Below, one piece after another: positions 1-53,472 of a stretch of DNA of 53,472 nt. The stretch is from IMG/VR virus record IMGVR_UViG_3300025930_000004, positions 1 through 53,472 of that record, one strand, 5' to 3'. Under the pieces are notes generated by a model. The model was not told the DNA's origin and made no database searches. It saw only the letters and a program-made list of their open reading frames with translations. The position numbers and the translations under genes were made by a program. This DNA comes from a virus. Lineage: Duplodnaviria > Caudoviricetes. How positions within the stretch are numbered: the first letter of the stretch is position 1; each line of letters opens with the position of its first letter.

Positions 1-99
1 AGGGTTGCGTGGCGTATTATTTGATGGTACGATATTAGCGCCGGGCTCGTATTCAGCCAGGCACAGGTTTCGACTCGACTTGGGGTCCGGTCAAAACCA
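1..99. repeat. Exact terminal direct repeat (copy 1), circularisation overlap
   Basis: 1-99 is identical to 53374-53472. Confidence 0.97.
5..33 (+). promoter_or_regulatory. sigma70-type promoter
   Basis: TTGCGT(5-10)-17 nt-TACGAT(28-33). Confidence 0.55.
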
Positions 100-107
100 A
101 CCAGTAT

Positions 108-153
108 ACCGGGGGACACAAGCTGCAGGGTCTGTGTCTCCCGGTCTTTTTTT
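108..153 (+). terminator. Intrinsic terminator closing a ~115 nt non-coding transcript
   Basis: ACCGGGGGACACA / TGTGTCTCCCGGT stem followed by T7. Confidence 0.8.
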
Positions 154-204
154 GGTGCAAACACCGGCTTGTGCAGGGCGCACCGGCGCATTCATTGGTA
201 GGAT

Positions 205-248
205 AAAACACAAGCCGCTGATCCACAAATGAAGGATTAGCGGCTTGG
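205..248 (-). terminator. Hairpin, probable minus-strand terminator
   Basis: CAAGCCGCTGATCC / GGATTAGCGGCTTG stem with an A-run on its left. Confidence 0.5.
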
Positions 249-400
249 TCCGTCCCAGCAGGGGCGGCGTTTATGATGATTGGGGTCCGTGCCTCGTCTT
301 GCGCTCCAAACTTGCCTAAAATAATTATCGTAAAGAATAGCCGTTTCCTTCACTTTCGCCTAATGAACTTGTCAGCAATTTGTAAGTATTGGGCCGGGCC

Positions 401-429
401 TTGACGCCAGCAAACTGACGTGCTAGACT
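401..429 (+). promoter_or_regulatory. sigma70-type promoter with extended -10
   Basis: TTGACG-17 nt-TAGACT, with TG immediately upstream of the -10. Confidence 0.6.
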
Positions 430-484
430 GAGTATGCCGGGCCGAACGGAAGCGACCGGCGGTGGTAGTACATAAAAAATCTCC

Positions 485-859
485 AGAACACTCCCCGATT
501 TATCGGGGGGAGGAATGGTAGCTATCTCTCTATCTCCCCTAATTGCTCGAACTGTCGAAAAGTGGTATAATTACTCCTGTGCAAAGGCACCGTGCCCCCA
601 CGGACGTTTCGCACCTTAACAAGAGAAACTTACGGGTTGTCGGCCATAGGTCTGGGCCGACGTAAAAGTTCTCCAGCGTAGAAACCTTCAAGCTATGCTT
701 AGGATTCTACTAACATGCAGAGGGTGGTATATCCGTTCTCTGCGGGCGCTCACCAGTGCGCCTATCGTGTCGATGTCGGTCAACACCTCAGAGCATCGAG
801 GTTGCGACCGGGTTAGTCTTCAGATGCAAGCTCCCCAGCTTTAGCGGGGAGTAACTGAC
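485..859 (+). mobile_element. Non-autonomous IS200/IS605-family mini-element with TnpB omega-RNA-like right end; no tnpA or tnpB
   Basis: Left subterminal hairpin CTCCCCGATTTATCGGGGGGAG (491-512); right end CAAGCTCCCCAGCTTTAGCGGGGAGTAACTGAC ending at 859; GGGCGC..GCCTATCGTGTC motif at 744-771 recalled from tnpB 3' ends. Left boundary is approximate. Confidence 0.7.
543..571 (+). promoter_or_regulatory. Promoter inside the mini-element
   Basis: TTGCTC-17 nt-TATAAT with extended TG. Confidence 0.65.
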
Positions 860-880
860 TTGAGTTCCTCCTGCTGGTTG
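578..880 (+). ncRNA. Structured omega-RNA-like transcript plus flanking guide-like segment (860-~879)
   Basis: At least six consecutive hairpins and no ORF, lying between a promoter and a terminator. Confidence 0.55.
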
Positions 881-883
881 TAT

Positions 884-922
884 AAAAAAGAGAGTCGGCG
901 CTGCATAGGCCGACTCTCTTTT
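884..922. terminator. Bidirectional intrinsic terminator
   Basis: A6-GAGAGTCGGC / GCCGACTCTC-T4. Confidence 0.8.
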
Positions 923-1026
923 ATTGGTAGCACGCACGTTCTTACTTTGTGGCTGCGTAGGCGTGGCAAGGCGGGGCTTTGGCGTGTGGGGCTGCTAGAT
1001 TGTGCGTTGGAACGATTGCGGGCGTT

Positions 1027-1236
1027 CTACGAGGCTTCTGTGGGCTTGGCGTCCGTTTTGGATACAATCCCGTAAATCAGCCGTTGCTCGAAACGCCAAA
1101 AATCGTCATCATCGCCCGTCACCTTCATAAGCGCCTCGATAGTATCCTCGTCAAACCAATGCGATTCAATTAGCTTGGCATAGCTCATCAAATACAACAA
1201 GGTGTCTAGATCGCACCTGATTTTGTAGATTCTCAT
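1027..1236 (-). CDS. Hypothetical protein, repressor operon
   Basis: 69 aa ORF with GGAG/AGG RBS, tightly packed behind the upstream gene. Confidence 0.65.
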   Translation of the reverse strand: MRIYKIRCDLDTLLYLMSYAKLIESHWFDEDTIEALMKVTGDDDDFWRFEQRLIYGIVSKTDAKPTEAS

Positions 1237-1243
1237 TGTGCGC

Positions 1244-1558
1244 CTACTCTCCCTGCATCATTTCCTTCATCAAATCTATCTCTTGAGCTACCATCGATAT
1301 AGCACTTCTCCATTCGTCTTTATCTACCAAAGTTCTCAAATCTTCTTTGTCCCACGCTGGCGCTGTGACAAGATATTGGATGCTTCCGAACAGCTCTCTG
1401 ATTGCCCTGGGAAAATGTTCGGGCCAAAAGATAGCGGCGTATGGCAGATCGGGGGCGTCATCGCTGGATTGCTCGGATAACTCGAAAATCCTGGCAATGG
1501 TGATCAATGCGTTAATCTTGTCATGGCTAGTCAATTCGGTTTCAATTGTGATTCTCAT
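1244..1558 (-). CDS. Hypothetical protein, repressor operon
   Basis: 104 aa ORF in co-oriented array. Confidence 0.7.
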   Translation of the reverse strand: MRITIETELTSHDKINALITIARIFELSEQSSDDAPDLPYAAIFWPEHFPRAIRELFGSIQYLVTAPAWDKEDLRTLVDKDEWRSAISMVAQEIDLMKEMMQGE

Positions 1559-1565
1559 CGTGTGC

Positions 1566-1751
1566 CTATCTTCCGGTGATCGTGAACGTTACCTGTGTAC
1601 TGAAAATAGCCACGATAACCAGAAGAATAAGTAGGCCGATACCAAGCGTGACTCCGCAGGCTGTGCTGCGTTTGCCTATCCGGTAAATGGCATAGGCGCA
1701 GGCGGCCAGGATTGCCACGAAGATCAGGGATGGAACTGGCGTGATGTCCAT
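1566..1751 (-). CDS. Small two-TM membrane protein (superinfection-exclusion candidate)
   Basis: Two hydrophobic helices; AGGAG RBS; directly downstream of the repressor. Confidence 0.65.
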   Translation of the reverse strand: MDITPVPSLIFVAILAACAYAIYRIGKRSTACGVTLGIGLLILLVIVAIFSTQVTFTITGR

Positions 1752-1756
1752 TGTCT

Positions 1757-2005
1757 CTACTCCTGTCCTGGCGCATGACTCATCTTGGCGCGTAACTTCT
1801 TTTCCTCAGTGCCCCATGCCAACACATCGTTAGGCGTGCAGCCTAAGACCTCGACCAGTTTATCCAGATTGGTGGAAGCAAATGAGCCACCAGCAAACCA
1901 CGTCGATATAGTTTGCTTGCTCACGCCGATCTCCTCGGCTAGATGCGCAAAGCGTCTAATTTTTAGTTTGCGCATTTGGGCTTGCACCTTACCCTTTACG
2001 ATCAT
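1757..2005 (-). CDS. XRE/Cro-CI family HTH repressor
   Basis: LAEEIGVSKQTISTW..LDKLVEVLGCTPNDVL; GGAGG RBS before GTG/ATG at 2008/2005. Confidence 0.85.
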   Translation of the reverse strand: MIVKGKVQAQMRKLKIRRFAHLAEEIGVSKQTISTWFAGGSFASTNLDKLVEVLGCTPNDVLAWGTEEKKLRAKMSHAPGQE

Positions 2006-2084
2006 CACCCTTTCCTCCCTTCGTGATTGATGCCTCCTATCTATTATAGTCAATCCGTATGAAATGTAAATACATAGCCGTACT

Positions 2085-2130
2085 TCGTAGGGTAATCGTA
2101 TGGAACAGATTGAACAAAGTGTGCTATAAT
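2085..2130 (+). promoter_or_regulatory. Rightward early promoter with candidate operator
   Basis: TG-C-TATAAT at 2122-2130; TCGTAGGGTAA at 2085-2095 also occurs inverted at 53310-53320. Confidence 0.55.
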
Positions 2131-2229
2131 TCAAGTGTACCAGAACGTTACACGAGCGAACAGAAAACCGGCGCCACCCTAGACAAGTTACGCCGGTTCT
2201 CCGAAACCCTAGCAAAAGGATTCAAAACC

Positions 2230-2535
2230 ATGTTAACCTACCAGTGGGCAGTAACACAAGAACAGCAGGCAATCAGTGACGGTGCGCTGCTGGCGGATGC
2301 ACAAGCGGGATGGGCACTCATTCGCAGTTTGGCCGCAGAAGCCGAGGCGGTGCGTATCGAGACGGACGGGCTATTCGATGCAGGCTGGCCGCTGACGGAT
2401 GCGCAGGTTACGGAGTTGATGGCCGATGCGCCGGCAGATTTTGCCGAAGCCGTGCAAGAGTACGAAGATAAGGGTGCGCAGTACGTGGCGCCGGGGATTG
2501 ACTGGGCAGCTGTTGAGGATGGGGAGTGGAACTGA
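2230..2535 (+). CDS. Hypothetical early protein
   Basis: AAGGA RBS before ATG 2230; acidic 101 aa ORF. Confidence 0.7.
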   Translation: MLTYQWAVTQEQQAISDGALLADAQAGWALIRSLAAEAEAVRIETDGLFDAGWPLTDAQVTELMADAPADFAEAVQEYEDKGAQYVAPGIDWAAVEDGEWN

Positions 2536-2777
2536 TGAACTGGCACATCACGAACCCCTACCGCAAGGACGACTGGACGGTAGACGCAAATGACTTTCTG
2601 GCGGCTGTCAGGTGGGAAGCGGACATGCACGAGGAGATAGCCGCCAAAGCCGCAAACATGGCCGGAGTGCAGCCGGAAGTGTTGGGAGCGATGCGCCTTG
2701 AGGCGGCTGAGTGGCGGAAGCTACAGGCGCAGGCGCAGGCAGGGTCCAGGTTCCACAAGGGGCTGGCGTGGTCGTAG
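2535..2777 (+). CDS. Hypothetical early protein
   Basis: TGATG coupling; GGGGAG RBS. Confidence 0.65.
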   Translation: MNWHITNPYRKDDWTVDANDFLAAVRWEADMHEEIAAKAANMAGVQPEVLGAMRLEAAEWRKLQAQAQAGSRFHKGLAWS

Positions 2778-2829
2778 GGTAAGCGGGGGCGGGCGTGGCT
2801 TGCCCCTTTGACGATAGGAGGATGGGAAG

Positions 2830-3066
2830 ATGGAAACCACAGCTACTGAGTACCCAACCAATCCGAAGTTTTATGCGCTGCGTGTCAACGGCAAAGCCAA
2901 TATTCGCAAAGTAGCCAAATCGCTGCTGGATGCGCAGATATATTTTCAGGTCAATCCAGTCTCAGACGTTGCCGTAATCTTTGCGGTGTTGGACTGGACG
3001 AATGGCAATGGCATCAATTGCCCGGAAGTTTTGCGCCAAGCCCTCCACAAGGCTGTTGGCGAGTAG
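2830..3066 (+). CDS. Hypothetical protein
   Basis: AGGAGG RBS; 78 aa. Confidence 0.65.
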   Translation: METTATEYPTNPKFYALRVNGKANIRKVAKSLLDAQIYFQVNPVSDVAVIFAVLDWTNGNGINCPEVLRQALHKAVGE

Positions 3067-3134
3067 GGCTGTAGACGCCACAAACGCATTTTGCTAGAAT
3101 AGGGGGCCACTGTGCCCCCAGGAGGATAACTAAG

Positions 3135-4211
3135 ATGTTCCAGAAAGCCACAAAGAAAGCCGCAAAGCTCAGAATGTCTATCGCTGGGCCGTCTGGGTCG
3201 GGCAAGACATACACCGCCTTGCTATTTGCGCAGGCTCTTTCTCCGAGCGGCAAAATTGCCGTTGTGGATACAGAGCATGGTAGCGCAAGCAAGTACGCCG
3301 ACCAGTTCGATTTTGATGTAGTTGAGTTATCGAACTTCCACCCGGACAAGTACGTCAAGGCCATCAGCGCCGCTGTGTCTGGTGGATACGAGGTTGTGAT
3401 CCTTGACTCCATTACCCACGCATGGAATGGTCCGGGGGGCATCCTGGCGATAGTCAACCAGAATTTCGGCAAGTGGAAGGACGTACAGCCGGTTGAGCAG
3501 GCGTTCATCGAAGCTATCGTGGGCAGCCCGATCCATATCATTGCCACGATGCGTGCCAAAGTGCAGTATGAGGTTGAGAAGGATACCAACGGCAAGCCCA
3601 GCCCGAAGAAAATCGGAATGGGGGCCATCCAGAGAGACGGAATGGAATATGAGTTTGACATTGCCGCCATGATGGACGTGCAGAACACCATCACTGTCGA
3701 AAAGACTCGCTGTTCAGCCATCCAGGGCGTTGTGGTCAACCGGCCTGACGCATCGTTTATGACGCCCATTCTGCGATGGCTGGCTGCTGGGCCGGTCCAC
3801 CCTGAAGTGCAATTCATGGCCGATGGCCAGCCGCCCGCTGAAGATGAGCAGCCCGCCGAAACCAGACCAGGCCAAATCACTGAGGCGCAGCTTAATACGA
3901 TCCATGCGCTGGGCGTGGCCCTCTACGGTAGCTCGGCCACCTGGGATGCCAAGCGGCCCGGCATCGTGGACGCAACGAGCAGCCACCGCACCAAATCGAG
4001 CAAGGAACTTTGGCAGGCGGAAGCGACTAGCCTGATCACGGTCCTGGAAAAGCGAGTGGTTGCCGAGGCGAAGCGACTCGCCAAGCCGCTGGTTGGTAGC
4101 GGGCAGATTGCCACGGTTGACGAAATTGACCAGTCCTATGGCGTGGAGCTGGCGCAGTCGTTGACGAATTTGCGCAAGGTGATTGAGCAGGCGCAGCCGG
4201 TGACGGCGTAG
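3135..4211 (+). CDS. Sak4-like AAA_24 ATPase (single-strand annealing / recombination)
   Basis: Walker A GPSGSGKT, VDTEHGS, VVILDSITHAW and EYEFD motifs; AGGAGG RBS; TAGACG-17-TAGAAT promoter at 3072-3100. Confidence 0.85.
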   Translation: MFQKATKKAAKLRMSIAGPSGSGKTYTALLFAQALSPSGKIAVVDTEHGSASKYADQFDFDVVELSNFHPDKYVKAISAAVSGGYEVVILDSITHAWNGPGGILAIVNQNFGKWKDVQPVEQAFIEAIVGSPIHIIATMRAKVQYEVEKDTNGKPSPKKIGMGAIQRDGMEYEFDIAAMMDVQNTITVEKTRCSAIQGVVVNRPDASFMTPILRWLAAGPVHPEVQFMADGQPPAEDEQPAETRPGQITEAQLNTIHALGVALYGSSATWDAKRPGIVDATSSHRTKSSKELWQAEATSLITVLEKRVVAEAKRLAKPLVGSGQIATVDEIDQSYGVELAQSLTNLRKVIEQAQPVTA

Positions 4212-4219
4212 GAGGAACC

Positions 4220-4405
4220 ATGAACACTGAATACAGAATCAAGGTTGAAACACTTGCGGATGCAGTGAAAGACTGGCGAGCTGATTTGCTTGGACCTATC
4301 CCCCCTGCAGAGGCAGAGAGGAAACTAGACGAGATTCGGCAACGGTTGGCAGCGATAGAACACACATTACGGGCCATGCTGAGAGATGCGCCACGGCTGA
4401 GATAG
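4220..4405 (+). CDS. Hypothetical protein
   Basis: AGGAGG RBS; 61 aa. Confidence 0.6.
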   Translation: MNTEYRIKVETLADAVKDWRADLLGPIPPAEAERKLDEIRQRLAAIEHTLRAMLRDAPRLR

Positions 4406-4484
4406 CTTGACGGCATAGGGTGCAGGGCCGGGGCGACTCGGCCTTGCTATTTCAAGTTGGCATAAGGAAAAGGAGAAGGGCATC

Positions 4485-4700
4485 ATGGGTTATGACAACA
4501 AGATTACATTCTCTATCGTTGGCACCAGCGAGGAACCAAACTATCCTATCGGTGCGATTGTGTACGCTCTGGAGGACTTGATCAAGCGGCTGAAGGAAAT
4601 CCCGCAAGAGGGCAACGACACAACCGGCAGCCTCACAATGGAAAGCGAGTTCGTAAAGCTGAGATTTTCTTGCAATGATAGACGGTCATGGGTCAAGTAG
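4485..4700 (+). CDS. Hypothetical protein
   Basis: AAGGAG RBS; 71 aa. Confidence 0.6.
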   Translation: MGYDNKITFSIVGTSEEPNYPIGAIVYALEDLIKRLKEIPQEGNDTTGSLTMESEFVKLRFSCNDRRSWVK

Positions 4701-4744
4701 TTAGGGTTGAGAACGTCGATTCCCATTAGGAATAGGAGGGTAGG

Positions 4745-5032
4745 ATGTTAGACGTAACGATATGCGACAGATGTAGCACGGTCATTTTGGGCGAGGATGC
4801 AAATGACGGATTTGGTGCATTTGAGGGTGGTACGCTCTGCAATGATTGCCATTCAGCAATGTGGCTTGATTTATGGGGCAAGTGGGATTGCCCTGTCTGT
4901 GGCAAGACGCACAGAGATCCGAACAAGGTAAGACAGACGTGCTGCGGTAAGTGCGGCTCTATCGTCAAACTGACGGATACGAATACGGAAGGGTGGCGAG
5001 AGGCAAAACCTACGGGCGAGACGGTTGACTGA
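4745..5032 (+). CDS. Zinc-ribbon protein
   Basis: Four CxxC pairs; GGAGG RBS. Confidence 0.7.
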   Translation: MLDVTICDRCSTVILGEDANDGFGAFEGGTLCNDCHSAMWLDLWGKWDCPVCGKTHRDPNKVRQTCCGKCGSIVKLTDTNTEGWREAKPTGETVD

Positions 5033-5093
5033 CTTTGAAAACAGTCCGGCTCATAGAGCATAGCACGCCCAGCCAGGGCGGAAGGGGTGAGCG

Positions 5094-5381
5094 ATGGACG
5101 GGCGAATCGTTTACGATTGGGGGCAACCAATGGGCGTCAAGATTAGCACGGCGGATGACGATGTGAGGCGAGGAGCTAGGAGGGGTGAGGGGATGACAGG
5201 CAGCAAAACGATTTTGGAGCTTGAACGTATGGGGCTAGTGTCCACAGATGCCGAAATTGAACGGCTGCGGGCAGAGCGTGACGACCTCGCCGCCAAGCTG
5301 GAGGCGGCTAACGCTGAGTTGCACGAGCTGCGCATCAAGGCGGGGATGGGAGGGGCGAGGGGCAATCCATGCGAAATATAG
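5094..5381 (+). CDS. Hypothetical coiled-coil protein (start uncertain)
   Basis: DAEIERLRAERDDLAAKLE coiled coil. Confidence 0.5.
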   Translation: MDGRIVYDWGQPMGVKISTADDDVRRGARRGEGMTGSKTILELERMGLVSTDAEIERLRAERDDLAAKLEAANAELHELRIKAGMGGARGNPCEI

Positions 5382-5626
5382 ACTGGCGGCAGGCCCAGGT
5401 CGGCTACTGGTATACGTGGTGCTGCCACCTGGATTTGTCTCAAATCGTGGATGAAACTGATTTGGCCGAATGCCTGGAGGAGTGGGAACTTGATAGCGAC
5501 CTTCCGCCTCACACGGTCTGGAAAACCAGGCGTGATGCGTTGTTGGATATACGAGATCAGTGGACACGTTACCCAGATGTGATAGCAGAAATCGATGCGC
5601 TGTTGGCGAATGACGCCGTTCCTTAA
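5369..5626 (+). CDS. Hypothetical protein
   Basis: 85 aa, overlapping start, GAGGGG RBS. Confidence 0.6.
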   Translation: MRNIDWRQAQVGYWYTWCCHLDLSQIVDETDLAECLEEWELDSDLPPHTVWKTRRDALLDIRDQWTRYPDVIAEIDALLANDAVP

Positions 5627-5646
5627 TGCAACGTTCAGGCAACGCA

Positions 5647-5675
5647 TTGACAGTCACGAACGGACGTGCTATGCT
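5647..5675 (+). promoter_or_regulatory. Near-consensus promoter (candidate late promoter)
   Basis: TTGACA-17 nt-TATGCT with extended TG. Confidence 0.75.
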
Positions 5676-5714
5676 AGGGTGCAGTACGCAGCGTACATAA
5701 GCGCCCTGCCAAAT

Positions 5715-5831
5715 ATGAACGCAGATAACGACGAGTTGCGGCAATTTTTGATTATACTTCGCCAAGCATTGCTGATGATTGTCTCGTGGATCGAGCGTAA
5801 ATATAACCTGAAACAGCCGACAGCTAAATAA
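5715..5831 (+). CDS. 38-aa amphipathic peptide
   Basis: MNADNDELRQFLIILRQALLMIVSWIERKYNLKQPTAK between promoter and terminator; no clear SD. Confidence 0.55.
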   Translation: MNADNDELRQFLIILRQALLMIVSWIERKYNLKQPTAK

Positions 5832-5871
5832 GTGCCAGTACCGTAAGGTCCCGGCAAAGAGTTTACACCAG

Positions 5872-5916
5872 TAGCTCCAATGTTCCCGGTGGGAATGTTG
5901 GAGCTATTTGTTTTCT
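5872..5916 (+). terminator. Intrinsic terminator / attenuator
   Basis: TAGCTCCAATGTTCCC / GGGAATGTTGGAGCTA followed by TTTGTTTTCT. Confidence 0.75.
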
Positions 5917-6036
5917 GACTGGACCCCATTTTTCAGAAGGAGGGGATGTTACTAGCATCCCCTCCCCTGCCCGGTAGAGGGGACGAACCCCCACCGGACA
6001 ATAACATTATACTCCTGCGCCGCCGCCAGCGAAATC

Positions 6037-7035
6037 ATGAAAACAGGTGACTATGCGGGCGATGCAGCGATGCAGCATAGGAGCCACCGGCCCTACCTGC
6101 GCCCGGTCGAATCATGTGCCCCGATACCCATGAGCAGTGCAGAGGCTGGACGTGTGATTATCGCAGCGCCATCCGAATACGATGCGGGTATATCAGTCCA
6201 GGCGCTGCCTCATCAGATAGATGAAGTATCCGAGTCTATCCGTTCCTTTTTTCACCCTGTGCCATTGCTAGGCCGGGTGACGGCAGAGAAGCTTTTCAAT
6301 GAGTTACGTAAGGGCGCCATCGGGTTCTGGTTTATCGGGCATGGTTTATCCGGCTCCTCTGGCGGGCTGGTGCTAAGTGACGGGATTGTGTCGCCTCGTT
6401 CCATCGGGCGCTATCTGGCCATCGCTCGAATCGAGTGGAGCTATCTCAACACCTGCGACAGCGGCGCACTCGTTGAAGCACTCCAGGCGGCGCATGCACA
6501 CGATATTTACGCCAATATTACAGCGGAGATTAACGACTCAGAGGCAACGCAGAACGGGGTGCTGATGTCGCAGGGGATAGCGGACCTCGGCAGCATCAAA
6601 CGGGCTTACAGGTGGGTGGTCAGCGGTGGCCCGTCGAAACTGAGAAGATTCCCCTCGCCAGATGGCGAGATTGCAGAGCAGGACATGGCGGAAAAAGAGC
6701 GAATGCCCCCATACATCCCCATTGATGAAAAGCTGAGAGGGCTGATTGTTGACCATGAAATCAAGCTCGCCCGCCTTGAAGATACGGTGCTTCACAATAA
6801 AGAGTTGACCCTGGATTTTGTTCGTGAGTTGCGGGGAGACATGGCGGCGCTGAAAGAGGAAACCAAGCCATTGGCGCAGGCTGGGCTGCTGGCGCAGTCG
6901 CAGCAAACAGGCAGCGGCGGCGGGAATAGCGCCCGATGGGTGCAGATTGTCGCCGTTTTGCTCATTACGATTCTTTTCGTCCTGGTAATTCTGCTGGTTT
7001 TTGCGGCTGTGGGCGGTGGTTTATTCAGAACATGA
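6037..7035 (+). CDS. CHAT (caspase-like) protease domain with coiled coil and C-terminal TM anchor; start uncertain (6037 or 6130)
   Basis: FWFIGHG catalytic His, GLVLSDG, YLNTCDS catalytic Cys, IND..A motif; long hydrophobic C-terminal helix. Confidence 0.75.
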   Translation: MKTGDYAGDAAMQHRSHRPYLRPVESCAPIPMSSAEAGRVIIAAPSEYDAGISVQALPHQIDEVSESIRSFFHPVPLLGRVTAEKLFNELRKGAIGFWFIGHGLSGSSGGLVLSDGIVSPRSIGRYLAIARIEWSYLNTCDSGALVEALQAAHAHDIYANITAEINDSEATQNGVLMSQGIADLGSIKRAYRWVVSGGPSKLRRFPSPDGEIAEQDMAEKERMPPYIPIDEKLRGLIVDHEIKLARLEDTVLHNKELTLDFVRELRGDMAALKEETKPLAQAGLLAQSQQTGSGGGNSARWVQIVAVLLITILFVLVILLVFAAVGGGLFRT

Positions 7036-7427
7036 CGAAGTACCTGAAGGGTCCAAACTCGTGGCCGCTCTTTCTGGCGTTACTCGCCGTCCCCTATTTC
7101 TTCAGCCCCAAATCCTGGTGGGTGACACTTTTGTTTGCCGAGCTATTTGCAATTTACCTGGCATGGGCTGTGGCTTGGCTTATCGAGTACAACCGCTTGC
7201 AGCGCAAACCGGCTACGCCTCCCTTTGTGATTGCTTTGGGGTCGTCAGGCGTGGCCTTGCTGCTGGGGTCGCTGGCGGTAGCTCCTGATGGGCTATGGAA
7301 TTTCGACGGGCTGCGCATCTATTCACGATGGCTCTGGGGTATCAGCCTGGGATTTATTGCCGTCGCTGTCTACATGGAGTGCTGGCGGGTTTACCTGGGC
7401 GTGCGTGCGCAGGTGGACCACGACTGA
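7032..7427 (+). CDS. Four-TM membrane protein
   Basis: ATGA overlap; four hydrophobic segments in 131 aa. Confidence 0.75.
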   Translation: MTKYLKGPNSWPLFLALLAVPYFFSPKSWWVTLLFAELFAIYLAWAVAWLIEYNRLQRKPATPPFVIALGSSGVALLLGSLAVAPDGLWNFDGLRIYSRWLWGISLGFIAVAVYMECWRVYLGVRAQVDHD

Positions 7428-7449
7428 GATAAGGGAGGGGTAAAGCGCT

Positions 7450-8010
7450 GTGGAAAGCTGGAGCGTGTCCCATAAAGCCTTGCAGCTATTCTGTGCGTCG
7501 TTTTGGGAGACTGCGGACGATTGCCAGTTGATTCTGGATGAAATCGGCATCAGCGGCAGCAGAATCAACCTCTCCGAGCCTAGCATCATGCGCTGGCTCA
7601 GTATCATTCGTGAGTTGATGCGCAAGAACGACGGCTCGATGGGCCGTCTGGTCACTGTGCTGATAAAGCAATATCCAGAGAACAAACAATTGCTGGCCGT
7701 ATGTTCCCCCTGGATCGCAGCCGATCCAGCTATGCGTGGACAGTCTATGCAGCCGGAATCACCGGACGATGTACCACCCGGCGCTGTGCTGGTCAAAAAG
7801 TTCGTCAACGATAATTCTCTCGTGCCCGTGGTAGCGCCGCATGATTTTGCTGATGAGGCCGGGCTGGTTGTCCCACGAATCGACACGCTCTGGGAGGCGA
7901 TGGTTGAAACGGAGCGGCGGCTGAACGAACTGGAGCGGCGCTGGGATGAATTGTACCAGTGGAAAGATTCGCTATTTGGACAGCATACGTCCCAACAGGA
8001 AAACCCATGA
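7450..8010 (+). CDS. EAD1-like (death-like adaptor) domain with C-terminal coiled coil
   Basis: ILDEIGISGSRINL..RWLSIIREL..GSMGRLVTVLIKQYPENKQL fits the EAD1 helical pattern; GGAGG RBS. Confidence 0.6.
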   Translation: MESWSVSHKALQLFCASFWETADDCQLILDEIGISGSRINLSEPSIMRWLSIIRELMRKNDGSMGRLVTVLIKQYPENKQLLAVCSPWIAADPAMRGQSMQPESPDDVPPGAVLVKKFVNDNSLVPVVAPHDFADEAGLVVPRIDTLWEAMVETERRLNELERRWDELYQWKDSLFGQHTSQQENP

Positions 8011-9554
8011 CAGAACCTACCATCGTAGCATCTTCTGACGAACTTCGCTCTGCGCTTTCCTCAGCCAAACCAGGCGCCGTCATCCAGTTGCGCACCGGCG
8101 CCTATCCTGGCGTCTACACCCTCAGCAAACCCGGCGTTACCCTTGAGCCCGTTCCCGGCGAGTCACCACGATTCACCGGCCCACCGAAACCCATCGCAGG
8201 CACAAAACCGATTTGGCTGAATCTCCAGTCAGCCGCCAAAGGTGCAACGGTGCGCTACCTGGCTTTCGAGCGCATGGGCAACATCGAGGGCGCCAAAGCC
8301 TATAACGACTTTGGCATCCAGATCGGCGCTCCAGACGTGACGATTGACACTTGTCGTCTCCAGGGCATGACGAAGGGCGTCCAGGTAGTCGGCAAGGCGT
8401 CAACCGGCGTAACCATCATTCGCAACCATATTGGCCCGACCTATCAGGCTAACATCGTTGTCGCCACCAGCTACGGCGTAGTGCGTAAGCTGCTCATCAC
8501 TCAGAACACCCTAGAGGCCAGCTATATCGAGGATGGGGTACAGACGATACAGGATTTCCAGGCGCCCAATACCGAGACGGACGTGTCGAATTTGGGCGTC
8601 ATTATCTACGGCAACACGATTGACTCGCACGGGGAAAACGCCCTTGATTTCAAGGGCGCCGCCCTGGTGGTGGCTGAGGGCAACCTGATACGCCACATTG
8701 CCGGGTCCAACGATGGGCCACTAGGCGGGTGGGATACCACGTCTGGCATGTCCATCATGCACGGCGCCAACGCCAGTAAGGGCCAAATCTGCCAAATCCT
8801 GGTGCGCAATAACGACATACAGGAATCTTCCGGGGGCATTCGAGTATTTGCCGGCTGGAAGGTGGTTCACAACGTCCTGGTCAGCAACAATTTCTCGATG
8901 GCTCCTGCGCCGCACGAAGGCGTTGGCATCTTGCAGAATGGCGACGCATCCAACGCCGCTATCAAAAACAACCTGGTCGCCGGGCACAAGGGCGGCGACC
9001 TCGTACTATCGGTGGACTCGCCAGAGTTCAAAAATAACCCGCCCTTTGTAGGGCCGGGCGTGGCATTGACCACGACGCTGGGCGATGGCAGCGGGCGCAT
9101 CGTGTTGCTGAAAGATGCAAGCTATTTTACAGACTGGTTTGGCCGCATGGACCTACCACCCGAAGTCCTCTATCTGAAGAATCAACGGTGCGTGGTGCAG
9201 GCTGTGGATTACTCAGCCAACACCGTCACACTGGACCGTGATGTAGAGTGGCAGGATGGCGACCCGGTGTTCTGGCGCAGCCCTGAGCCGGTTGTGGGCT
9301 TTCAGTCTGATGACTATATCCCGCCGACAGAACCGCCCGTAGAGCCAACAGAACCACCCGTGGAGCCTGTAGAGCCACCAGTCGAAACCGGCACGATTAT
9401 CTTGACGGTGACTATCGACGCAACGGCGGAACAGGCGCAGGCAATCAGAGATGCCATTGAGGATGGCGCTATCAGCATCGGCGTGGCTATTGGCGACGTG
9501 GTTGTACCGGGTGGTGTGGCCGTGGCAGGCGCTGTTGAGGACGACGAACTGTAG
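8007..9554 (+). CDS. Right-handed parallel beta-helix (pectin-lyase-like) protein
   Basis: ALSSAKPGAVIQLRTGAY cap; IxxN ladders; PEPPVE linker near the C-terminus. Confidence 0.8.
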   Translation: MTEPTIVASSDELRSALSSAKPGAVIQLRTGAYPGVYTLSKPGVTLEPVPGESPRFTGPPKPIAGTKPIWLNLQSAAKGATVRYLAFERMGNIEGAKAYNDFGIQIGAPDVTIDTCRLQGMTKGVQVVGKASTGVTIIRNHIGPTYQANIVVATSYGVVRKLLITQNTLEASYIEDGVQTIQDFQAPNTETDVSNLGVIIYGNTIDSHGENALDFKGAALVVAEGNLIRHIAGSNDGPLGGWDTTSGMSIMHGANASKGQICQILVRNNDIQESSGGIRVFAGWKVVHNVLVSNNFSMAPAPHEGVGILQNGDASNAAIKNNLVAGHKGGDLVLSVDSPEFKNNPPFVGPGVALTTTLGDGSGRIVLLKDASYFTDWFGRMDLPPEVLYLKNQRCVVQAVDYSANTVTLDRDVEWQDGDPVFWRSPEPVVGFQSDDYIPPTEPPVEPTEPPVEPVEPPVETGTIILTVTIDATAEQAQAIRDAIEDGAISIGVAIGDVVVPGGVAVAGAVEDDEL

Positions 9555-9557
9555 GCG

Positions 9558-10226
9558 ATGGCCACAATCACCTATTACCTGACCGATACGCTGGCATCCG
9601 GCAGCGCACACATGGCGCTACAGGAAGGCGGATCGGCGCCCACCACGGCCCGCATCTCTACCGGCTGGATTGTCGGCACCACAGCCGCCACGGTCTATTC
9701 TCGGATGGATGCGCAGACTGAGCGGGCCAATGCAACGTTGACATCGACCGTTCAGCCGAACGGCGGGCCGGATAACACACTAGGCGATTGTTTCCGCACG
9801 GCGACCACGCTCAACGGTTCATTTGCTGCCGGGAACTGGGCATTTGACTGGAAGGTACAGGGCGAGACCAGAGTAACCAGCACGACAGGCGGGCGTCTCC
9901 GCTTTCGCATGTGGCGCAGCGTCAACGCTGACGGCTCATCAGCCACAGAGATCACCGCCGCTACGCAGACATCAACACTGTTTGCTGCTCTAGCTAACAG
10001 CGCATCCCAGGCCATAGCCAAGACTTATGACCCAGGCGCTTTTACCCTAGCAAACGAATACCTATTCATTCAGCACGCCCTCAGCATCACCACGGCGGGC
10101 GATAACTCAACTGCTGACGTGCATTTGTGCGTCGGTACAGGCAATTCAATTGTAACGACCGACTTTACGGTGGCCACGTCCCTACCGCCATTGCCACGGG
10201 GCAGACTCTGGAGAAAAAGGCTATGA
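9558..10226 (+). CDS. Putative virion structural protein (beta-rich)
   Basis: T/A/G/S-rich 222 aa. Confidence 0.6.
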   Translation: MATITYYLTDTLASGSAHMALQEGGSAPTTARISTGWIVGTTAATVYSRMDAQTERANATLTSTVQPNGGPDNTLGDCFRTATTLNGSFAAGNWAFDWKVQGETRVTSTTGGRLRFRMWRSVNADGSSATEITAATQTSTLFAALANSASQAIAKTYDPGAFTLANEYLFIQHALSITTAGDNSTADVHLCVGTGNSIVTTDFTVATSLPPLPRGRLWRKRL

Positions 10227-10699
10227 ACGGGAAAATATACTCGATTATCCTACCCGCTACCGCCGTAACAACCGCCATCGACCTGTGCGAAATCCAGCCG
10301 GCAGACGACCGCCCTTGTCGCATTGTCGGCTGGGAGATTCTTCAGACCACCGATGTCGGTGATGCTGCTGAGGAAATTCTACCTATCCAGGTGATTCGTG
10401 GCTTTACCACTTCCGGCTCAGTGGGCGGCACGGCGCCGACGCCACGTGACATCAACCGCACAGGCGCAACAGCAGGCTTTACCGTGGAAGTGATGAACAC
10501 CACCGTTGCCAATACCGGCACGAGCCATACGCTCTATGAGGGCGGTTGGAATATCCGCATGTCGCACGTCTACTGGCCCGATGAGCAGTTGATGCCACAG
10601 GCAAGCCAGGCCGACGTAACGATGGTGGTGCGCTTGCCGTCAGCGCCTGCTGACTCTCTGACTATTCGGGGAACGGTCTACGTACTCGAAGAGGCATAG
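10223..10699 (+). CDS. Putative virion structural protein
   Basis: ATGA overlap; beta-rich 158 aa. Confidence 0.6.
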   Translation: MNGKIYSIILPATAVTTAIDLCEIQPADDRPCRIVGWEILQTTDVGDAAEEILPIQVIRGFTTSGSVGGTAPTPRDINRTGATAGFTVEVMNTTVANTGTSHTLYEGGWNIRMSHVYWPDEQLMPQASQADVTMVVRLPSAPADSLTIRGTVYVLEEA

Positions 10700-10702
10700 T
10701 CA

Positions 10703-12310
10703 ATGCGTTTTATCAGGCGACCACGGCGAAAGGCGCTAAATCGTGGTTGGCGCTTTATACCGTCAAAGGCAGGCGGCACTCAGTTTAACCAGAGCGCAAC
10801 CGGCGGCGCTACACCAGCGGGGGCGCTTACTAAGCAGACCAGCACGGCCAAAACAGGCGCATTCGCATCCGCAGGCGCATTACTCAAGCGCATCAACACG
10901 AGTAAGACAGGGGGATTCACACCCGCCGGGGTATTACTCAAGCAGGCAGGTAAGGTTCTAACAGGCGGTCTAACATCCGCCGGGGCGCTGCTGAAGCGGA
11001 CGGCCAAAGCTTTTACAGGTGGGCTGACATCTTCCGGCGCTCTGCTCAATCAATTACAGCGGGCGCTTACCGGCTCAGTTGCAAGTGCAGGCACTTTAAC
11101 AAGACAGGCACAAAAGGTTTTATCCGGCGCTCTCACGTCATCCGGCGCATTGACCAAACAGACCCGCCGTGCACTCACCGGGGCAATGACCAGCAGCGGG
11201 GCGCTCGCAGCCATTCGCTTTATCCTGCTGGCCTTGACCGGAACACTCACCAGTTCGGGCGCACTGGCAAAGCAGACGGCTAGGGCGCTAATCGGGGCAC
11301 TCAGTTCGACGGGCTCACTGACCAGGCAAGCGGCCAAGGCGCTAACAGGGGCGCTCGATTCATCGGGTGCGCTTGCATCTATCCGCACTTTCTTGCTAGT
11401 CCTGGCCGGCAGCGTGGGCATGGCCGGGGCAATGGCTAAACAGGTCGGCAAAGCCTTTGCCGGGGCTGTATCGCCTATAGGGGCACTGGCCAAACAAGTC
11501 AGCAAGGCGCTCGTTGGTGTACTCAGTTCATCGGGTGCGCTGACCGTTATCAAGACGATCCTATTTGCGCTATCGGGCAGCCTGTCAATGTCGGGCGCAT
11601 TGACTCGGCAGGTGCGTACTTCGGTTGTCGGCTCACTTTCTGCGAGTGGGGGGCTAGTGCGTTCAGTCGGGCTACTGCTCTCTGGCGTGCTAGGTGCGGG
11701 GGGGCTGCTGGTCAGGCGCACCGGCAAAGGTTTATCTGGGGCGCTTGGGTCCGGTGGGGTACTCGCATCTATCCGTACAGTCCTGCTGTCCCTGGCCGGT
11801 ACTGTGCCAATCGCCGGGTCGCTTACCAAACAGGCCTATAGGGACTTCGTTGGGGCTGTAGCGCCTGTAGGTGCATTGGCGAAACAGGCTAACAAGATGC
11901 TTGCGGGCGCAGTGGCATCGTCAGGGGTCGTCACGACCCTGCGCCTGGTGATGGTGGTTCTAGCGGGCGTCGTCAGTTCAACGGGCTCACTAAGCGTCAG
12001 TATCGCCCGCTCACTGGCCGGCAGCCTTAGCCCATCCGGTGCAGTAGTTAAGCAGATTGGGCGCTCACTATCGGGCGTGGTGGATATAACCGGCACTCAG
12101 ATAGCCGTGTTCTTTGTGGAGTTGATTTATCGAATCGTGCGGCTGGCCGGTTCATTCGCCGGTAAAGTTGGATTGTCGGGCGTGTTTCAGAGCCATACGT
12201 CGCTTACAGGTGTATTCCGTAGTCAATCGTCGTTGCAAGGTGAGTTTCGTAATCGTGAATCGCTGGGGGGCGAGACTCGCCAGCGACATGATCTAGAGGG
12301 AGAGGTTTAA
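10703..12310 (+). CDS. Repeat protein with ~24 units of 18/20 aa
   Basis: Consensus ALTGALTSSGALTKQxxR/K. Confidence 0.75.
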   Translation: MRFIRRPRRKALNRGWRFIPSKAGGTQFNQSATGGATPAGALTKQTSTAKTGAFASAGALLKRINTSKTGGFTPAGVLLKQAGKVLTGGLTSAGALLKRTAKAFTGGLTSSGALLNQLQRALTGSVASAGTLTRQAQKVLSGALTSSGALTKQTRRALTGAMTSSGALAAIRFILLALTGTLTSSGALAKQTARALIGALSSTGSLTRQAAKALTGALDSSGALASIRTFLLVLAGSVGMAGAMAKQVGKAFAGAVSPIGALAKQVSKALVGVLSSSGALTVIKTILFALSGSLSMSGALTRQVRTSVVGSLSASGGLVRSVGLLLSGVLGAGGLLVRRTGKGLSGALGSGGVLASIRTVLLSLAGTVPIAGSLTKQAYRDFVGAVAPVGALAKQANKMLAGAVASSGVVTTLRLVMVVLAGVVSSTGSLSVSIARSLAGSLSPSGAVVKQIGRSLSGVVDITGTQIAVFFVELIYRIVRLAGSFAGKVGLSGVFQSHTSLTGVFRSQSSLQGEFRNRESLGGETRQRHDLEGEV

Positions 12311-12312
12311 TC

Positions 12313-12948
12313 ATGCTTGGTGGAAACATGGCATTAGGCGGCTCAATGACCGCCAAGAAAGTGGGTGCGGTCGGCCCTGGCTTTGCATGGCACTTACGCA
12401 ACCGGATGCGCCGTAGCTACTGGCTGGGCTGGTTCTACGCTCAACTAGCATATCTGTTCAATCGCTTGACTGGTATTCCAACCATTACCAGCAACTTGGC
12501 AATTCGGGTGCGCCGCTCGACAGGCGAATGGATTGACTACGGCATTGTCAGTTATAGGCTAGTCACTGACGCAGGCGTAGCCTTCATCGTTGACGATTGG
12601 GACAACAGCGGCACGGACATCAGCACGTTGAATTATCACGGGTGTGGCACTGGCGGCACCGCTGAAGCGGCGGGCGATACTGCGCTCGTTACTGAAAGCA
12701 CCACGGCGCTGAATCCAGATAGTACGAGGGCCACCGGCACCCGCAGCCAGCCCACAGCGCCGCAATATCGCAGTGTTGGTACGCTGACCTTTGACGCCAG
12801 CGCCGCCGTAACCGAACACGGACTATTCAGCCAGGCAGCTACAGGCGGCGGCACGCTTTGGGATCGCAGCCTCTTTAGCGCCATCAATGTGGCCTCAGGT
12901 GACTCGATCCAATTTACGTACACCGTATCTCTCAGCAGTGGCGGGTGA
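12313..12948 (+). CDS. Putative tail/baseplate-associated structural protein
   Basis: GTGGTAEAAGDTAL..E, TEHGLF and FSAINVASGDS motifs typical of fibre/baseplate N-terminal domains. Confidence 0.6.
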   Translation: MLGGNMALGGSMTAKKVGAVGPGFAWHLRNRMRRSYWLGWFYAQLAYLFNRLTGIPTITSNLAIRVRRSTGEWIDYGIVSYRLVTDAGVAFIVDDWDNSGTDISTLNYHGCGTGGTAEAAGDTALVTESTTALNPDSTRATGTRSQPTAPQYRSVGTLTFDASAAVTEHGLFSQAATGGGTLWDRSLFSAINVASGDSIQFTYTVSLSSGG

Positions 12949-13295
12949 GCATGACGACCACAGCACAAAATGTCACCATGTGGGCCGGGGATACGATTGT
13001 ACTGGAATTCGCCATCACTGACTCGGCCACAGATGCAGACAAGAATCTAAGCGGCTCATCTATCCGCTGGGTGATGGTCGGCTACACCGGAATCGTGGTG
13101 GTGGACAAGTCGACCGGCGACGGCGTAACCATCACCAATGCCGTAGGGGGCGTGTTCCAGGTTGCGCTGGAGCCTGCCGATACTGAGGAATTGCCCGGTG
13201 GGGTATATACCCACGAGGCCGAGGTAACGGACAGTCTAGGCAATATCTCAACTGTGGCAACGGGTGAAATCATGCTCAAGGCAAGCTACGCATAG
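12945..13295 (+). CDS. BppU-N-like beta-sandwich structural protein
   Basis: GDTIVLEFAITD..NLSG..GVFQVAL..DT..G.YTHEAEVTD..G. Confidence 0.6.
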   Translation: MSMTTTAQNVTMWAGDTIVLEFAITDSATDADKNLSGSSIRWVMVGYTGIVVVDKSTGDGVTITNAVGGVFQVALEPADTEELPGGVYTHEAEVTDSLGNISTVATGEIMLKASYA

Positions 13296-13304
13296 GGGGC
13301 ATCA

Positions 13305-13403
13305 ATGTGGACTCTGATCGCCACATATCTGATTTTCGCAACATGCGCCGCCGTTGCCGTCTACTGCGCCCTTGTCATAGGCGCCAGGGCAGAAAGGAGT
13401 TGA
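13305..13403 (+). CDS. 32-aa single-TM peptide
   Basis: MWTLIATYLIFATCAAVAVYCALVIGARAERS; AGGGGG RBS. Confidence 0.5.
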   Translation: MWTLIATYLIFATCAAVAVYCALVIGARAERS

Positions 13404-13406
13404 ACC

Positions 13407-13565
13407 ATGTCATTGGGTACCATTTTGCTGATCCTGCTCATCGTTTTGCTGCTCTACTCGGTCCCGACCTGGCCGCATTCTCAGGGCTGGGGCTACGGTC
13501 CAAGCGGGCTATTGTTCATCGTTGTGATCGTTCTGGTCGTCTTGCTGCTCACGGGTCGCCTGTGA
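13407..13565 (+). CDS. DUF3309-family small membrane protein
   Basis: MSLGTILLILLIVLLLYSVPTWPHSQGWGYGPSG...LLTGRL; AAGGAG RBS. Confidence 0.85.
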   Translation: MSLGTILLILLIVLLLYSVPTWPHSQGWGYGPSGLLFIVVIVLVVLLLTGRL

Positions 13566-13648
13566 TGGAAGCGTTTGCGAAGGCGGCTATGTGCGTGGCG
13601 GTGCTGGGTATTTTCTTGCTTTTCGCAGTATGGGCAGGTCGCACATGA
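13565..13648 (+). CDS. 27-aa single-TM peptide
   Basis: TGATG and ATGA overlaps at its two ends. Confidence 0.5.
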   Translation: MEAFAKAAMCVAVLGIFLLFAVWAGRT

Positions 13649-13896
13649 TGAGCCGCCGTCGCTTCCTGTCCCGCCTCCTGCGCTTTCTGCCTGCTGTGGC
13701 CGCTGCGCCGTTGGCACAATTCACGCCGCCTGAGCGTGAGCCGCAGACGCCGGAACAAAAGCGGCTGGACAAGGCAGAGGGGCAAATCTTTTACTTGCTC
13801 GATTCAGACCGCCGCCAGAATGGACGGCTGGACAGGATTGAACAGAAATTGCCGACGATGGACCCGTTTGGGCGCTACCGAAAGAAAACGATGTGA
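13645..13896 (+). CDS. Small protein with twin-arginine-like N-terminus and coiled coil
   Basis: MMSRRRFLSRLLRFLPAVAAAP. Confidence 0.6.
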   Translation: MMSRRRFLSRLLRFLPAVAAAPLAQFTPPEREPQTPEQKRLDKAEGQIFYLLDSDRRQNGRLDRIEQKLPTMDPFGRYRKKTM

Positions 13897-15242
13897 TGCA
13901 GCCGGTTAATCAGCTTATTGACCTGGATGACTACGAAGGTCATCCAAGAAACTATAACCGCCATCCTGACCAGCAGATACAGCGCATCATGGCCAGCCTG
14001 CGCAAGTTCGGCCAGCCTCGCAGTATCGTAGTGCATCGGGGTCAATTCCTGGCCGGTCATGGGGTGGCGGAAGCGGCCAGGCGGCTGGGCTGGAAGCAAT
14101 TGCGGGCTGACGTGCTGCCTGATGACTACCCCGAACACCTGGCGCTGGCCTATGTGGTGGCAGACAATGAACTGAGTAGACAGAGCGACCCAGACCAGGC
14201 GGCGCTTGCGGCCATCTTGCAGGAGGTGGGCCGGGTTGATGCGGAGTTGGTAGAGGCGGCGGGCTTTGGCAAGAAAGAGTTAGCGGATTTGTTGGCGAGT
14301 TTGACGCCGCCGCAATTGACCGTTGCCGACCCTGGCGCACAAACAGACCGAGCCGAGGAGCTACAAGAAAAGTGGGAGACGGCAGACAACCAGCTATGGC
14401 GCATCGGGGAACATTTCGTTATCTGTGGCGATTGCCGTTCCCCTGACACCTGGGGCCGGTTACTTGATGCGGCTGATGTGGAGAAAGTCAACGGCGTGTT
14501 TACCTCACCACCCTACGCAGAACAGCGCAAAGAACAGTACGGGGGCATTCCGACCGCTGAGTATGTAGATTGGTGGGAAGCGGTGCAGGCGAATGTACGG
14601 GGCAATTTGGCCGGGGATGGGTCATTCTTTGTGAATATCAAGCCGCACTGCGAGGATGGGCAACGGGCGCTTTACGTGATGGACTTAGTAACGGCAATGG
14701 TAAGGCGCTGGGGCTGGCGGTATGTGGAGGAGGCTTGTTGGGTGCATCAAGGCTTCCCAGGTGAACCGCAACAAAGATTCCAAAATGCTTTTGAGCCAAT
14801 CTATATGTTCTCTCAAGGCAAGGTCAAGTTTTGCCCTGAGAATGTAGCTTATGAGAGTGATTCGGTAATGCAGTATGAGCCGGGATTGAATGTTAGGCAA
14901 CGCCAACGCTCTACCGGCGAATTAACGCCAATGGCAAACGTAAAACACAGTAAGGGTAAAGCCTACCCAAGAAATGTATTGCAGATAAGCAGTGCAACCG
15001 CCGATGTGCCGGAACACGCCGCCGCCTTCCCCGTCGCCCTGCCCGATTTCTTCATCCGTGCTTATTCCGATCCCGGTGACGTGTGGTGCGATCCGTTCCT
15101 GGGCAGCGGCACAACCATTGTAGCGGCCCACCAGAACAAGCGGCGGGGGCTGGGGATTGAGAAGTTGCCTAAATATGTAGCGGTCATTCTTGAAAGGCTG
15201 CAAGCGGTCGTGGGCCAATCGCCCGAACTAATGGATGGTTGA
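13893..15242 (+). CDS. ParB-like N-domain fused to N4/N6 DNA methyltransferase (beta class)
   Basis: HPRNYNRH..LAGHG..ADNE; TSPPY; HAAAFP; DPFLGSGTT. Confidence 0.9.
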   Translation: MMQPVNQLIDLDDYEGHPRNYNRHPDQQIQRIMASLRKFGQPRSIVVHRGQFLAGHGVAEAARRLGWKQLRADVLPDDYPEHLALAYVVADNELSRQSDPDQAALAAILQEVGRVDAELVEAAGFGKKELADLLASLTPPQLTVADPGAQTDRAEELQEKWETADNQLWRIGEHFVICGDCRSPDTWGRLLDAADVEKVNGVFTSPPYAEQRKEQYGGIPTAEYVDWWEAVQANVRGNLAGDGSFFVNIKPHCEDGQRALYVMDLVTAMVRRWGWRYVEEACWVHQGFPGEPQQRFQNAFEPIYMFSQGKVKFCPENVAYESDSVMQYEPGLNVRQRQRSTGELTPMANVKHSKGKAYPRNVLQISSATADVPEHAAAFPVALPDFFIRAYSDPGDVWCDPFLGSGTTIVAAHQNKRRGLGIEKLPKYVAVILERLQAVVGQSPELMDG

Positions 15243-15247
15243 ACATC

Positions 15248-15721
15248 ATGGCGCTGAACAATGCACAAGACGCCATCATTGACGACCGCCGCCGCCTGGT
15301 TGCATCGCTCATTCTGCGCAAGCGCACGCAGCGGGAGGTTGTGACTGCGCTGACTATACAAGGCTATCGCAACCCAGACACCGGCGAACCGTGGAGCCTT
15401 GCCACCGTCAATGCCGATGTGCAGGCGCTACGCAGGCAATGGCGCAAAGAGGCAAGGCAGGATACAGCCGAACACAAGACTCGCCAGTTTGCCGAGTTGA
15501 ACGAGGTGATGAAGCAAGGGTGGGTAGACAACGATTTGAATGCGGTGTTGCGGGCGATGAAACAGCAGGCGGAATTGCTGGGGCTGGATGCGCCGACCGA
15601 GGAGGATCAGTTCGTTGTGGGCATGACATTGCCGGAATGGGAGAAGCGCCAAGCGACCAGCCGCCAGCAGGCAGCCGAGACGATGGAATTGTTTGACGAT
15701 GAGTTGGACACCGAGGACTAA
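15248..15721 (+). CDS. Putative terminase small subunit
   Basis: HTH-like TVNADVQALR and AELLGLDAP motif; directly upstream of the large subunit. Confidence 0.7.
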   Translation: MALNNAQDAIIDDRRRLVASLILRKRTQREVVTALTIQGYRNPDTGEPWSLATVNADVQALRRQWRKEARQDTAEHKTRQFAELNEVMKQGWVDNDLNAVLRAMKQQAELLGLDAPTEEDQFVVGMTLPEWEKRQATSRQQAAETMELFDDELDTED

Positions 15722-18452
15722 ACGCTGTGCGTTCCTTATCGACAACCTTGACTTGCCAACGGCCACAGGCTACCCGGCGGCGGTGTGGGAGGGGTTTCAG
15801 ATAAGGCACCTTGAAGATGACAGCACATTCCGAGCCGAGGTCAAGAGCCGCCAGATTGCCTGGTCGTGGCTCAGTGCAGCGGAAGCGGTAGCGGTGGGTC
15901 TGCTGAACAGAGAAAGCAGCGTCTTTATCAGCATCAATTTAGACGAGGCGAAAGAGAAGATACGCTACGTCCACAATGTCATTGACGGTCTACCCCGCTC
16001 TATGCGGCCTAGACTGGTGACAAATAACAGAACCGAACTGGAATTCGACAACGGCGCCCGCCTGATGAGCTTACCGGCCATTCCGCCCAGAGGCAAGGCG
16101 CAGATGAACGTATACCTTGATGAGTTTGCGCACGTCAGAGAGGATAACGTGATATACACCGCAGCCCTACCGATGATTACAAAAGGCAACCGGCGGCTGA
16201 GGATGGCCAGCTCACCGATGGGGGCAAGCGGGCGATTCTGGGAGGTATTTAAGGAATCACTCAGGAAGTATCCCGGCTACACCCGCAAGTCGACGCCGTG
16301 GTGGGAGGTACAGGCGTTTTGTCTGGACGTGCGAGAAGCCAGGAAACAGGGCGGCGTGCTGACTACCGAACAGATGGTCGAACAATACGGCAATGAGCGG
16401 GTGAAAGCCATCTACGCCAATATGCCGATAGAAGATTTTATGCAGGAGTATTGTTGTCACCTGGCGAGTACAGAGGTGATGCTGGCGAATGGACTCACAA
16501 AACGGTTCATTGATTTAGATATTGGCGACCAGTTAGTGTATAATAATGGTTGTCAAGTCTCACCATGCACCGTTGAGGAGTTCAGGAGAATTGGAATGCG
16601 CAGCATCATCGAGATCACAATGGAGACAGGGGCAACCTTCGCAGCGAGTACAGGGCACAAGATGAAAGGTAGGCAGGGTAAAGAGCCTATCGACACAATA
16701 GAGGAGGTTAGCTATGTTTTTGCGCCTCACCGTGTTGATGGGGAGCAAGAGGCGCTTGCTCGTCTTGTGGGGATGAATTTGGGCGACGGAACGATAGCGC
16801 AACGCGCCGGACGATACAAGAAAAAGAGTGGCGAGGTGAGCCTGTATCCTTACTTCCAGGCGTCCTTTTACTCTCAGAAGCAAGAGGACTTAGAAGACGT
16901 TGCAAGTGATTTTGTCATGGCGGGATTGGCAGAAACAAAACCCAACGTGCTTTTCAAAAAGGGTAGCAGACTGGAATACGACGCCTTTCAATTGCATGTT
17001 TCCCAGAAGGCGGCGCAGCGACTGGTTGATGCTGGCTGCGTGGTGGGGAAGAAGATAGCGACGGATTTTGCTATTCCTGATTGGATTCTAAACGGAGGGC
17101 CGACTGTCAAGCGTGAGTTTTTGGCTGCATTGTTTGGCGCTGAAGGCTCTACGCCGCGAGACAAGAATCAAAAACAAAAAAACAAGTTGCCACAAACACT
17201 TTATCTGAGGATGTTCAAAACCGAGCCGATGCCCCGTTTCTTCGAGCAGGTGCAGGGGATGTTGCAGGAGTTCGGCGTACAGTCGACCTTGACCAGCCGA
17301 CAATTAGATGGGCGTGTGAGCTATTCGATCATGGTTCACTCGACAGCAGAAAACGCTTTGGTGTTTTGGAGAAACGTGGGCTATCGCTATGCGCGGCGCA
17401 AGGAGGAAATGGCGTTTCTGTGGTCTCACTATCTGCAAGCCTATCAGCACGAAAGAGTCATGCGCAAGCAAGAGGCGACCGCATTGCGGGCTGGTGGATT
17501 GACCTACAAAGCGATGGCCGATCATCTGGGCATTAGCGCGCAAGGGGCATATAACCTGACGAACAAGCCGATCATGCGCTCATCGTGGGACTTTCCACAG
17601 TTCGGTGAGTGGGTCGGCACTCGCTATCAAGATGGCACGCTCTACATTCGAGTAACAGACCGGCGCGTGATTGGCGAAGATGAGGTTTTTAATATCAGGG
17701 TCGACTCGCCTGATCACTCCTATTTGTTGGCAGATGGGCTCGACAATTACAACTGCTTATTCGTTGATGAAACCACCGCTTGGATTACCTGGGAGGAAAT
17801 CAAGGAAGCGCAGGCGCTGGTGCCCGACCTGGCCTGCTACCTGGCCAAAGCCACCGGCACGTTGACGCCGGAGATACACGAAGCCATTGAACACTTGCGG
17901 CGGGGGATAGCCGTCAGTCGCACAGAGCAAGCCTATACCGTAGGGGTGGACATTGGGCGCACCCGCAACACCACAGAGATATACGCCATTGGCTTGACCA
18001 CCACAGACACCTACCCGCTGAGGCTGGCGCTATCGCTGGATAACGTGACCTTTGACGACCAGCTATCGGTAATTGTGGAAGTGTTGGACCGGCTGCCAGT
18101 GGTGAGCATGATGATTGACGAAACCGGCATCGGGCGCAACCTGGCAGAGAACGCAGAGAAGTATCACCCGGCCAAAGTACAGGGCGTGACGTTCACCGGG
18201 CCGCTAAAGGCACTGTGGGCGACCAATGCGAAGATGCTGATACAGGGACACAAAACGCCGTTGCCAGTGGATAAAGACATGGCCTATCAGTTCCACAGCA
18301 TCAAAAAGCTGGTGACCGCCAGCCGTAACTTGGCATTTGATACAGCGACGAATGAGAAGCACCACGCCGACAAGTTTTGGGCCTGGGCGTTGGCACTAGC
18401 CGGGGCTCATGATGGACAGGGCGGCGGCGGCTTTGTGTTGAGGTATGCGTGA
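15699..18452 (+). CDS. terL: Terminase large subunit containing an intein
   Basis: KSRQIAWS Walker A, YLDEFAH Walker B, SSPMG, GVDIGR, IDETGIG and HHADKFWA nuclease motifs. Confidence 0.95.
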   Translation: MSWTPRTKRCAFLIDNLDLPTATGYPAAVWEGFQIRHLEDDSTFRAEVKSRQIAWSWLSAAEAVAVGLLNRESSVFISINLDEAKEKIRYVHNVIDGLPRSMRPRLVTNNRTELEFDNGARLMSLPAIPPRGKAQMNVYLDEFAHVREDNVIYTAALPMITKGNRRLRMASSPMGASGRFWEVFKESLRKYPGYTRKSTPWWEVQAFCLDVREARKQGGVLTTEQMVEQYGNERVKAIYANMPIEDFMQEYCCHLASTEVMLANGLTKRFIDLDIGDQLVYNNGCQVSPCTVEEFRRIGMRSIIEITMETGATFAASTGHKMKGRQGKEPIDTIEEVSYVFAPHRVDGEQEALARLVGMNLGDGTIAQRAGRYKKKSGEVSLYPYFQASFYSQKQEDLEDVASDFVMAGLAETKPNVLFKKGSRLEYDAFQLHVSQKAAQRLVDAGCVVGKKIATDFAIPDWILNGGPTVKREFLAALFGAEGSTPRDKNQKQKNKLPQTLYLRMFKTEPMPRFFEQVQGMLQEFGVQSTLTSRQLDGRVSYSIMVHSTAENALVFWRNVGYRYARRKEEMAFLWSHYLQAYQHERVMRKQEATALRAGGLTYKAMADHLGISAQGAYNLTNKPIMRSSWDFPQFGEWVGTRYQDGTLYIRVTDRRVIGEDEVFNIRVDSPDHSYLLADGLDNYNCLFVDETTAWITWEEIKEAQALVPDLACYLAKATGTLTPEIHEAIEHLRRGIAVSRTEQAYTVGVDIGRTRNTTEIYAIGLTTTDTYPLRLALSLDNVTFDDQLSVIVEVLDRLPVVSMMIDETGIGRNLAENAEKYHPAKVQGVTFTGPLKALWATNAKMLIQGHKTPLPVDKDMAYQFHSIKKLVTASRNLAFDTATNEKHHADKFWAWALALAGAHDGQGGGGFVLRYA
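16455..17753 (+). mobile_element. Intein (433 aa) with LAGLIDADG homing endonuclease
   Basis: QEYC|CHLASTEVMLANG ... ASTGHK ... VFNIRV..HSYLLADGLDNYN|CLF; LVGMNLGDG and FLAALFGAEGS. Confidence 0.9.
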
Positions 18453-18586
18453 TGGGCTGTTGGAATGCTGGCGATATAGCAGTTTTGCTCATGGCCGCAG
18501 TGGTCTGTTCCTTCCCGATTATTGTTTTTGGCGGGATCATGCTTGTTGAAATTATCGAGGCGTTGAAATCATGTCGTGGCCGCTGA
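18452..18586 (+). CDS. Small membrane peptide
   Basis: TGATG coupling; 44 aa hydrophobic. Confidence 0.5.
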   Translation: MGCWNAGDIAVLLMAAVVCSFPIIVFGGIMLVEIIEALKSCRGR

Positions 18587-18759
18587 TTATCGGGCTCACT
18601 CTGGGCCTCGTCTGGATAGCCTTGCAGCGTAGAGCGCCAGAGCCTACTCGCTGGATGGTGAGCGTGGAGCCGGCGAGTAGGCCCGCAGGGTGGGGCTGGG
18701 TGGGGCTGTTTCTGCTTGTTGACTTGATTGTATTGGCGTGGGTATGGATGGGAGCGTAA
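18571..18759 (+). CDS. Small two-TM protein
   Basis: 62 aa with two hydrophobic segments; TAATG coupling to next gene. Confidence 0.6.
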   Translation: MSWPLIIGLTLGLVWIALQRRAPEPTRWMVSVEPASRPAGWGWVGLFLLVDLIVLAWVWMGA

Positions 18760-19835
18760 TGAATCCATTGGCTCGTTTGTCTACAGCAACGACCGCTTTG
18801 GCGGAAGCAAAAAATCTGGACGACATTTTGCCGATCTTGAATCTGGCCGACGCCGCCCGCACGTATGCCAAAGCCGCCAAGCTAGGGCTAGAAGCGCAAA
18901 ACCACGCTGCCGAAATTCAGTTGAGAGCGGCACGCAAGGCGGGCCAAATCTTGCAGACGATGAAAAAGAACGGTGAATTAGATAAAGGCGGTCGGCCTTC
19001 AGAAAACCGATCACGTCTTGTTATCGGTTTGTCTGATCTCGGTGTCAAACCTATGCAGTCTCACCGTTGGCAAAAGGTGGCCGATGTGCCCGAAGAATTA
19101 TTCGAGACGCAGATCGCCACAGTGCCCGCACAGGGGAAGGAGTTGACTACCGCCGGTATGTTGAAAATTGCCAAAGCCAGTGAGCGAAACGGAAAGCCTG
19201 ACGCCATGGGGTCGGGCGACGGCTCTTTCGACTTGCTCCACAGCCCAATCGAGTCGCTTATCCTGCCCGCCGATTCCGTGGATGCCATTGTCACCGACCC
19301 ACCTTATCCGCAAGAGTATTTGCCGCTTTTCTCTGTGCTTTCCGATTTGGCAGCGCACGTGCTGAAGCCGGGCGGCTCTTTGTTTGTCATGGTTGGTCAA
19401 TCCTATCTACCAGAGGTGATTTGCCGACTCTCCGAGAAAATGTGCTATCACTGGACGCTTGCCTATATGACACCCGGGGGACAAGCGGTGCAACTATGGC
19501 AACGCAAAGTAAACACCTTTTGGAAGCCGATCCTTTGGTTCACCAAAGGCGACTATACCGGCTCGTGGCTGGGCGATGTAGCTAACAGCAAAGTCAACGA
19601 CAACGACAAGCGATTCCACGGCTGGGGTCAGTCGGAAAGCGGGATGATTGATTTGCTGCAACGATGCAGCGAGCCGCTTCAGACAATTCTCGATCCGTTC
19701 TGTGGTGGTGGTGCGACTGGTGTAGCGGCGCTTGCAACCGGACGTCATTTTATCGGGGCCGACAAAGAGGCTGAGTGTATCGAGACTTGTCGCTCTCGCC
19801 TGGTGGGAATGAGCCATGCAGACGTACAGCATTGA
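18759..19835 (+). CDS. DNA methyltransferase with helical N-terminal domain
   Basis: VTDPPY; HGWGQS; LDPFCGGGATG. Confidence 0.9.
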   Translation: MNPLARLSTATTALAEAKNLDDILPILNLADAARTYAKAAKLGLEAQNHAAEIQLRAARKAGQILQTMKKNGELDKGGRPSENRSRLVIGLSDLGVKPMQSHRWQKVADVPEELFETQIATVPAQGKELTTAGMLKIAKASERNGKPDAMGSGDGSFDLLHSPIESLILPADSVDAIVTDPPYPQEYLPLFSVLSDLAAHVLKPGGSLFVMVGQSYLPEVICRLSEKMCYHWTLAYMTPGGQAVQLWQRKVNTFWKPILWFTKGDYTGSWLGDVANSKVNDNDKRFHGWGQSESGMIDLLQRCSEPLQTILDPFCGGGATGVAALATGRHFIGADKEAECIETCRSRLVGMSHADVQH

Positions 19836-20289
19836 CGGTGTTCGCCAGGAGCGCACCGGCTGGCGTGATCAGGAATTGAGCCAACGTCACCGGCTATGGG
19901 GCTTCAACTGCCCAGCGGTTGACCTAGACTTCCTGATGGTCGAGTACAACATGGGTTTACCCGTTGGATTGATTGAGTATAAGCATCATTGCGCGCAAGC
20001 GCCCAATCTGCGCCATGCCACCTATCGGGCACTGTGCGACCTGGCGGATGGCTATAGGGATGAAGGTTTGCCCTTCCTGATTGCATTCTATTGGCCCGAT
20101 CTGTGGGCATTTCGGATTACGCCGGTTAATCCATTGGCGCAAAAGCATTTTAGAACCAATGAGGAATTGAGCGAATACGATTTTGTATCCAGGCTTTACC
20201 GGCTGCGCCGATTCGTATTGACGGCGGCATTAGGGCAATCGCTCAACCGATGGCCTGTGCCCGAAACAGATAGGCCAGTTTTGGCCTAA
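19816..20289 (+). CDS. Putative PD-(D/E)XK nuclease-fold protein
   Basis: PAVDLDFLMVEY...GLIEYK. Confidence 0.55.
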   Translation: MQTYSIDGVRQERTGWRDQELSQRHRLWGFNCPAVDLDFLMVEYNMGLPVGLIEYKHHCAQAPNLRHATYRALCDLADGYRDEGLPFLIAFYWPDLWAFRITPVNPLAQKHFRTNEELSEYDFVSRLYRLRRFVLTAALGQSLNRWPVPETDRPVLA

Positions 20290-20442
20290 GCGATGGGGAT
20301 ATATATGTATTTAGTAGTTGGGTGGGTGAGAAGGCCGGGGTGCCCACTTTCAGCCTTACGGCGCTTATGAGCCTGTTGGCTATTCGTGCCTGTACAAGCG
20401 CACGATATAGCCTGCCCGGTCTGTCTCAGGAGATAGGATACC

Positions 20443-20652
20443 GTGATTCCAAGAACGCCACAACTTATTTCGATTACCGAGCTACGCAAGGACATCGACG
20501 CCGCCCTAGAAATGGTCGAGAGAGCGCCGGTTTACATCGTGAAGCATAGCAAAATCATAGCTATCATGGTCGCCTATCGCACATGGGAACAGGTAACGGA
20601 AGATATAGCAGCCGCAGAGAAAGAACTGGCTGAAGCGAAGGAAAGCACATGA
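20443..20652 (+). CDS. Phd/YefM-family antitoxin-like protein
   Basis: ISITELRKDIDAALEMVERAPVYIVKHSKIIAIMVAYRTWE. Confidence 0.8.
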   Translation: MIPRTPQLISITELRKDIDAALEMVERAPVYIVKHSKIIAIMVAYRTWEQVTEDIAAAEKELAEAKEST

Positions 20653-20879
20653 TTGACTTTACGCCGCTGCATGATGTATGCGACGAAGAAGATTACGAAT
20701 GGATGGGGCTACATGCGCCCGGCCATCTGAAGGTAATAGAGCGATTGGTGAGGGAAGGCGCTACAGCCGACCAGATCAAGCACCAGATGGGGCGGCGTGT
20801 TGGGCCGGAGCGTGAGCCGTTCGTCAAACGTTGCGAGGGTGCTGCGAGGTATTTGCGGGCAAATAAGGCGGAAGCATGA
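20649..20879 (+). CDS. Hypothetical protein
   Basis: ATGA overlap; AAGGA RBS. Confidence 0.65.
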   Translation: MIDFTPLHDVCDEEDYEWMGLHAPGHLKVIERLVREGATADQIKHQMGRRVGPEREPFVKRCEGAARYLRANKAEA

Positions 20880-21124
20880 AAGCATCAAAGCGCAGATTGG
20901 TGATGTTGGACCGCAAGGGCAAGTTGAAGGCACGCACGGACTTACCACGCAAGGCACCCGGCGCACGGCGCGCACGGCGGCAAATGCTGGCTGATGAGAA
21001 GAATACAATCCTTGTCACAACCGGGGGTGAAATCATAGGCAAAGACGAGATTGTATCTTGCGATTCGGAAAAGGTGACATTCCTACACCATGCGCCGGTC
21101 ATATTTGGCACACAGGAACAATAA
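20876..21124 (+). CDS. Hypothetical basic protein
   Basis: Coupled on both sides (ATGA, TAATG). Confidence 0.6.
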   Translation: MKASKRRLVMLDRKGKLKARTDLPRKAPGARRARRQMLADEKNTILVTTGGEIIGKDEIVSCDSEKVTFLHHAPVIFGTQEQ

Positions 21125-22566
21125 TGGCAATCAACCTGGCTGAGATGGCTTTTCTCTCCTGGCAAGCGGCTGAGGAGATGACCGTACAAAAGGACATCGT
21201 AACCGCCCGCAATTACTACGATGGCGAGCAGAACGCCATGCTCACCGCCCGCCTGCGGGAATTCCTCAACGTGCAAGGCGACCAGGAATTCAATCTCAAC
21301 GTCTGCCGCACAGTCGTGGAGGTCGTTGAGGAACGCCTACTGATGACCGGCGTTGACAGCAACGAGCAGGGCGAGGCCAAGCCCGTCGCAGCCTGGGCCG
21401 ATGACCTATTCGACCAGCAGAAGCTGGCCATCAACCAGAGCGCCGTACATGAGGGGGCGCTGCGTGATGGCCAATCCTTTGTGCTGGTGGATTGGGATGC
21501 AGACAACCAGCGCCCTAGATTCACTCCACACCCACGCTACGCCTGCGCAGAGGCGGGCGGCGATGAATTCGGCTGTAAGGCCCACTACCCCGACGATGAC
21601 CCATCCCAGCCTCTTCTGTGCGTCTCCAAGCGGTGGGTTGAGAAGCTAGACACAAAGGGCAAAACCCGTAAGCGTATGACCATTTACTACCCTGACCGGG
21701 TAGAGAAATACGAATCGGTTGGGTCTGATTGGGTGCAGTTTCGAGACGAGGGCGACACGTCCTGGCCTATCCCGTGGGTAGACAAGGCCGGTAAGCCGTT
21801 GGGAATCACGGCAATTCATTTTCCCAATACGCTCACCCTGCGCAGTGAGATTCGAGATGCCATCCCGGTGCAGAACGCCATCAACAAATCAGTGATTGAC
21901 TTGCTGGGCGCTGCTGATGTAGCAGGCTTTCGGATTTTCTTTGCAAGGGGCTGGATACCCACTACTGACGGGCTGGCGCTAAAAGACGACAAAAGCAACC
22001 AAGCCAAAATACAGCCGGGCAGTATTCTGGGCACCGCCAAAACAGACGCATCGTTTGATGCCATTGACGGGAGCGACCTGAGCCAATCAATCAATGTGGT
22101 TGAGGCATTTCTTGGTCAGCTCTGCGTAGTGACCAGCACGCCCGCCAGCCGAGTAACATTTAACAAACAGGTAGCGGCAGAGGGCACGCAAAAAGAACAG
22201 AAAGAGGGCTTGTTCGCCAAGACTCGCAAGCGCCAAATGCTCTATAATAACTCGTGGATAGAATGCTTCAACATGGCACGCCGTCTCGCCAATACGTTTG
22301 GCAATGCTGGCCTTGATGAGAAGCCCGCATTTGTCATGCGCTGGGAGCCCATACAGGCCAGGGACACAGCCACAGAGCAGAACGGATGGAAGGTCAAGAA
22401 AGAAATCGGCGTGCCCCTAGAGACTTTGCTTGGCGAAATGGGGTATTCGCCGGAGGAAATTGACGCCATCAAAGCCACCGACGAGTGGAAAGCCCGCATG
22501 GGCATGATGCAGACCGGGCTGGCGGTGAATCAGGCGGCGGTGACGAATGACGGAGCCGATGGCTAA
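21124..22566 (+). CDS. Portal protein (SPP1 gp6-like)
   Basis: NYYDGEQ, NVCRTVVE, ALRDGQSFVLV, QNAINK; 480 aa; position after terL. Confidence 0.9.
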   Translation: MAINLAEMAFLSWQAAEEMTVQKDIVTARNYYDGEQNAMLTARLREFLNVQGDQEFNLNVCRTVVEVVEERLLMTGVDSNEQGEAKPVAAWADDLFDQQKLAINQSAVHEGALRDGQSFVLVDWDADNQRPRFTPHPRYACAEAGGDEFGCKAHYPDDDPSQPLLCVSKRWVEKLDTKGKTRKRMTIYYPDRVEKYESVGSDWVQFRDEGDTSWPIPWVDKAGKPLGITAIHFPNTLTLRSEIRDAIPVQNAINKSVIDLLGAADVAGFRIFFARGWIPTTDGLALKDDKSNQAKIQPGSILGTAKTDASFDAIDGSDLSQSINVVEAFLGQLCVVTSTPASRVTFNKQVAAEGTQKEQKEGLFAKTRKRQMLYNNSWIECFNMARRLANTFGNAGLDEKPAFVMRWEPIQARDTATEQNGWKVKKEIGVPLETLLGEMGYSPEEIDAIKATDEWKARMGMMQTGLAVNQAAVTNDGADG

Positions 22567-22813
22567 CGACCACGACCGGGCCGTGAGAACAACGGTTTGG
22601 TATCAAGTATTGGCCTTTGATGAGGCTACGGGTACATTCAAAAGCCCGAAGGTTCCCTGTCGTATCCCCGGTAAAGAGGGTGAAATGGTTGAGTTAAAGC
22701 CGGGGCCATACGACACACCAGAGAGAGCGATCAACGATATGGAATGGTACGCTCAAGCCGCAAATTGCAAAATCACATTTGTTGTAATGCCGGTTTACAC
22801 TGCACATGGCTGA
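22559..22813 (+). CDS. Inserted hypothetical gene (moron-like)
   Basis: Starts MANDHDRAVR, resembling the start of the next gene. Confidence 0.6.
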   Translation: MANDHDRAVRTTVWYQVLAFDEATGTFKSPKVPCRIPGKEGEMVELKPGPYDTPERAINDMEWYAQAANCKITFVVMPVYTAHG

Positions 22814-23603
22814 TGAGCATGGGCGGGCGGTGCGATTAGCCCTGCGCACCAGCGCCGAACTGAAGCGCCTATTCGACAAGCTGGGCAACGCCGACCATCC
22901 CAATGGGCGCATACTGTCCGCCTATCGCCAGGCCCGCCGTGCGCTCAAGGGCAATATCGCCAATCAGATGGTCGTGCTGGACGTGTTGCGGGAGTTGCGC
23001 CGCTCTGTTGAGGAGACGACCAGAACGCAACTGGTTGAGGCCAGAGATATGGGCATCAAACAGGCGACCATCGAACTGGCCGTCTATGGCCTACCCAATA
23101 GCGCCGCCGTTGCGCTGCCTATCGCTGAACTTGGCGCTGTGCTGGCCGTCTACGATGCGCAGGCTGCCAACGTGCGAGGGCTGGCGCTACAGGGTGACGA
23201 GGCCATGATTTTGGGTGACGAAACCAGAGTTGGGGCGCTGGGGCCGGGCGTGGTTACCAGAGAGACGACCAAATGGCTGGCCGTGGCTGCCGTCAGCGCC
23301 TGGTCAAGAGTGACGACCGACAACGTAAGCCGGGTGAGCGGACAAGAGGACTTTCTGAGGCAGGCTGTAGCGGCGGTGGACAAGCGGACAACGGATTGCT
23401 GCCTGCGAGTCAATGGCCAGGTGGTGGCGCTGGATGAACCGTTCCACCTGACTGGTACACCACGCTACGCAGATGACCAGTTCTCACCACCTTTTCACCC
23501 TGCATGCCGAACAGCGCAGGCGCTGGTCAGGCGGGCTGATATGGGCGACGATGTAACGCAGCGGCTGAGGGCGACGGCTAAGGCTGAGTTGGGGAGGCGG
23601 TAG
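22806..23603 (+). CDS. Minor head protein (MuF / SPP1 gp7-like)
   Basis: DKRTTDCCLRVNGQ..F..PPFHPACRT. Confidence 0.85.
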   Translation: MADEHGRAVRLALRTSAELKRLFDKLGNADHPNGRILSAYRQARRALKGNIANQMVVLDVLRELRRSVEETTRTQLVEARDMGIKQATIELAVYGLPNSAAVALPIAELGAVLAVYDAQAANVRGLALQGDEAMILGDETRVGALGPGVVTRETTKWLAVAAVSAWSRVTTDNVSRVSGQEDFLRQAVAAVDKRTTDCCLRVNGQVVALDEPFHLTGTPRYADDQFSPPFHPACRTAQALVRRADMGDDVTQRLRATAKAELGRR

Positions 23604-23828
23604 GTGGATACTCCAGACAAGCCGGGGTGGTGGTGGTTTAGGGGAACACTGAGACACAATGTCACCAGAAGGCGTGTAGACGTTGATCGGCCCTGTCATG
23701 TTGCTGCCAAAAAATACAAGCGGGATAAGCCCCCGTTTATCGTTGCCATTTTTGACGATGTGTACGAGGCAAGCGAATTCGACGGTAAGTGGTGGCATAT
23801 TGAGCCGCCAGCGGAACCAGCACCATGA
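23604..23828 (+). CDS. Hypothetical protein
   Basis: PDKPGWWWFR..W..IEPP; GGAGG RBS. Confidence 0.6.
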   Translation: MDTPDKPGWWWFRGTLRHNVTRRRVDVDRPCHVAAKKYKRDKPPFIVAIFDDVYEASEFDGKWWHIEPPAEPAP

Positions 23829-24025
23829 ACAATCCTACCCTATTGACGACACAGAACACATATGCTACGATAGAGCAGCCGGACACCGTACAGATGAGCC
23901 GGGCCGAGGTAAAGCGCATTCACGATCTGGCGCTGGCCGTGGCGCAGATGTGCAGGGGGATTCTAGGGTGGGAGCCGATACCAACCAGGGCAACAGAGCG
24001 CCGGACGCCGAGGACGGAACGGTAA
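23825..24025 (+). CDS. Hypothetical protein
   Basis: ATGA overlap; 66 aa. Confidence 0.5.
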   Translation: MNNPTLLTTQNTYATIEQPDTVQMSRAEVKRIHDLALAVAQMCRGILGWEPIPTRATERRTPRTER

Positions 24026-24260
24026 TAGACGTTAGGCTTTTGGCGAAAGCAATAATAGAGACCGCTACATTCACGACTATCGACAATCAGGACGGCACTT
24101 ATAAGCATTCATTTACATTTGCGACAGACCCGCCTATTGCGGGGAGCGTTACAACTCGTGAGCGTTCACTTACTCCGCAGATTTTGCAATCGATAGGGCA
24201 GAGACTTAGCGAACTGATAAAATAACCGAATAACCCGCCCAACCAAGTTACTATCTTTTG

Positions 24261-24307
24261 ACAGGCGACCTTCAGCCATAACCGGCTGATAGTCGCCTGT
24301 TTTTTTA
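24261..24307 (+). terminator. Intrinsic terminator upstream of head genes
   Basis: ACAGGCGAC..TCAGCC / GGCTGA..GTCGCCTGT followed by a T-run. Confidence 0.75.
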
Positions 24308-24329
24308 TTGGTTTTTTCCGAGGTGCGCA

Positions 24330-24398
24330 ATGGATGAATACGGACGCCCAGCCACACAGAAGGGCGACAAAAAGAATCCATTTCCATTTAACCGCTGA
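24330..24398 (+). CDS. 22-aa peptide resembling a major capsid protein segment
   Basis: GAGGTG RBS; MDEYGRPATQKGDKKNPFPFNR versus MCP VDEYGRAPTQKAKPGDTGGFPLK. Confidence 0.55.
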   Translation: MDEYGRPATQKGDKKNPFPFNR

Positions 24399-24426
24399 AC
24401 TTATCGAGTAAAGGAAGGAAGGCGAG

Positions 24427-25035
24427 ATGCCTATCAGGAATTTATGGCGTGATGCCATTTTGTTTGACAACGAAGGCGCCGGGGGATCTGGCGACGATAG
24501 CGGCAATGAGCAGGGCGGCAGCGAGACGCAGACGCCAGAACAGCTTAAAGCCGAGTTGGAACAGGTACGCAAGGCACTGAAATTAGCCAACAAAGAGGCG
24601 CAGGACAGACGCAAGCGGCTAGATGAAATCGACGCCGCCGAGAAAGAGCGTCAGACCAAAGACCTTTCCGAGCTAGACCAGCTTAGAAAGAAGTTCGAGG
24701 AATCCGAGCGCAAGGCGCAGGAACTGGCGCAGCGCCAGCGGGAAAGCGCAATTCGTCACGCCGTTGAGATGGCGGCAACGAATAGCCGTTTCCATGACCC
24801 GCTAGACGCCTACCGGCAGGCCGACTTGTCAGGGATAGAGGTTGATGACCAGGGCACTGTAAGCGGCGTAGATGCTGCGATCAAGGCACTTGTCAGCAAA
24901 AAGCCCTACCTGATTAAGCCAGAATCCGGCGGCGGCGACATCAACGCAAGCGCCCGTGGGCGGTCTACAGCGCCAAGTATTGACGAGGTGGTCGCCCAGA
25001 AGCGGGCCACCGACCCTATGTATATACCATTCTAG
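24427..25035 (+). CDS. Capsid scaffolding protein
   Basis: Acidic flexible N-terminus, coiled coil, KKPYL motif; position before head genes. Confidence 0.85.
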   Translation: MPIRNLWRDAILFDNEGAGGSGDDSGNEQGGSETQTPEQLKAELEQVRKALKLANKEAQDRRKRLDEIDAAEKERQTKDLSELDQLRKKFEESERKAQELAQRQRESAIRHAVEMAATNSRFHDPLDAYRQADLSGIEVDDQGTVSGVDAAIKALVSKKPYLIKPESGGGDINASARGRSTAPSIDEVVAQKRATDPMYIPF

Positions 25036-25043
25036 GAGTATCT

Positions 25044-25445
25044 ATGGCACTCGTAACTCGTGCGACAACCGCCAGTCTGGACGCATCGACCGGCATGTAC
25101 GCACCGCAAATTACCGGCCTTATTGCCGGGGAGGATTTGGACGTGGCCGCCCCCTGCTACATCAAAACCAGCGACGGCAAGGTCTACATGTCCAACGGCA
25201 CAGCCGCCACCGAACCGGCTGAAATCGTCGGCTTTACGCCAAGAGCGGTCAAGTCCACCCAGCCCTGCACCCTGATTGGCAAGGGCGCACGGTTCAGCTA
25301 TGGCACCGGCTTGACGATTGGCGACAAGTTGTACATTGGCGCCACCGCTGGCCGTCTGGACACCGCCGCCACCACTGGCGATGCTCTGGGCGTGGCCCAG
25401 GTCATCACGGCTACCGACATCCGCATCACGCGGGATAGTTTCTAG
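25044..25445 (+). CDS. Head decoration / cement protein
   Basis: AGEDL..GDKLYIGATAGRL; between scaffold and MCP. Confidence 0.75.
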   Translation: MALVTRATTASLDASTGMYAPQITGLIAGEDLDVAAPCYIKTSDGKVYMSNGTAATEPAEIVGFTPRAVKSTQPCTLIGKGARFSYGTGLTIGDKLYIGATAGRLDTAATTGDALGVAQVITATDIRITRDSF

Positions 25446-25457
25446 GAGAGATGAGAA

Positions 25458-26510
25458 ATGACTACAGGCACACATGATATTTCGACTCTCCTGGCGTCCC
25501 GCAACACTTCCGTTGCCGATTTCGGCATGGAAAACATTGTTCCGGTACTTCAGAAAGAGCTTGCAGCGCACAACCAGATCGTGACCACCCTGGTCAACGA
25601 CCTGGCCGAGTTCACCACCGACCGCCAGCGCAAGTATGGCATTTCGGTGGCGGGCGATATGTACGAAGTTGACGAGTACGGACGGGCGCCTACTCAGAAG
25701 GCCAAGCCGGGGGACACCGGCGGCTTCCCGCTGAAACTGTTTCAGTACGCTTTGGGCTGGACCGCCAAATGGTTCGACCTGCACACGCCCGCTGATATGG
25801 TCATTGCGACCCAGGCGGCGGAGCGGGCGCACCTGCGCATGATTCAGCGGGAAATCAAACGGGCATTCTATACCGAGGCCAACTACACCTGGAATGATTT
25901 CCTGGTGGACGGTGTGGACATTGCCGTCAAGCGGCTGGTCAACGCCGACAGCGCATCCATTCCCGAAGGCCCGAACAACGAAACCTTTGACGGCGCAACC
26001 CACACCCACTACATCGGGGAGGCCAGCCTTACCGCTGCCTTCCTGCAATCCTGGATCAACGACCTTGTGGAGCATGGGCAGGGGAACAACGTCAAGATTG
26101 CCATCAGCACCACCGATGAGGCGGCTGTACGTGCCCTGACCGGCTTCACTGCCTACACCGACCCTCGCCTGATTCAGCCCAACACCGCCGTACTCGCCAC
26201 TACGCCGCTGGATACCACCCGACTGAACAATCGGGCGATTGGTGTGTTTGGCGGCGCTGAGGTGTGGGTCAAGAGTTGGGCCATCGCCAACTACGTTTTC
26301 ATCTGGGACGCTGGCAGCCCCAAGCCGCTGGTCATTCGCCAGCGCAGCGCCACGTCAATGCAGGGTCTGCGCATCGCAGGCGAGAACCGGGCCTATCCGC
26401 TCCTGGCGCAGTTTATGGAAGCGGAGTTTGGCGTTGCTGTGTGGAATCGCACAAACGGTGTTGTCGGATATTTTGCCAACGCCACTTATTCGAGCCCAAC
26501 GATCACCTAG
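25458..26510 (+). CDS. Major capsid protein
   Basis: 350 aa, strong codon bias, position; C-terminal EFGVAVWNR. Confidence 0.85.
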   Translation: MTTGTHDISTLLASRNTSVADFGMENIVPVLQKELAAHNQIVTTLVNDLAEFTTDRQRKYGISVAGDMYEVDEYGRAPTQKAKPGDTGGFPLKLFQYALGWTAKWFDLHTPADMVIATQAAERAHLRMIQREIKRAFYTEANYTWNDFLVDGVDIAVKRLVNADSASIPEGPNNETFDGATHTHYIGEASLTAAFLQSWINDLVEHGQGNNVKIAISTTDEAAVRALTGFTAYTDPRLIQPNTAVLATTPLDTTRLNNRAIGVFGGAEVWVKSWAIANYVFIWDAGSPKPLVIRQRSATSMQGLRIAGENRAYPLLAQFMEAEFGVAVWNRTNGVVGYFANATYSSPTIT

Positions 26511-26550
26511 CATTTGTCCTGTCCGATACAGGATTCAAGGAGCCTAAATC

Positions 26551-26850
26551 ATGGCTGAAACAGTAGCGGGCGGGGTGTACGAAGATGCCCCCAACGCAGG
26601 AACCTACCACGACGCCAATGGTAAGCCGGTAAGCAAGGAAGCCGTGGCCGAACACCTGAAACTCGTGGCCGAGCGTGCCAAGAAAGCGCAGGAAGCGGAA
26701 GCGGAATTGGTGCGCCAGCAAGCGGCCCAACTCGCCGGATTGCGTCAACTGATGACGCCCACCGTTGCAGCGCCACAAGCCGTTAAGCCACCGGCAGTAG
26801 TCACAGAGACGGAAACCGACAGCGAAGGCCGGCGCATTCGACGGAGCTAG
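26551..26850 (+). CDS. Hypothetical head-associated protein
   Basis: AAGGAG RBS; follows MCP. Confidence 0.7.
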   Translation: MAETVAGGVYEDAPNAGTYHDANGKPVSKEAVAEHLKLVAERAKKAQEAEAELVRQQAAQLAGLRQLMTPTVAAPQAVKPPAVVTETETDSEGRRIRRS

Positions 26851-26853
26851 GCT

Positions 26854-27237
26854 ATGGCCTTTACTTACGCACTTGGCAGCAGCGACCCTGACACCCTAGC
26901 CCTATCCAGGGTGCGCCTTGAGTTGGGCGACCAGGTTGAAGGTAACGGCGTGCTGCCAAGTGGCGCCAACCTGCAGGACGAGGAAATCGGCTTTTACCTG
27001 ACCCTCAACGCTAATGACATTGCAGTCACGGTCGCAGCCCTGGCGGGTGTTCTCTCTCGCCAGTGGGCCGGGGCCGCTGACGTGCAGGTTGGGCCACGCA
27101 GGGAGAGCCTTAGCCAGGTCAGCGCACGCTGGGCAACCATCGCAGGCGACCAGGCGACAGCCGATTCTCTGGATGGCGGCTCATCGTTCGTGACCACGCT
27201 TGGCCGGGTGGATGGGTATACACCCAATGGCACTTGA
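26854..27237 (+). CDS. Head-tail adaptor
   Basis: VRLELGD..LQDEEI motif; position. Confidence 0.75.
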   Translation: MAFTYALGSSDPDTLALSRVRLELGDQVEGNGVLPSGANLQDEEIGFYLTLNANDIAVTVAALAGVLSRQWAGAADVQVGPRRESLSQVSARWATIAGDQATADSLDGGSSFVTTLGRVDGYTPNGT

Positions 27238-27637
27238 CATTTACGAGTATGTGGGCGGCCAGATTCGCACACTGCGCGAGCAGATGGGGATCACTCAGAA
27301 GTCAATGGCGAAAGCGATTGGCGTCAGCGCCAATACTGTTTCCAGGTGGGAGACGGCGACCTACAAGCTAAGTGTCAAGGACTTGCAGACCGTCGCTCAA
27401 TTCTTCGGCGTGCCTATGTCGGCCATGTTTCCAGATTCGCCAAAACCTGACGATGGGGAAGCGAAGCCAGTTCGAGAAGAAGGATTGATCATGCTGCGTG
27501 AAATCAGATGGCACCTCCGGCAATTGTTGCCCTTGACCTACCGCTCGCACTACGAAGACGGTCAGGGTAAGCGACATTTCTGTGTTTGGAATATGTGGCT
27601 CGGAAAGTGCTTCAACGTCGAGGATGTGATCGTTTAA
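27227..27637 (+). CDS. XRE-family HTH protein inserted in the head-tail module
   Basis: GQIRTLREQMGITQKSMAKAIGVSANTVSRWE. Confidence 0.85.
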   Translation: MALDIYEYVGGQIRTLREQMGITQKSMAKAIGVSANTVSRWETATYKLSVKDLQTVAQFFGVPMSAMFPDSPKPDDGEAKPVREEGLIMLREIRWHLRQLLPLTYRSHYEDGQGKRHFCVWNMWLGKCFNVEDVIV

Positions 27638-27969
27638 TGGCGCTTGACATCAGAGAGGGCGATCTATACGTAGTCGGCGGCAACGAATACCCGATCCGCT
27701 CCTGCGCTGAATGGTCCTGGCGCTATGGCCGGGCAATGCGCAGGTTCTGCACCGTGACCGCCAGCACCAAGCGGGCGCCGGGGATGAGCGGCGGCAAACG
27801 AGGCGCACCTACCGTCAACCTAACGGCGCTCAAATCGACGCCGATAGACCCGGTGGACCCTGAGATTCGCCAACGCCTTGCACTCAACACGCCAAACGAG
27901 TTGATGCAGACCTACGTGGACGGCGGCGACGTGTTCTATGCGCTCATCCTAGAGGAGTTAAAACGATGA
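27637..27969 (+). CDS. Head closure / stopper-like protein
   Basis: TAATG coupling; DIREGDL; position. Confidence 0.55.
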   Translation: MALDIREGDLYVVGGNEYPIRSCAEWSWRYGRAMRRFCTVTASTKRAPGMSGGKRGAPTVNLTALKSTPIDPVDPEIRQRLALNTPNELMQTYVDGGDVFYALILEELKR

Positions 27970-28343
27970 GCGCCCGCATTCGAGGCATCCAAGAGGCGCA
28001 GGACGGCATGTTGCGCACGGCGGCAGCTTTCCGGCCTAACGGCGCATTTGGCGATGCGGTCAAAGAAGCAACCATCTACCTGCATCGCTACGCCGTCTCG
28101 ATAACGCACGTCGATTCCGGCGCACTCAGAGCAAGCCATCACATCGAGCTACGGGGGCGCATGGGGGCCATCTACATCAGCCCGTCAGCGGTGCGCAGTG
28201 ATGGGGGCAGGCCGAGCGTCTACGGCCCCTACGAACACGCCAGGGGCGGCTCACATGCGTTCTATGCCCGAACACTAGCCGAAGCAGGCCAACGTGCAGC
28301 ACAGGCCGGTTTCGTGCGTCTGAGAGGGGCGCTGCCACGATGA
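27966..28343 (+). CDS. Neck protein (HK97 gp10-like)
   Basis: HVDSGALRAS..YGPYEH..FYART. Confidence 0.7.
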   Translation: MSARIRGIQEAQDGMLRTAAAFRPNGAFGDAVKEATIYLHRYAVSITHVDSGALRASHHIELRGRMGAIYISPSAVRSDGGRPSVYGPYEHARGGSHAFYARTLAEAGQRAAQAGFVRLRGALPR

Positions 28344-28447
28344 GTAGACGGCATACAGTAGACGGTAGTAGGGGAATTCGTTGGAGCCATCTTCGCCACG
28401 GCGAAGCCCTCCCTGTCTACTGTCCGGGTGCCCTCTGGGCGACTACT
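28344..28447. repeat. Heptamer-flanked hairpin element, copy 1
   Basis: GTAGACG/ACAGTAG arm ... CTGTCTAC arm; core GGGGAA...GGCGAAGC. Confidence 0.7.
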
Positions 28448-28458
28448 GGATACCGCTT

Positions 28459-28908
28459 ATGAGCGTTTCCCGTGACCCGATTCGCAAAGCGTTCGCCGCG
28501 CTGCTGAACACCGCATTGGTGGGGAGCGGCAAGCCCGTTGAGGCGGTCTACGACTATCAGATTGGCGATATTAGCACCTACAACCCGGTCGTTATGGTGT
28601 ACAGCGGGCCGATTCAGCGTAGGCGGGTGTACGGCTGTGAGGATGTGGATATAACGCTCTATGCCGATGTCTATGTGCTGTACGCTGACAGTACCAGCGG
28701 GTGGACGAAAGCCGACGCAGAGGACGCCATAGACGCCATAGAATCGGCCATTGCTGCGGTCGTGGCCGACCCTAACCATACGCTCAATCAGTCCGGCCAC
28801 TCAATTAGTTACGCTGAGGAACCAACACGCATGGAAGGTGTGGAAATCGGCGGCGTTGAGTATTGCCGGGAAGTTATTAGCATCACCGTACAGGTGAGAG
28901 GGCAATAA
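28459..28908 (+). CDS. Tail terminator-like protein
   Basis: MSVSRDPIRKAFAALL..AEDAIDAIESAI; position before tail tube. Confidence 0.7.
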   Translation: MSVSRDPIRKAFAALLNTALVGSGKPVEAVYDYQIGDISTYNPVVMVYSGPIQRRRVYGCEDVDITLYADVYVLYADSTSGWTKADAEDAIDAIESAIAAVVADPNHTLNQSGHSISYAEEPTRMEGVEIGGVEYCREVISITVQVRGQ

Positions 28909-28910
28909 CC

Positions 28911-29201
28911 ATGCACTTTTTTATAGGGGACGGATCGCATTACATGATCGGCGTCCCGATGCGAGACCTATCGAATCCAGAGTGGGAGGCGTTAGACGAA
29001 ACGACCCGACAGGCGCTGCATGATGCCAAGATGTTCACAGGCAAGCGGCCAGAGGGTCACATCGACACGCACCCCGACAAGGTGGCAGAGGCGGCAGAGG
29101 CTCAGACCCGCAAAACCGAAACGGGGGCAGCCGGGCCTTTAACGCCTGTTACTGAGATTGTCGAAGTGCCGGCGGCTGCTGCTCCGGCGAAAGGGGGCTG
29201 A
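28911..29201 (+). CDS. Hypothetical tail-module protein
   Basis: GVPMRDLS..EW motif; GAGG RBS. Confidence 0.65.
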   Translation: MHFFIGDGSHYMIGVPMRDLSNPEWEALDETTRQALHDAKMFTGKRPEGHIDTHPDKVAEAAEAQTRKTETGAAGPLTPVTEIVEVPAAAAPAKGG

Positions 29202-29206
29202 CACTA

Positions 29207-30178
29207 ATGCCTCTCGCAATGACATCAGAGGTACGTGCCCAGGCGGGCACGCAAGTGGACTATACGACAGCCGTCACGCCAACCGTTTCGTTGCGTGGTA
29301 TTGAGGAATTGACGCTCAACCCAGCCAACGAGGTTGAGGTGTTGATGGACATGACCACCGGCATGGCTGGTGGCTCACAGGCCGTTATGAAGGGCATCTC
29401 CGGGGCTGGCTCTATGTCGGGCTGGGGCAGCTACGAACATCTAGCCTACTGGCTGGACAACCTGCTGGGTCAGGCCACACCTACCGGCGCCTTTATCCGC
29501 TCCTACGCCGTTCCCGTCACCACAGCGCCCACACCTCGCATTCTCAGCCTGGTTAAAGGCACCAGCGCAGTAGGCGCTTATCAGTTGGTCGGCGCCCTGC
29601 TCCAAAGCTTCACCATGCGATTCGAGCAGCGCAGCCAACTCCAAATCAGCGGCGACCTGATCGGCGTGAAACTCCAGGCCGATACGCTGGAAGCGCTTGC
29701 CATCCCCGCCGTAAACCCGATTATGAGCCAGCACCTGAGCGGCTTCAAATGGGATGCCTGGACCGGCACGATGGGCACCACAGCCCTGGATGACTGCTAC
29801 ATTCGCTTTGCCGAGTTCGTCATTACACCCGACCGTCAGAGTAGACCCTGTTTCGGCACGCTCTCGGCTGACCAGTACATCGAGAATCCGTGGGAGGGTA
29901 CGCTTGAGTTGGGGCTGGAGTTCAACAGCACCACCAAAGCCGATGTTGACGCCATTGTCGGCGGGCTGACTCAACGCCAGGTGCAGATGACCGCCACCGA
30001 CACGGCAGCCAGAACGCTCAAGCTGCAATTCGCCGGAACGGTGGTAGATGATGTCAACATTTTTGACGATGATGACGGCGTGGTGACGGTGAACGTCAAG
30101 CTGCAAAGCACCTATCACACGACCTTTGCCAACTGGTTTAAGGCTGTTTTGACCAATGCCGTGGCGACCCTGACATGA
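29207..30178 (+). CDS. Major tail (tube) protein
   Basis: 323 aa beta-rich; position before chaperones and tape measure. Confidence 0.8.
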   Translation: MPLAMTSEVRAQAGTQVDYTTAVTPTVSLRGIEELTLNPANEVEVLMDMTTGMAGGSQAVMKGISGAGSMSGWGSYEHLAYWLDNLLGQATPTGAFIRSYAVPVTTAPTPRILSLVKGTSAVGAYQLVGALLQSFTMRFEQRSQLQISGDLIGVKLQADTLEALAIPAVNPIMSQHLSGFKWDAWTGTMGTTALDDCYIRFAEFVITPDRQSRPCFGTLSADQYIENPWEGTLELGLEFNSTTKADVDAIVGGLTQRQVQMTATDTAARTLKLQFAGTVVDDVNIFDDDDGVVTVNVKLQSTYHTTFANWFKAVLTNAVATLT

Positions 30179-30459
30179 CAAATCCGATTATCACGATTAA
30201 GCCGCCGCCCAAGAGTAAACCGGGCTGGGCACGCCGTCAGCGTGAAGTCGTCCGCATTCAAGAAGTTCTCAGCAAAGGGCCGAATCTGGCCGCATTTGAT
30301 GAAATGCTCGACCTGATGCTGAAAGAATGCGAGGTGACTGTACCTGACGGTGTTGACCCACGTGAGGCGCTACTGGACCTATCCGAAGAAGATTTCGATA
30401 ACGTTATGACCGCCATGCGGGGTGACAAAAGTACCGTGCCCCCTACGAACGGCGCTTAG
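30175..30459 (+). CDS. Tail assembly chaperone (G-like)
   Basis: ATGA overlap; position. Confidence 0.75.
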   Translation: MTNPIITIKPPPKSKPGWARRQREVVRIQEVLSKGPNLAAFDEMLDLMLKECEVTVPDGVDPREALLDLSEEDFDNVMTAMRGDKSTVPPTNGA

Positions 30460-30653
30460 TTCGTGACTGGCTGAAAGGCCACAGCAACGAAGCGCCGTTC
30501 TGGGTGGCGGTAATGGAAGCAGCCGAGGAATGGCATATTCCACCCTGGCAGGTGGAAGAACAAGCCACGCAAGAGTGGTGGGATAGGTGGGTAGTCATGC
30601 GCCAAGAGAGAGCGAAAACGAAACAACCTAAAGGCGGCTTTCCGAAGGGCTAA
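30438..30653 (+). CDS. Chaperone extension (GT-like) in the -1 frame
   Basis: -1 frame open 30426-30653 (..AAEEWHIPPWQVEE..WWDRW..); G CCC CCT at 30438-30444. Confidence 0.65.
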   Translation, partial: APYERRLVRDWLKGHSNEAPFWVAVMEAAEEWHIPPWQVEEQATQEWWDRWVVMRQERAKTKQPKGGFPKG

Positions 30654-30655
30654 TC

Positions 30656-33600
30656 ATGGCGCAGACATATACACTTCGCCTGGAAGTTGAAGGGAAAGAC
30701 AAGGGCGCCGCCGACATGCTGGACGGGCTCAAGGGCGACATGAAAAGCGCCGGAGACGCCGCCGGTCGCATGGGCGACAGCATGGCAGCCGGTTTCAAGA
30801 ACGCCGAATCCGCCGCCTCTAGTCTGGGCTCCAAAATCAGCGCCGGTATGAAAAGCGCCGGGGAGTCTGCGCAACGTTTGGGCGCTGGCCTTACCGCCGG
30901 TGTGACCCTGCCTATCCTGGGTTTTGCCGCCGCCGCTATCAAGGGCGCAGCGGACGCTGAACAGTTGGAAGTCTCTTTTACCACCATGTTGGGGAGCGCA
31001 GAGAAGGCGCAGACCCTAATCGCCCAGCTCTCCAAATTCGCCGCAACCACCCCATTCGAGACGCCAGAGATCGCCAATGCGGGCAAGCAGTTGCTTGCTT
31101 TTGGCGTCTCGGCTGACGACATTATCCCCACCCTAACCAAACTAGGCGACATCTCAGCCGGACTCAACATCCCGCTCGGTGACATGGCCTACCTATTCGG
31201 CACCAACCGGGCGCAGGGTAAGCTGATGACGGGCGACCTCAACCAGCTTGCCAGTCGTGGCGTGCCCATCATTGCGGCCCTTGCCAAAACGATGGGCGTG
31301 GCTGAAAGCTCCATCAAGGACATGGCCAGCGAGGGCAAAATCAGCTTTGACGACTTCAACAAGGCGCTGGACTCATTGACCGAAAAGGGCGGTCAGTTCA
31401 GCGGGTTGATGGAGGCGCAGAGCGGAACATTTAGCGGCCTACTGTCTACGATGAGTGATAACGTCGGCCTGACCATGACCGAGATTGGCAAAGCGATTAT
31501 CGAGGGCTTTGACCTAAAAGGCGGGCTGCTAAAGTTTATCGGCTTTCTCGAAAAGGCCAAGAACGCCATTATCGGCCTAGCTAAGTCCAACCCGGCCCTA
31601 TTCAAGATGGGATTGATTATAGCAGGCGTGGCGGCTGCAGCCGGGCCGCTACTCATAGCGTTTGGCACACTGTTGACCGTGCTGGCACCGTTGGGTCCAG
31701 CATTCGCTGTGATGGTCGGCCCTGTGGGGCTGGTGGTTGCTGGTATAGCAGCATTGGTTGCGCTCAATTGGGACAGCATCACGGACGGGCTGTACAACTT
31801 CAGCCAATACCTGCGCTATGTGGTTGTTGATGGTGACTCATATAACGATTTCCTGAAAAATCTACCTCAATTTATCCAGCCGGCGGCGCAATCAGTCGGG
31901 CAGCTGGTTGACGGCTTTCTCAAGTACAGAGACGCCGTAAGCAAAACCCGCTTCGGCTCGATTGAGGCGCAAACGGCCATCGGGCGCTTTCCTGAGCCAT
32001 TACGAAATGCTATCAGTTTCCTAGATAGAACAGCCGAGGCGTTTCTTAGCTACAAAGACGCCGTATCTAAGGCCGGCGTTGATTCTGATCTAGCCAGGGG
32101 GAAAATAGCCCTATTCCCGCCAGCCCTTCAGGGGGTGGTCAAGGCGTTCAGCGATGCCAAAACCACGTTTGATAATGTTGGTGGAGGCATACAGGGGGCT
32201 GTTGCTGCGTTGGGGGCTGTGACTGGCGGAACGGTTAAGTTTAACGCCGTAATCACCCATGTTGATTGGACGACCCAGGTCGGCAACATCGACTACACCT
32301 ACAACAAATTAGCCCAGATCACCCGTATAGACTGGACCGGCAGCGTCGGCAACCTCAGCTATCTCTATAATGCCACAACCGCCATTACGTGGGTCTACTG
32401 GAAAAGCGAAAAGCTAGGCAACGGCAGCTTTGTTTACAATGCCAACGCCGGCATTTTGAATATTGATTGGACGGGAAAACTTGGACCGGAAAGCCGGGTC
32501 GCATTTTCCTACGACTCAGTAACGGGCATCAAGCATGTATTTTGGGACGAACCTCACTTTCACGGCTACTACGAATCAACTACCGGCATTATCGACGTTG
32601 ATTTTGGGGAAGGTTTCTACACCGCCACGTACAGCACCAAAGCAAAAATGTTTACGGCGCAGAGCGTGCTATGGGGCGGATGGACACATACCTACGATGC
32701 CGAGTCAAAAATTTCCGAAACGGGTGTAGGGTGGGGCTTTTGGCACCACACCTACGATGCCGGGGCGAAGGTGGAGACGGCAGAGAGTGTATGGTGGGGA
32801 GCCTACAAACACACCTACGACGCCGGGGCGAAGGTACAGACATCCCTGGATGTCGCTTGGGGCGGTTGGACCTGGAAATACGATGTAGGTGCAAATGTCC
32901 TAGAACAAAGCGTCGTCTGGGGGGCGTGGTCATACAAATACGATGTAGGCGCCCAGGTGCTGTACAACAGAATCTTCTGGGGGGCATTCGGCTATATCTA
33001 CGATGTGGGGGCGAATGTCACGACCTTTACGATCATGGGCAAGCCGGCCCAACAATTTTTCAACGACCTGTTTGCTGGCTTAACCCTCGGCTTCAACCGG
33101 CCCAACCTCGCAGGACTCAACAAAGAAGACCCGGCCCGTGACATTGTTACCACGCCAAGTTGGGTAACTTCGCTCCTCAACTGGCAATTCCCGTCACCCG
33201 CCGCACTCTTGGAATGGGCTTTTCCGTCGCCGTCCGACCTGCTGGGCTGGGGCTGGCCAAAGGATTTGGGCGGCTTGACGGGCTGGCACTGGCCAAAAGA
33301 TTTAGGCGGCTTGAGCAGTTGGGATTGGCCGGATATGTCCATGCCGGGCTGGGTGAGCAGCCTGATCGCTGCACTCAGCGCCGGTAGCGGCGCCGGCGGC
33401 GAGAAAGTAACCGATGCCGATATATACAGAAAGGCCGCCGGCAACGCCACCGGCACAAGCAATTGGCGGGGTGGTATGACTTGGGTAGGTGAACGTGGGC
33501 CGGAACTTGTCAACCTACCTCGTGGCAGCCAGGTTTACACCAACCAGCAATCAATGGCGATGGCGAGCGCCAGCGGGCCACCTGTCATCGTCTACGCCAC

Positions 33601-33673
33601 AGTAGCCAGCCCCATCGACGTGGAAAGCCTCGCCTACCGCATAGCCGACATTCAACGGCGGAAGGTGCGCTAA
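30656..33673 (+). CDS. Tape measure protein
   Basis: AATTPFETPEI..LGDISAG..LNQLASRGVPI tape-measure domain; C-terminal WVGERGPELVNLPRGSQV. Confidence 0.92.
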   Translation: MAQTYTLRLEVEGKDKGAADMLDGLKGDMKSAGDAAGRMGDSMAAGFKNAESAASSLGSKISAGMKSAGESAQRLGAGLTAGVTLPILGFAAAAIKGAADAEQLEVSFTTMLGSAEKAQTLIAQLSKFAATTPFETPEIANAGKQLLAFGVSADDIIPTLTKLGDISAGLNIPLGDMAYLFGTNRAQGKLMTGDLNQLASRGVPIIAALAKTMGVAESSIKDMASEGKISFDDFNKALDSLTEKGGQFSGLMEAQSGTFSGLLSTMSDNVGLTMTEIGKAIIEGFDLKGGLLKFIGFLEKAKNAIIGLAKSNPALFKMGLIIAGVAAAAGPLLIAFGTLLTVLAPLGPAFAVMVGPVGLVVAGIAALVALNWDSITDGLYNFSQYLRYVVVDGDSYNDFLKNLPQFIQPAAQSVGQLVDGFLKYRDAVSKTRFGSIEAQTAIGRFPEPLRNAISFLDRTAEAFLSYKDAVSKAGVDSDLARGKIALFPPALQGVVKAFSDAKTTFDNVGGGIQGAVAALGAVTGGTVKFNAVITHVDWTTQVGNIDYTYNKLAQITRIDWTGSVGNLSYLYNATTAITWVYWKSEKLGNGSFVYNANAGILNIDWTGKLGPESRVAFSYDSVTGIKHVFWDEPHFHGYYESTTGIIDVDFGEGFYTATYSTKAKMFTAQSVLWGGWTHTYDAESKISETGVGWGFWHHTYDAGAKVETAESVWWGAYKHTYDAGAKVQTSLDVAWGGWTWKYDVGANVLEQSVVWGAWSYKYDVGAQVLYNRIFWGAFGYIYDVGANVTTFTIMGKPAQQFFNDLFAGLTLGFNRPNLAGLNKEDPARDIVTTPSWVTSLLNWQFPSPAALLEWAFPSPSDLLGWGWPKDLGGLTGWHWPKDLGGLSSWDWPDMSMPGWVSSLIAALSAGSGAGGEKVTDADIYRKAAGNATGTSNWRGGMTWVGERGPELVNLPRGSQVYTNQQSMAMASASGPPVIVYATVASPIDVESLAYRIADIQRRKVR

Positions 33674-33679
33674 TGACAA

Positions 33680-33790
33680 GGGTAGACGGTAGAACGGTAG
33701 ACAGTAGTAGGGGGGGCTTCGCCGCGTTGAAACCAGATTGTTTGCGGCGTGGCTGTTCCCTGTCTACCGTCTACCTGCTACCGTCTACTG
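33680..33790. repeat. Heptamer-flanked hairpin element, copy 2
   Basis: GGTAGACGGTAGAACGGTAGACAG ... CTGTCTACCGTCTACCTGCTACCGTCTAC. Confidence 0.8.
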
Positions 33791-33802
33791 GAGCGCAGCG
33801 CA

Positions 33803-35182
33803 ATGGCACATAGGCTTGGCTTCCGCCGCTACATCTCAGAAACAGAATGGATAGAGATTAACCTATTGGCCTGGCGCACCAATGTGCAATCCTACACGCC
33901 GCAGGCGCCCACGCTGAAGCAAGACGGCAGCTACAACGACGTCACCGAAACCATTGAACTGACCTTCATTTCAACATCCAGCACGCTAGAAGTACAAACC
34001 GACGTCAACGCCATCCAGCGGTGGATGGCACTCGCAGCGGAGAGGCAGGCCAGGGGCACAGGCGACCGCATTTTCATCATTATCAGCCTAGACGGTGAAA
34101 CAGATTACGTATGGCGCAGCGAGATATTAGGCGGCGCTGTGAACCTGGCTGACGGGGCGCTCCAAACCTGGGGGCAGCGCAAGCTCATCAACCGTATCAC
34201 GTTTACCCGGCGCTACTTCTGGGAGGGCGGCGAATTCGAGATTCCATTGTCCAGTCAAACGCAGTCGGCCATCGTGACGGGCGGGCGACTTGTCCAGAAT
34301 CGGCGGGGCATTGCCAACGGTGTGATGGGTGGCAATTGGGTAGAAATAGGCGTCAGTCAAATAGGCGGCGTACTACCTACACCAGCCAAGATTATGATTG
34401 CGGCCACCACCGGCAGCAATGAGGCACAAGACCCATTGCGAGACATCTACATCGCCTCCAGCGGGGCCGTCCGCTATCCTACTTCACTAACAACCGTGCT
34501 TGAGGGTGAGGATGCACTTTCTAGCACCGGCACCGTTCGGGGCGCTTCCAGCGGCGACGCCACGCTTGATCTCAACTTTTCCGGCGCTCAGTCCATCAGC
34601 AAGCAGTGGATTATCCCCTATCAAACCACAAGCCTCATCGCCGGGCGCACCGTGCGGCTGTTCACTCGCCACGCCTTTATCCAGGGTGGGGCGCTCTTTA
34701 TGAACGCCAGCCTCAAGGCGAATGACGGCACGGCAGGCGTGGCGGCCAGCTACGACAGCGAGGTACGAGTCTTGGCTACTGAGCAGCTTCAGGACATCGG
34801 CGCCATTACGTTCCCGTCTTCGGGCTCCAACAGTATGGACGCCCTGCGCCTGCAAATAGATTTTCGCTCGACAGCCACGGCGCTGATTGAACTGGACTAC
34901 ATAATGATGCTGGTCGGCAATGTGCGCACACTTTACAACCTCAAGCAAGTTTTGGCGCCGGGGCGGTTCATCGTAGATGACGGGCCTAGAGGGATTAGCT
35001 ATCAACTCTACAGCACACTGGAGGATATGACCGTACAGGGCAAGGGGCAGCCAATCATGCTCTATCCCGATCAGTATTTCTCCCAGCGCCTATTTTTCCT
35101 GTTCAACGGCGGGGCCGATGCGCTGCCTAGAAAAGAGTACAAGGTGAGAGTCCTCTACCGTCCACGGAGGCTCACCGTATGA
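33803..35182 (+). CDS. Distal tail-like protein
   Basis: Follows the tape measure gene; RRYFWEG; ends YRPRRLTV. Confidence 0.65.
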   Translation: MAHRLGFRRYISETEWIEINLLAWRTNVQSYTPQAPTLKQDGSYNDVTETIELTFISTSSTLEVQTDVNAIQRWMALAAERQARGTGDRIFIIISLDGETDYVWRSEILGGAVNLADGALQTWGQRKLINRITFTRRYFWEGGEFEIPLSSQTQSAIVTGGRLVQNRRGIANGVMGGNWVEIGVSQIGGVLPTPAKIMIAATTGSNEAQDPLRDIYIASSGAVRYPTSLTTVLEGEDALSSTGTVRGASSGDATLDLNFSGAQSISKQWIIPYQTTSLIAGRTVRLFTRHAFIQGGALFMNASLKANDGTAGVAASYDSEVRVLATEQLQDIGAITFPSSGSNSMDALRLQIDFRSTATALIELDYIMMLVGNVRTLYNLKQVLAPGRFIVDDGPRGISYQLYSTLEDMTVQGKGQPIMLYPDQYFSQRLFFLFNGGADALPRKEYKVRVLYRPRRLTV

Positions 35183-38100
35183 CGATTAGATACGTCCACC
35201 CAGGGACAGGCGCCAACACCGGCGCAGGGGGCACTGGCGCACCGTGGAACACGCTTGGCTATGCAGTGGGCGGCGCATCGGCCACAGCGCCCGGTGACAT
35301 TATCCGGCTGCGTGGCACCACCTACACGGAACGGGTTGTCTTTGGCGTCAGCGGCACCGCTGGCAACCCGATCACAATCGAGGCTGATACGGGTTACAGC
35401 CCGACCATCGAGGGTATCAGCACGCAGACGGGCATTATCGTGATGCCAAACGGTACGAAATACATCACATTTGGCGACGGAATCACCGTCTCCTATGGCC
35501 ACGCCGCACCGGGGGGAAATCACCGTTTCTCGCTGGTCGCCGTCACAGGCGTCGACAGCGAATTCGTCACCATTCTCAACCTGACGGTCCATCGTGACTA
35601 CTCAACCGACCTATCGGTATTGGCTGCATCCGTATGGCAGGAATTTGGCATCACGATCACGGACGCCACCGATTGCACGGTCGATAGCTGTACCGTTCGG
35701 GGCATCTGCAAAGGGATTAACCTCAACGACCAGTGTATGAGGGCGACGGTCAAAAATTGCCTGACCGAATACACCGTTCAAAGCGGCTGCGTCATTGGCT
35801 CCAGTGCAGGCGTCATCCGTGGCATCGTCATCTATCGCAACCGTTTCGGCTTGAGCGGCAGAGAGGACGGCTTACAGTTCATCCCGCCAAACGGCTTGAC
35901 GGATGCGCAGAAAGCGGCGGACGACAGCAACCAGGGCACGCTGCTGCTGTACAACGAAATATTTTTCAATGGCGAGGGCGGCTTCGATATGAAGTCCACC
36001 AAGCATGTGGTTATCGAGGGTAACATTCTGCACGGCATGGCCGGCAGCAATGACGGCTTTCACCCGACGCTAGGCCAAAACACCGGCAGCCCTGGCTGCA
36101 TCAATGCCGGGGCCAACACCAACAGCGAAGCGCCGGTGATCTTCCGCAACAATATCTTCTACGATTGCCAGAGCGGGCCATCTACCCGCATCGGCTGGAA
36201 ATTTCACAATAACACGATCCTCAACATGCGCCGCACCTGGGAAGGTACACCGGAACCGCTGGCGAAGGGCGTAGGCATCGGGCAGGCCCGCAGTTCCAAC
36301 CCGGCGCTTGGCGTGCGTAACAACATTTTCGCAGGCAACGCCGCAGATGCTGAACTGTTCGCCGGTCAGAACCAGCCCGGTAACGAATGCGACCTTGATT
36401 ACAACCTGTACGCCAGCGGTGCATGGAGTGATGCCACATCGGGCAACACCTACACGACGCTGGCGGCATGGCAGGGTCGATTAGCAGCAAACAACTGGCG
36501 CTATGGCAAGGACGGTCACAGTATCTACGTGGGCGGGGCAACCCCGACAGCCCGGCACAACGCCATCAAGTTCGTGAGCGTGACGGCCTACCCAACCGGC
36601 GACCCAGATGATTACGATTTCGGGATAGCGGATGACAGCCCGGCGAAGGGCACAGGCGGCTATCTATGCCGCATCACAGGCGGCGCAGGCTCAGGCACAG
36701 CCGTGCCCGTCGAGGATGCCAACTGGTTTGCCACCAACTACGGGCGAGACGATTACCAGGACGACCAGCGCATATTCTTCAACGGCCAGGAACGCACCAT
36801 CACGGCGGTCAACTATGCCACCAATACGCTCACAATCAACGCTACGGCCACCTGGGGCAACCTAGAGCCGATTTATCACGTATTCCCCGGCCAGGTCGCC
36901 AGCGCCACACCCGACATAGGGGCACTCAATTACCTGGAGGCAGACGGCGGGGGCACGCCGCCCCCACCGACAGCGGGCGGACCGGGCGGGCGGGCGTCTG
37001 TGCGGGGGGCGCTGATTACAACTACCGGCAACCAGACCTTTACCTTCGCCACGCCATTGACCGGCCAGCCTATCGCCTGGCGCTTCACGATTACTGAAGC
37101 CACCGCAGACGACAACGCAACGGATAACGCCGTCATCGGGCGTGGATGGGCCTGGGACAACGGGGGAACGATTGTACAGCACGCCTGGTCCACCCGTAGC
37201 AGGCACGGACAGGCCACCAGCGCCACCAGCGGACGCACCATCACAGATGGCTGTCTGATGCTCAACAACCCGACCAGTACGGCAATTGACGGCCAGGCGT
37301 CCTTTGTGTCTGGCGATGCCAACGGCGTGACCATCAATATCACCGACGCCTTTTCCGCCGGATTCCTGGTGACGATTACGGCATTTATGGCGACAAACGC
37401 CTATTTCAGCACATTCGCCATTCAGCAGACCGTAAATACCTACACCACCGTTACCCCTGGCTTCACTCCAAATTATATCGAGGTTGTCACGTTCAACCGA
37501 GCAATCCCGGCCACCACGGGCGGCGTGCGTATCTCGCACGGCTTCGCCACCTATGACGGGGCAACCATCACTCAGCAGTGTATGTACATCGGGGAACGCA
37601 CTACCTCCGCACCAAGCGAGGTGGTTGCTCATCTGCGCAATGACTATGTAGGCATCGAGGCGACTGACGGGGCGGCGGCGCTGACCAACGGGCTGCAAAT
37701 CAGCGACATGGGCAGCACTGATTTTCGCATTAACACGAAGGTCGCCAATCATACCCAGACTGACGCCGAAGGCTTTGTGTTCTGCCTCCTGTTCGACCAG
37801 GAGGTCTATTCAGGCGTCATCACCACACCCACAGCGACCAATAGCGCCTATGACTACGCCGTTGGCTTCGAGCCCGGCAGCGCCGATGTAATCGCCAGCA
37901 CGTTGACGGCTGTCAACACCGCAGATTCTACCGGGTTGGCGGGCGCTTATGCAGCCGGGTCGTGGGATGGCACCCTGCAATTTTCAGCCTCAATAGCCGA
38001 TGAGGATGCAGCGGCCACGACCAACACGCAGTCAAGGTCGGATGACAGGTTTGTCAACCTGGACAAGCACGATGGCTCGGCAGGCCACATAGCGACGGTG

Positions 38101-38562
38101 GTCGGCGCATCCGGCAACAATCTGCAACTCAATCATTCGACTGTGACCGGCTCGGCTAATAAGTGGATTTTGGTCGCCATCGGGCAGCCGTTCGTAGCCA
38201 CCGCGACGGCTGCATTCAGCGGCACGCCGTTGACAGGTATTCGCCCGGTCACCGTGGCCTTCACCGATGCGTCAACAGCAGACGGCACGACGATTACCAG
38301 CCGGGCTTGGGATTTTGGCGACGGGTCCACCAGCACCAGCACCAATCCTACCCACGAGTACACCACAGCCGGCAGCTACAGCGTGACCCTGACGGTCAGC
38401 GACGGCACGGCCACCAGCACGCTTGTCAAGTCCGATTACGTGGTAATCAGTGACCCACCGGACGCCACATTGCCGGTTACGTCGCTGGTGCTGGCAAGCG
38501 CCATTCCTGAACCGTTGCAGCCGTACAACGATGTCCTAGCAAGTGCGGAGGTGGTCCCGTGA
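35179..38562 (+). CDS. Tailspike-like protein: beta-helix domain plus C-terminal PKD domain
   Basis: YVHP..G.G....PWNTL..PGDIIRLRG; xxN ladders; WDFGDGSTSTSTNPTHEYTTAGSYSVTLTV. Confidence 0.85.
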   Translation: MTIRYVHPGTGANTGAGGTGAPWNTLGYAVGGASATAPGDIIRLRGTTYTERVVFGVSGTAGNPITIEADTGYSPTIEGISTQTGIIVMPNGTKYITFGDGITVSYGHAAPGGNHRFSLVAVTGVDSEFVTILNLTVHRDYSTDLSVLAASVWQEFGITITDATDCTVDSCTVRGICKGINLNDQCMRATVKNCLTEYTVQSGCVIGSSAGVIRGIVIYRNRFGLSGREDGLQFIPPNGLTDAQKAADDSNQGTLLLYNEIFFNGEGGFDMKSTKHVVIEGNILHGMAGSNDGFHPTLGQNTGSPGCINAGANTNSEAPVIFRNNIFYDCQSGPSTRIGWKFHNNTILNMRRTWEGTPEPLAKGVGIGQARSSNPALGVRNNIFAGNAADAELFAGQNQPGNECDLDYNLYASGAWSDATSGNTYTTLAAWQGRLAANNWRYGKDGHSIYVGGATPTARHNAIKFVSVTAYPTGDPDDYDFGIADDSPAKGTGGYLCRITGGAGSGTAVPVEDANWFATNYGRDDYQDDQRIFFNGQERTITAVNYATNTLTINATATWGNLEPIYHVFPGQVASATPDIGALNYLEADGGGTPPPPTAGGPGGRASVRGALITTTGNQTFTFATPLTGQPIAWRFTITEATADDNATDNAVIGRGWAWDNGGTIVQHAWSTRSRHGQATSATSGRTITDGCLMLNNPTSTAIDGQASFVSGDANGVTINITDAFSAGFLVTITAFMATNAYFSTFAIQQTVNTYTTVTPGFTPNYIEVVTFNRAIPATTGGVRISHGFATYDGATITQQCMYIGERTTSAPSEVVAHLRNDYVGIEATDGAAALTNGLQISDMGSTDFRINTKVANHTQTDAEGFVFCLLFDQEVYSGVITTPTATNSAYDYAVGFEPGSADVIASTLTAVNTADSTGLAGAYAAGSWDGTLQFSASIADEDAAATTNTQSRSDDRFVNLDKHDGSAGHIATVVGASGNNLQLNHSTVTGSANKWILVAIGQPFVATATAAFSGTPLTGIRPVTVAFTDASTADGTTITSRAWDFGDGSTSTSTNPTHEYTTAGSYSVTLTVSDGTATSTLVKSDYVVISDPPDATLPVTSLVLASAIPEPLQPYNDVLASAEVVP

Positions 38563-39269
38563 TACAGGGTGAGGGCTATACGCTATATCAGGGCGATTGT
38601 CTCAACGTGTTGCCGACCTTTCGGGATCGGCAATTTGACCTTGCTTTGACCGATCCGCCCTATGGCATAGGCGAATCAGCAGCACGAGTTGCGTCGCGAG
38701 TGAACCTCGCGACGCCCATTGATTATGGTGCGTTCAGTTGGGACAGTGAACCGGCCTCACCTGTAGCCATAGAGCATATCCGGCGCATATCTCAGAAGCA
38801 AATTATCTTTGGTGGCAATTACTTTGACCTTCCACCGTCAAAATGCTGGCTTGTATGGGACAAGCTAAATAGTGGCGATTTTGCCGATTGCGAACTGGCT
38901 TGGACGAATCTTGACAAGGCTGTTCGCATCTTTCGCCATATGTGGAATGGCATGTTGCGGGCGTCCGAACGTGACTGCAGGCGAGTCCATCCAACACAAA
39001 AGCCCGTCGCCTTGATGCGCTGGTGCATCGAACAGGCTGGACACCCGCAAACCATCATTGACCCATATATGGGTTCTGGCTCTGTGGGTATAGCGACAAT
39101 CCAGAGCGGTATTCATTTTGTTGGCATCGAAAAGGATGCACGTTACTTCGCCATCGCCCACAAACGCATTGCGGACGCAGCCAGAGCCGTCGCAGGGCTA
39201 CCCAAGCAGTTATCGGGCCGGGTTGAGGATTACAGCGAAAGCCCGCTATTCGCAGGAGTAACACCGTGA
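38559..39269 (+). CDS. N4/N6 DNA methyltransferase inserted in the tail module
   Basis: LYQGDCL, LTDPPYG, HPTQKPVALM, DPYMGSGS. Confidence 0.92.
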   Translation: MIQGEGYTLYQGDCLNVLPTFRDRQFDLALTDPPYGIGESAARVASRVNLATPIDYGAFSWDSEPASPVAIEHIRRISQKQIIFGGNYFDLPPSKCWLVWDKLNSGDFADCELAWTNLDKAVRIFRHMWNGMLRASERDCRRVHPTQKPVALMRWCIEQAGHPQTIIDPYMGSGSVGIATIQSGIHFVGIEKDARYFAIAHKRIADAARAVAGLPKQLSGRVEDYSESPLFAGVTP

Positions 39270-40051
39270 CCGACAATCGGATTCGCTGGAAGGGCCATAG
39301 TCAAGCCATTTCCGGCACGAATTACAAAATATATTCTGACAAGACGACGCCCAACGATTTCACCGGAACACCTGTTACACAGGCCGCCACCAGCCCCTAT
39401 GCGCCGGTCAACACGACGCTAGCAGAGAATATCCTGGCCGGGGCAACGTCTGTTCCGCTGGTCTCTGCAACCGGCTTCGCCAATGGGAATTACGGGAAAA
39501 TCGGGCGAGAGACTTTTCTGTTTGGCGGCTTGACCGGCGCTACCTTCGCCACCAGTCTGGGCGGGCAGCACAACACCATCAAACAGGACCACGCCGCCGG
39601 TACAGTGGTCTATAAAATGCACGAAACCTATCTCGATACCGGAGTCACTTACGGTACTCGCCATGTCATCCGCTATCGGGTGACGGCCACTATTGGCGGC
39701 GTTGAACTGGTAGCAGCTGAGGCTGTGACCGTAAAGCCATCGCTGCCAGATACGAATGACAAAATCGTCATCTGGGGCATTCAGGACAAGGCCTGGGGCG
39801 TGCCACACGCCGGGGCTGTAGTCACGCTCGGCATTGACAACCCATTCTCTTTTGCGCAGGGGCTGGCTGAAACGATTGACACCGCTACCCAGCAGGCCGT
39901 CACAGACGCATCGGGCTATTGGGAACTGACGGCGCATCGGGATATTGCCAGGGCTGGCGGCGGGTCGTTCGTGCTGACGATTGACAATGCGCGCTACGCC
40001 ATTGTAAGCCTGCCCGACCAGGACAATGTTTGCTACCTGGAGTGCATCTGA
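39266..40051 (+). CDS. Minor tail protein
   Basis: TTLAENILAGATSVPLVSATGF..HAAGTVV motif. Confidence 0.65.
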   Translation: MTDNRIRWKGHSQAISGTNYKIYSDKTTPNDFTGTPVTQAATSPYAPVNTTLAENILAGATSVPLVSATGFANGNYGKIGRETFLFGGLTGATFATSLGGQHNTIKQDHAAGTVVYKMHETYLDTGVTYGTRHVIRYRVTATIGGVELVAAEAVTVKPSLPDTNDKIVIWGIQDKAWGVPHAGAVVTLGIDNPFSFAQGLAETIDTATQQAVTDASGYWELTAHRDIARAGGGSFVLTIDNARYAIVSLPDQDNVCYLECI

Positions 40052-40054
40052 AAA

Positions 40055-40170
40055 GGGGTAGACAGTAGACGGTAGACAGTAGAAGGGGAACTGTATCATG
40101 TTGACAATCAAATTTCAACGTGGCGAAGCAACCCCCTACTACTGTCTACCTACTACCTACTACCCCCTAC
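40055..40170. repeat. Heptamer-flanked hairpin element, copy 3 (core inverted relative to copy 2)
   Basis: GTAGACAGTAGACGGTAGACAGTAG ... CTACTACTGTCTACCTACTACCTACTAC. Confidence 0.8.
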
Positions 40171-40182
40171 GAAAAGCGATTG

Positions 40183-42219
40183 ATGACGAATAACGACTTT
40201 TACATCCAACTAGATGACCTGACCCTGATCACCACCAACATGGTGGTCAAGGTCAAAAATTTTAGTTGGAACGTCACCGGCGGGCCGCACCTGGCGGAAG
40301 TAGAAATCACGGGGCCGGATGTCTGGTCGACACTGCATTGGCTTGCCAAGCGCATAGAGATTCGCAACCGCAATCAACGCCGGGTCTGGTGGGGCTTTGT
40401 CGAGGAGGTGTTCGTCAATGACGGCGTAAACAGTTACGGACTCTCGATTAAGGAGATGTTCAACCGGGTGCGAGTGGCCTACACCTACGAAGTATTTGGC
40501 GTGCCTACCAGCGGCACAACCACTTGGGCATTCAACCAGGCCGCAATAGATGCGATTGGTTTCATCAAAGAGAAAGAAGTCACTCAGGAAGTCAACGCAT
40601 CGCCAGAGATGGCGGCGGCTTACCGTGACAACATCTTGACGCAAGTCGCCAAGCCTGTGCCAGTCACCCGTTCCGGTTCGAGTAGGGGCAAAGAGCTTTC
40701 CGCTACGCTCTACCTGGCCGGTGATATCCACTCTTTTGAGTGGCGGCTTTATAGCCAATTAGCGGGCCTGGAGGCGAATCAACCAGATGGCGGGGGCGCT
40801 GACCAGCTAATTGGACAGGGCTTCACGTCCAGTCGGATAGGCTTCGTCCCGTCCGGTAAGATTAGCGCAATTGATGGCGAATTCACCAACTTTGTGAGCG
40901 GTAGCCAGGTACGGATAAGCAATGCTAGGGCGGGGGACAATAATGGTACATTTACCATTTCCTCGGTGGACAGCCGCCCGCCGATTGCTCAGGATATGAA
41001 CGTTGCCGGGTGGAATTTCGACCCGAACGACGATATAAAAAGCAACCCGACGCCCACCGACCTTGACGCCGACGACATTGACATTGACTCACTTTTGGAG
41101 ACCGACGATTACATTCGGATTAACAATGTGCCGCTCAATCCAGGCAATCGGGGCTTCTTCCGCATCCGTGAAACCGGCGAAAATGCCGTTGTCGTCATCA
41201 ACAAAACCATCGTTAGCGAAACGCCGCCGGTAGGTAGCATCCTCTATCGTGGCAACTACATCATGGTTGGCGACTCGCTTGTGCGGGAGTTTCCGCTGAA
41301 CAGCATCACGATTACCACAGTCGGCACACGGGTGGCGCAGCGGGTACTGAACGGCACCGGCAGCGCCTGGACGGTTGATGCTATTGAAATACCCATCCGC
41401 AGAGTCAACAGCCCGTCTGACAGTATCCGCCTGCTGTTCATGGCCGACAATGGCGGCACCCCTGGCACAGTGCTGGAGACGGTGGACATTGCCGGAACGG
41501 ACGTTAGCGACCAGGCCGGGAATACTGAACTGTTCAAGCTCTCCAATACCCGCACCTTCCAGCCCGGCGTCTATTTCTGGATTCATCTTCAGCGCACGGG
41601 CGCCCATGACCCTGGCAACTATTACGTGGTGGAGGTGGATGAGGACCAGGGCTACACACGGGGCAACCTGTTGGTGTGGGACGGAACCGGCTGGATAGCC
41701 CGCACGCCGCAGGCTGATCTCATCTTCCGCATGTTGGGCGCCGTGGAGACTACCAAGCAAATCGCCACACTGGTGGATGTGGTCGGGCAGCTTGTCGGAC
41801 AGACGGACATTCGAGTCACGACCGTGACCAGCAGCAATCAGTACAGGGACGGCACCACCTACGCTTACGATGAGCTAATGGGGCTGCTTGAGGCAGGGCG
41901 CACGGCAGCCGGGCGGCGCATCATTGCCGTCTGCACGGCTGACCGCTATTTGCGCATCACTGAGGCACCCATCAACACGGCCAAAAATTACTACTACACC
42001 AGGGACGGCGAATTCCGATTCTGGAATAATGGCAGCGCATTGGAGCCGGGTATCCTTCCGGTGGGTGAGTGGATTTGGATGGACGGACTACCGCCTGTGA
42101 TAGCTTCCGCATACCCGTTCTCTCCCAAGTTTTTGGAGGAGGCCGAGTACGACTGTGAGAGCGGAGAGATTCGCCCGACCTGGCAGGGTGAGAAGAATGT
42201 GTGGGAGTCGATGGGGTGA
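40183..42219 (+). CDS. Tail tip / hub-like minor tail protein
   Basis: RVWWGFVEEV..MFNRVRVAY; 678 aa; position. Confidence 0.65.
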   Translation: MTNNDFYIQLDDLTLITTNMVVKVKNFSWNVTGGPHLAEVEITGPDVWSTLHWLAKRIEIRNRNQRRVWWGFVEEVFVNDGVNSYGLSIKEMFNRVRVAYTYEVFGVPTSGTTTWAFNQAAIDAIGFIKEKEVTQEVNASPEMAAAYRDNILTQVAKPVPVTRSGSSRGKELSATLYLAGDIHSFEWRLYSQLAGLEANQPDGGGADQLIGQGFTSSRIGFVPSGKISAIDGEFTNFVSGSQVRISNARAGDNNGTFTISSVDSRPPIAQDMNVAGWNFDPNDDIKSNPTPTDLDADDIDIDSLLETDDYIRINNVPLNPGNRGFFRIRETGENAVVVINKTIVSETPPVGSILYRGNYIMVGDSLVREFPLNSITITTVGTRVAQRVLNGTGSAWTVDAIEIPIRRVNSPSDSIRLLFMADNGGTPGTVLETVDIAGTDVSDQAGNTELFKLSNTRTFQPGVYFWIHLQRTGAHDPGNYYVVEVDEDQGYTRGNLLVWDGTGWIARTPQADLIFRMLGAVETTKQIATLVDVVGQLVGQTDIRVTTVTSSNQYRDGTTYAYDELMGLLEAGRTAAGRRIIAVCTADRYLRITEAPINTAKNYYYTRDGEFRFWNNGSALEPGILPVGEWIWMDGLPPVIASAYPFSPKFLEEAEYDCESGEIRPTWQGEKNVWESMG

Positions 42220-42360
42220 ATCAGGGGGAAATCAGGGGTGAACTTTAGGGGTGAACTTGGGGTGAAGTTTAGCCCAAAAGGTGAAGTTTAAACTTCACCC
42301 CCCCCCTTGTTGCCTCAGGTGAATCATGGGTGAACTATGGGTGAACTATGGGTGAACTTT
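42213..42360. repeat. GGTGAA array (9 direct, 1 inverted) with central 20-bp palindrome
   Basis: GGTGAAGTTTAAACTTCACC at 42280-42299; ATGGGTGAACT x3 at 11-bp period. Confidence 0.85.
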
Positions 42361-42365
42361 AGAGA

Positions 42366-44816
42366 ATGACGACTCCGCAGCAAGACGCCGCCAAACTTAG
42401 ACCTATCTGGCTCAAGGACATCGAGCGGGCTATTGCTCGTGTGCCCACTATCCGCCAGTTGGTCGGCAGTTCCACCACCACCATAACGGGAGGCGGGGGG
42501 CTGGTGGCGCATGACCTGGGCGGCGCCTACCATACCGGCAATTTGGATTGGAACAGAGTCAACAAGGCCGGGTCGTCACTCTCCGATATTGCCACCCGGC
42601 CACACTCGGCACTCACCAATCTGACCAACGCTGATGACCACAGCCAGTATATGCACGTCCAGAATAGCCGCAACGTCACGGCCCGCCATACGTTCAACCC
42701 AACCACGACGAATTCACCGTTTATCATCGGCGCCAATGCCAGCGGGCAGCTCGTCACAGGGCTGAATGCGCAGTATGTGGGCGGTCAACTTGAGTCGGTA
42801 ATGATGCGCAAGTCGGCAAATTCCGACCTTGACATGAACGCTTTCACCATCACCAGTGACGACGATGACCTGCCCTATTCACTTGGCAAGCTAGTTATCA
42901 GCAACCAGTCCTATGGCGGCTTCGTGGGGCTGCGCCATAGGACGCTGGGGAGTGGGACAGGGAATTACATGCTGCTGGGCAGTGGCAGCGGGCAAACGTT
43001 CCTCAACGCCGCCACAGGGCAAAGCATTTACTTCCGCAATAACAACATAGACAAAATGTCGTTGGATACCGACTCGCTTGATTTTATGTCAGCGGTCGGT
43101 GTAGGTAGTGATGACTACGCCAGCCAGGTCAGCGGGTGGAAAATCACCTATGCGGGCGCAGGCGATTTCAGGTACATCTACACCGACGAGCTACACGCCA
43201 AAGCGTTCATTGCTGACCTGGAGCAAGCGCTTGCGGGTGGGCAGATTATCAGCAAGTCTGTTTCTATCCTTAGCCGAGACTTCACCGTGCCAGCGGCGGG
43301 CGCAGCGGCTACCCTGTATGTCAAGGATTTGCCAAGCGCCGCTAATATGTCCGTGTTTCAGTCGGGTGACATCATTCGCCTGCGCCAGTTCAGCCGGGCG
43401 AGTGGCAGCCTGAGTATTACCAACGCATGGGGCGTGGCCACCAGCTACACCGACCTGGCAAACGGTGAGCAGAGTTGGACATTTACCCGCTCATCAGCGC
43501 CCAACGCTGGGGCAATGACGGCAGGCGCTGTCATCAACAAAGACGCCATTGTGCTGGACTACGGCACAACGGGGAATGGGTTTTACGAAGTCAATGCCAT
43601 TGATGGGCTCTACGCTGTCAATAGCCCGTACAGTCAAATCGTCACCTGGACAACGCACCCATCGACCGGGCAGACGGTGATGGTGCGCACTGGCAACCTA
43701 ACCGGCATTGGCTTTACTGGTGAGTATGGTATGTATGCTCGAGGCGGCGCCGCTGGGCAGTATATCAAGGCGTCAGGGGCTGGGCTGCTCCTGCGTGGCG
43801 CCGACATTGACGGCTACAACGGCAGTACGCATACCGTCCACATTGACAGCGGCGACGGCTCCATGCAGCTAGGTGTGGACCTGGCCGACCTGGACGATGC
43901 AAGCCTACGCTTTTTCGGCTCGGCTGGCGACCTGCGCATCGGGGCGGTGGGAGTGGGCAAGGCGTCTTTGCTGTGGGATGAAAGCGCCGGGGAGTTGAGT
44001 TTAAGAAACAATATCACGAAGAAAATCATCTTCGACAATAGTGGCAACAGCTACTTTGCCGGCGTGATGACCATCGGCTCATCAGGGGAAATCAGGCAGG
44101 GCACCGGCACGCTGGGAACGAACTTTAGCGGCTTTCGGCTGCGCAACGTGTCAGGCATAGGACGCTTCAGCCTGCTCTCTGGCGACGACGAAGATGTGAT
44201 TCTCGACGATGACGGTATTGATTTGCAGGGTGATAGCGCAGGCGGCGGGGCGATGAGTCGTCAAATCAACTGGTGGGAAGATTTGAGCGTCCGCACAGGC
44301 GATCCGATGCTGTCTATCCAGGCTCGCAGCAATGGCGTGTTTTTCTCGAAAGACGCCACCATTATTGCACAGGGCACGACCGCCTACCCGAATAGTTTCA
44401 TCTATTTGCAGGCCAGGGACAGTACCGGCATAGGCGGCGTATCGCTGGCGCTTGACAGTGACGGCGGGATGGCGCTCAGTGGCGAACTAAGGCTATCCAG
44501 TAATGCGCCAAGCCTGGGCAGCGGATGGGCAGCACATGGCGGTGGCGACGTTACCCTGACCAGCTATCGGTTCGCTAACCTCGTTTGGGTGACAGGTATC
44601 ATTGACGGCAGTGGCACGCCAGCCACCACCATAGCCACGCTCTCGGCCGCCTACAGGCCCACAACCCGGCAGATAGCCCATGCTATGGTTCTGACCGGCG
44701 GCACAACCACGGCCAGACGGGTGGACATTGAAACCGATGGCGATGTCACGACGCAGAACTGGACGCCGGCGGCGGGCGATGTGGTAAGTTTCTGCATCAT
44801 GTACTTCATTACATAG
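42366..44816 (+). CDS. Tail fibre / receptor-binding protein
   Basis: HSALTNL..DDHSQY; Gly-rich; C-terminal YRFANLVWVTG..IATLSAAYRP domain. Confidence 0.8.
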   Translation: MTTPQQDAAKLRPIWLKDIERAIARVPTIRQLVGSSTTTITGGGGLVAHDLGGAYHTGNLDWNRVNKAGSSLSDIATRPHSALTNLTNADDHSQYMHVQNSRNVTARHTFNPTTTNSPFIIGANASGQLVTGLNAQYVGGQLESVMMRKSANSDLDMNAFTITSDDDDLPYSLGKLVISNQSYGGFVGLRHRTLGSGTGNYMLLGSGSGQTFLNAATGQSIYFRNNNIDKMSLDTDSLDFMSAVGVGSDDYASQVSGWKITYAGAGDFRYIYTDELHAKAFIADLEQALAGGQIISKSVSILSRDFTVPAAGAAATLYVKDLPSAANMSVFQSGDIIRLRQFSRASGSLSITNAWGVATSYTDLANGEQSWTFTRSSAPNAGAMTAGAVINKDAIVLDYGTTGNGFYEVNAIDGLYAVNSPYSQIVTWTTHPSTGQTVMVRTGNLTGIGFTGEYGMYARGGAAGQYIKASGAGLLLRGADIDGYNGSTHTVHIDSGDGSMQLGVDLADLDDASLRFFGSAGDLRIGAVGVGKASLLWDESAGELSLRNNITKKIIFDNSGNSYFAGVMTIGSSGEIRQGTGTLGTNFSGFRLRNVSGIGRFSLLSGDDEDVILDDDGIDLQGDSAGGGAMSRQINWWEDLSVRTGDPMLSIQARSNGVFFSKDATIIAQGTTAYPNSFIYLQARDSTGIGGVSLALDSDGGMALSGELRLSSNAPSLGSGWAAHGGGDVTLTSYRFANLVWVTGIIDGSGTPATTIATLSAAYRPTTRQIAHAMVLTGGTTTARRVDIETDGDVTTQNWTPAAGDVVSFCIMYFIT

Positions 44817-44822
44817 GGGACT

Positions 44823-45032
44823 ATGAGCAAAGCGCAATTGGCTAGACTATTGGAGAGTATCAACCAAGAGGGCGCCAGCCTAGACTATCGGCGGCTGGCT
44901 TTGGAGCGTCAAATTGTGGAAGTGCAGGCGGAAATCGGCGCCGTCCGGCTGAAGATGGCAAGTCTGCAAGGGCAAGCCGACTTGCTGGCGCAGTTGATGG
45001 AAGGCGAGGGGGACGAAAAGCCCGGCGTGTGA
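44823..45032 (+). CDS. Coiled-coil protein (fibre chaperone-like)
   Basis: Heptad pattern; last rightward gene. Confidence 0.65.
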   Translation: MSKAQLARLLESINQEGASLDYRRLALERQIVEVQAEIGAVRLKMASLQGQADLLAQLMEGEGDEKPGV

Positions 45033-45048
45033 GGCCGGGCCGGGTTGA

Positions 45049-45273
45049 TTAATACCCTGCGCTCTGTAGCGCACGCTTGGCTGCACCCAGCGACCCGAAC
45101 GACTCCGAGGCATACTTGACTCCCGCCTCAGTATTGGGCGCAACGGTTGACCCCCATTCGACTTGTCCGCTCTGCACTGTTAGACGATGCGGCCAAAATT
45201 TGCCGTCCATTTCTGCGACCCGATTCTTTCTACCCGAATAGACTTGTGATTCCTGCTCAAAAACAATGTTCAT
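45049..45273 (-). CDS. Hypothetical protein
   Basis: AGGAGG RBS before ATG 45273. Confidence 0.65.
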   Translation of the reverse strand: MNIVFEQESQVYSGRKNRVAEMDGKFWPHRLTVQSGQVEWGSTVAPNTEAGVKYASESFGSLGAAKRALQSAGY

Positions 45274-45341
45274 CGGTGTATCCTCCTGTTGAACGACTGA
45301 CTGTCCTAATTCCATTATACTGACCAGTTGGAAAATTGTCT

Positions 45342-45503
45342 CTACGTGAACCACGCCAGCAGCCACGCAATAACCTGCATGACGGCGAAAAACATCAGCC
45401 CTGGCACGATGTAGCCTAGCAGGTATTGCAGCCAGGGCGGTCTGCTAGGCTTCGGTTTGGACGGGGTAGGCACAGTGTAGAATCCGAATGGTCCATCTGC
45501 CAT
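45342..45503 (-). CDS. Small single-TM protein
   Basis: GGAGG RBS; 53 aa. Confidence 0.6.
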   Translation of the reverse strand: MADGPFGFYTVPTPSKPKPSRPPWLQYLLGYIVPGLMFFAVMQVIAWLLAWFT

Positions 45504-45506
45504 AGT

Positions 45507-45752
45507 TTAATCCTCCGAAGCAACACGGTAAACCTTTCGCTTGGCGAAACTGAAGCCAAATGCGCTTGACAGAACGAACACAATCGGCCCGGTGCAACAG
45601 AGTCCAGGCAGCAAGGCCACCAGGAAGCCCGGCCAGTCATCCAAGCCGAGGGCCTCAGCCAGCCCGATACCCGCAATGGCCGCCACTACTACCAAGCCGA
45701 GGTTGAGCGATAGCGCCGCCTCGTTGATTCTCCACGGTCCTTTGACGATCAT
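45507..45752 (-). CDS. Two-TM membrane protein
   Basis: GGAGG RBS; hydrophobic helices. Confidence 0.65.
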   Translation of the reverse strand: MIVKGPWRINEAALSLNLGLVVVAAIAGIGLAEALGLDDWPGFLVALLPGLCCTGPIVFVLSSAFGFSFAKRKVYRVASED

Positions 45753-45809
45753 AGTTGTCCTCCCCTATCCATCACACATGCCCCCCTTATTTTTTTCTCT
45801 CTCCTATAT

Positions 45810-45861
45810 GGTCTCGGTCTGGTCGATAAGCGAGACCACGACCGAGACCGCAACCGAGACC
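45810..45861. repeat. CGAGACC direct/inverted repeat cluster
   Basis: GGTCTCGGTC followed by three CGAGACC copies. Confidence 0.6.
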
Positions 45862-45862
45862 A

Positions 45863-46306
45863 TTAGCGGTAGCAGATAGGCATCCGCCAGCGCACCACAT
45901 CAAGGCCGTCACGCTCTACCCGCTGGCGTCCTACCACTACTGCCCGCTCGAATTCTTCGGGCGTTACCTCGTCAATGCGCCGGCCATCGTGAATTCGAGC
46001 AACCCTCAGTAGTGCGATAGCCCGATGCCAACGCCGTGGGCCGATACCGCACGCGCCACACGCCCGCCGGCTGGTACTCTGCTGGGCAAAGTAAAGCGCA
46101 CCGATCAGGTAGGCGTCCGTTTCAGCCCTACGCAATAGATTTAACTCGGTATCCTTCAACCTGCGCCGCAACTGTCTATTCTCGTGGCGTAGCTGGGCGT
46201 TTTCCTTGCGCAATCGGTCAATGATAAGGCGCTGCTTGGCGATGACCGCTCTCAGTTTTGCCGGGTCATTGTGGGCGGCGAAGGCATCAATCAACTGGCG
46301 AATCAT
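45863..46306 (-). CDS. Hypothetical coiled-coil protein
   Basis: TGATG coupling; 147 aa. Confidence 0.7.
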   Translation of the reverse strand: MIRQLIDAFAAHNDPAKLRAVIAKQRLIIDRLRKENAQLRHENRQLRRRLKDTELNLLRRAETDAYLIGALYFAQQSTSRRACGACGIGPRRWHRAIALLRVARIHDGRRIDEVTPEEFERAVVVGRQRVERDGLDVVRWRMPICYR

Positions 46307-46800
46307 CAGTCACGCTCCAAATGGCGGATATAGGCATCCAGCGCCTTCTCTGCCAAGCTGTGATCGTCGGCCAGCTTCTGGCTTGCCAAGTCATGCGCCA
46401 GGTCTGCTTTGTGGCGCTCCAAGCCGCTGGCGCTGTGACGATACTCCTGCTGATTGAGCGCCCATATCGTACCAGCGGTCAGGCCAGCAAAAACGAGCAA
46501 GGGCACCAACGGGTCATCCAGCACGTACAGGATACCAAAGCAGATGACCAGCCAGGGCACCAGCCAGGGCAGGGCACGGATGGCCAGCCCTATTGCCCGC
46601 TGGATGGGTGTAGCCGTCTCCCGTAGACTCTCCAGAGCGGCTAGGTGGCTCTCTGTGAGCGTTTGGCCGTTACCGTGGCTGATTGGATAGGCCATTGGGT
46701 TGGGTTGCTTTGCGGGCAGGTTGGGCACCCATGAATCACCCTGTTTGAGCAGGTCGATTTCTTCCCACGGCCCGGTGTTGACTTCGCCTGATTTCTTCAT
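46306..46800 (-). CDS. Two-TM membrane protein
   Basis: 164 aa with a central hydrophobic hairpin. Confidence 0.7.
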   Translation of the reverse strand: MKKSGEVNTGPWEEIDLLKQGDSWVPNLPAKQPNPMAYPISHGNGQTLTESHLAALESLRETATPIQRAIGLAIRALPWLVPWLVICFGILYVLDDPLVPLLVFAGLTAGTIWALNQQEYRHSASGLERHKADLAHDLASQKLADDHSLAEKALDAYIRHLERD

Positions 46801-46953
46801 GGTTTCACCGCCCTCGCAGAACGCCGATGAACACCATCAGCGCCAGCGCCGCTGGCCGAACTGGTTTGACGTGGTAGCCTTCGGCGTGGCGCTGAAACAG
46901 GCAACCCAAAGCAATGCCGGCCATGCAGGATAAAACGGTCACGGTAATGAAGT

Positions 46954-47163
46954 TCATGGTAGCGCCTCCTCCAGCCAATGGTGCGGGGGCTGGCGCCGCT
47001 GATTGGCTCCGTTGATGTAGATAACGCCGCTCTCCAGGTCTACGGTGTTGCCGTGCATCTCCTGTTGCAAGATGAATGCCGGACGGTATTTCAGCTTAAC
47101 GCCGCTGGCCTCCAAATCCTTCAACTCCTGCAATGCCTGCACCAAATCGTTGATTGTCTGCAT
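46954..47163 (-). CDS. Hypothetical protein
   Basis: AGGGGG RBS; 69 aa. Confidence 0.6.
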   Translation of the reverse strand: MQTINDLVQALQELKDLEASGVKLKYRPAFILQQEMHGNTVDLESGVIYINGANQRRQPPHHWLEEALP

Positions 47164-47851
47164 ATTGCCCCCTGTTGAATGTGGAGGGCAAATAAAAGCA
47201 CCCTCCAGGCGATTGAATTACCGCTGGGGGGTGCTTAGCTGTATGATATGCGCAGCCTGCACCGCTGCCTTTCTTAGGGCTCCAGCGGCTGTATGGTGAG
47301 CAGGGGGGTGACGGAGTAATCGTCATCTCCCTGCGTTCGTTTATGGTGCCCGGCTGGATTGTTCCACCAGCCGGGGCTTTGTTTGCCGACACAGCGCCAG
47401 CCAGTCGGCATAGATTGAATGTCCTATTGTGGCTTTAACAACCGTTCAGTTGTTAAAGTTCGGCAACTTCCCAATACTTCTCCTTGCAACCATCCTTTCA
47501 CACACATGATACGGTACAGGATGCGGCCCCGTGGTGTGCGACGGGTGATATTCAGTTATGTCAACGCCCAGATTCGGCGGATTGACCTACTCATCATCGT
47601 CCTGCGCCTTGCGCAAATCGTCCCGGTATTCGTCCCGGTGGCCCTCGTCGTCCTGGCGCTTCTGTAGCCGCCATTGCCAAAACCACAGGACGCCAAACAG
47701 GACACAGAATGCTCCGATAATGCCCAGCCCCCAGACGACAGGCCAAAATTGTGACGTTTGCATTAGCGATCCCGCTCCTCATACCATACTCGCACGACCA
47801 CGTAGACCACGACCAGGGCGATGGAGATGCCCAAGAAAGACAATTCGAGCA

Positions 47852-48112
47852 TTAGCCGTCCTCCTCTGGCGGGGACTCTCCGAGCGTATAGCCGTGGCGC
47901 CATGCCCAGAGAATCAGGTCGGCCATGTTGTGCCCGCCGATTTTGTGGTATATGCGGGAAATATCCGTCCGAACTGTACCTTGCGTCACTCCCAGCCGCT
48001 GGGCTATTGCCGCATAGGTGGTATATCCGGCCAGGATAGCGCACAATATGCGCTCCTCTGGCGGGTCTAATAGGGGCACCAGTCGATAGCGGGATGGGGG
48101 CTTTAGGATCAT
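47852..48112 (-). CDS. LuxR-family HTH regulator
   Basis: LDPPEERIL..GYTTYAAIAQRLGVTQGTVRTDISRIYHKIG. Confidence 0.85.
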   Translation of the reverse strand: MILKPPSRYRLVPLLDPPEERILCAILAGYTTYAAIAQRLGVTQGTVRTDISRIYHKIGGHNMADLILWAWRHGYTLGESPPEEDG

Positions 48113-48309
48113 CGGTGTATCCTGCGCCTCGGCACGTCCAGCAGCACCGCCTGTTCCGGTTGCACTTCCAACACGCTGGCGAGTGCTGCGCCTAGCAGTT
48201 GCAAGTCTGCCAGGGCTTGGCGGTCACGTTCTGGCGACATCGGGGTTGGGCGCTGGATGTAGTTTTGTAGGCGCCGGTACGCCGCCCTCAGTTCGTCTCG
48301 GTTGGTCAT
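48109..48309 (-). CDS. Hypothetical protein
   Basis: ATGA overlaps on both sides. Confidence 0.6.
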   Translation of the reverse strand: MTNRDELRAAYRRLQNYIQRPTPMSPERDRQALADLQLLGAALASVLEVQPEQAVLLDVPRRRIHR

Positions 48310-48512
48310 GCGTCTACCTTCGCAGGGGGGAGTGGAATATCCTTCTGCCACGCTTCAAGCAATTTAAGAAACTCCTCCGGGCAATCTTCTATTTCCATCG
48401 TGCCCGCACGCACACCGTATGCTGTCACAGTCAACGCAAATAAAGCTACTACTACCTCTCTCGTAATAGGCACAAGCAAAACTGGTTCGCCTTGTCGTTT
48501 CCAATCGGTCAT
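48306..48512 (-). CDS. Hypothetical protein
   Basis: ATGA overlaps. Confidence 0.55.
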   Translation of the reverse strand: MTDWKRQGEPVLLVPITREVVVALFALTVTAYGVRAGTMEIEDCPEEFLKLLEAWQKDIPLPPAKVDA

Positions 48513-48603
48513 CGGTGCCCCCAGGCGTAATCAATCAGCGCCACCAGAATCGAGACGATGACCCAACTCGCCGCCACCAGGAAGGCCCAACGTGCGATAC
48601 AGG

Positions 48604-48828
48604 TCATGGCCTCACCATCCCCGGCAGCCGCACGCCTATCGAATAGGCCAGTTCTACCGTTTCCCGCCTGCACAGCCAGCGTTGCGCCGGGCGGCTCAAT
48701 CGAGCCTCTTTTTTCTTGGCATCCCGCCACGCCTGCAACAGCACAGCGCAGAGTAGCAGGCGGTAGTTCTCGGATACAGGGTCGGCGGTGTAGGTTGGCC
48801 CTCCGGTGAGGTTGTGGGTTGTGATCAT
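48604..48828 (-). CDS. Hypothetical protein
   Basis: YRLLLCAVLLQAWRDA..AQRWL; ATGA overlap. Confidence 0.6.
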   Translation of the reverse strand: MITTHNLTGGPTYTADPVSENYRLLLCAVLLQAWRDAKKKEARLSRPAQRWLCRRETVELAYSIGVRLPGMVRP

Positions 48829-49040
48829 GGTTGCGCCGTCACTTTCGGATGATAGCCCCAACTGGACGGTGGCCCCAGGTCCGTTCCGTTTACTTCCCAG
48901 AAACGTTCCCACCATCCGCCGCACCAAACCTTTTCCCATTCGGTGTATGGATAGGGGCATTGCGCGGCGTTCAGCCCCCTGTCGTAACCTTTGCGCCCGT
49001 CCTGATGGGCGACGGATTTGGTCAGTCTCTTTCCGCTCAC
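48825..49040 (-). CDS. Ribosome modulation factor (Rmf/CrpP)-fold protein
   Basis: AHQDGxxGxxxG..CPY-8x-WCGGW, same spacing as E. coli RMF AHQRG..CPY..WLGGW (recalled). Confidence 0.75.
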   Translation of the reverse strand: MSGKRLTKSVAHQDGRKGYDRGLNAAQCPYPYTEWEKVWCGGWWERFWEVNGTDLGPPSSWGYHPKVTAQP

Positions 49041-49131
49041 GGTTTAGCCCCCAAACGACACGCCGCCCAGACGACCAGGCCAGCGAGTGAACCCAACACG
49101 AAGTAAATGATTGCGGCGGCGAGTAGAATTG

Positions 49132-49344
49132 TCATGCCCCCACCGTCTCTTTCTCCACCGTCTGCACGATAGCCGGCCTCTCGCCAGGATAGGCAGCGTC
49201 AAATGCCTCTCGGCTCTCGAATGCTGGCAGAAAGCCGATGCTGCCATCCGGCGACTTCATATCCACCGTGACAGAAAACGGCAAATTCGCCGTCAACTCT
49301 ATCGACTCCCATGCGATGACCGCCATGCGCATGTAGTAGGTCAT
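49132..49344 (-). CDS. Hypothetical protein
   Basis: ATGA overlap; GGAG RBS. Confidence 0.6.
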   Translation of the reverse strand: MTYYMRMAVIAWESIELTANLPFSVTVDMKSPDGSIGFLPAFESREAFDAAYPGERPAIVQTVEKETVGA

Positions 49345-50216
49345 ACTCCCGCCTTCGCCGGCTGGCTGTCATCCCACTGGTTGAACGGTCGCATATCCGG
49401 CCCGGCCAGGTTGACCACCTGCGCCCGGCCATCCTGCAAGCGCGAAAACACGTCACCCGGTAGGCGCTCCAGCTTGGCATTGGTCGCCAAGAGCGTCAAC
49501 AGGTTTCCCATGCTGCGCCAGCGTTCGTCAATCAAGCGGCTGAAGCGCTCAAGCGCCCACTCGGTTGTATTGAACTTTTCGAGTTCATCCACGGCCAGCA
49601 CTTCGGCGCTGGTGAGCAGGTTCCAGCGTTCGTCTATGTCCAGCTCTGCGCCTGGTTTGTACGCTTGGCGTAGATGGTCCATTAGATGCGCCGTGGTTGC
49701 GTAGACGGCGGGTATACCAGCGTTGCGGGCCTTGTTGACTGCGCAGGTAAGCAATTCGGTTTTGCCCATCCCCCAGCCGCCGGTAAGGGTAATCATCCCT
49801 CTACGCTTCGTAATCGCCTCCGTGACCGCCTGATATGCCCTGCGGTTGTCATCTGAGATCACAAAGTTCTCAAACTTGCGCAGCCGTTCGTCCGGCTGCA
49901 AACCGTCAATCTTCAGCAGGTGCTGGCGGCGCCGCTCGGCAAAATCATGCGCCTTGCACTCACAGGGAAACACCTTACCGAACTCTGGATGCTTCGGGTT
50001 ATCGGTCGTATACACCCAGCCCATGTCCCGGCAACGGTGGCAGGTATAACCCACCACGAACACCGGCGGATTAGGCTGGGGGGATGTGGCGACCGTTGCG
50101 GGATTGCTGCTCGGCAAGCTCAGCGGCACGCTGATTGGCGTTGGCTTTGAATCGCTCACGGAAATAGGCGGCTTGTTCGGGGCTGACGGTAACGCTGGTG
50201 CTGTTTGCTTGCTCAT
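49341..50216 (-). CDS. DnaC/IstB-like helicase loader ATPase
   Basis: CHRCRDMGWV..PCEC zinc site; GGWGMGKT; LAVDEL; IDERW; SRL. Confidence 0.9.
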   Translation of the reverse strand: MSKQTAPALPSAPNKPPISVSDSKPTPISVPLSLPSSNPATVATSPQPNPPVFVVGYTCHRCRDMGWVYTTDNPKHPEFGKVFPCECKAHDFAERRRQHLLKIDGLQPDERLRKFENFVISDDNRRAYQAVTEAITKRRGMITLTGGWGMGKTELLTCAVNKARNAGIPAVYATTAHLMDHLRQAYKPGAELDIDERWNLLTSAEVLAVDELEKFNTTEWALERFSRLIDERWRSMGNLLTLLATNAKLERLPGDVFSRLQDGRAQVVNLAGPDMRPFNQWDDSQPAKAGV

Positions 50217-51120
50217 TAGATTCCTTGCTCAAAATACCAAACTCGCGACGGCCGTTGCTTGCAGTGCCAGGGCGCCCAGGTGGGCCACCAGCACGATACC
50301 AATCCAGATGGCCAAATGTCCTCCAGCCATCGCCGTAAAGCTCTGACCATCGTTCGCATATCGTTCGCCATAGCGCCAAGTCGGTCGCCGTTTCTCGAAT
50401 CATCGCCATCTGGCGGCTAGTCATTGACCGGGCGGTGTATTCTCTCAGAATCCAGTAGGCGTCAATCCCGGTTCCCGGCTTTACCAGCCTACCCGGTGCA
50501 GCCGTTCCCGCGTCAACCTCAGCAGCGCCATTCGCATAGTTACTCTTTTGGCGTTTTTGCATGTCCAACTCTGTTGGCGGGTTGGGTAACTCCAAATCAA
50601 TAACAGGTGTTGGCACAGTGGGGGGGGGCTGTGCGACCTTGACGGCTGGCGGTTGCGTGATAACGGGATCAAGATACTCTCTCGCGGTTGTAGTTGGTTC
50701 TGTTGTTGTAGTTGGTTCTATATATAGAGAGGATGTCGAAACTTGCACCCTTTCTTCGTCGTAACTTGCACCCTTTCCGTTGAAACTTGCACCCTTTTGA
50801 ACGCCAGAACCCTGCAAGACTTGCACCCTTTTGGCATCAAACCCTGCAAGACTTGCACCCTTTAGTATCAGGCGGTATGTAACGACATGGCCGCGTCCGT
50901 CGCCGCCTGATACCTGTTCGATGTGTTGGCCTTCGATAAGGTTTTGGATGGCGTATTGGGTGGCACGAATCGATAGGCCGGCTTCGCGGGCGATAGTTTC
51001 TTGTCCTGGCCAAGCCAGGCCGCTATCGTCCGCATAATCAGCCAGGATAGACAGCACATGCCGGGCGCTGCGCCGGGGGCCATTATAGGAACGCACAAGA
51101 TCACGGTACTTTCTACCCAT
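50071..51120 (-). CDS. Replication initiator with N-terminal wHTH
   Basis: VLSILADYADDSGLAWPGQETIAREAGLSIR; internal iterons. Confidence 0.88.
   Translation of the reverse strand: MGRKYRDLVRSYNGPRRSARHVLSILADYADDSGLAWPGQETIAREAGLSIRATQYAIQNLIEGQHIEQVSGGDGRGHVVTYRLILKGASLAGFDAKRVQVLQGSGVQKGASFNGKGASYDEERVQVSTSSLYIEPTTTTEPTTTAREYLDPVITQPPAVKVAQPPPTVPTPVIDLELPNPPTELDMQKRQKSNYANGAAEVDAGTAAPGRLVKPGTGIDAYWILREYTARSMTSRQMAMIRETATDLALWRTICERWSELYGDGWRTFGHLDWYRAGGPPGRPGTASNGRREFGILSKESNEQANSTSVTVSPEQAAYFRERFKANANQRAAELAEQQSRNGRHIPPA
50741..50863. repeat. Replication origin iterons
   Basis: ACTTGCACCCTTT at 50741, 50764, 50785, 50819 and 50851, next to a TATATATA tract. Confidence 0.85.
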
Positions 51121-51123
51121 CGT

Positions 51124-51525
51124 CTACGCCCGCCCTTCCGCCGTCACCGGCTGCATCCGTTGTTGGGCGAACGATGAAAATTCAGCCGCCCAGCAATCGT
51201 CACACAGTTCAGGGTGGTCGTCTGTTCCTTCAGCGCAGCAAACCGTCTTGCCGCATCGGTCGCACGTCCACGGGTCGCCGTAGCAGGGGCCGGGGTGGTC
51301 ACTCTGGCAGCAGGGATTGCGCCCAGGCTGCGCATTGGGCGTCAACAGCGCATCGGGTATCGGCGTGTCCGGCTCGGCTTGCATCAAAAATGTGGTATAG
51401 CCTGCCCTCTCTAGGGATCGCATGTGGAGAACGGTATTGGCGATTCCGCAATGCGTGGCTGTAATACACTCGCCGTTGCGGTCGCCAGCTAGAATCATCC
51501 AACGTTGCGTGTCAATGGGAATCAT
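51124..51525 (-). CDS. Cys-rich hypothetical protein
   Basis: CDRCGK..LCDDCW; GAGG RBS. Confidence 0.65.
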   Translation of the reverse strand: MIPIDTQRWMILAGDRNGECITATHCGIANTVLHMRSLERAGYTTFLMQAEPDTPIPDALLTPNAQPGRNPCCQSDHPGPCYGDPWTCDRCGKTVCCAEGTDDHPELCDDCWAAEFSSFAQQRMQPVTAEGRA

Positions 51526-51793
51526 GCGGCCACCGCCTCACCACGCAGGGCCGTATTCATCAGGTGTTCAACGTAGGCCAGGCCGGGCTGATTGGGCGTA
51601 TCGTGGAGCAGATGGAGCAGCCAGTCATTTTGGCGCTTGGTGATGTCGAGCGGAATGCGCTTGCTGTAAGTGTCCAGCAGGTCGATAATTTCCAGCATGT
51701 TGAGACAGCTGGTCGGAGTGCGGAGCCTGTATGCCGCTTCATAGGCGGCGGCTAATGCGTTGCGTGGAGTGTTGCTGATGATCGTATTCATCA
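51522..51793 (-). CDS. Hypothetical protein (start approximate)
   Basis: AAAGG RBS before MMNT; ATGA overlap downstream. Confidence 0.55.
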
Positions 51794-51840
51794 TCGGAGC
51801 CTTTCTATGAATCACACCGCTGCAGGGGCGGTGTCCGTCA

Positions 51841-52857
51841 CTATTCGTATCGGCGTGTCCAGGGCAGATGTAGCCTACCCGCTGCCTCTTTCTTCGCCCG
51901 TTCGCCTCGTCGGTCGTATCCGGCGGTCGTGTTGGCGCTGGAGTGGCCCATCAGTTTTTGCACAGTCACCAGGTCCACGCCAGCATCTAGTAAGTCACCT
52001 GCGAAGGTGCGGCGCATGTCGTGCGGGCCAAACGCTTTGACGCCTGCCACTGCCGCCCGGCGCTGTACCATCTTCCAGACTGAGCCCGGCGTGATGGGCC
52101 GATTGATGATGTGCCCGTTGCGGACGGAGCGGAACAGCGGCCCGTCGCCGGAGCCTCGCACATGCAGCCAGTCGGCCATAATGTCGTCAACCGGCGTTGT
52201 GTAAAGCGTGCGCTGCTTTCGTCCTTTGCCGAACACGATCAGTTGGCTGATCTCCCGGCTGTAGTCGGCTAGTTCCAGGTTGGCGATTTCCGCCCTGCGC
52301 AGCCCGCAACAGACGCCCACGCCGATAATTGCCCCATCTCTGGGTCCGGCTGGGCCGGAGTCATCCCGGCAGGTATTCATCAGCGCCGCAATTTCTCCGC
52401 TGGTCAGCGCACGCCCGGCGGCCTGGTCTGGGCCTTCGCCTCGGATAGACGGCACTAGAAGCGCCCGCTGCATCGACTCTGCATCCATCAAGCCGAGTTT
52501 CCATGCTGCCGTCATCACGCCACGCAGCGCAGACATATACTTTCTGCCCGTCGCCGGGCTGTAGTGTTCGGTGAGCTTGGCACGGACAGCGTTGACGTGC
52601 TGCCATTTGAGTTGGTGCCACGGAATCGCCGCCGGGCTGCATTCGCCATTTGTCAGGATGGCGGCAATAACGCCCAACGCAGCGCCCATCGAGCGGCGTG
52701 ACGACTTGCCCAGCCCTGCAAGATAGGCCAGGGTCGGCTGTTCGGCTGCGTGGCTGCTGAGAACTGGCAGTAGCCGGTCGTTCGGTAGTATCTCTACATA
52801 CATTGTCGGAAGGACGGTGAACACGCAATTGACATCGAAACCAATATCCTGTACCAT
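51841..52857 (-). CDS. Tyrosine recombinase (integrase / XerC-like)
   Basis: GLRRAEI, GKGRKQR, HDMRRT, LMGHSSANTTAGYD; AAGGAG RBS. Confidence 0.93.
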   Translation of the reverse strand: MVQDIGFDVNCVFTVLPTMYVEILPNDRLLPVLSSHAAEQPTLAYLAGLGKSSRRSMGAALGVIAAILTNGECSPAAIPWHQLKWQHVNAVRAKLTEHYSPATGRKYMSALRGVMTAAWKLGLMDAESMQRALLVPSIRGEGPDQAAGRALTSGEIAALMNTCRDDSGPAGPRDGAIIGVGVCCGLRRAEIANLELADYSREISQLIVFGKGRKQRTLYTTPVDDIMADWLHVRGSGDGPLFRSVRNGHIINRPITPGSVWKMVQRRAAVAGVKAFGPHDMRRTFAGDLLDAGVDLVTVQKLMGHSSANTTAGYDRRGERAKKEAAGRLHLPWTRRYE

Positions 52858-52884
52858 TGTGGTGCGCTCCTTTTGGGGTGCTGG

Positions 52885-52928
52885 AAAACCGTCAGGGCTT
52901 TCGCAAGAACTGCTGACGGTTTTATTTT
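52885..52928. terminator. Hairpin between excisionase-like gene and recombinase
   Basis: AAAACCGTCAG / CTGACGGTTTT. Confidence 0.6.
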
Positions 52929-52977
52929 ATCCCCCAAAAGTTCAAGGGCCGATAATGAACATTCTAGCCCCATGAAA

Positions 52978-53235
52978 TCATCGTTTTGCGGTCAATTTGG
53001 CAGCCAATTCCTCATCGAAATCAAAGTTGTGTAGCCGGGAAAATCGGCGTAACTCATCGACTGAAATGCGAAAAGTCCCTTGCGGGCCAACACGACGATG
53101 ATCGATAAGTCCCTGCTTGCACCAACGCCAAATATTTTCCCGGCTCTGGCCGATGACCTGGCTAGCCTGGGTTAAAGAAAGTTCTGGCATACAGCGCAGT
53201 CTCATTGATGGGTGCTGCGTAAGCGTTGCAATCAT
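52978..53235 (-). CDS. Excisionase-like (HTH_17/MerR-type) DNA-binding protein, possibly leaderless
   Basis: LSLTQASQVIGQSRENIWRWCKQGLI..FRISVDELRRF; ATG 53235 lies at the expected TSS (alternative start 53190). Confidence 0.8.
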   Translation of the reverse strand: MIATLTQHPSMRLRCMPELSLTQASQVIGQSRENIWRWCKQGLIDHRRVGPQGTFRISVDELRRFSRLHNFDFDEELAAKLTAKR

Positions 53236-53242
53236 GAAATTT

Positions 53243-53271
53243 ATTATAAGCCTGTTCCGGCCAAATTGCAA
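53243..53271 (-). promoter_or_regulatory. Leftward early promoter
   Basis: TTGCAA-17 nt-TATAAT on the minus strand. Confidence 0.75.
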
Positions 53272-53373
53272 TAGGCAAACATTAAAAACTTGTGAAGAAC
53301 CTATGAAGTTTACCCTACGACATTTTGCGCCGTAGTTGTAACGCCACTAGTGGAATTTTTCACGTACCCTTAG

Positions 53374-53472
53374 AGGGTTGCGTGGCGTATTATTTGATGG
53401 TACGATATTAGCGCCGGGCTCGTATTCAGCCAGGCACAGGTTTCGACTCGACTTGGGGTCCGGTCAAAACCA
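53374..53472. repeat. Exact terminal direct repeat (copy 2)
   Basis: Identical to 1-99. Confidence 0.97.

Follow-up and report, generated by a model that had tools for sequence, protein, structure and literature searches.

The guide RNA of TnpB systems of the ISDra2 type (the omega-RNA, or reRNA) is built on a scaffold that overlaps the 3′ end of tnpB and the right end of the transposon, and its guide is provided by the 3′ flank. A pseudoknot in this scaffold pairs an internal loop with the bases located just before the guide.

Palindrome-associated transposable elements (PATEs; PMC3119063) are protein-less derivatives of IS200/IS605 elements. According to the passages of Meers et al. that bear on the subject (10.1101/2023.03.14.532601), PATEs ‘often encode omega-RNAs’, for which TnpB has to be provided in trans, and the corresponding passages of another study report that TnpB is equally active when its omega-RNA is supplied in trans (10.1101/2023.11.20.567912). 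PATEs are also carried by viruses: the archaeal tailed virus HRTV-DL1 is described, in the relevant passages of PMC10544981, as having a 489-bp PATE that is also found in the host genome and one end of which is very highly transcribed in infection.

Here we analyse the complete IMG/VR virus record IMGVR_UViG_3300025930_000004 (53,472 bases, terminal repeat of ~99 nt; the window hereafter is this whole stretch), which holds a protein-less element close to its start. As in PATEs, there is no ORF, the subterminal hairpins are of the tnpB type, copies are scattered, and the omega-RNA would need TnpB and TnpA in trans. What may set it apart from published PATEs is that the family to which it belongs has a leader of ~130 nt, absent from 70 related tnpB loci; the window copy, moreover, resides in a bacterial temperate phage. 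It shares with the HRTV-DL1 element the condition of being virus-borne and protein-less, the HRTV-DL1 copy being shared with its host as well; that system is formed by an archaeal virus and its host, and the passages covered of its description hold neither a sequence relation to our element nor an omega-RNA analysis. Like the ISDra2-type reRNA (PMC10097598), the window scaffold overlaps what was the 3′ end of tnpB together with the right end, pairs a loop with the tail in a pseudoknot and has the 3′ flank as its guide; unlike it, the window scaffold stands alone behind its own promoter. Temperate phages with a TnpB-type guide RNA are also known from TldR systems; there, as far as the covered part of the report goes, the TldR protein is encoded beside its guide and targets a host promoter (10.1101/2023.11.30.569447), whereas the window phage lacks a protein partner and its guide matches the element's own flank only. 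Virus-borne PATEs and PATEs with omega-RNAs are therefore already in print, and it is the leader that appears to be the new point with respect to the passages considered.

Boundaries and ends of the element

The features that delimit the element are the following.

471–473 (+): CAT, target/TAM-like motif of the element family, adjoining the left end
474–859 (+): whole protein-less mini-element, 386 bp, with full-length homology to loci L003, L082, L084 and L088, whose flanks differ
474–530 (+): left end, with a subterminal hairpin at 491–510 and 81–93% identity to the left ends of L072 and L011

The original prediction had set the start of the element at 485. Comparison between copies shifts it to 474, directly after the CAT at 471–473. 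In L012, L013, L023 and L041 the similarity between copies in one genome ends just upstream of TCAT, and all family members share a right terminus reading ...T(G/T)AC; the element hence spans 474–859 and is preceded by CAT. With boundaries judged by eye, CAT was found at the left boundary of 14 out of 15 protein-less copies. The complete target motif is ACAT in the window and YCAT in most copies. The right terminus, TGAC, had been correctly located (856–859), and so had the flank that follows it (860–879).

The two related subterminal hairpins that had been described are indeed present, at 491–510 and 831–851, and a repeat search delivered hairpin arms (490–509 and 833–852) that are 75% complementary. 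The longest ORF overlapping 474–859 is 50 aa, in keeping with the proposed absence of coding capacity. The stacked hairpins noticed between the ends are also borne out by folding, as the region 480–925 gives z=−5.0 on the + strand and z=−4.5 on the − strand, with none of 100 shuffles folding as well.

Had the ends matched no IS200/IS605 element, the classification would have been in doubt; both of them match the TnpB-carrying elements L072 and L011, with 81–93% identity on the left (475–521) and 85–91% on the right (827–859). The TnpB elements with matching ends come from Chloroflexota metagenome-assembled genomes (MAGs) and viral contigs, and the proteins of L072 and L011 contain the Pfam domains OrfB_IS605 and Cas12f1-like_TNB (PF07282 at 84–92 bits, plus PF01385). 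Related TnpB proteins match solved TnpB and Cas12f chains, ISDra2 TnpB being matched only distantly (E ~1e-9). A left hairpin of the window type precedes the tnpB ORF in L004 and L072. The sequence at 474–859 is thus almost certainly a PATE-like, non-autonomous derivative of a TnpB-only IS200/IS605 element, and the putative parent clade, as found here, is mainly in Chloroflexota.

An omega-RNA scaffold with a covarying pseudoknot

The right-hand part of the element contains the features listed below.

717–743 (+): stem A, an 11-bp hairpin in the same place as stem A of TnpB elements, over the AAxNI codons
741–859 (+): omega-RNA scaffold core, matched by model R1
745–762 (+): pseudoknot hairpin, part of the scaffold core
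754–757 (+): 5′ half of the pseudoknot, CAGT, pairing with 854–857
767–771 with 823–827 (+): closing helix around an enlarged stem C, part of the scaffold core
831–851 (+): right-end hairpin, part of the scaffold core
854–859 (+): 3′ half of the pseudoknot, ACTG (854–857), and last bases of the element, TGAC (856–859), with covariation in the family

To assess the scaffold independently of the mini-elements, a covariance model (R1) was produced from an alignment (A3) of the last 100–143 nt of 18 tnpB-linked elements, with every mini-element left out. Searching 93,836 bases from five sources at E≤10 yielded four matches in total, one of which is in the window, at 741–859 on the + strand (43.1 bits, E=2.8e-9). 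The viral contig L003 scored 74.1 bits (E=3.9e-17), and the two further matches are weak (E=0.27 and 0.57). Pairing in A3, pseudoknot included, amounts to 91.5% of cells, with two-sided changes in 20 of the 30 pairs, as compared with 33–43% in slid controls.

The complementarity between the loop CAGT and the terminal ACTG had been proposed to be pseudoknot-like. This is supported by covariation of the loop-to-tail helix across the 18 TnpB elements: 94.4% of its cells are paired, with two-sided changes in three out of six pairs, and the variants GTCAGA/TCTGAC, GTCAAC/GTTGAC, GTAAGT/ACTTAC, GTCATG/CATGAC and GTAAAC/GTTTAC are found. Ends, scaffold model and pseudoknot covariation hence agree with the main reading of the original prediction, that is, a protein-less IS200/IS605 mini-element with an omega-RNA scaffold. 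A remnant of the TnpB C-terminus is detectable by tblastn in mini-elements (residues 326–378 of the L083 protein against L088, E=2e-8); in the window the same kind of search gives E=0.1 only.

The window copy has the lowest R1 score of its family (43 bits vs 53–88), its pseudoknot is down to 4 bp when most TnpB-linked copies have 6, stem C has been enlarged by a 33-nt insertion, and the target motif is ACAT instead of YCAT. The low score, the short pseudoknot and the ACAT motif make an inert relic a serious rival: the element would have arrived as a PATE, would now be neither a guide RNA nor mobile, and would be tolerated in the non-essential spacer between int/xis and cI. The phage also lacks TnpB and TnpA, as such a relic would allow. 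Against this, no helix of the window scaffold has been lost and the closing helix contains compensated pairs, when a relic is expected to lose pairing; the −10 box, preceded by TG, agrees with TATAAT at every position, and the leader described below still scores 88.5 bits. We consider the relic rather unlikely on this evidence, if clearly worth keeping in mind.

Rfam was searched with positions 1–2000 on both strands at E≤10; the + strand gave no match, and the collection holds no suitable omega-RNA model. The − strand gave one match, of HEARO (RF02033), at 764–859 (19.5 bits, E=0.28); the part of the model involved is its first stem. HEARO resembles our element in being an IS200/IS605-family guide RNA whose start lies at a hairpin of the transposon end, and the match could mean that the element encodes a minus-strand omega-RNA of the IscB/IsrB type, with its guide at 860–880, upstream on that strand. 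This nonetheless falls well short of the gathering score (83), and the right-end hairpin that makes up the matched part is near-palindromic and looks alike on both strands, which accounts for a match on the − strand. R1 and R2 (the model of the leader) match the + strand only, the relatives are all linked to tnpB on the + strand, with no iscB relatives, and a terminator occupies the place needed for a − strand promoter. We therefore rejected the match, and an RNA of this type is almost certainly not what the element encodes.

A conserved leader behind a predicted inward-facing promoter

The transcription signals and the leader are located as follows.

543–571 (+): inward-facing promoter as read from the sequence, TTGCTC, 17-nt spacer, TGgTATAAT, with a predicted start at ~579
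579–716 (+): structured 5′ leader specific to mini-elements, matched by model R2 with 88.5 bits
886–922 (both strands): two-way intrinsic terminator of the phage, with perfect 14-bp arms (886–899/909–922), an A-run and a T-run

The extended −10 promoter that had been proposed is found at TG 563–564 and TATAAT 566–571. Its −35 box (TTGCTC, 543–548, spacer of 17) agrees with the consensus at only three of six positions, which is why it escaped a sigma-70 scan. The four mini-elements aligned with the window and seven out of eight genomic copies have a TGnTAnAnT box at the equivalent site, the exception being L196, which reads TGTAGTAGA. In full elements, the left-end promoter box is 6–12 nt before the ATG of tnpB. 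Upstream of the element, at 401–429 on the + strand, there is a further promoter-like site that points into it, made up of TTGACG and TAGACT with 17 nt between them, plus an upstream TG; this was the sole promoter reported by the consensus scan in 1–1500.

In mini-elements, the left-end promoter is joined to the scaffold by the ~130-nt leader, which stands in the place of the tnpB ORF. Among 81 sources, which include 70 TnpB-bearing loci, R2 matched its five training copies only; the leader is thus absent from all 70 tnpB loci. In Chloroflexota genomes with related tnpB elements, R2 found 17, 1 and 4 matches in three out of five genomes, and in all eight genomic loci that were fetched the leader directly abuts a same-strand R1 scaffold match. 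When the phylum was sampled, 4 out of 151 genomes had 3–11 copies each. Across nine lineages, the 20 pairs of the leader have 91.6% of cells paired and 13 of them show two-sided changes (29–47% in slid controls); the alignment had been fitted to the model, which biases these figures somewhat towards the structure. Invariant GGUUG and GUAAAA motifs flank a covarying hairpin, and the leader gave no match in Rfam. With respect to the passages and abstracts considered on PATEs and related systems, this conserved leader appears to be new.

The terminator at 886–922 had been described as following the element end. Its position is right and its hairpin is present in the fold predictions of both strands, yet it does not form part of the element: as judged by eye, the flanks of other copies have no comparable hairpin and T-run, and the terminator is hence the phage's own. 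The consensus scan had missed it because of its 9-nt loop. In our model it would stop both the transcript of the element and the operon on the cI side.

The element lies in the lysogeny region of a temperate phage

The phage is temperate and tailed. Its lysogeny genes, assigned through Pfam, are these.

1757–2215 (−): cI-like repressor
51841–52857 (−): integrase
52978–53271 (−): HTH_17 excisionase-like gene

Pfam also identifies structural and packaging genes (terminase, portal, scaffold and tape-measure). The mini-element occupies a non-coding spacer of ~1.2 kb that has the xis and int genes on one side and the end of the repressor-side operon on the other. A tRNA/tmRNA scan of the element region found none, so that we could discard the idea of an RNA gene fragment borne by attP.

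The portal protein has only 22–25% identity to portals of actinophages, and among 30 candidate stretches in species genomes none was a relative of it. Two other observations were made on the coding part of the phage. The large terminase (919 aa, 15693–18452, + strand) contains a LAGLIDADG_3 domain at residues 472–562, which suggests an intein or an inserted homing endonuclease. In addition, there are three separate genes for N6/N4 DNA methylases on the + strand, at 13893–15242, 18738–19835 and 38559–39269.

Copies at other sites and the enzymes outside the phage

A blastn search against 50,697 phage records gave no match. Initial scans with exact patterns recovered L003 only from viral contigs and nothing from species genomes. 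L003 (6464–6833, − strand) is a second copy with unrelated flanks, showing 73% identity, column by column, over the aligned stretch. Scanning for the left hairpin led to L004, where hairpin and promoter are followed by a tnpB ORF. With the L004 protein as query, 61 loci were obtained from 159 candidate stretches in species genomes, most of them in Chloroflexota MAGs, and nine viral loci from 37 candidates.

A metagenome scan for the right end gave nine stretches. L082, L084 and L088 are mini-elements of the window build, L089 is a duplicate of L003, and L081 and L087 are partial copies. L083 and L085 are full tnpB elements with an identical right end, so that candidate cognate partners, as judged by this end, exist outside the phage. 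The flanks are all different among the five full-length mini-elements and the eight genomic copies, and the ends of genomic mini-elements match those of the tnpB elements resident in the same genome, as in the pairs L194/L012 and L196/L014.

Several other structures were recovered along with these. L086 (8068–8349, − strand) is a 282-bp mini-element with the same ends and a different, shorter interior, and the partial copy L087, on the same contig, corresponds to its right-hand part. L010 (1445–1586, + strand) is a 142-bp form without scaffold, in which left end and promoter are combined with a right-end hairpin that is a perfect 14-bp palindrome. The viral loci L005, L007 and L008 share the left-hairpin core, CCCCGATTYATCGGGG, in another repeat context, flanked by ATTGCGAG and CGTGGCAAT, and L006 has it twice in tandem; these four may be REP-like hairpins or ends of other insertion sequences. 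The pattern match in L009 was judged to be due to chance.

The original prediction held that the phage has no tnpB or iscB, and indeed none of its 44 ORFs has a Pfam match to TnpB or IscB. Six-frame searches of the phage delivered 10.9 bits with PF07282, for a cut-off of 26.3, and nothing with either PF01797 (Y1 tnpA) or a related TnpB protein. The predicted RNA is thus an orphan, and any action of it would depend on proteins supplied in trans. Y1_Tnp (tnpA) genes are found in three of the four Chloroflexota genomes that hold related elements.

The putative guide is the flank of the insertion site

The sequence in the position of the guide is the following.

860–879 (+): guide-like flank, phage DNA in the position of TnpB guides, containing the anti-Shine-Dalgarno sequence CCTCC

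It occurs once in the window, allowing up to three mismatches. Searching for it beside a TAM had been suggested as a way to find its target; the search does find the flank of the element itself, and no plausible target in a host. The 18-mer of the guide was found in 8 viral and 95 genome stretches, with ~17 expected in genomes by our own arithmetic, and this excess is explained by the presence in the flank of CCTCC, the complement of the Shine-Dalgarno sequence. Three of its 104 occurrences come after CAT (~1.6 expected by chance, also by our own arithmetic) and none after an element end. None of the matches in viral and species genomes is an element-free allele of the phage site, and a viral scan found no relative of the insertion site.

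One of the CAT-adjacent matches, in a Chloroflexia MAG (L136, 7408–7425), has all 18 nt of the guide right behind CCAT, and next to it begins the gene of a signal-peptide protein with its start codon. Its genome contains no R1 matches, and for this reason we treated it as a chance match and not as a guide target.

These data bear on the possibility that the RNA has been exapted by the phage, using a TnpB of the host or a dead TldR-like relative to cut related element-free phages, with superinfection exclusion or homing between phages as the outcome, to act on a host locus or to soak up the nuclease. Such a role would suit an element with its own promoter and a terminator in the lysogeny-side spacer beside the cI operon, with a conserved leader, and the passages considered of two reports describe phage TldR with guide RNAs that regulate host flagellin (10.1101/2023.11.30.569447, 10.1101/2025.07.22.666180); the L136 match before a secreted-protein gene could be taken in the same sense. 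Yet the guide is the flank in every copy, with no sign of having been selected, the matches are inflated by the anti-Shine-Dalgarno motif, those after CAT number three where chance would provide ~1.6, and the genome of L136 is devoid of R1 matches. Nor is there a TldR-like gene nearby: a test for TldR found neither a TnpB-like ORF in the phage nor a credible target in a host. We regard exaptation as improbable. The reprogramming of a host TnpB or TldR, which had been put forward, is hence without support, the guide being mere flank as in the other copies, and of the functions offered it is the PATE-like passenger that fits best.

Mini-elements were seen to lie in the gap that separates the Shine-Dalgarno box from the ATG of an oppositely oriented gene, a placement through which the guide regularly contains anti-Shine-Dalgarno sequence. 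In the first 18 nt past the right end, the most frequent tetramer is CTCC (11 of 15 mini-elements, 4 of 19 tnpB elements), which is not among the top tetramers of a control stretch (61–78). Six out of seven mini-elements have an antisense ORF of 57 aa or more starting from the boundary CAT; that of the window is only 16 aa long. Among TnpB elements, 12 of 18 have a boundary ATG that opens an antisense ORF of 50 aa or more, vs 50% of control ATGs (P=0.12), so that the start-codon test alone is not significant.

Fixation at the phage site and relatives of the element in an RNA library

In DNA contigs from other samples (X2, X5 and X6) the sequence at the element site is identical to the window. 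X2 and X5 span both junctions, and X6 covers 497–972 only, with the right junction. Contigs joining the flanks over the element were absent from three DNA runs, in the parts that these cover, uncovered parts being uninformative. Across these samples the insertion is fixed at the phage site. This identity and the absence of an empty site are what an inert relic would also produce, and they count in favour of that reading.

A soil metatranscriptome (X9) contained several contigs of 93–307 nt that are 85–90% alike to 606–832, that is, to leader and scaffold. They are strandless and belong to relatives, not to the window copy, and give a weak hint that the element family is transcribed.

Discussion

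The homology of ends and scaffold, the covariation, the lack of the enzymes in the phage and the existence of copies at other sites are established, and so is the co-occurrence of mini-elements with tnpB and tnpA in Chloroflexota genomes. From them we infer transcription, loading into TnpB, cleavage and mobility of the window copy, which would proceed as follows. From its parent tnpB element the window copy retains the left end, the tnpB promoter and the last ~120–155 nt of the tnpB region with the right end, and the ~130-nt leader takes the place of the ORF. The promoter would drive an RNA of ~350 nt, from ~579 to the terminator at 886–922, with the scaffold and then the guide (860–879) in its 3′ part. 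In a host assumed to have a cognate TnpB, this RNA would be loaded in trans, and TnpB would cut the element-free phage site (CAT followed by 860–879), leading to retention or homing of the element, which a host Y1 TnpA could move in trans. We believe this complete model, a trans-acting guide RNA of a selfish mini-element, which agrees with what has been published for such elements, to be probably right, with ample room for doubt. The likeliest role is that of a selfish passenger: its guide matches the site of the element itself when unoccupied, and the host would have to supply TnpB and TnpA in trans.

A further-reaching reading would see the mini-elements, instead of as copies in decay, as a distinct lineage of stand-alone guide-RNA genes that parasitize TnpB and TnpA in trans and co-diversify with the resident tnpB. 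The phage copy would then be an RNA-only homing drive or exclusion device, through which the TnpB of the host cuts element-free sibling phages or excised donor sites, the leader would serve stability, processing or loading where the context of a tnpB mRNA is missing, and siting between Shine-Dalgarno box and ATG would be a strategy. We put this forward as speculation that is doubtful as it stands.

Should it be no more than a passenger, we would be dealing with an ordinary PATE, and its main use would be to link an uncultured soil phage to Chloroflexota. It would also be a compact object on which to test the effect of the leader on RNA stability and loading, the use of omega-RNAs in trans and RNA-only drive in phages. 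On the working model, phages can carry the guide RNA of a TnpB and leave the nuclease behind, so that guide and enzyme would come from different genomes.

Follow-up and report, generated by a model that had tools for sequence, protein, structure and literature searches.

Introduction

Among the described systems closest to the locus analyzed here are the holin-endolysin cassettes of lambdoid and other tailed phages, including XhlA/XhlB/XlyA of the Bacillus prophage PBSX, and the bacterial gasdermin operons, in which a caspase-fold protease is encoded beside a membrane-permeabilizing protein and the outcome is cell death. To our knowledge, no described lysis cassette includes a cysteine protease or an adaptor of the death fold, nor do we know of a lysis protease of the kind reported below; literature searches for phage proteases of the CHAT or caspase-like type turned up neither. 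Proteases with a CHAT domain are otherwise components of bacterial immunity, as in SAVED-CHAT (8tl0), Csx29/TPR-CHAT of type III-E CRISPR, and Borvo, presented in the accessible part of its preprint as a CHAT-domain defence (bioRxiv 10.1101/2024.10.26.620412). The accessible part of Kaur et al. (2020; PMC7159879) describes homotypic coupling through EAD domains, EAD1 pairs in NTP-dependent conflict systems, and "System 4", a two-gene membrane-associated system of actinobacterial hosts in which an EACC1 protein with a single transmembrane (TM) helix is paired with a caspase-domain protein, sometimes with EAD1 attached.

This study concerns four genes, here g1 to g4, that open the late arm of a phage genome of 53,472 nucleotides (IMG/VR record IMGVR_UViG_3300025930_000004; hereafter the window) and encode a membrane-tethered protease, a small four-helix membrane protein, an EAD1 adaptor, and a beta-helix enzyme, as predicted from sequence and structure models. 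Like holin-endolysin cassettes, they lie just 5' of the terminase genes at the start of the late operon, behind a terminator, and combine a small multi-TM protein with an adjoining enzyme predicted to degrade the envelope, while the coiled-coil and C-terminal TM tail of g1 recall XhlA of PBSX. In contrast to such cassettes, no peptidoglycan-hydrolase domain was found in the window, and the fold of the enzyme is instead that of a beta-helix polysaccharide lyase/hydrolase. CHAT immune proteases provide the best structural match to g1, with the His/Cys dyad in the same strands; however, g1 is only about 300 residues long, lacks a sensor or repeat domain (SAVED, TPR), ends in a membrane anchor, is phage-borne at the head of a late operon, and matches no PADLOC model.

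With System 4, as far as the accessible part of Kaur et al. (2020; PMC7159879) describes it, the locus shares a two-gene, membrane-associated layout in which a caspase-superfamily peptidase has a small TM protein as its partner; unlike there, the protease gene comes first and encodes no variable C-terminal effector, the partner has three to four TM helices instead of a single conserved Gly-patch helix, and the family is phage-borne. The N-terminal EAD1 domain of g3, together with an adjacent-gene pair in a related phage (L086), resembles the EAD1 pairs of the NTP-dependent conflict systems in the same part of that source, but the window has a single, phage-borne EAD1 and no NTPase core (MoxR-vWA, GAP1, STAND). 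As in gasdermin operons, a caspase-fold protease gene adjoins a membrane-protein gene, whereas g2 is an integral four-TM protein of 131 residues, unlike gasdermins, which are soluble and have an inhibitory tail, and a Pfam scan of g1-g4 gave no gasdermin match.

Results

Genome context and gene organization

The first-pass annotation regarded the genome as apparently complete, and direct terminal repeats and a CheckV completeness of 100% confirm it; the phage is a temperate siphovirus from soil that encodes an integrase and a CI-like repressor. The four genes, described as tightly coupled, are so in the ORF list: both proposed ATGA overlaps are present, at 7032-7035 (g1/g2) and 8007-8010 (g3/g4), and the g3 start, GTG 7450, follows a GGAGGG box and a gap of 22 nt after the g2 stop, which argues for co-expression of the four. 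A terminator-like hairpin with an 18-pair stem and a T-rich tail (5870-5908, plus strand) separates the early genes from g1, the first gene past it, and the same strand continues through the terminase, head, and tail genes; the proposed placement of the genes as the opening of the late arm, ahead of terminase, is supported. The g1 gene is co-oriented with the late genes and does not lie near the integrase/repressor region.

The promoter/terminator unit thought to precede them stood only in part. Besides the hairpin, a sigma-70-like promoter candidate (TTGACA-17-TATGCT with TG; 5647-5675, plus strand) is present about 200 nt 5' of it, as a consensus match only (10/12), but such sites were no commoner in the same scan than in shuffled sequence, and none lies between the hairpin and g1. 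The candidate and the hairpin together resemble lambda pR'/tR'. In agreement with the absence of an endolysin noted at first pass, no recognizable endolysin domain was detected either by Pfam among 47 window ORFs (E≤0.01) or by six-frame scans of the window genome (G000) for nine cell-wall-hydrolase/binding families. Other small TM ORFs, alternative holin candidates, are located at 18449-18759 and, on the minus strand, at 45342-45752 and 46306-46978.

The g1 protease

The longest ORF of g1 (6037-7035, plus strand) encodes 332 residues of a predicted tail-anchored CHAT-type caspase-fold protease; because homologues begin there, the true start is probably ATG 6130 or GTG 6154. In the structure model, the N-terminal ~180 residues form a minimal CHAT-type caspase fold, an unusually small domain (residues 36-213; 6142-6675) with pLDDT mostly 75-94 and the putative dyad H102 and C140. 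It is followed on the same strand by a long helical, coiled-coil-like linker in the predicted secondary structure (residues 231-290; 6727-6906) and by a hydrophobic C-terminal TM helix (residues 298-325; 6928-7011) that leaves about seven residues outside, as expected from the membrane anchor originally proposed. The linker-type region matches Pfam XhlA (PF10779) in 1 of 88 g1 relatives.

Foldseek ranked four chains of SAVED-CHAT 8tl0 highest (E 3e-5 to 1.5e-4), followed by caspase-9 (2e-3), separase, gingipain, and Csx29. Comparison with 48,161 chains by VIA gave 8tl0_A at Z 15.9 (rmsd 2.8 over 168 residues), then a DdvA CHAT chain (Z 12.2) and Dronc (11.9), with further CHAT, caspase, metacaspase, legumain, and separase chains at Z 9-12; the pseudo-caspases c-FLIP and Raptor are also among the fold matches. 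These searches uphold the caspase/CHAT fold that had been suspected. The His-Gly/Cys dyad, read from the motifs FIGHG and YLNTC, both found in g1, is likewise supported: H102 and C140 are placed after strands 96-100 and 134-138, at the ends of two consecutive core strands, do not vary in 12 close homologues, and form the sole invariant columns among the 88 relatives, at identities down to about 19%. Since g1 itself has no Pfam match at E≤1 and hence falls below the Pfam CHAT (PF12770) cut-off, which 48 of the 88 relatives reach at E≤0.01 (best 1.1e-10), its CHAT membership rests on transitive homology and fold. On the model, g1 is a CHAT/clan CD caspase-fold protein with a conserved His/Cys pair and predicted peptidase activity.

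The membrane protein g2, the EAD1 protein g3, and the beta-helix protein g4

Starting at ATG 7032, g2 (7032-7427, plus strand; 131 residues) ends in RAQVDHD and contains the four hydrophobic stretches previously read as four TM helices, of which crude hydropathy scripts call two to three. No Pfam or PHROG family was found above threshold, including holin families in Pfam at E≤1 or PHROGs at E≤0.01, and an atlas comparison gave nothing above 0.88. We regard g2 as holin-like by its size and position only, within a region whose lysis function we infer in turn. A homologue with 52% identity follows the g1 homologue in record L003, and g2 shows a weak likeness (E 0.048) to a four-TM ORF in L110.

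The g3 product (7450-8010, plus strand; 186 residues, GTG start) comprises a predicted EAD1 domain (7474-7704), a Pro-rich linker with the conserved motifs GAVLVKKF and VPVVAPxDFADEA, and a conserved C-terminal helix. Against Pfam EAD1 (PF19955) it scores 22.3 bits (E 1.8e-4; cut-off 24.2), while 17 of 22 homologues carry PF19955 and the L086 homologue (49% identity) exceeds the cut-off with 25.9 bits; by sequence homology g3 is therefore a predicted EAD1 protein, as first suggested. No second EAD1 copy is present in the window genome, so the partner of g3 may be a host protein. EAD1 occurs in 2 of 41 CHAT-bearing records, and the only other phage joining it with a CHAT protease is L086, in which an EAD1-only gene adjoins an EAD1-CHAT gene, the homotypic pair pattern, beside a GH108 lysozyme.

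In g4 (8007-9554, plus strand; 515 residues), a right-handed beta-helix (residues 1-345) is followed by a small beta domain (about 355-423) and then, past a PxEPP linker, by a short tail; there is neither an N-terminal hydrophobic segment nor, in the model, a virion-attachment domain ahead of the helix. Pfam Beta_helix (E 8e-9) and the predicted structure (pLDDT 86) agree with the beta-helix assignment made from the letters. Among 89 PDB matches at E≤1e-3, the best is alginate lyase 6kfn (8e-7), the other best matches being a GH136 enzyme, AlgE4 epimerase, Pel9A, and phage tailspikes; capsule depolymerases are also among the fold matches. On the model, g4 is of the beta-helix polysaccharide lyase/hydrolase fold and a predicted enzyme. 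Its alignment has invariant Asp, Glu, Lys, and Arg columns. Another beta-helix protein, with PKD, is encoded in the tail module of the window. Of five records with a g4 homologue that were searched for TerL, four have the homologue one to three ORFs 5' of it, between small TM ORFs; the exception is L108/G043, where a 1977-aa tail-like ORF separates the two. The protease gene is present in one of the five.

The g1 family and its genomic neighborhoods

The g1 family comprises 362 clusters at 50% identity (representatives at E≤1e-3), all members found being from uncultured phages or prophage-like MAG contigs; tblastn with four queries against 50,697 GenBank phages returned none. Pattern searches yielded 39 true members among 81 matches in IMG/VR and 6 among 18 in GTDB, all six amid phage-like genes. 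The earlier view of CHAT proteases as normally host genes does not apply to this branch, all members that could be placed being in virus records or amid phage genes and none in a bacterial defence-island-like context. A hydrophobic helix is predicted in 150 of 159 family proteins, C-terminal in the tails inspected. The proteins occur in three wirings: A, the type of the window, with CHAT, a helix, and one TM segment followed by a separate multi-TM ORF; B, with a 2-TM hairpin fused to CHAT; and C, with an EAD1-CHAT gene adjoining a g3-type EAD1 gene. Genes of type B have head-completion genes on one side and tail-completion genes on the other, and in some phages (L028, L034) the type A gene directly follows the tape measure gene.

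The neighborhood survey covered 41 CHAT-bearing virus records, 33 of them fragments, with TM calls and ORF picks made by crude in-house hydropathy scripts. Where at least 500 nt were available 3' of the CHAT gene (36 loci), a same-strand ORF with at least two TM helices starts within 450 nt of the CHAT stop in 18 loci, a 1-TM ORF is found in 6, and no such ORF in 12, of which 10 have a conserved 2-TM hairpin within the protease itself. These TM ORFs belong to at least five unrelated sequence families, and none matches any holin family.

Peptidoglycan-hydrolase domains were found in few of the 41 records (M23 in 5, GH108 in 2, and SLT in 1, in the same ORF as one M23), all eight hits lying no more than about 2.7 kb from the CHAT gene, with no further hit in those records; the hydrolases are modular, a common N-terminal region of ~350 residues being joined to GH108, M23, or M23+SLT ends. 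Endolysin domains of the nine scanned families are absent from 6 of 8 complete CHAT records. In the branch of the window, a small membrane ORF with several helices usually comes after the protease gene, which also lies beside the only recognizable envelope-degrading gene of the record (M23/GH108, or the g4 homologue in L110), often immediately 5' of terminase. The complete genome L110 has the order CHAT-TM, four-TM ORF (ATGA overlap), g4 homologue (49% identity), 56-aa 2-TM ORF, TerL, and L098 has an M23 homologue, CHAT, TM ORFs, TerS- and TerL-sized ORFs (on our reading), and a portal 37% identical to that of the window. In L086 the order is GH108, g3 homologue, EAD1-CHAT, TerS-like HTH protein, TerL, and in L059 homologues of g7, g8, and g9 stand beside the CHAT gene in another order, with neither g3 nor g4. 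The idea of the four genes as one conserved cassette failed the synteny check, as none of the 39 other CHAT-TM loci has a g3 or g4 homologue by BLASTP.

Discussion

We favor, at about an even chance, the reading of g1-g4 as a lysis-region module with a putative protease accessory, the main rival being a defence or counter-defence moron. The lysis module proposed at first pass survives in part: the hydrolase domains all lie near the CHAT gene and L110 repeats the gene order, but the four genes are not kept together. The first four genes of the late operon would constitute the lysis/egress region of the phage, in which g1, being tail-anchored and without a signal peptide, would hold its protease domain on the cytoplasmic face of the membrane, g2 would be a holin-like hole former, and g4 would be an envelope-degrading enzyme let out through the g2 hole, in place of the M23/GH108 hydrolases of the relatives. 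As a late-acting protease, g1 would control or execute membrane/envelope failure, most likely through cleavage of the membrane partner, of the lytic enzyme, or of a host target bound to the membrane, and the adaptor domain of g3 may couple the protease to a partner, as the EAD1/EAD1-CHAT gene pair in L086 suggests. Against this reading, a protease facing the cytoplasm is unable to attack the wall itself, and the M23 and M23+SLT neighbors might not be endolysins but entry lysins associated with the virion. It is also conceivable that the pair His/Cys is not catalytic and that g1 is a dead, non-proteolytic caspase-fold scaffold merely organizing membrane proteins, in the manner of pseudo-enzymes such as Raptor, c-FLIP, and EnvC-type proteins. 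The small size of its domain, the lack of a Pfam match of its own, and the pseudo-caspases among its fold matches fit such a scaffold, which we nevertheless consider very improbable, as His and Cys alone are strictly invariant across such divergent relatives and follow the two strands that bear the dyad in clan CD enzymes.

A conflict module carried as a moron, which we consider rather unlikely, would make g1 and g2 an abortive-infection or superinfection-exclusion device of the phage, with a membrane sensor and a caspase-like executioner as in CHAT-based bacterial defences, or make g1 an anti-defence protease that cuts membrane-bound immune effectors of the host; the role of g3 would be to plug the host EAD1 adaptor network as a decoy, and the closeness to lysis genes would reflect merely a common insertion hotspot. 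CHAT and EAD1 elsewhere characterize conflict systems, according to the accessible part of Kaur et al. (2020; PMC7159879), the CHAT gene is moron-like in placement in many relatives and changes position among phages, including within structural operons, the phage is temperate, a strong hairpin divides g1 from the upstream genes, and the single EAD1 may have its partner in the host; a counter-defence or death-hijacking role is possible mainly for g3. However, PADLOC gave no match at E≤0.1 for g1-g4 and the four downstream ORFs (9558-12948), the placeable family members are all phage-borne outside defence-island-like contexts, g1 heads co-oriented late genes away from the integrase/repressor region with no promoter-like site directly 5' of it, and tight, repeated adjacency to the sole lytic-enzyme genes is unexpected for a random moron. 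Two or three unrelated units might instead simply abut, with g1 and g2 forming a module of one function or the other, g3 serving independently as adaptor or decoy, and g4 belonging with the adjoining g5-g9 to a depolymerase or fibre set for the host surface, whether soluble or attached to the virion. Given its tailspike matches and the unexplained g5-g9 beside it, g4 may indeed be a depolymerase unrelated to g1, and the missing g3 and g4 homologues at other CHAT-TM loci, the rarity of the protease in g4-bearing records, the reordered g7-g9 homologues of L059, the capsule depolymerases among the g4 fold matches, and the other beta-helix protein of the tail module point the same way. We still find such a mere juxtaposition improbable, in view of the ATGA couplings and the short g2-g3 gap, the order of g1-type, four-TM, and g4-type genes kept in L110, the linkage of g3-type and CHAT genes in L086, the location of most g4 homologues just 5' of terminase by small TM ORFs and not in tail modules, and the lack of an N-terminal virion-attachment domain in g4. 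If the favored lysis reading is true, the locus suggests a hitherto undescribed component of host bursting by these uncultured phages.

Genomic setting of the protease gene cluster

The virus record is a complete genome of 53,472 bp (direct terminal repeats, CheckV 100%) and represents a temperate siphovirus-type phage, with an integrase (51841-52857), a CI-type repressor (1757-2215) and a DnaC/IstB-like loader encoded on the minus strand. The loader, the repressor and a ParB-methylase point to bacteria, and we rejected an archaeal host. The long plus-strand arm begins with four genes, encoding a CHAT-type protease (g1, 6037-7035), a small membrane protein (g2, 7032-7427), an EAD1-like protein (g3, 7450-8010) and a beta-helix protein (g4, 8007-9554); the arm also encodes the ParB-methyltransferase, large terminase, portal, MuF-like, scaffold and tape measure proteins, and tail proteins that include a second beta-helix protein, with PKD. 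The four ORFs and both ATGA overlaps described in the first-pass annotation are present in the sequence, and g2 and g3 are spaced by 22 nt, with a GGAGGG box. A terminator-like hairpin with an 18-bp stem (5870-5908) precedes g1, and a promoter-like site (5647-5675) lies ~200 nt upstream of the hairpin, a layout that we take to resemble lambda pR'/tR' ahead of the lysis genes. Promoter-like sites in this region are no more frequent than in shuffled sequence, and weight is therefore placed on the strong hairpin only.

No match to the g1-g4 region was found by blastn among 50,697 GenBank phages, nor to the portal in a single-protein search of viral contigs. Contigs of a diverged relative in run X9 span 3868-6037 and 7774-13849, leaving 6038-7339 uncovered, with no contig bridging the gap.

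Elsewhere in the genome, the large terminase (15693-18452, 919 aa) carries a LAGLIDADG domain at residues 472-562, between Terminase_6N (residues 51-256) and the PHROG terminase matches (750-903), which suggests an intein with a homing endonuclease. Three DNA methyltransferase genes (13893-15242, 18738-19835 and 38559-39269) are present: one, with a fused ParB-like domain, immediately precedes the terminase, and another lies between tail genes. An HTH_3 (Xre-type) regulator gene (27200-27637) lies amid the head-tail structural genes.

The g1 protein is a predicted minimal, tail-anchored CHAT-type protease

By sequence, g1 matched nothing in Pfam, PHROGs or PADLOC, and its best PDB match had an E-value of 0.26. 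An AlphaFold model built from 12 homologues (pLDDT 75-94 over residues 40-210) and Foldseek bore out the caspase fold proposed from the sequence: the top four matches were chains of the SAVED-CHAT filament 8tl0 (E 3e-5 to 1.5e-4), followed by caspase-9, separase, gingipain and Csx29. With an exhaustive aligner run over 48,161 chains, 8tl0_A matched g1 with a Z-score of 15.9 (rmsd 2.8, 168 residues), and the next-ranked chains, DdvA CHAT (Z 12.2) and Dronc (Z 11.9), scored well below it. In the model, the strand at 96-100 is followed by H102 and the strand at 134-138 by C140; in an alignment of 88 relatives, with identities to g1 down to ~19%, no columns but those of this His and this Cys are invariant. 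The Pfam CHAT model is reached by 48 of these 88 relatives, g1 itself falling below it. A hydrophobic helix was predicted by a Kyte-Doolittle script in 150 of 159 family proteins and was C-terminal in the tails inspected. We conclude that g1 encodes a predicted minimal CHAT-type protease with a tail anchor, the protease domain of which is probably cytoplasmic, because there is no signal peptide. An unnamed viral protein in BFVD (A0A1P8DJ94, 264 aa) has the same full-length shape (20% identity, E 5e-10); no other viral structure matched full-length g1 strongly.

Size and habitat of the g1 family

Searching a profile against 1.84 billion representatives, clustered at 50% identity, gave 362 relatives of g1 at E<=1e-3 and 123 at E<=1e-10; the 150 matches listed have lengths of 162-317 aa. 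Close relatives are rare, comprising two short metagenome contigs, on one of which the gene immediately following the protease encodes a g2 homologue (52% identical). IMG/VR was scanned with a degenerate motif pattern (W-F..H..G..L..N-[ST]-C-x-S) and members were confirmed by HMM; 39 of the 81 stretches found held true family members, as did six of 18 stretches found with a stricter pattern in GTDB genomes, both counts covering the part of the family that such patterns reach. The six GTDB members, on contigs titled as Chloroflexota (3 MAGs), Azonexus, Peribacteria and Myxococcales MAGs, all lie amid phage-like genes, and binning may misplace phage contigs. Among the 50,697 GenBank phages, tblastn of g1, g3 and two other family members found no member of the g1 family, and related-locus searches found nothing with alignment A1 in viral and genome contigs or with alignment A4 in genome contigs.

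In a clade of four loci (L039, L064, L078 and L098; e.g., L078 5809-6644), the protease domain and a coiled-coil/TM part occupy two overlapping ORFs, both matched by the profile, which may reflect gene splitting, a frameshift or a version made up of two genes. Homing-endonuclease-like ORFs, read by eye, occur in or beside the protease region of L003 (1392-1607, minus strand, HNH-like Cys/His pattern) and L098 (2726-3793, GIY-YIG-like N-terminus).

Membrane partners and wirings of the protease

Thirty-six loci have at least 500 nt downstream of the protease gene, near-duplicates (L039/L078 and L037/L053) being counted. In 18 of them, an ORF on the same strand, 40-220 aa long and with two or more predicted TM helices, starts within 450 nt past the protease stop, in most cases abutting or overlapping it; six have a downstream ORF with one TM helix, and 12 have no TM ORF. 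In ten of these 12, the protease has, in place of the single helix, a conserved C-terminal hairpin of two helices (..PVPLFY..WWGGR). We distinguish three wirings: type A, the window's kind, with a separate downstream TM ORF; type B, with the two-helix hairpin on the protease; and type C, an EAD1-CHAT fusion at locus L086, the CHAT domain of which is still matched by the family profile (E 6.6e-12). Type B loci, which have no separate TM ORF, include L093, L097, L104, L005, L010, L030 and L081, among others.

The g2 protein has four hydrophobic stretches; no family was assigned by Pfam or PHROGs, and an atlas search gave no match at >=0.9. A single conserved g2 family accompanying the protease was rejected: the downstream TM ORFs belong to five or more groups unrelated in sequence, and g2 groups with that of L003 alone. 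Further small ORFs with predicted membrane helices occur in the window at 13307-13648 and 18449-18759 (plus strand) and at 45342-45752 and 46306-46978 (minus strand), the last two just beyond the tail-fibre genes and running toward them; these could be alternative holin candidates or lysogeny-expressed membrane proteins.

The EAD1-like protein g3

Against the EAD1 model, g3 scored 22.3 bits (cut-off 24.2), and 17 of its 22 homologues (45-87% identical) carry PF19955; in their alignment, the EAD1 domain is followed by Pro-rich linkers, in which two short motifs are conserved, and by a C-terminal helix that is likewise conserved. No PHROGs match to g3 was found. EAD1 occurs in two of 41 records, the window, which has only one, and that of L086. 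At L086, the gene order is a GH108 fragment, a g3 homologue (49% identical, EAD1 25.9 bits), the EAD1-CHAT fusion (CHAT 1e-9, EAD1 6e-9), an HTH small-terminase-like protein, TerL and an ORF that we read as portal-sized. Adjacent EAD gene pairs are a sign of homotypic EAD coupling according to Kaur et al. (PMC7159879), and the neighbouring EAD1 and EAD1-CHAT genes of L086 show the pattern described there. A complex prediction for g1 (residues 36-296) with g3 scored 0.00 and gave no verdict.

Lytic enzymes and other neighbours of the protease gene

The first reading of the sequence had recognised no endolysin, and this held: Pfam identified none among 47 ORFs scanned in the window, and a six-frame scan found no Amidase_2, Amidase_3, M23, GH108, GH25, Phage_lysozyme, SLT, NLPC_P60 or PG_binding_1. 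The same scan of 41 virus records (the window, 39 records with a protease bearing a membrane helix, and that of L086; eight at least 90% complete) yielded five M23 matches, two GH108 and one SLT, the last in the ORF of one M23 match, with nothing above the cut-off for the remaining six families. All of these matches lie in genes within ~2.7 kb of the protease gene, for which a rough estimate of the chance expectation is ~15% per case. M23 immediately precedes the protease gene in three records (G012, G031, G035) and lies two genes downstream of it in two (G022, G029). In G030, GH108 immediately precedes the protease gene; in G040, it immediately precedes the g3-type EAD1 gene that stands before EAD1-CHAT. 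In six of the eight complete records, the scan detected no member of any of the nine families.

The enzymes of G030, G029 and G022 share an N-terminal region of ~350 aa and differ in their catalytic ends, and the L098 ORF preceding the protease shares 46% identity with the M23 protein from L078. Modular putative lysins at L062 (10985-12616), L061 (6307-8466) and L046 (4493-5857) combine a shared, unassigned N-terminal ~350 aa with GH108, M23 or M23+SLT.

Pfam tallies of up to three ORFs upstream and four downstream at 31 loci (49 upstream and 54 downstream proteins; ten of 41 loci omitted, five as short or duplicate and five with no protease in the ORF pick) were mixed: Laminin_G_3 (4), head-completion (3), M23 (3), tail-completion (2), terminase subunits (2), and one each of capsid, minor tail and tail terminator. 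Type B genes lie among head-tail connector genes, flanked by genes for head completion and tail completion. Some type A genes come after the tape measure gene (L028, L034) or after tail genes (L070, L061). Such placement resembles that of a moron.

The beta-helix protein g4 and its relatives

The beta-helix assignment of g4 is given by Pfam (8e-9) and a model with pLDDT 86, and the best solved structural matches are an alginate lyase, a GH136 enzyme, AlgE4 epimerase, Pel9A and phage tailspikes, so that the modelled fold is predicted to be polysaccharide-cleaving rather than that of a peptidoglycan hydrolase. An atlas search returned generic beta-helix clusters only; PHROGs and a single-protein search of viral contigs gave no match. 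Seventeen homologues led to six IMG/VR loci, a seventh, L111, being a tail paralogue. TerL was searched for in five records: in four, it comes one to three ORFs after the g4 homologue, which has small TM ORFs on its flanks; in G043, a 1977-aa tail-like ORF lies between the two. Amidase_2, M23 and Phage_lysozyme were absent from these five records. The complete L110/G045, which is among these five, also encodes a type A protease (27% identity with g1 across 158 residues, HMM E 6.5e-50). Next come a 4-TM ORF (ATGA overlap), the g4 homologue (49% identical), a 2-TM ORF of 56 aa and TerL, which is the window's order minus g3; the 4-TM ORF shows a weak likeness to g2 (E 0.048).

Five further ORFs, g5-g9 (9558-13295), to which no function could be assigned, follow g4. 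Of these, g7 (10703-12310) encodes 535 aa with repeated Thr/Gly/Ala/Leu-rich units. At L059 (1230-5881), homologues of g7, g9 and g8 (35%, 49% and 66% identical) stand in changed order directly upstream of the gene for a protease with a membrane helix. We considered g8 (12313-12948) as a hidden endolysin; no Pfam or PDB sequence match was found, only PHROG 5417 (function not assigned), and its sequence is reminiscent of tail-fibre proteins.

Possible role of the cluster

A lysis region is the best fit for g1-g4, and we put its chances at about even, because the genes come first in the presumed late operon, just before the terminase; because they pair two membrane proteins with an adjoining putative envelope-cleaving enzyme lacking an N-terminal hydrophobic segment; because the window has no other recognisable lysis genes; and because there are relatives in which the protease adjoins the only lytic enzyme. 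The fold, conserved dyad and anchor of g1, the phage habitat of its family and the gene neighbourhoods are what the analysis shows; to these, the lysis reading adds a presumed protease orientation, a putative holin role for g2 and release role for g4, and a supposed cleavage target for g1 and binding partner for g3. The main rival, a conflict module riding in a hotspot, seems to us somewhat unlikely: the pedigree of CHAT and EAD1 and the moron-like placement in many relatives speak for it, whereas late-operon placement, adjacency to lytic enzymes and the lack of a PADLOC match for g1-g4 and four downstream ORFs (9558-12948) speak against it. That g4 belongs instead with the unexplained g5-g9, the four genes not forming one unit, is distinctly unlikely.

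A wider proposal, speculative and in our view unlikely, is that tailed phages of poorly cultured hosts (Chloroflexota being named in the titles of three of the six MAGs) depend on a protease for lysis, with the membrane-tethered caspase-like protease as trigger or executioner. A protease at the inner face would cleave its multi-TM partner, a lytic enzyme or an essential membrane-bound host protein of envelope synthesis, and this cleavage would replace or gate the classical endolysin step; in some phages, an EAD1 adaptor would wire the protease to its partner, possibly the host's own EAD1 death network. If true, this would be a viral use of caspase and death-fold logic to time cell death.

Our literature search found no CHAT protease in a lysis cassette and no membrane-anchored phage CHAT family. 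What came closest was a mycobacteriophage gene annotated as CHAT (bioRxiv 10.1101/2023.05.30.542743), the CHAT defence Borvo (bioRxiv 10.1101/2024.10.26.620412) and the host 'System 4', a TM-plus-caspase pair (PMC7159879). What appears new in g1 is a phage-borne, tail-anchored, minimal version of a known kind of protease, with a putative role in lysis.

In bacteria, caspase-fold proteases and death-fold adaptors belong to host suicide and immunity, and phage lysis is usually described in terms of holins, endolysins and spanins. The g1 family places such proteases, in large numbers, in phage contexts, membrane-anchored and adjoining envelope-opening genes, in a module of only two to four genes. 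Should it be a defence or counter-defence device, it would be an uncatalogued one, carried by many soil phages. If the protease acts in lysis, it would be a new class of component beside holins, endolysins and spanins, and would help to explain the exit of phages with no recognisable endolysin, as in six of the eight complete genomes for the nine families.

Follow-up and report, generated by a model that had tools for sequence, protein, structure and literature searches.

A first-pass annotation of this phage genome, made from the letters alone, described an open reading frame of 22 codons in front of the head scaffolding gene, the product of which resembles an internal segment of the phage's own major capsid protein (MCP). 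The question that this locus raises is whether such a micro-ORF is a gene at all and, if it is, whether its likeness to the MCP reflects relatedness and a role in the capsid. The window, i.e. the whole stretch of DNA that was analyzed, is a complete viral record of 53,472 bp with direct terminal repeats. By its gene content the phage looks like a temperate siphovirus, and besides the genes given below it encodes a large terminase, a tape-measure protein and three DNA methyltransferases. The features on which the analysis is built are the following.

21058-22566: portal protein
22806-23603: MuF-like head protein
23683-24225: orf180, an ORF of 180 residues without assigned function
24260-24301, plus strand: intrinsic-terminator-like hairpin with a 10+6 bp stem and a T7 run at 24300-24306, closing the portal/MuF/orf180 block
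24320-24325, plus strand: Shine-Dalgarno-like GAGGTG, 4 nt 5' of the ATG of the micro-gene
24330-24398, plus strand: micro-gene, 22 codons and a stop (identified by the ORF, family matches and pN/pS)
24427-25035, plus strand: head scaffolding protein gene (PF06810, E=1.6e-16; phrog_194, phrog_4866)
25044-25445, plus strand: capsid decoration (cement) protein of 133 aa, assigned from its AF2 model (pLDDT 93.6) and Foldseek
25458-26510, plus strand: MCP (phrog_3990, E=7.7e-36; HK97 fold, Patience/Adjutor-like)
25668-25736, plus strand: MCP residues V71-K93, assigned to the E-loop tip and descending arm, the segment that the micro-peptide resembles
51844-52857, minus strand: integrase

The hairpin upstream of the micro-gene is strongly folded (dG -37.8 kcal/mol and z -6.2 for the fold of 24226-24330, equaled by 0 of 200 shuffles), and its inner stem at 24283-24295 was flagged by a simple pattern scan as well. 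Downstream of it, the capsid block is ordered with the micro-gene as the first cistron, followed by the scaffold, the decoration protein and the MCP, and 28 nt separate the stop of the micro-gene from the start of the scaffold gene. In Foldseek searches the 133-aa protein matched the decoration chain of HFTV1 (8qsy, E=2e-4) and Adjutor's minor capsid protein (8saj_1, E=0.043), and also the decoration chains of Sf11, Pam3 and T1 and lambda gpD/SHP. Its gene occupies the position of Adjutor gp16, and the gene order in Adjutor (MuF, gp15, minor capsid protein, MCP) matches that of the window.

The micro-ORF begins with ATG, ends with TGA and specifies the 22-aa product MDEYGRPATQKGDKKNPFPFNR. Between peptide residues D2-K11 and MCP residues D72-K81, 8 of 10 positions are identical, and the first 11 codons have 23 of 33 nucleotides in common; the synonymous codon differences, given as peptide/MCP, are GAT/GAC, GAA/GAG, CGC/CGG and ACA/ACT. 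What the first-pass annotation had stated about the ORF, the GAGGTG, the terminator, the scaffold gene, the 8/10 match and the codon pairs was re-checked throughout and is correct. An FP pair had also been said to follow the matched stretch in both proteins; the pair is present in both, but the spacing differs by two residues (6 residues on in the peptide, 8 in the MCP). Contigs X3 and X6, from other samples and of the same strain, span the ORF with 0 differences, and contigs X7 and X8 lie outside it.

The micro-gene family and its distribution

By way of the MCP, 113 related loci (L001-L113) were gathered from viral, metagenome and genome contigs. Two of them, L005 and L006, are MAG relatives in Chloroflexota and hint at where a host may lie. 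A family HMM detected the small ORF, in syntenic position, in the window and in 25 of the 113 loci; the copy is complete in 23 of these and truncated at a contig end in 2. The E-values ranged from 1.6e-17 to 5.2e-13 in the 23 loci and the window, and were 4.9e-4 for the two cut copies. After removal of contigs that had been fetched twice, the carriers came to 19 distinct contigs with 12 distinct peptides of 22-82 aa. These peptides are small, basic and Lys-rich, and share a conserved core of 20 residues with the motif [DE]-Y-G-R-P-x-T-x-K-G-x-K-N-x-[YF]-P-F, to which N- and C-terminal tails of 0 to about 55 residues are added.

The frame is intact in every carrier with a complete copy, and the gene is present in every fetched locus that includes scaffold-upstream DNA and an MCP at least 66% identical to that of the window. 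Absence or frameshift in close relatives, named in the first-pass annotation as evidence to the contrary, was looked for and not seen. In the loci with an MCP at most 64% identical, some of which have too little upstream DNA, no match below E=1 was obtained save the MCPs themselves. All 36 pairs compared within the family gave pN/pS below 1 (range 0.09-0.69) at pS values of 0.43-1.22, at which the synonymous sites are judged to be saturated. The earlier suggestion, drawn from the codon differences, that the peptide is under selection is thus borne out by its conservation and synteny in the close relatives that include the region as well as by these ratios. Upstream of the small ORF a GC-rich inverted repeat with a T-run was recognized by eye in 11 of the 12 distinct forms, the exception being L004. 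A Shine-Dalgarno-like purine run precedes the start in eight forms (window, L015, L045, L041, L033, L009, L027 and L004), and no obvious run of this kind precedes it in the forms of L001, L010, L003 and L011.

When 1.84 billion representative proteins were searched with the family profile, 15 matches at E<=0.001 were obtained, all of them 29-82 aa long, none fused to a larger protein and none an MCP. A word-indexed 5.8-billion collection yielded 20 related clusters, named at most 'hypothetical protein', and the homologues in public databases had been predicted by independent gene callers. No family in Pfam, PHROGs, PDB or Rfam matched the peptide or its relatives, the best matches lying at chance level (phrog_3198, E=0.11; DUF4305, E=0.29; PDB, E 0.22-1.2). 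Among phage GenBank records, a near-identity DNA search gave no match to the window, and tblastn with the MCP gave only distant actinophage MCPs of 24-28% identity. By its conservation the micro-ORF is a genuine protein-coding gene that gene finders have missed, belonging to a previously undescribed family.

In a quick maximum-likelihood IQ-TREE tree of 83 MCPs, the 11 carriers included and L016, for which the upstream DNA is missing, form one clade (SH-aLRT 99), and the sister rows L047-L049, L051 and L065 are without the micro-gene. A single and fairly recent gain is therefore indicated, which this distribution traces to the ancestor shared by a clade of soil and rhizosphere temperate siphovirus-like phages. 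Its presence is not tied to the length of the decoration protein, which is 132-133 or 306 aa in carriers and 131-135 aa in many non-carriers.

The likeness to the E-loop tip

The AF2 model of the window MCP (pLDDT 87.3) has the HK97 fold. In Foldseek the model matched the MCPs of Adjutor (8saj, E=1.5e-18) and Patience (8giu, E=3.9e-18), with HK97 itself at about 1e-7, and a profile of the 83 MCPs searched against the PDB also matched 8saj (4.8e-23) and 8giu (3e-18). Judged by model and profile, the protein is a member of the Patience/Adjutor-like HK97-fold family. In the model, residues 50-98 come after the N-arm helices and before the spine helix, where the E-loop has its place, and E73 aligns with Patience Glu93 at the E-loop tip. 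The HMMER alignment to Patience reproduces Thr70, Val73, Glu78, Glu85 and Arg98 as well as Arg148, Gln171, His198, His200 and Glu223 as they are numbered in PMC11965321. Because of the position in the model and the alignment of residues to Patience, the segment that resembles the peptide is assigned to the E-loop tip and descending arm; the earlier supposition that it corresponds to the E-loop thereby gains support and can be narrowed to the tip. Conservation among the 83 MCPs is at least 90% for D72, E73 and Q80, P91 is invariant, and the matched motif is the best-conserved part of the E-loop. Elsewhere in the protein, the putative metal site described for the Patience MCP (His198/His200/Glu223/His224; PMC11965321) aligns with H182, H184, E205 and H206 of the window MCP; all 83 MCPs share H184 and E205, and conservation reaches at least 90% for H182 and H206.

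The first 11 residues of the peptide match V-D-E-Y-G-R-x-x-T-Q-K of the MCP and are followed, as there, by a triplet of aromatic residue, Pro and hydrophobic residue, and the two genes lie in the same operon. Unlike the E-loop, the micro-peptide is free-standing, has 22-82 aa and lacks HK97 domains; compared with the MCP, the two matching parts are joined by a loop that is 2 residues shorter in the peptide of the window and 2 longer in the L004 form, and the peptide has its own invariant residues. Judged inside the window alone, the match is not decisive. Its ungapped BLOSUM62 score is 43, while shuffled peptides score 31.1 +/- 3.0, with 1 in 300 of them reaching it; the window contains 422 ORFs of 20-40 aa, so that one match of this 1-in-300 kind is expected by chance.

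On another reading the gene is real but its likeness to the MCP coincidental, and the product would be a small basic protein doing something unconnected with the E-loop; it could, for example, serve the late operon as a nucleic-acid-binding or regulatory peptide, or belong to the capsid module and bind another surface. Besides the expected number of chance matches, several results are in keeping with such a coincidence. In hhalign, peptide residues 1-20 aligned to MCP residues 70-92 with a two-residue gap at P=0.0088 and a probability of only 4.6%. Matches that score about as well or better, at 13-15 bits, arise by chance in the PDB; of its 177,635 sequences, one human peptide without relation to the family reached 14.7 bits. 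The most conserved residues of the peptide family, G12, N16 and F20 (invariant or nearly so), and the mostly conserved P7 are not majority residues of the MCPs, and the tails are rich in Lys and Pro like those of many non-specific basic peptides. The likeness is also eroded in two subclades: of the 10 residues, the L001 type shares 4 and the L009 type 3 with its own MCP tip, which is unchanged; this argues against selection for exact mimicry. Covariation of the peptide with the MCP, proposed earlier as a check, is not visible, because the MCP tip hardly varies in the clade.

On the other side stands a leave-window-out HMM, built from 24 family members without the peptide of the window and run against the 80 window ORFs of at least 50 aa. 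Its top match was MCP residues 70-81 with E=0.0037 and 9.1 bits, a value that rests on a 12-residue local match; the next match had E=1.5, and 2 of 300 shuffled proteomes reached 9.1 bits. Because the relatives inherit the motif, this test depends in part on the original sighting. When the consensus of the peptide family (n=22) was compared with that of the MCPs (n=83), both had the same majority residue in 8 of the 20 columns aligned (V, D, Y, G, R, T, K and P), which include the invariant R and P of the peptide, and three further columns were conservative. Against coincidence speaks also the place of the match, which is the most strongly conserved stretch of the E-loop and is encoded in the same operon, 1 kb from the micro-gene. 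Three lineages have DEYGR, namely the basal one of L045, that of L015 and that of the window, whereas NDYAR and DDYHR are each limited to single subclades. This spread on the MCP tree suggests that the ancestral peptide, with a DEYGR identical to that of the MCP, was probably nearer to the MCP than several of its descendants are, a pattern that fits an origin by copying of the MCP segment, with partial drift afterwards. A true relationship between the peptide and the E-loop tip of the MCP is thus modestly supported, and the case for it may be called evenly balanced; coincidence is a serious possibility, to be held somewhat below that.

Known systems and further alternatives

A small accessory protein, gp4, is present in the Mycobacterium phages Adjutor (54 aa) and Patience (102 aa); it is described as a random coil when unbound, with a length that varies with genome size, and as filling the chasm of the split hexamers, where it forms H-bonds to the E-loops of two chains and folds over them with its C-terminus (PMC11965321). 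The micro-peptides resemble gp4 in that they are small, variable in length (22-82 aa), basic and Lys-rich and are encoded by phages with a Patience-like MCP. In contrast to the micro-gene, which lies inside the capsid block, gene 4 of Adjutor is far from the capsid genes (the MCP is gene 17). In the capsid gp4 is a helix and without resemblance to the E-loop. Homology between the two was rejected, since hhalign gave P=0.52, BLASTP no alignment and the family HMM -0.2 bits against Adjutor gp4, and a Lys-rich likeness to Adjutor gp4 seen by eye was dropped because no program supports it. Nor did tblastn find a homologue of Adjutor gp4 in the window (best E=0.94). As the micro-peptide is not a gp4 homologue, the analogy is therefore one of role only.

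N-terminal arms of decoration proteins are reported to pair with E-loops in P74-26 and lambda (PMC6775164). The likeness of the P74-26 Dec arm and lambda gpD to the proposed peptide is that short extended segments dock at the E-loop from outside and stabilize the lattice; the difference, going by that report, is that the arm is part of a folded trimeric protein and pairs with the E-loop without resembling it, whereas the micro-peptide is a separate product. The window too encodes a decoration protein of the gpD/TW1 class, adjoining the MCP. That the micro-peptide is itself a trimeric decoration protein of this type, the folded domain of which is beta-rich and of about 100-150 aa, was rejected, as it has 22 aa only and the neighboring 133-aa protein fills the role. 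Taken with gp4, the decoration arms make it an established fact that HK97 lattices can be braced by short extended segments docking on or beside E-loops.

Leader cistrons and translationally coupled upstream ORFs are found directly upstream of highly expressed genes, with a short gap or an overlap. The micro-ORF shares this arrangement, being always directly 5' of the scaffold gene, with a gap of 6-30 nt or, in L004, a long ORF that overlaps the scaffold start. As a cis-acting leader it would be translated past the terminator hairpin and so open or couple translation of the scaffold, the peptide itself mattering little. An L015-type ORF that is in frame with the scaffold, one TAG and 6 nt lying between them, would suit such coupling, as would the Pro-rich stretches of several members (PPPPP in L009, P0007, P0011 and P0016), since such stretches slow ribosomes. 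A leader is nevertheless unlikely, because the amino acids of the N-terminal core are under strong purifying selection and the scaffold gene has its own purine-rich RBS. A regulatory leader peptide or attenuator uORF in particular was rejected: no Rfam element was found in 24150-24500 at E<=1, and the conserved part of the micro-peptide is the N-terminal core and not the C-terminal end. The tails vary, so that the distance from core to stop runs from 2 to about 55 residues, whereas a stalling or attenuation peptide needs a fixed distance to its stall site.

Bacterial defenses can be set off by capsid proteins and even by a short peptide from inside an MCP: the MCP of SECPhi27 activates CapRel SJ46, and the Lit protease is activated by Gol, a peptide within T4 Gp23 (PMC9712102). 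An anti-defense decoy, as had been proposed in the first-pass annotation, would imitate the exposed E-loop tip and so occupy a capsid-recognizing host sensor, and the micro-gene is a clade-specific addition, as is typical of accessory genes. The gene of this uncultured phage lies, however, inside the late capsid operon and not among early or anti-defense genes. Like the proposed copy of the E-loop tip, Gol is a short internal MCP segment, and it is active on its own; yet in the published description it is not separately encoded by the phage, and the free peptide activates Lit and does not block it, so that it triggers a host defense and is not a tool of the phage. The titles and abstracts of the literature searched contained no capsid-mimicking decoy peptide, and a decoy is quite improbable. 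That the frame is a chance opening in the intergenic spacer, for which its length of only 22 codons might speak, is very improbable indeed in view of a core conserved in 12 distinct forms with saturated synonymous sites and pN/pS below 1 in every pair, of the intact frame in every complete copy and of the homologues called independently in public databases.

Proposed role of the peptide and its meaning

The reading tentatively preferred here, which we would put a little short of even, is that the micro-gene encodes an accessory peptide of the capsid module, related to the E-loop tip of the phage's own MCP. Most likely its sequence would go back to a copying of that MCP segment, since the ancestral state, DEYGR, is also that of the MCP. 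The peptide would be produced together with the scaffold, the decoration protein and the MCP. Its E-loop-tip-like motif would bind the lattice surface that normally receives the E-loop tip, on a neighboring MCP or on the decoration trimer, and the peptide would act during assembly or in the finished shell as a small accessory for assembly or stabilization. Such a role would be analogous to that of gp4 in Patience-like capsids, not in sequence but in what it does.

These parts of the reading differ in strength. Some capsid-related role, of whatever kind, is probable. Binding at the E-loop site, which position, composition and precedent suggest, is possible and is put forward with reserve. More doubtful is the further proposal that a free copy of the E-loop tip plugs, in trans, lattice sites that the tip cannot reach or from which it is missing, or that it caps subunits. 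Candidate sites for plugging would be those around the portal vertex, named already in the first-pass annotation, and the chasm of Patience-type split hexamers, where two of the six E-loops over-stretch; in the alternative use, the peptide would cap the E-loop-tip sites of unassembled subunits and so guard against premature association. In the titles and abstracts of the literature searched, no E-loop-mimicking peptide, capsid-mimicking decoy or comparable small phage structural gene is described.

Small accessory peptides of HK97-type capsids have been recognized only recently, as in the case of gp4, and gene callers usually miss them. The micro-gene adds an unannotated, conserved family of 22-82 aa with a fixed place in the capsid operon of soil phages with a Patience-like MCP, and should its likeness to the E-loop be coincidental, it would still be a validated micro-gene for phage annotation. 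E-loop mimicry is an attractive hypothesis, to which the comparisons above lend modest support. If the likeness is functional, a piece of 60-70 nt from a structural gene can become a new gene, and a virus can tune the contacts of its lattice with a peptide copy of its own contact loop, with a possible use in controlling the assembly of HK97-type nanocontainers. If true, this would be a new principle, in which a piece of the MCP gene has given rise to a self-mimicking peptide that aids capsid assembly or stabilization.

Long forms of the micro-protein and its frame relative to the scaffold gene

Among the database relatives of the micro-protein, P0005, P0006 and P0013 are long forms of 63-82 residues, the first of which is encoded in the related locus L004.

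L004:2685-2933: long-form micro-protein P0005

The three have in common a second conserved part C-terminal to the core, consisting, in order, of an RKLL-x-P stretch, a hydrophobic stretch and a G-W-D-F motif. Because the FPFNR ending of the window micro-peptide is also present in all three, the micro-peptide may, judging from the sequences, be a shortened derivative of this long form.

A different layout is found in the subclade of the related locus L015.

L015:1883-1960: micro-gene of L015
L015:1967: start of the scaffold gene

Here the scaffold gene lies in the same reading frame as the micro-gene, with TAG and 6 nt between them, and the loci L039, L040 and L081 have the same in-frame arrangement. 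Stop-codon read-through in this subclade would yield a fusion of the micro-protein to the scaffold protein. In the window, unlike in the L015 subclade, the two genes are in different frames.

Decoration protein and putative metal site of the capsid

25044-25445, plus strand: gpD/TW1-class capsid decoration protein, 133 residues, assigned from an AF2 model and Foldseek
25458-26510, plus strand: MCP, putative metal-binding residues H182, H184, E205 and H206

The decoration protein, encoded between the scaffold and the MCP, was modelled by AF2 with a pLDDT of 93.6, and its Foldseek matches are decoration chains of HFTV1, Sf11, Pam3 and T1 as well as Adjutor's minor capsid protein. Its homologues across the related loci span 122 to 322 residues, so an extra C-terminal domain is present in some of them. 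In the MCP, H182, H184, E205 and H206 align with the Patience MCP residues His198, His200, Glu223 and His224, which have been described as a putative metal-binding site. Conservation across 83 related MCPs is complete for H184 and E205 and at least 90% for H182 and H206.

Terminase, methyltransferase-like and repressor-like genes

13893-15239, plus strand: DNA methyltransferase-like gene fused to a ParB-like N-terminal part
15693-18449, plus strand: large-terminase ORF, 919 residues
18738-19832, plus strand: second DNA methyltransferase-like gene
27200-27634, plus strand: helix-turn-helix repressor-like ORF with matches to PHROG families
38559-39266, plus strand: third DNA methyltransferase-like gene, within the tail gene block

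The terminase comprises an ATPase-like part (residues ~30-260) and a nuclease-like part (~750-903); the ~490 residues between them had no PHROG match, for which an inserted domain or an intein is a possible explanation. The repressor-like ORF has matches in 13 PHROG families that comprise transcriptional regulators or repressors, and is located amid head-tail connector genes, close 3' of the MCP gene.

Recurrence and possible hosts

Rhizosphere metagenome contigs from X3 and X6, runs from two other studies, cover the micro-gene region (window positions 24100-25500) with 0 differences, so the same phage strain recurs across samples. MCP relatives with 53-54% identity occur at L005 and L006, both of which lack the micro-gene and lie in metagenome-assembled genomes. 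These genomes are labelled Ardenticatenaceae and Anaerolineae (Chloroflexota), labels that give a hint of which hosts the broader phage group infects.
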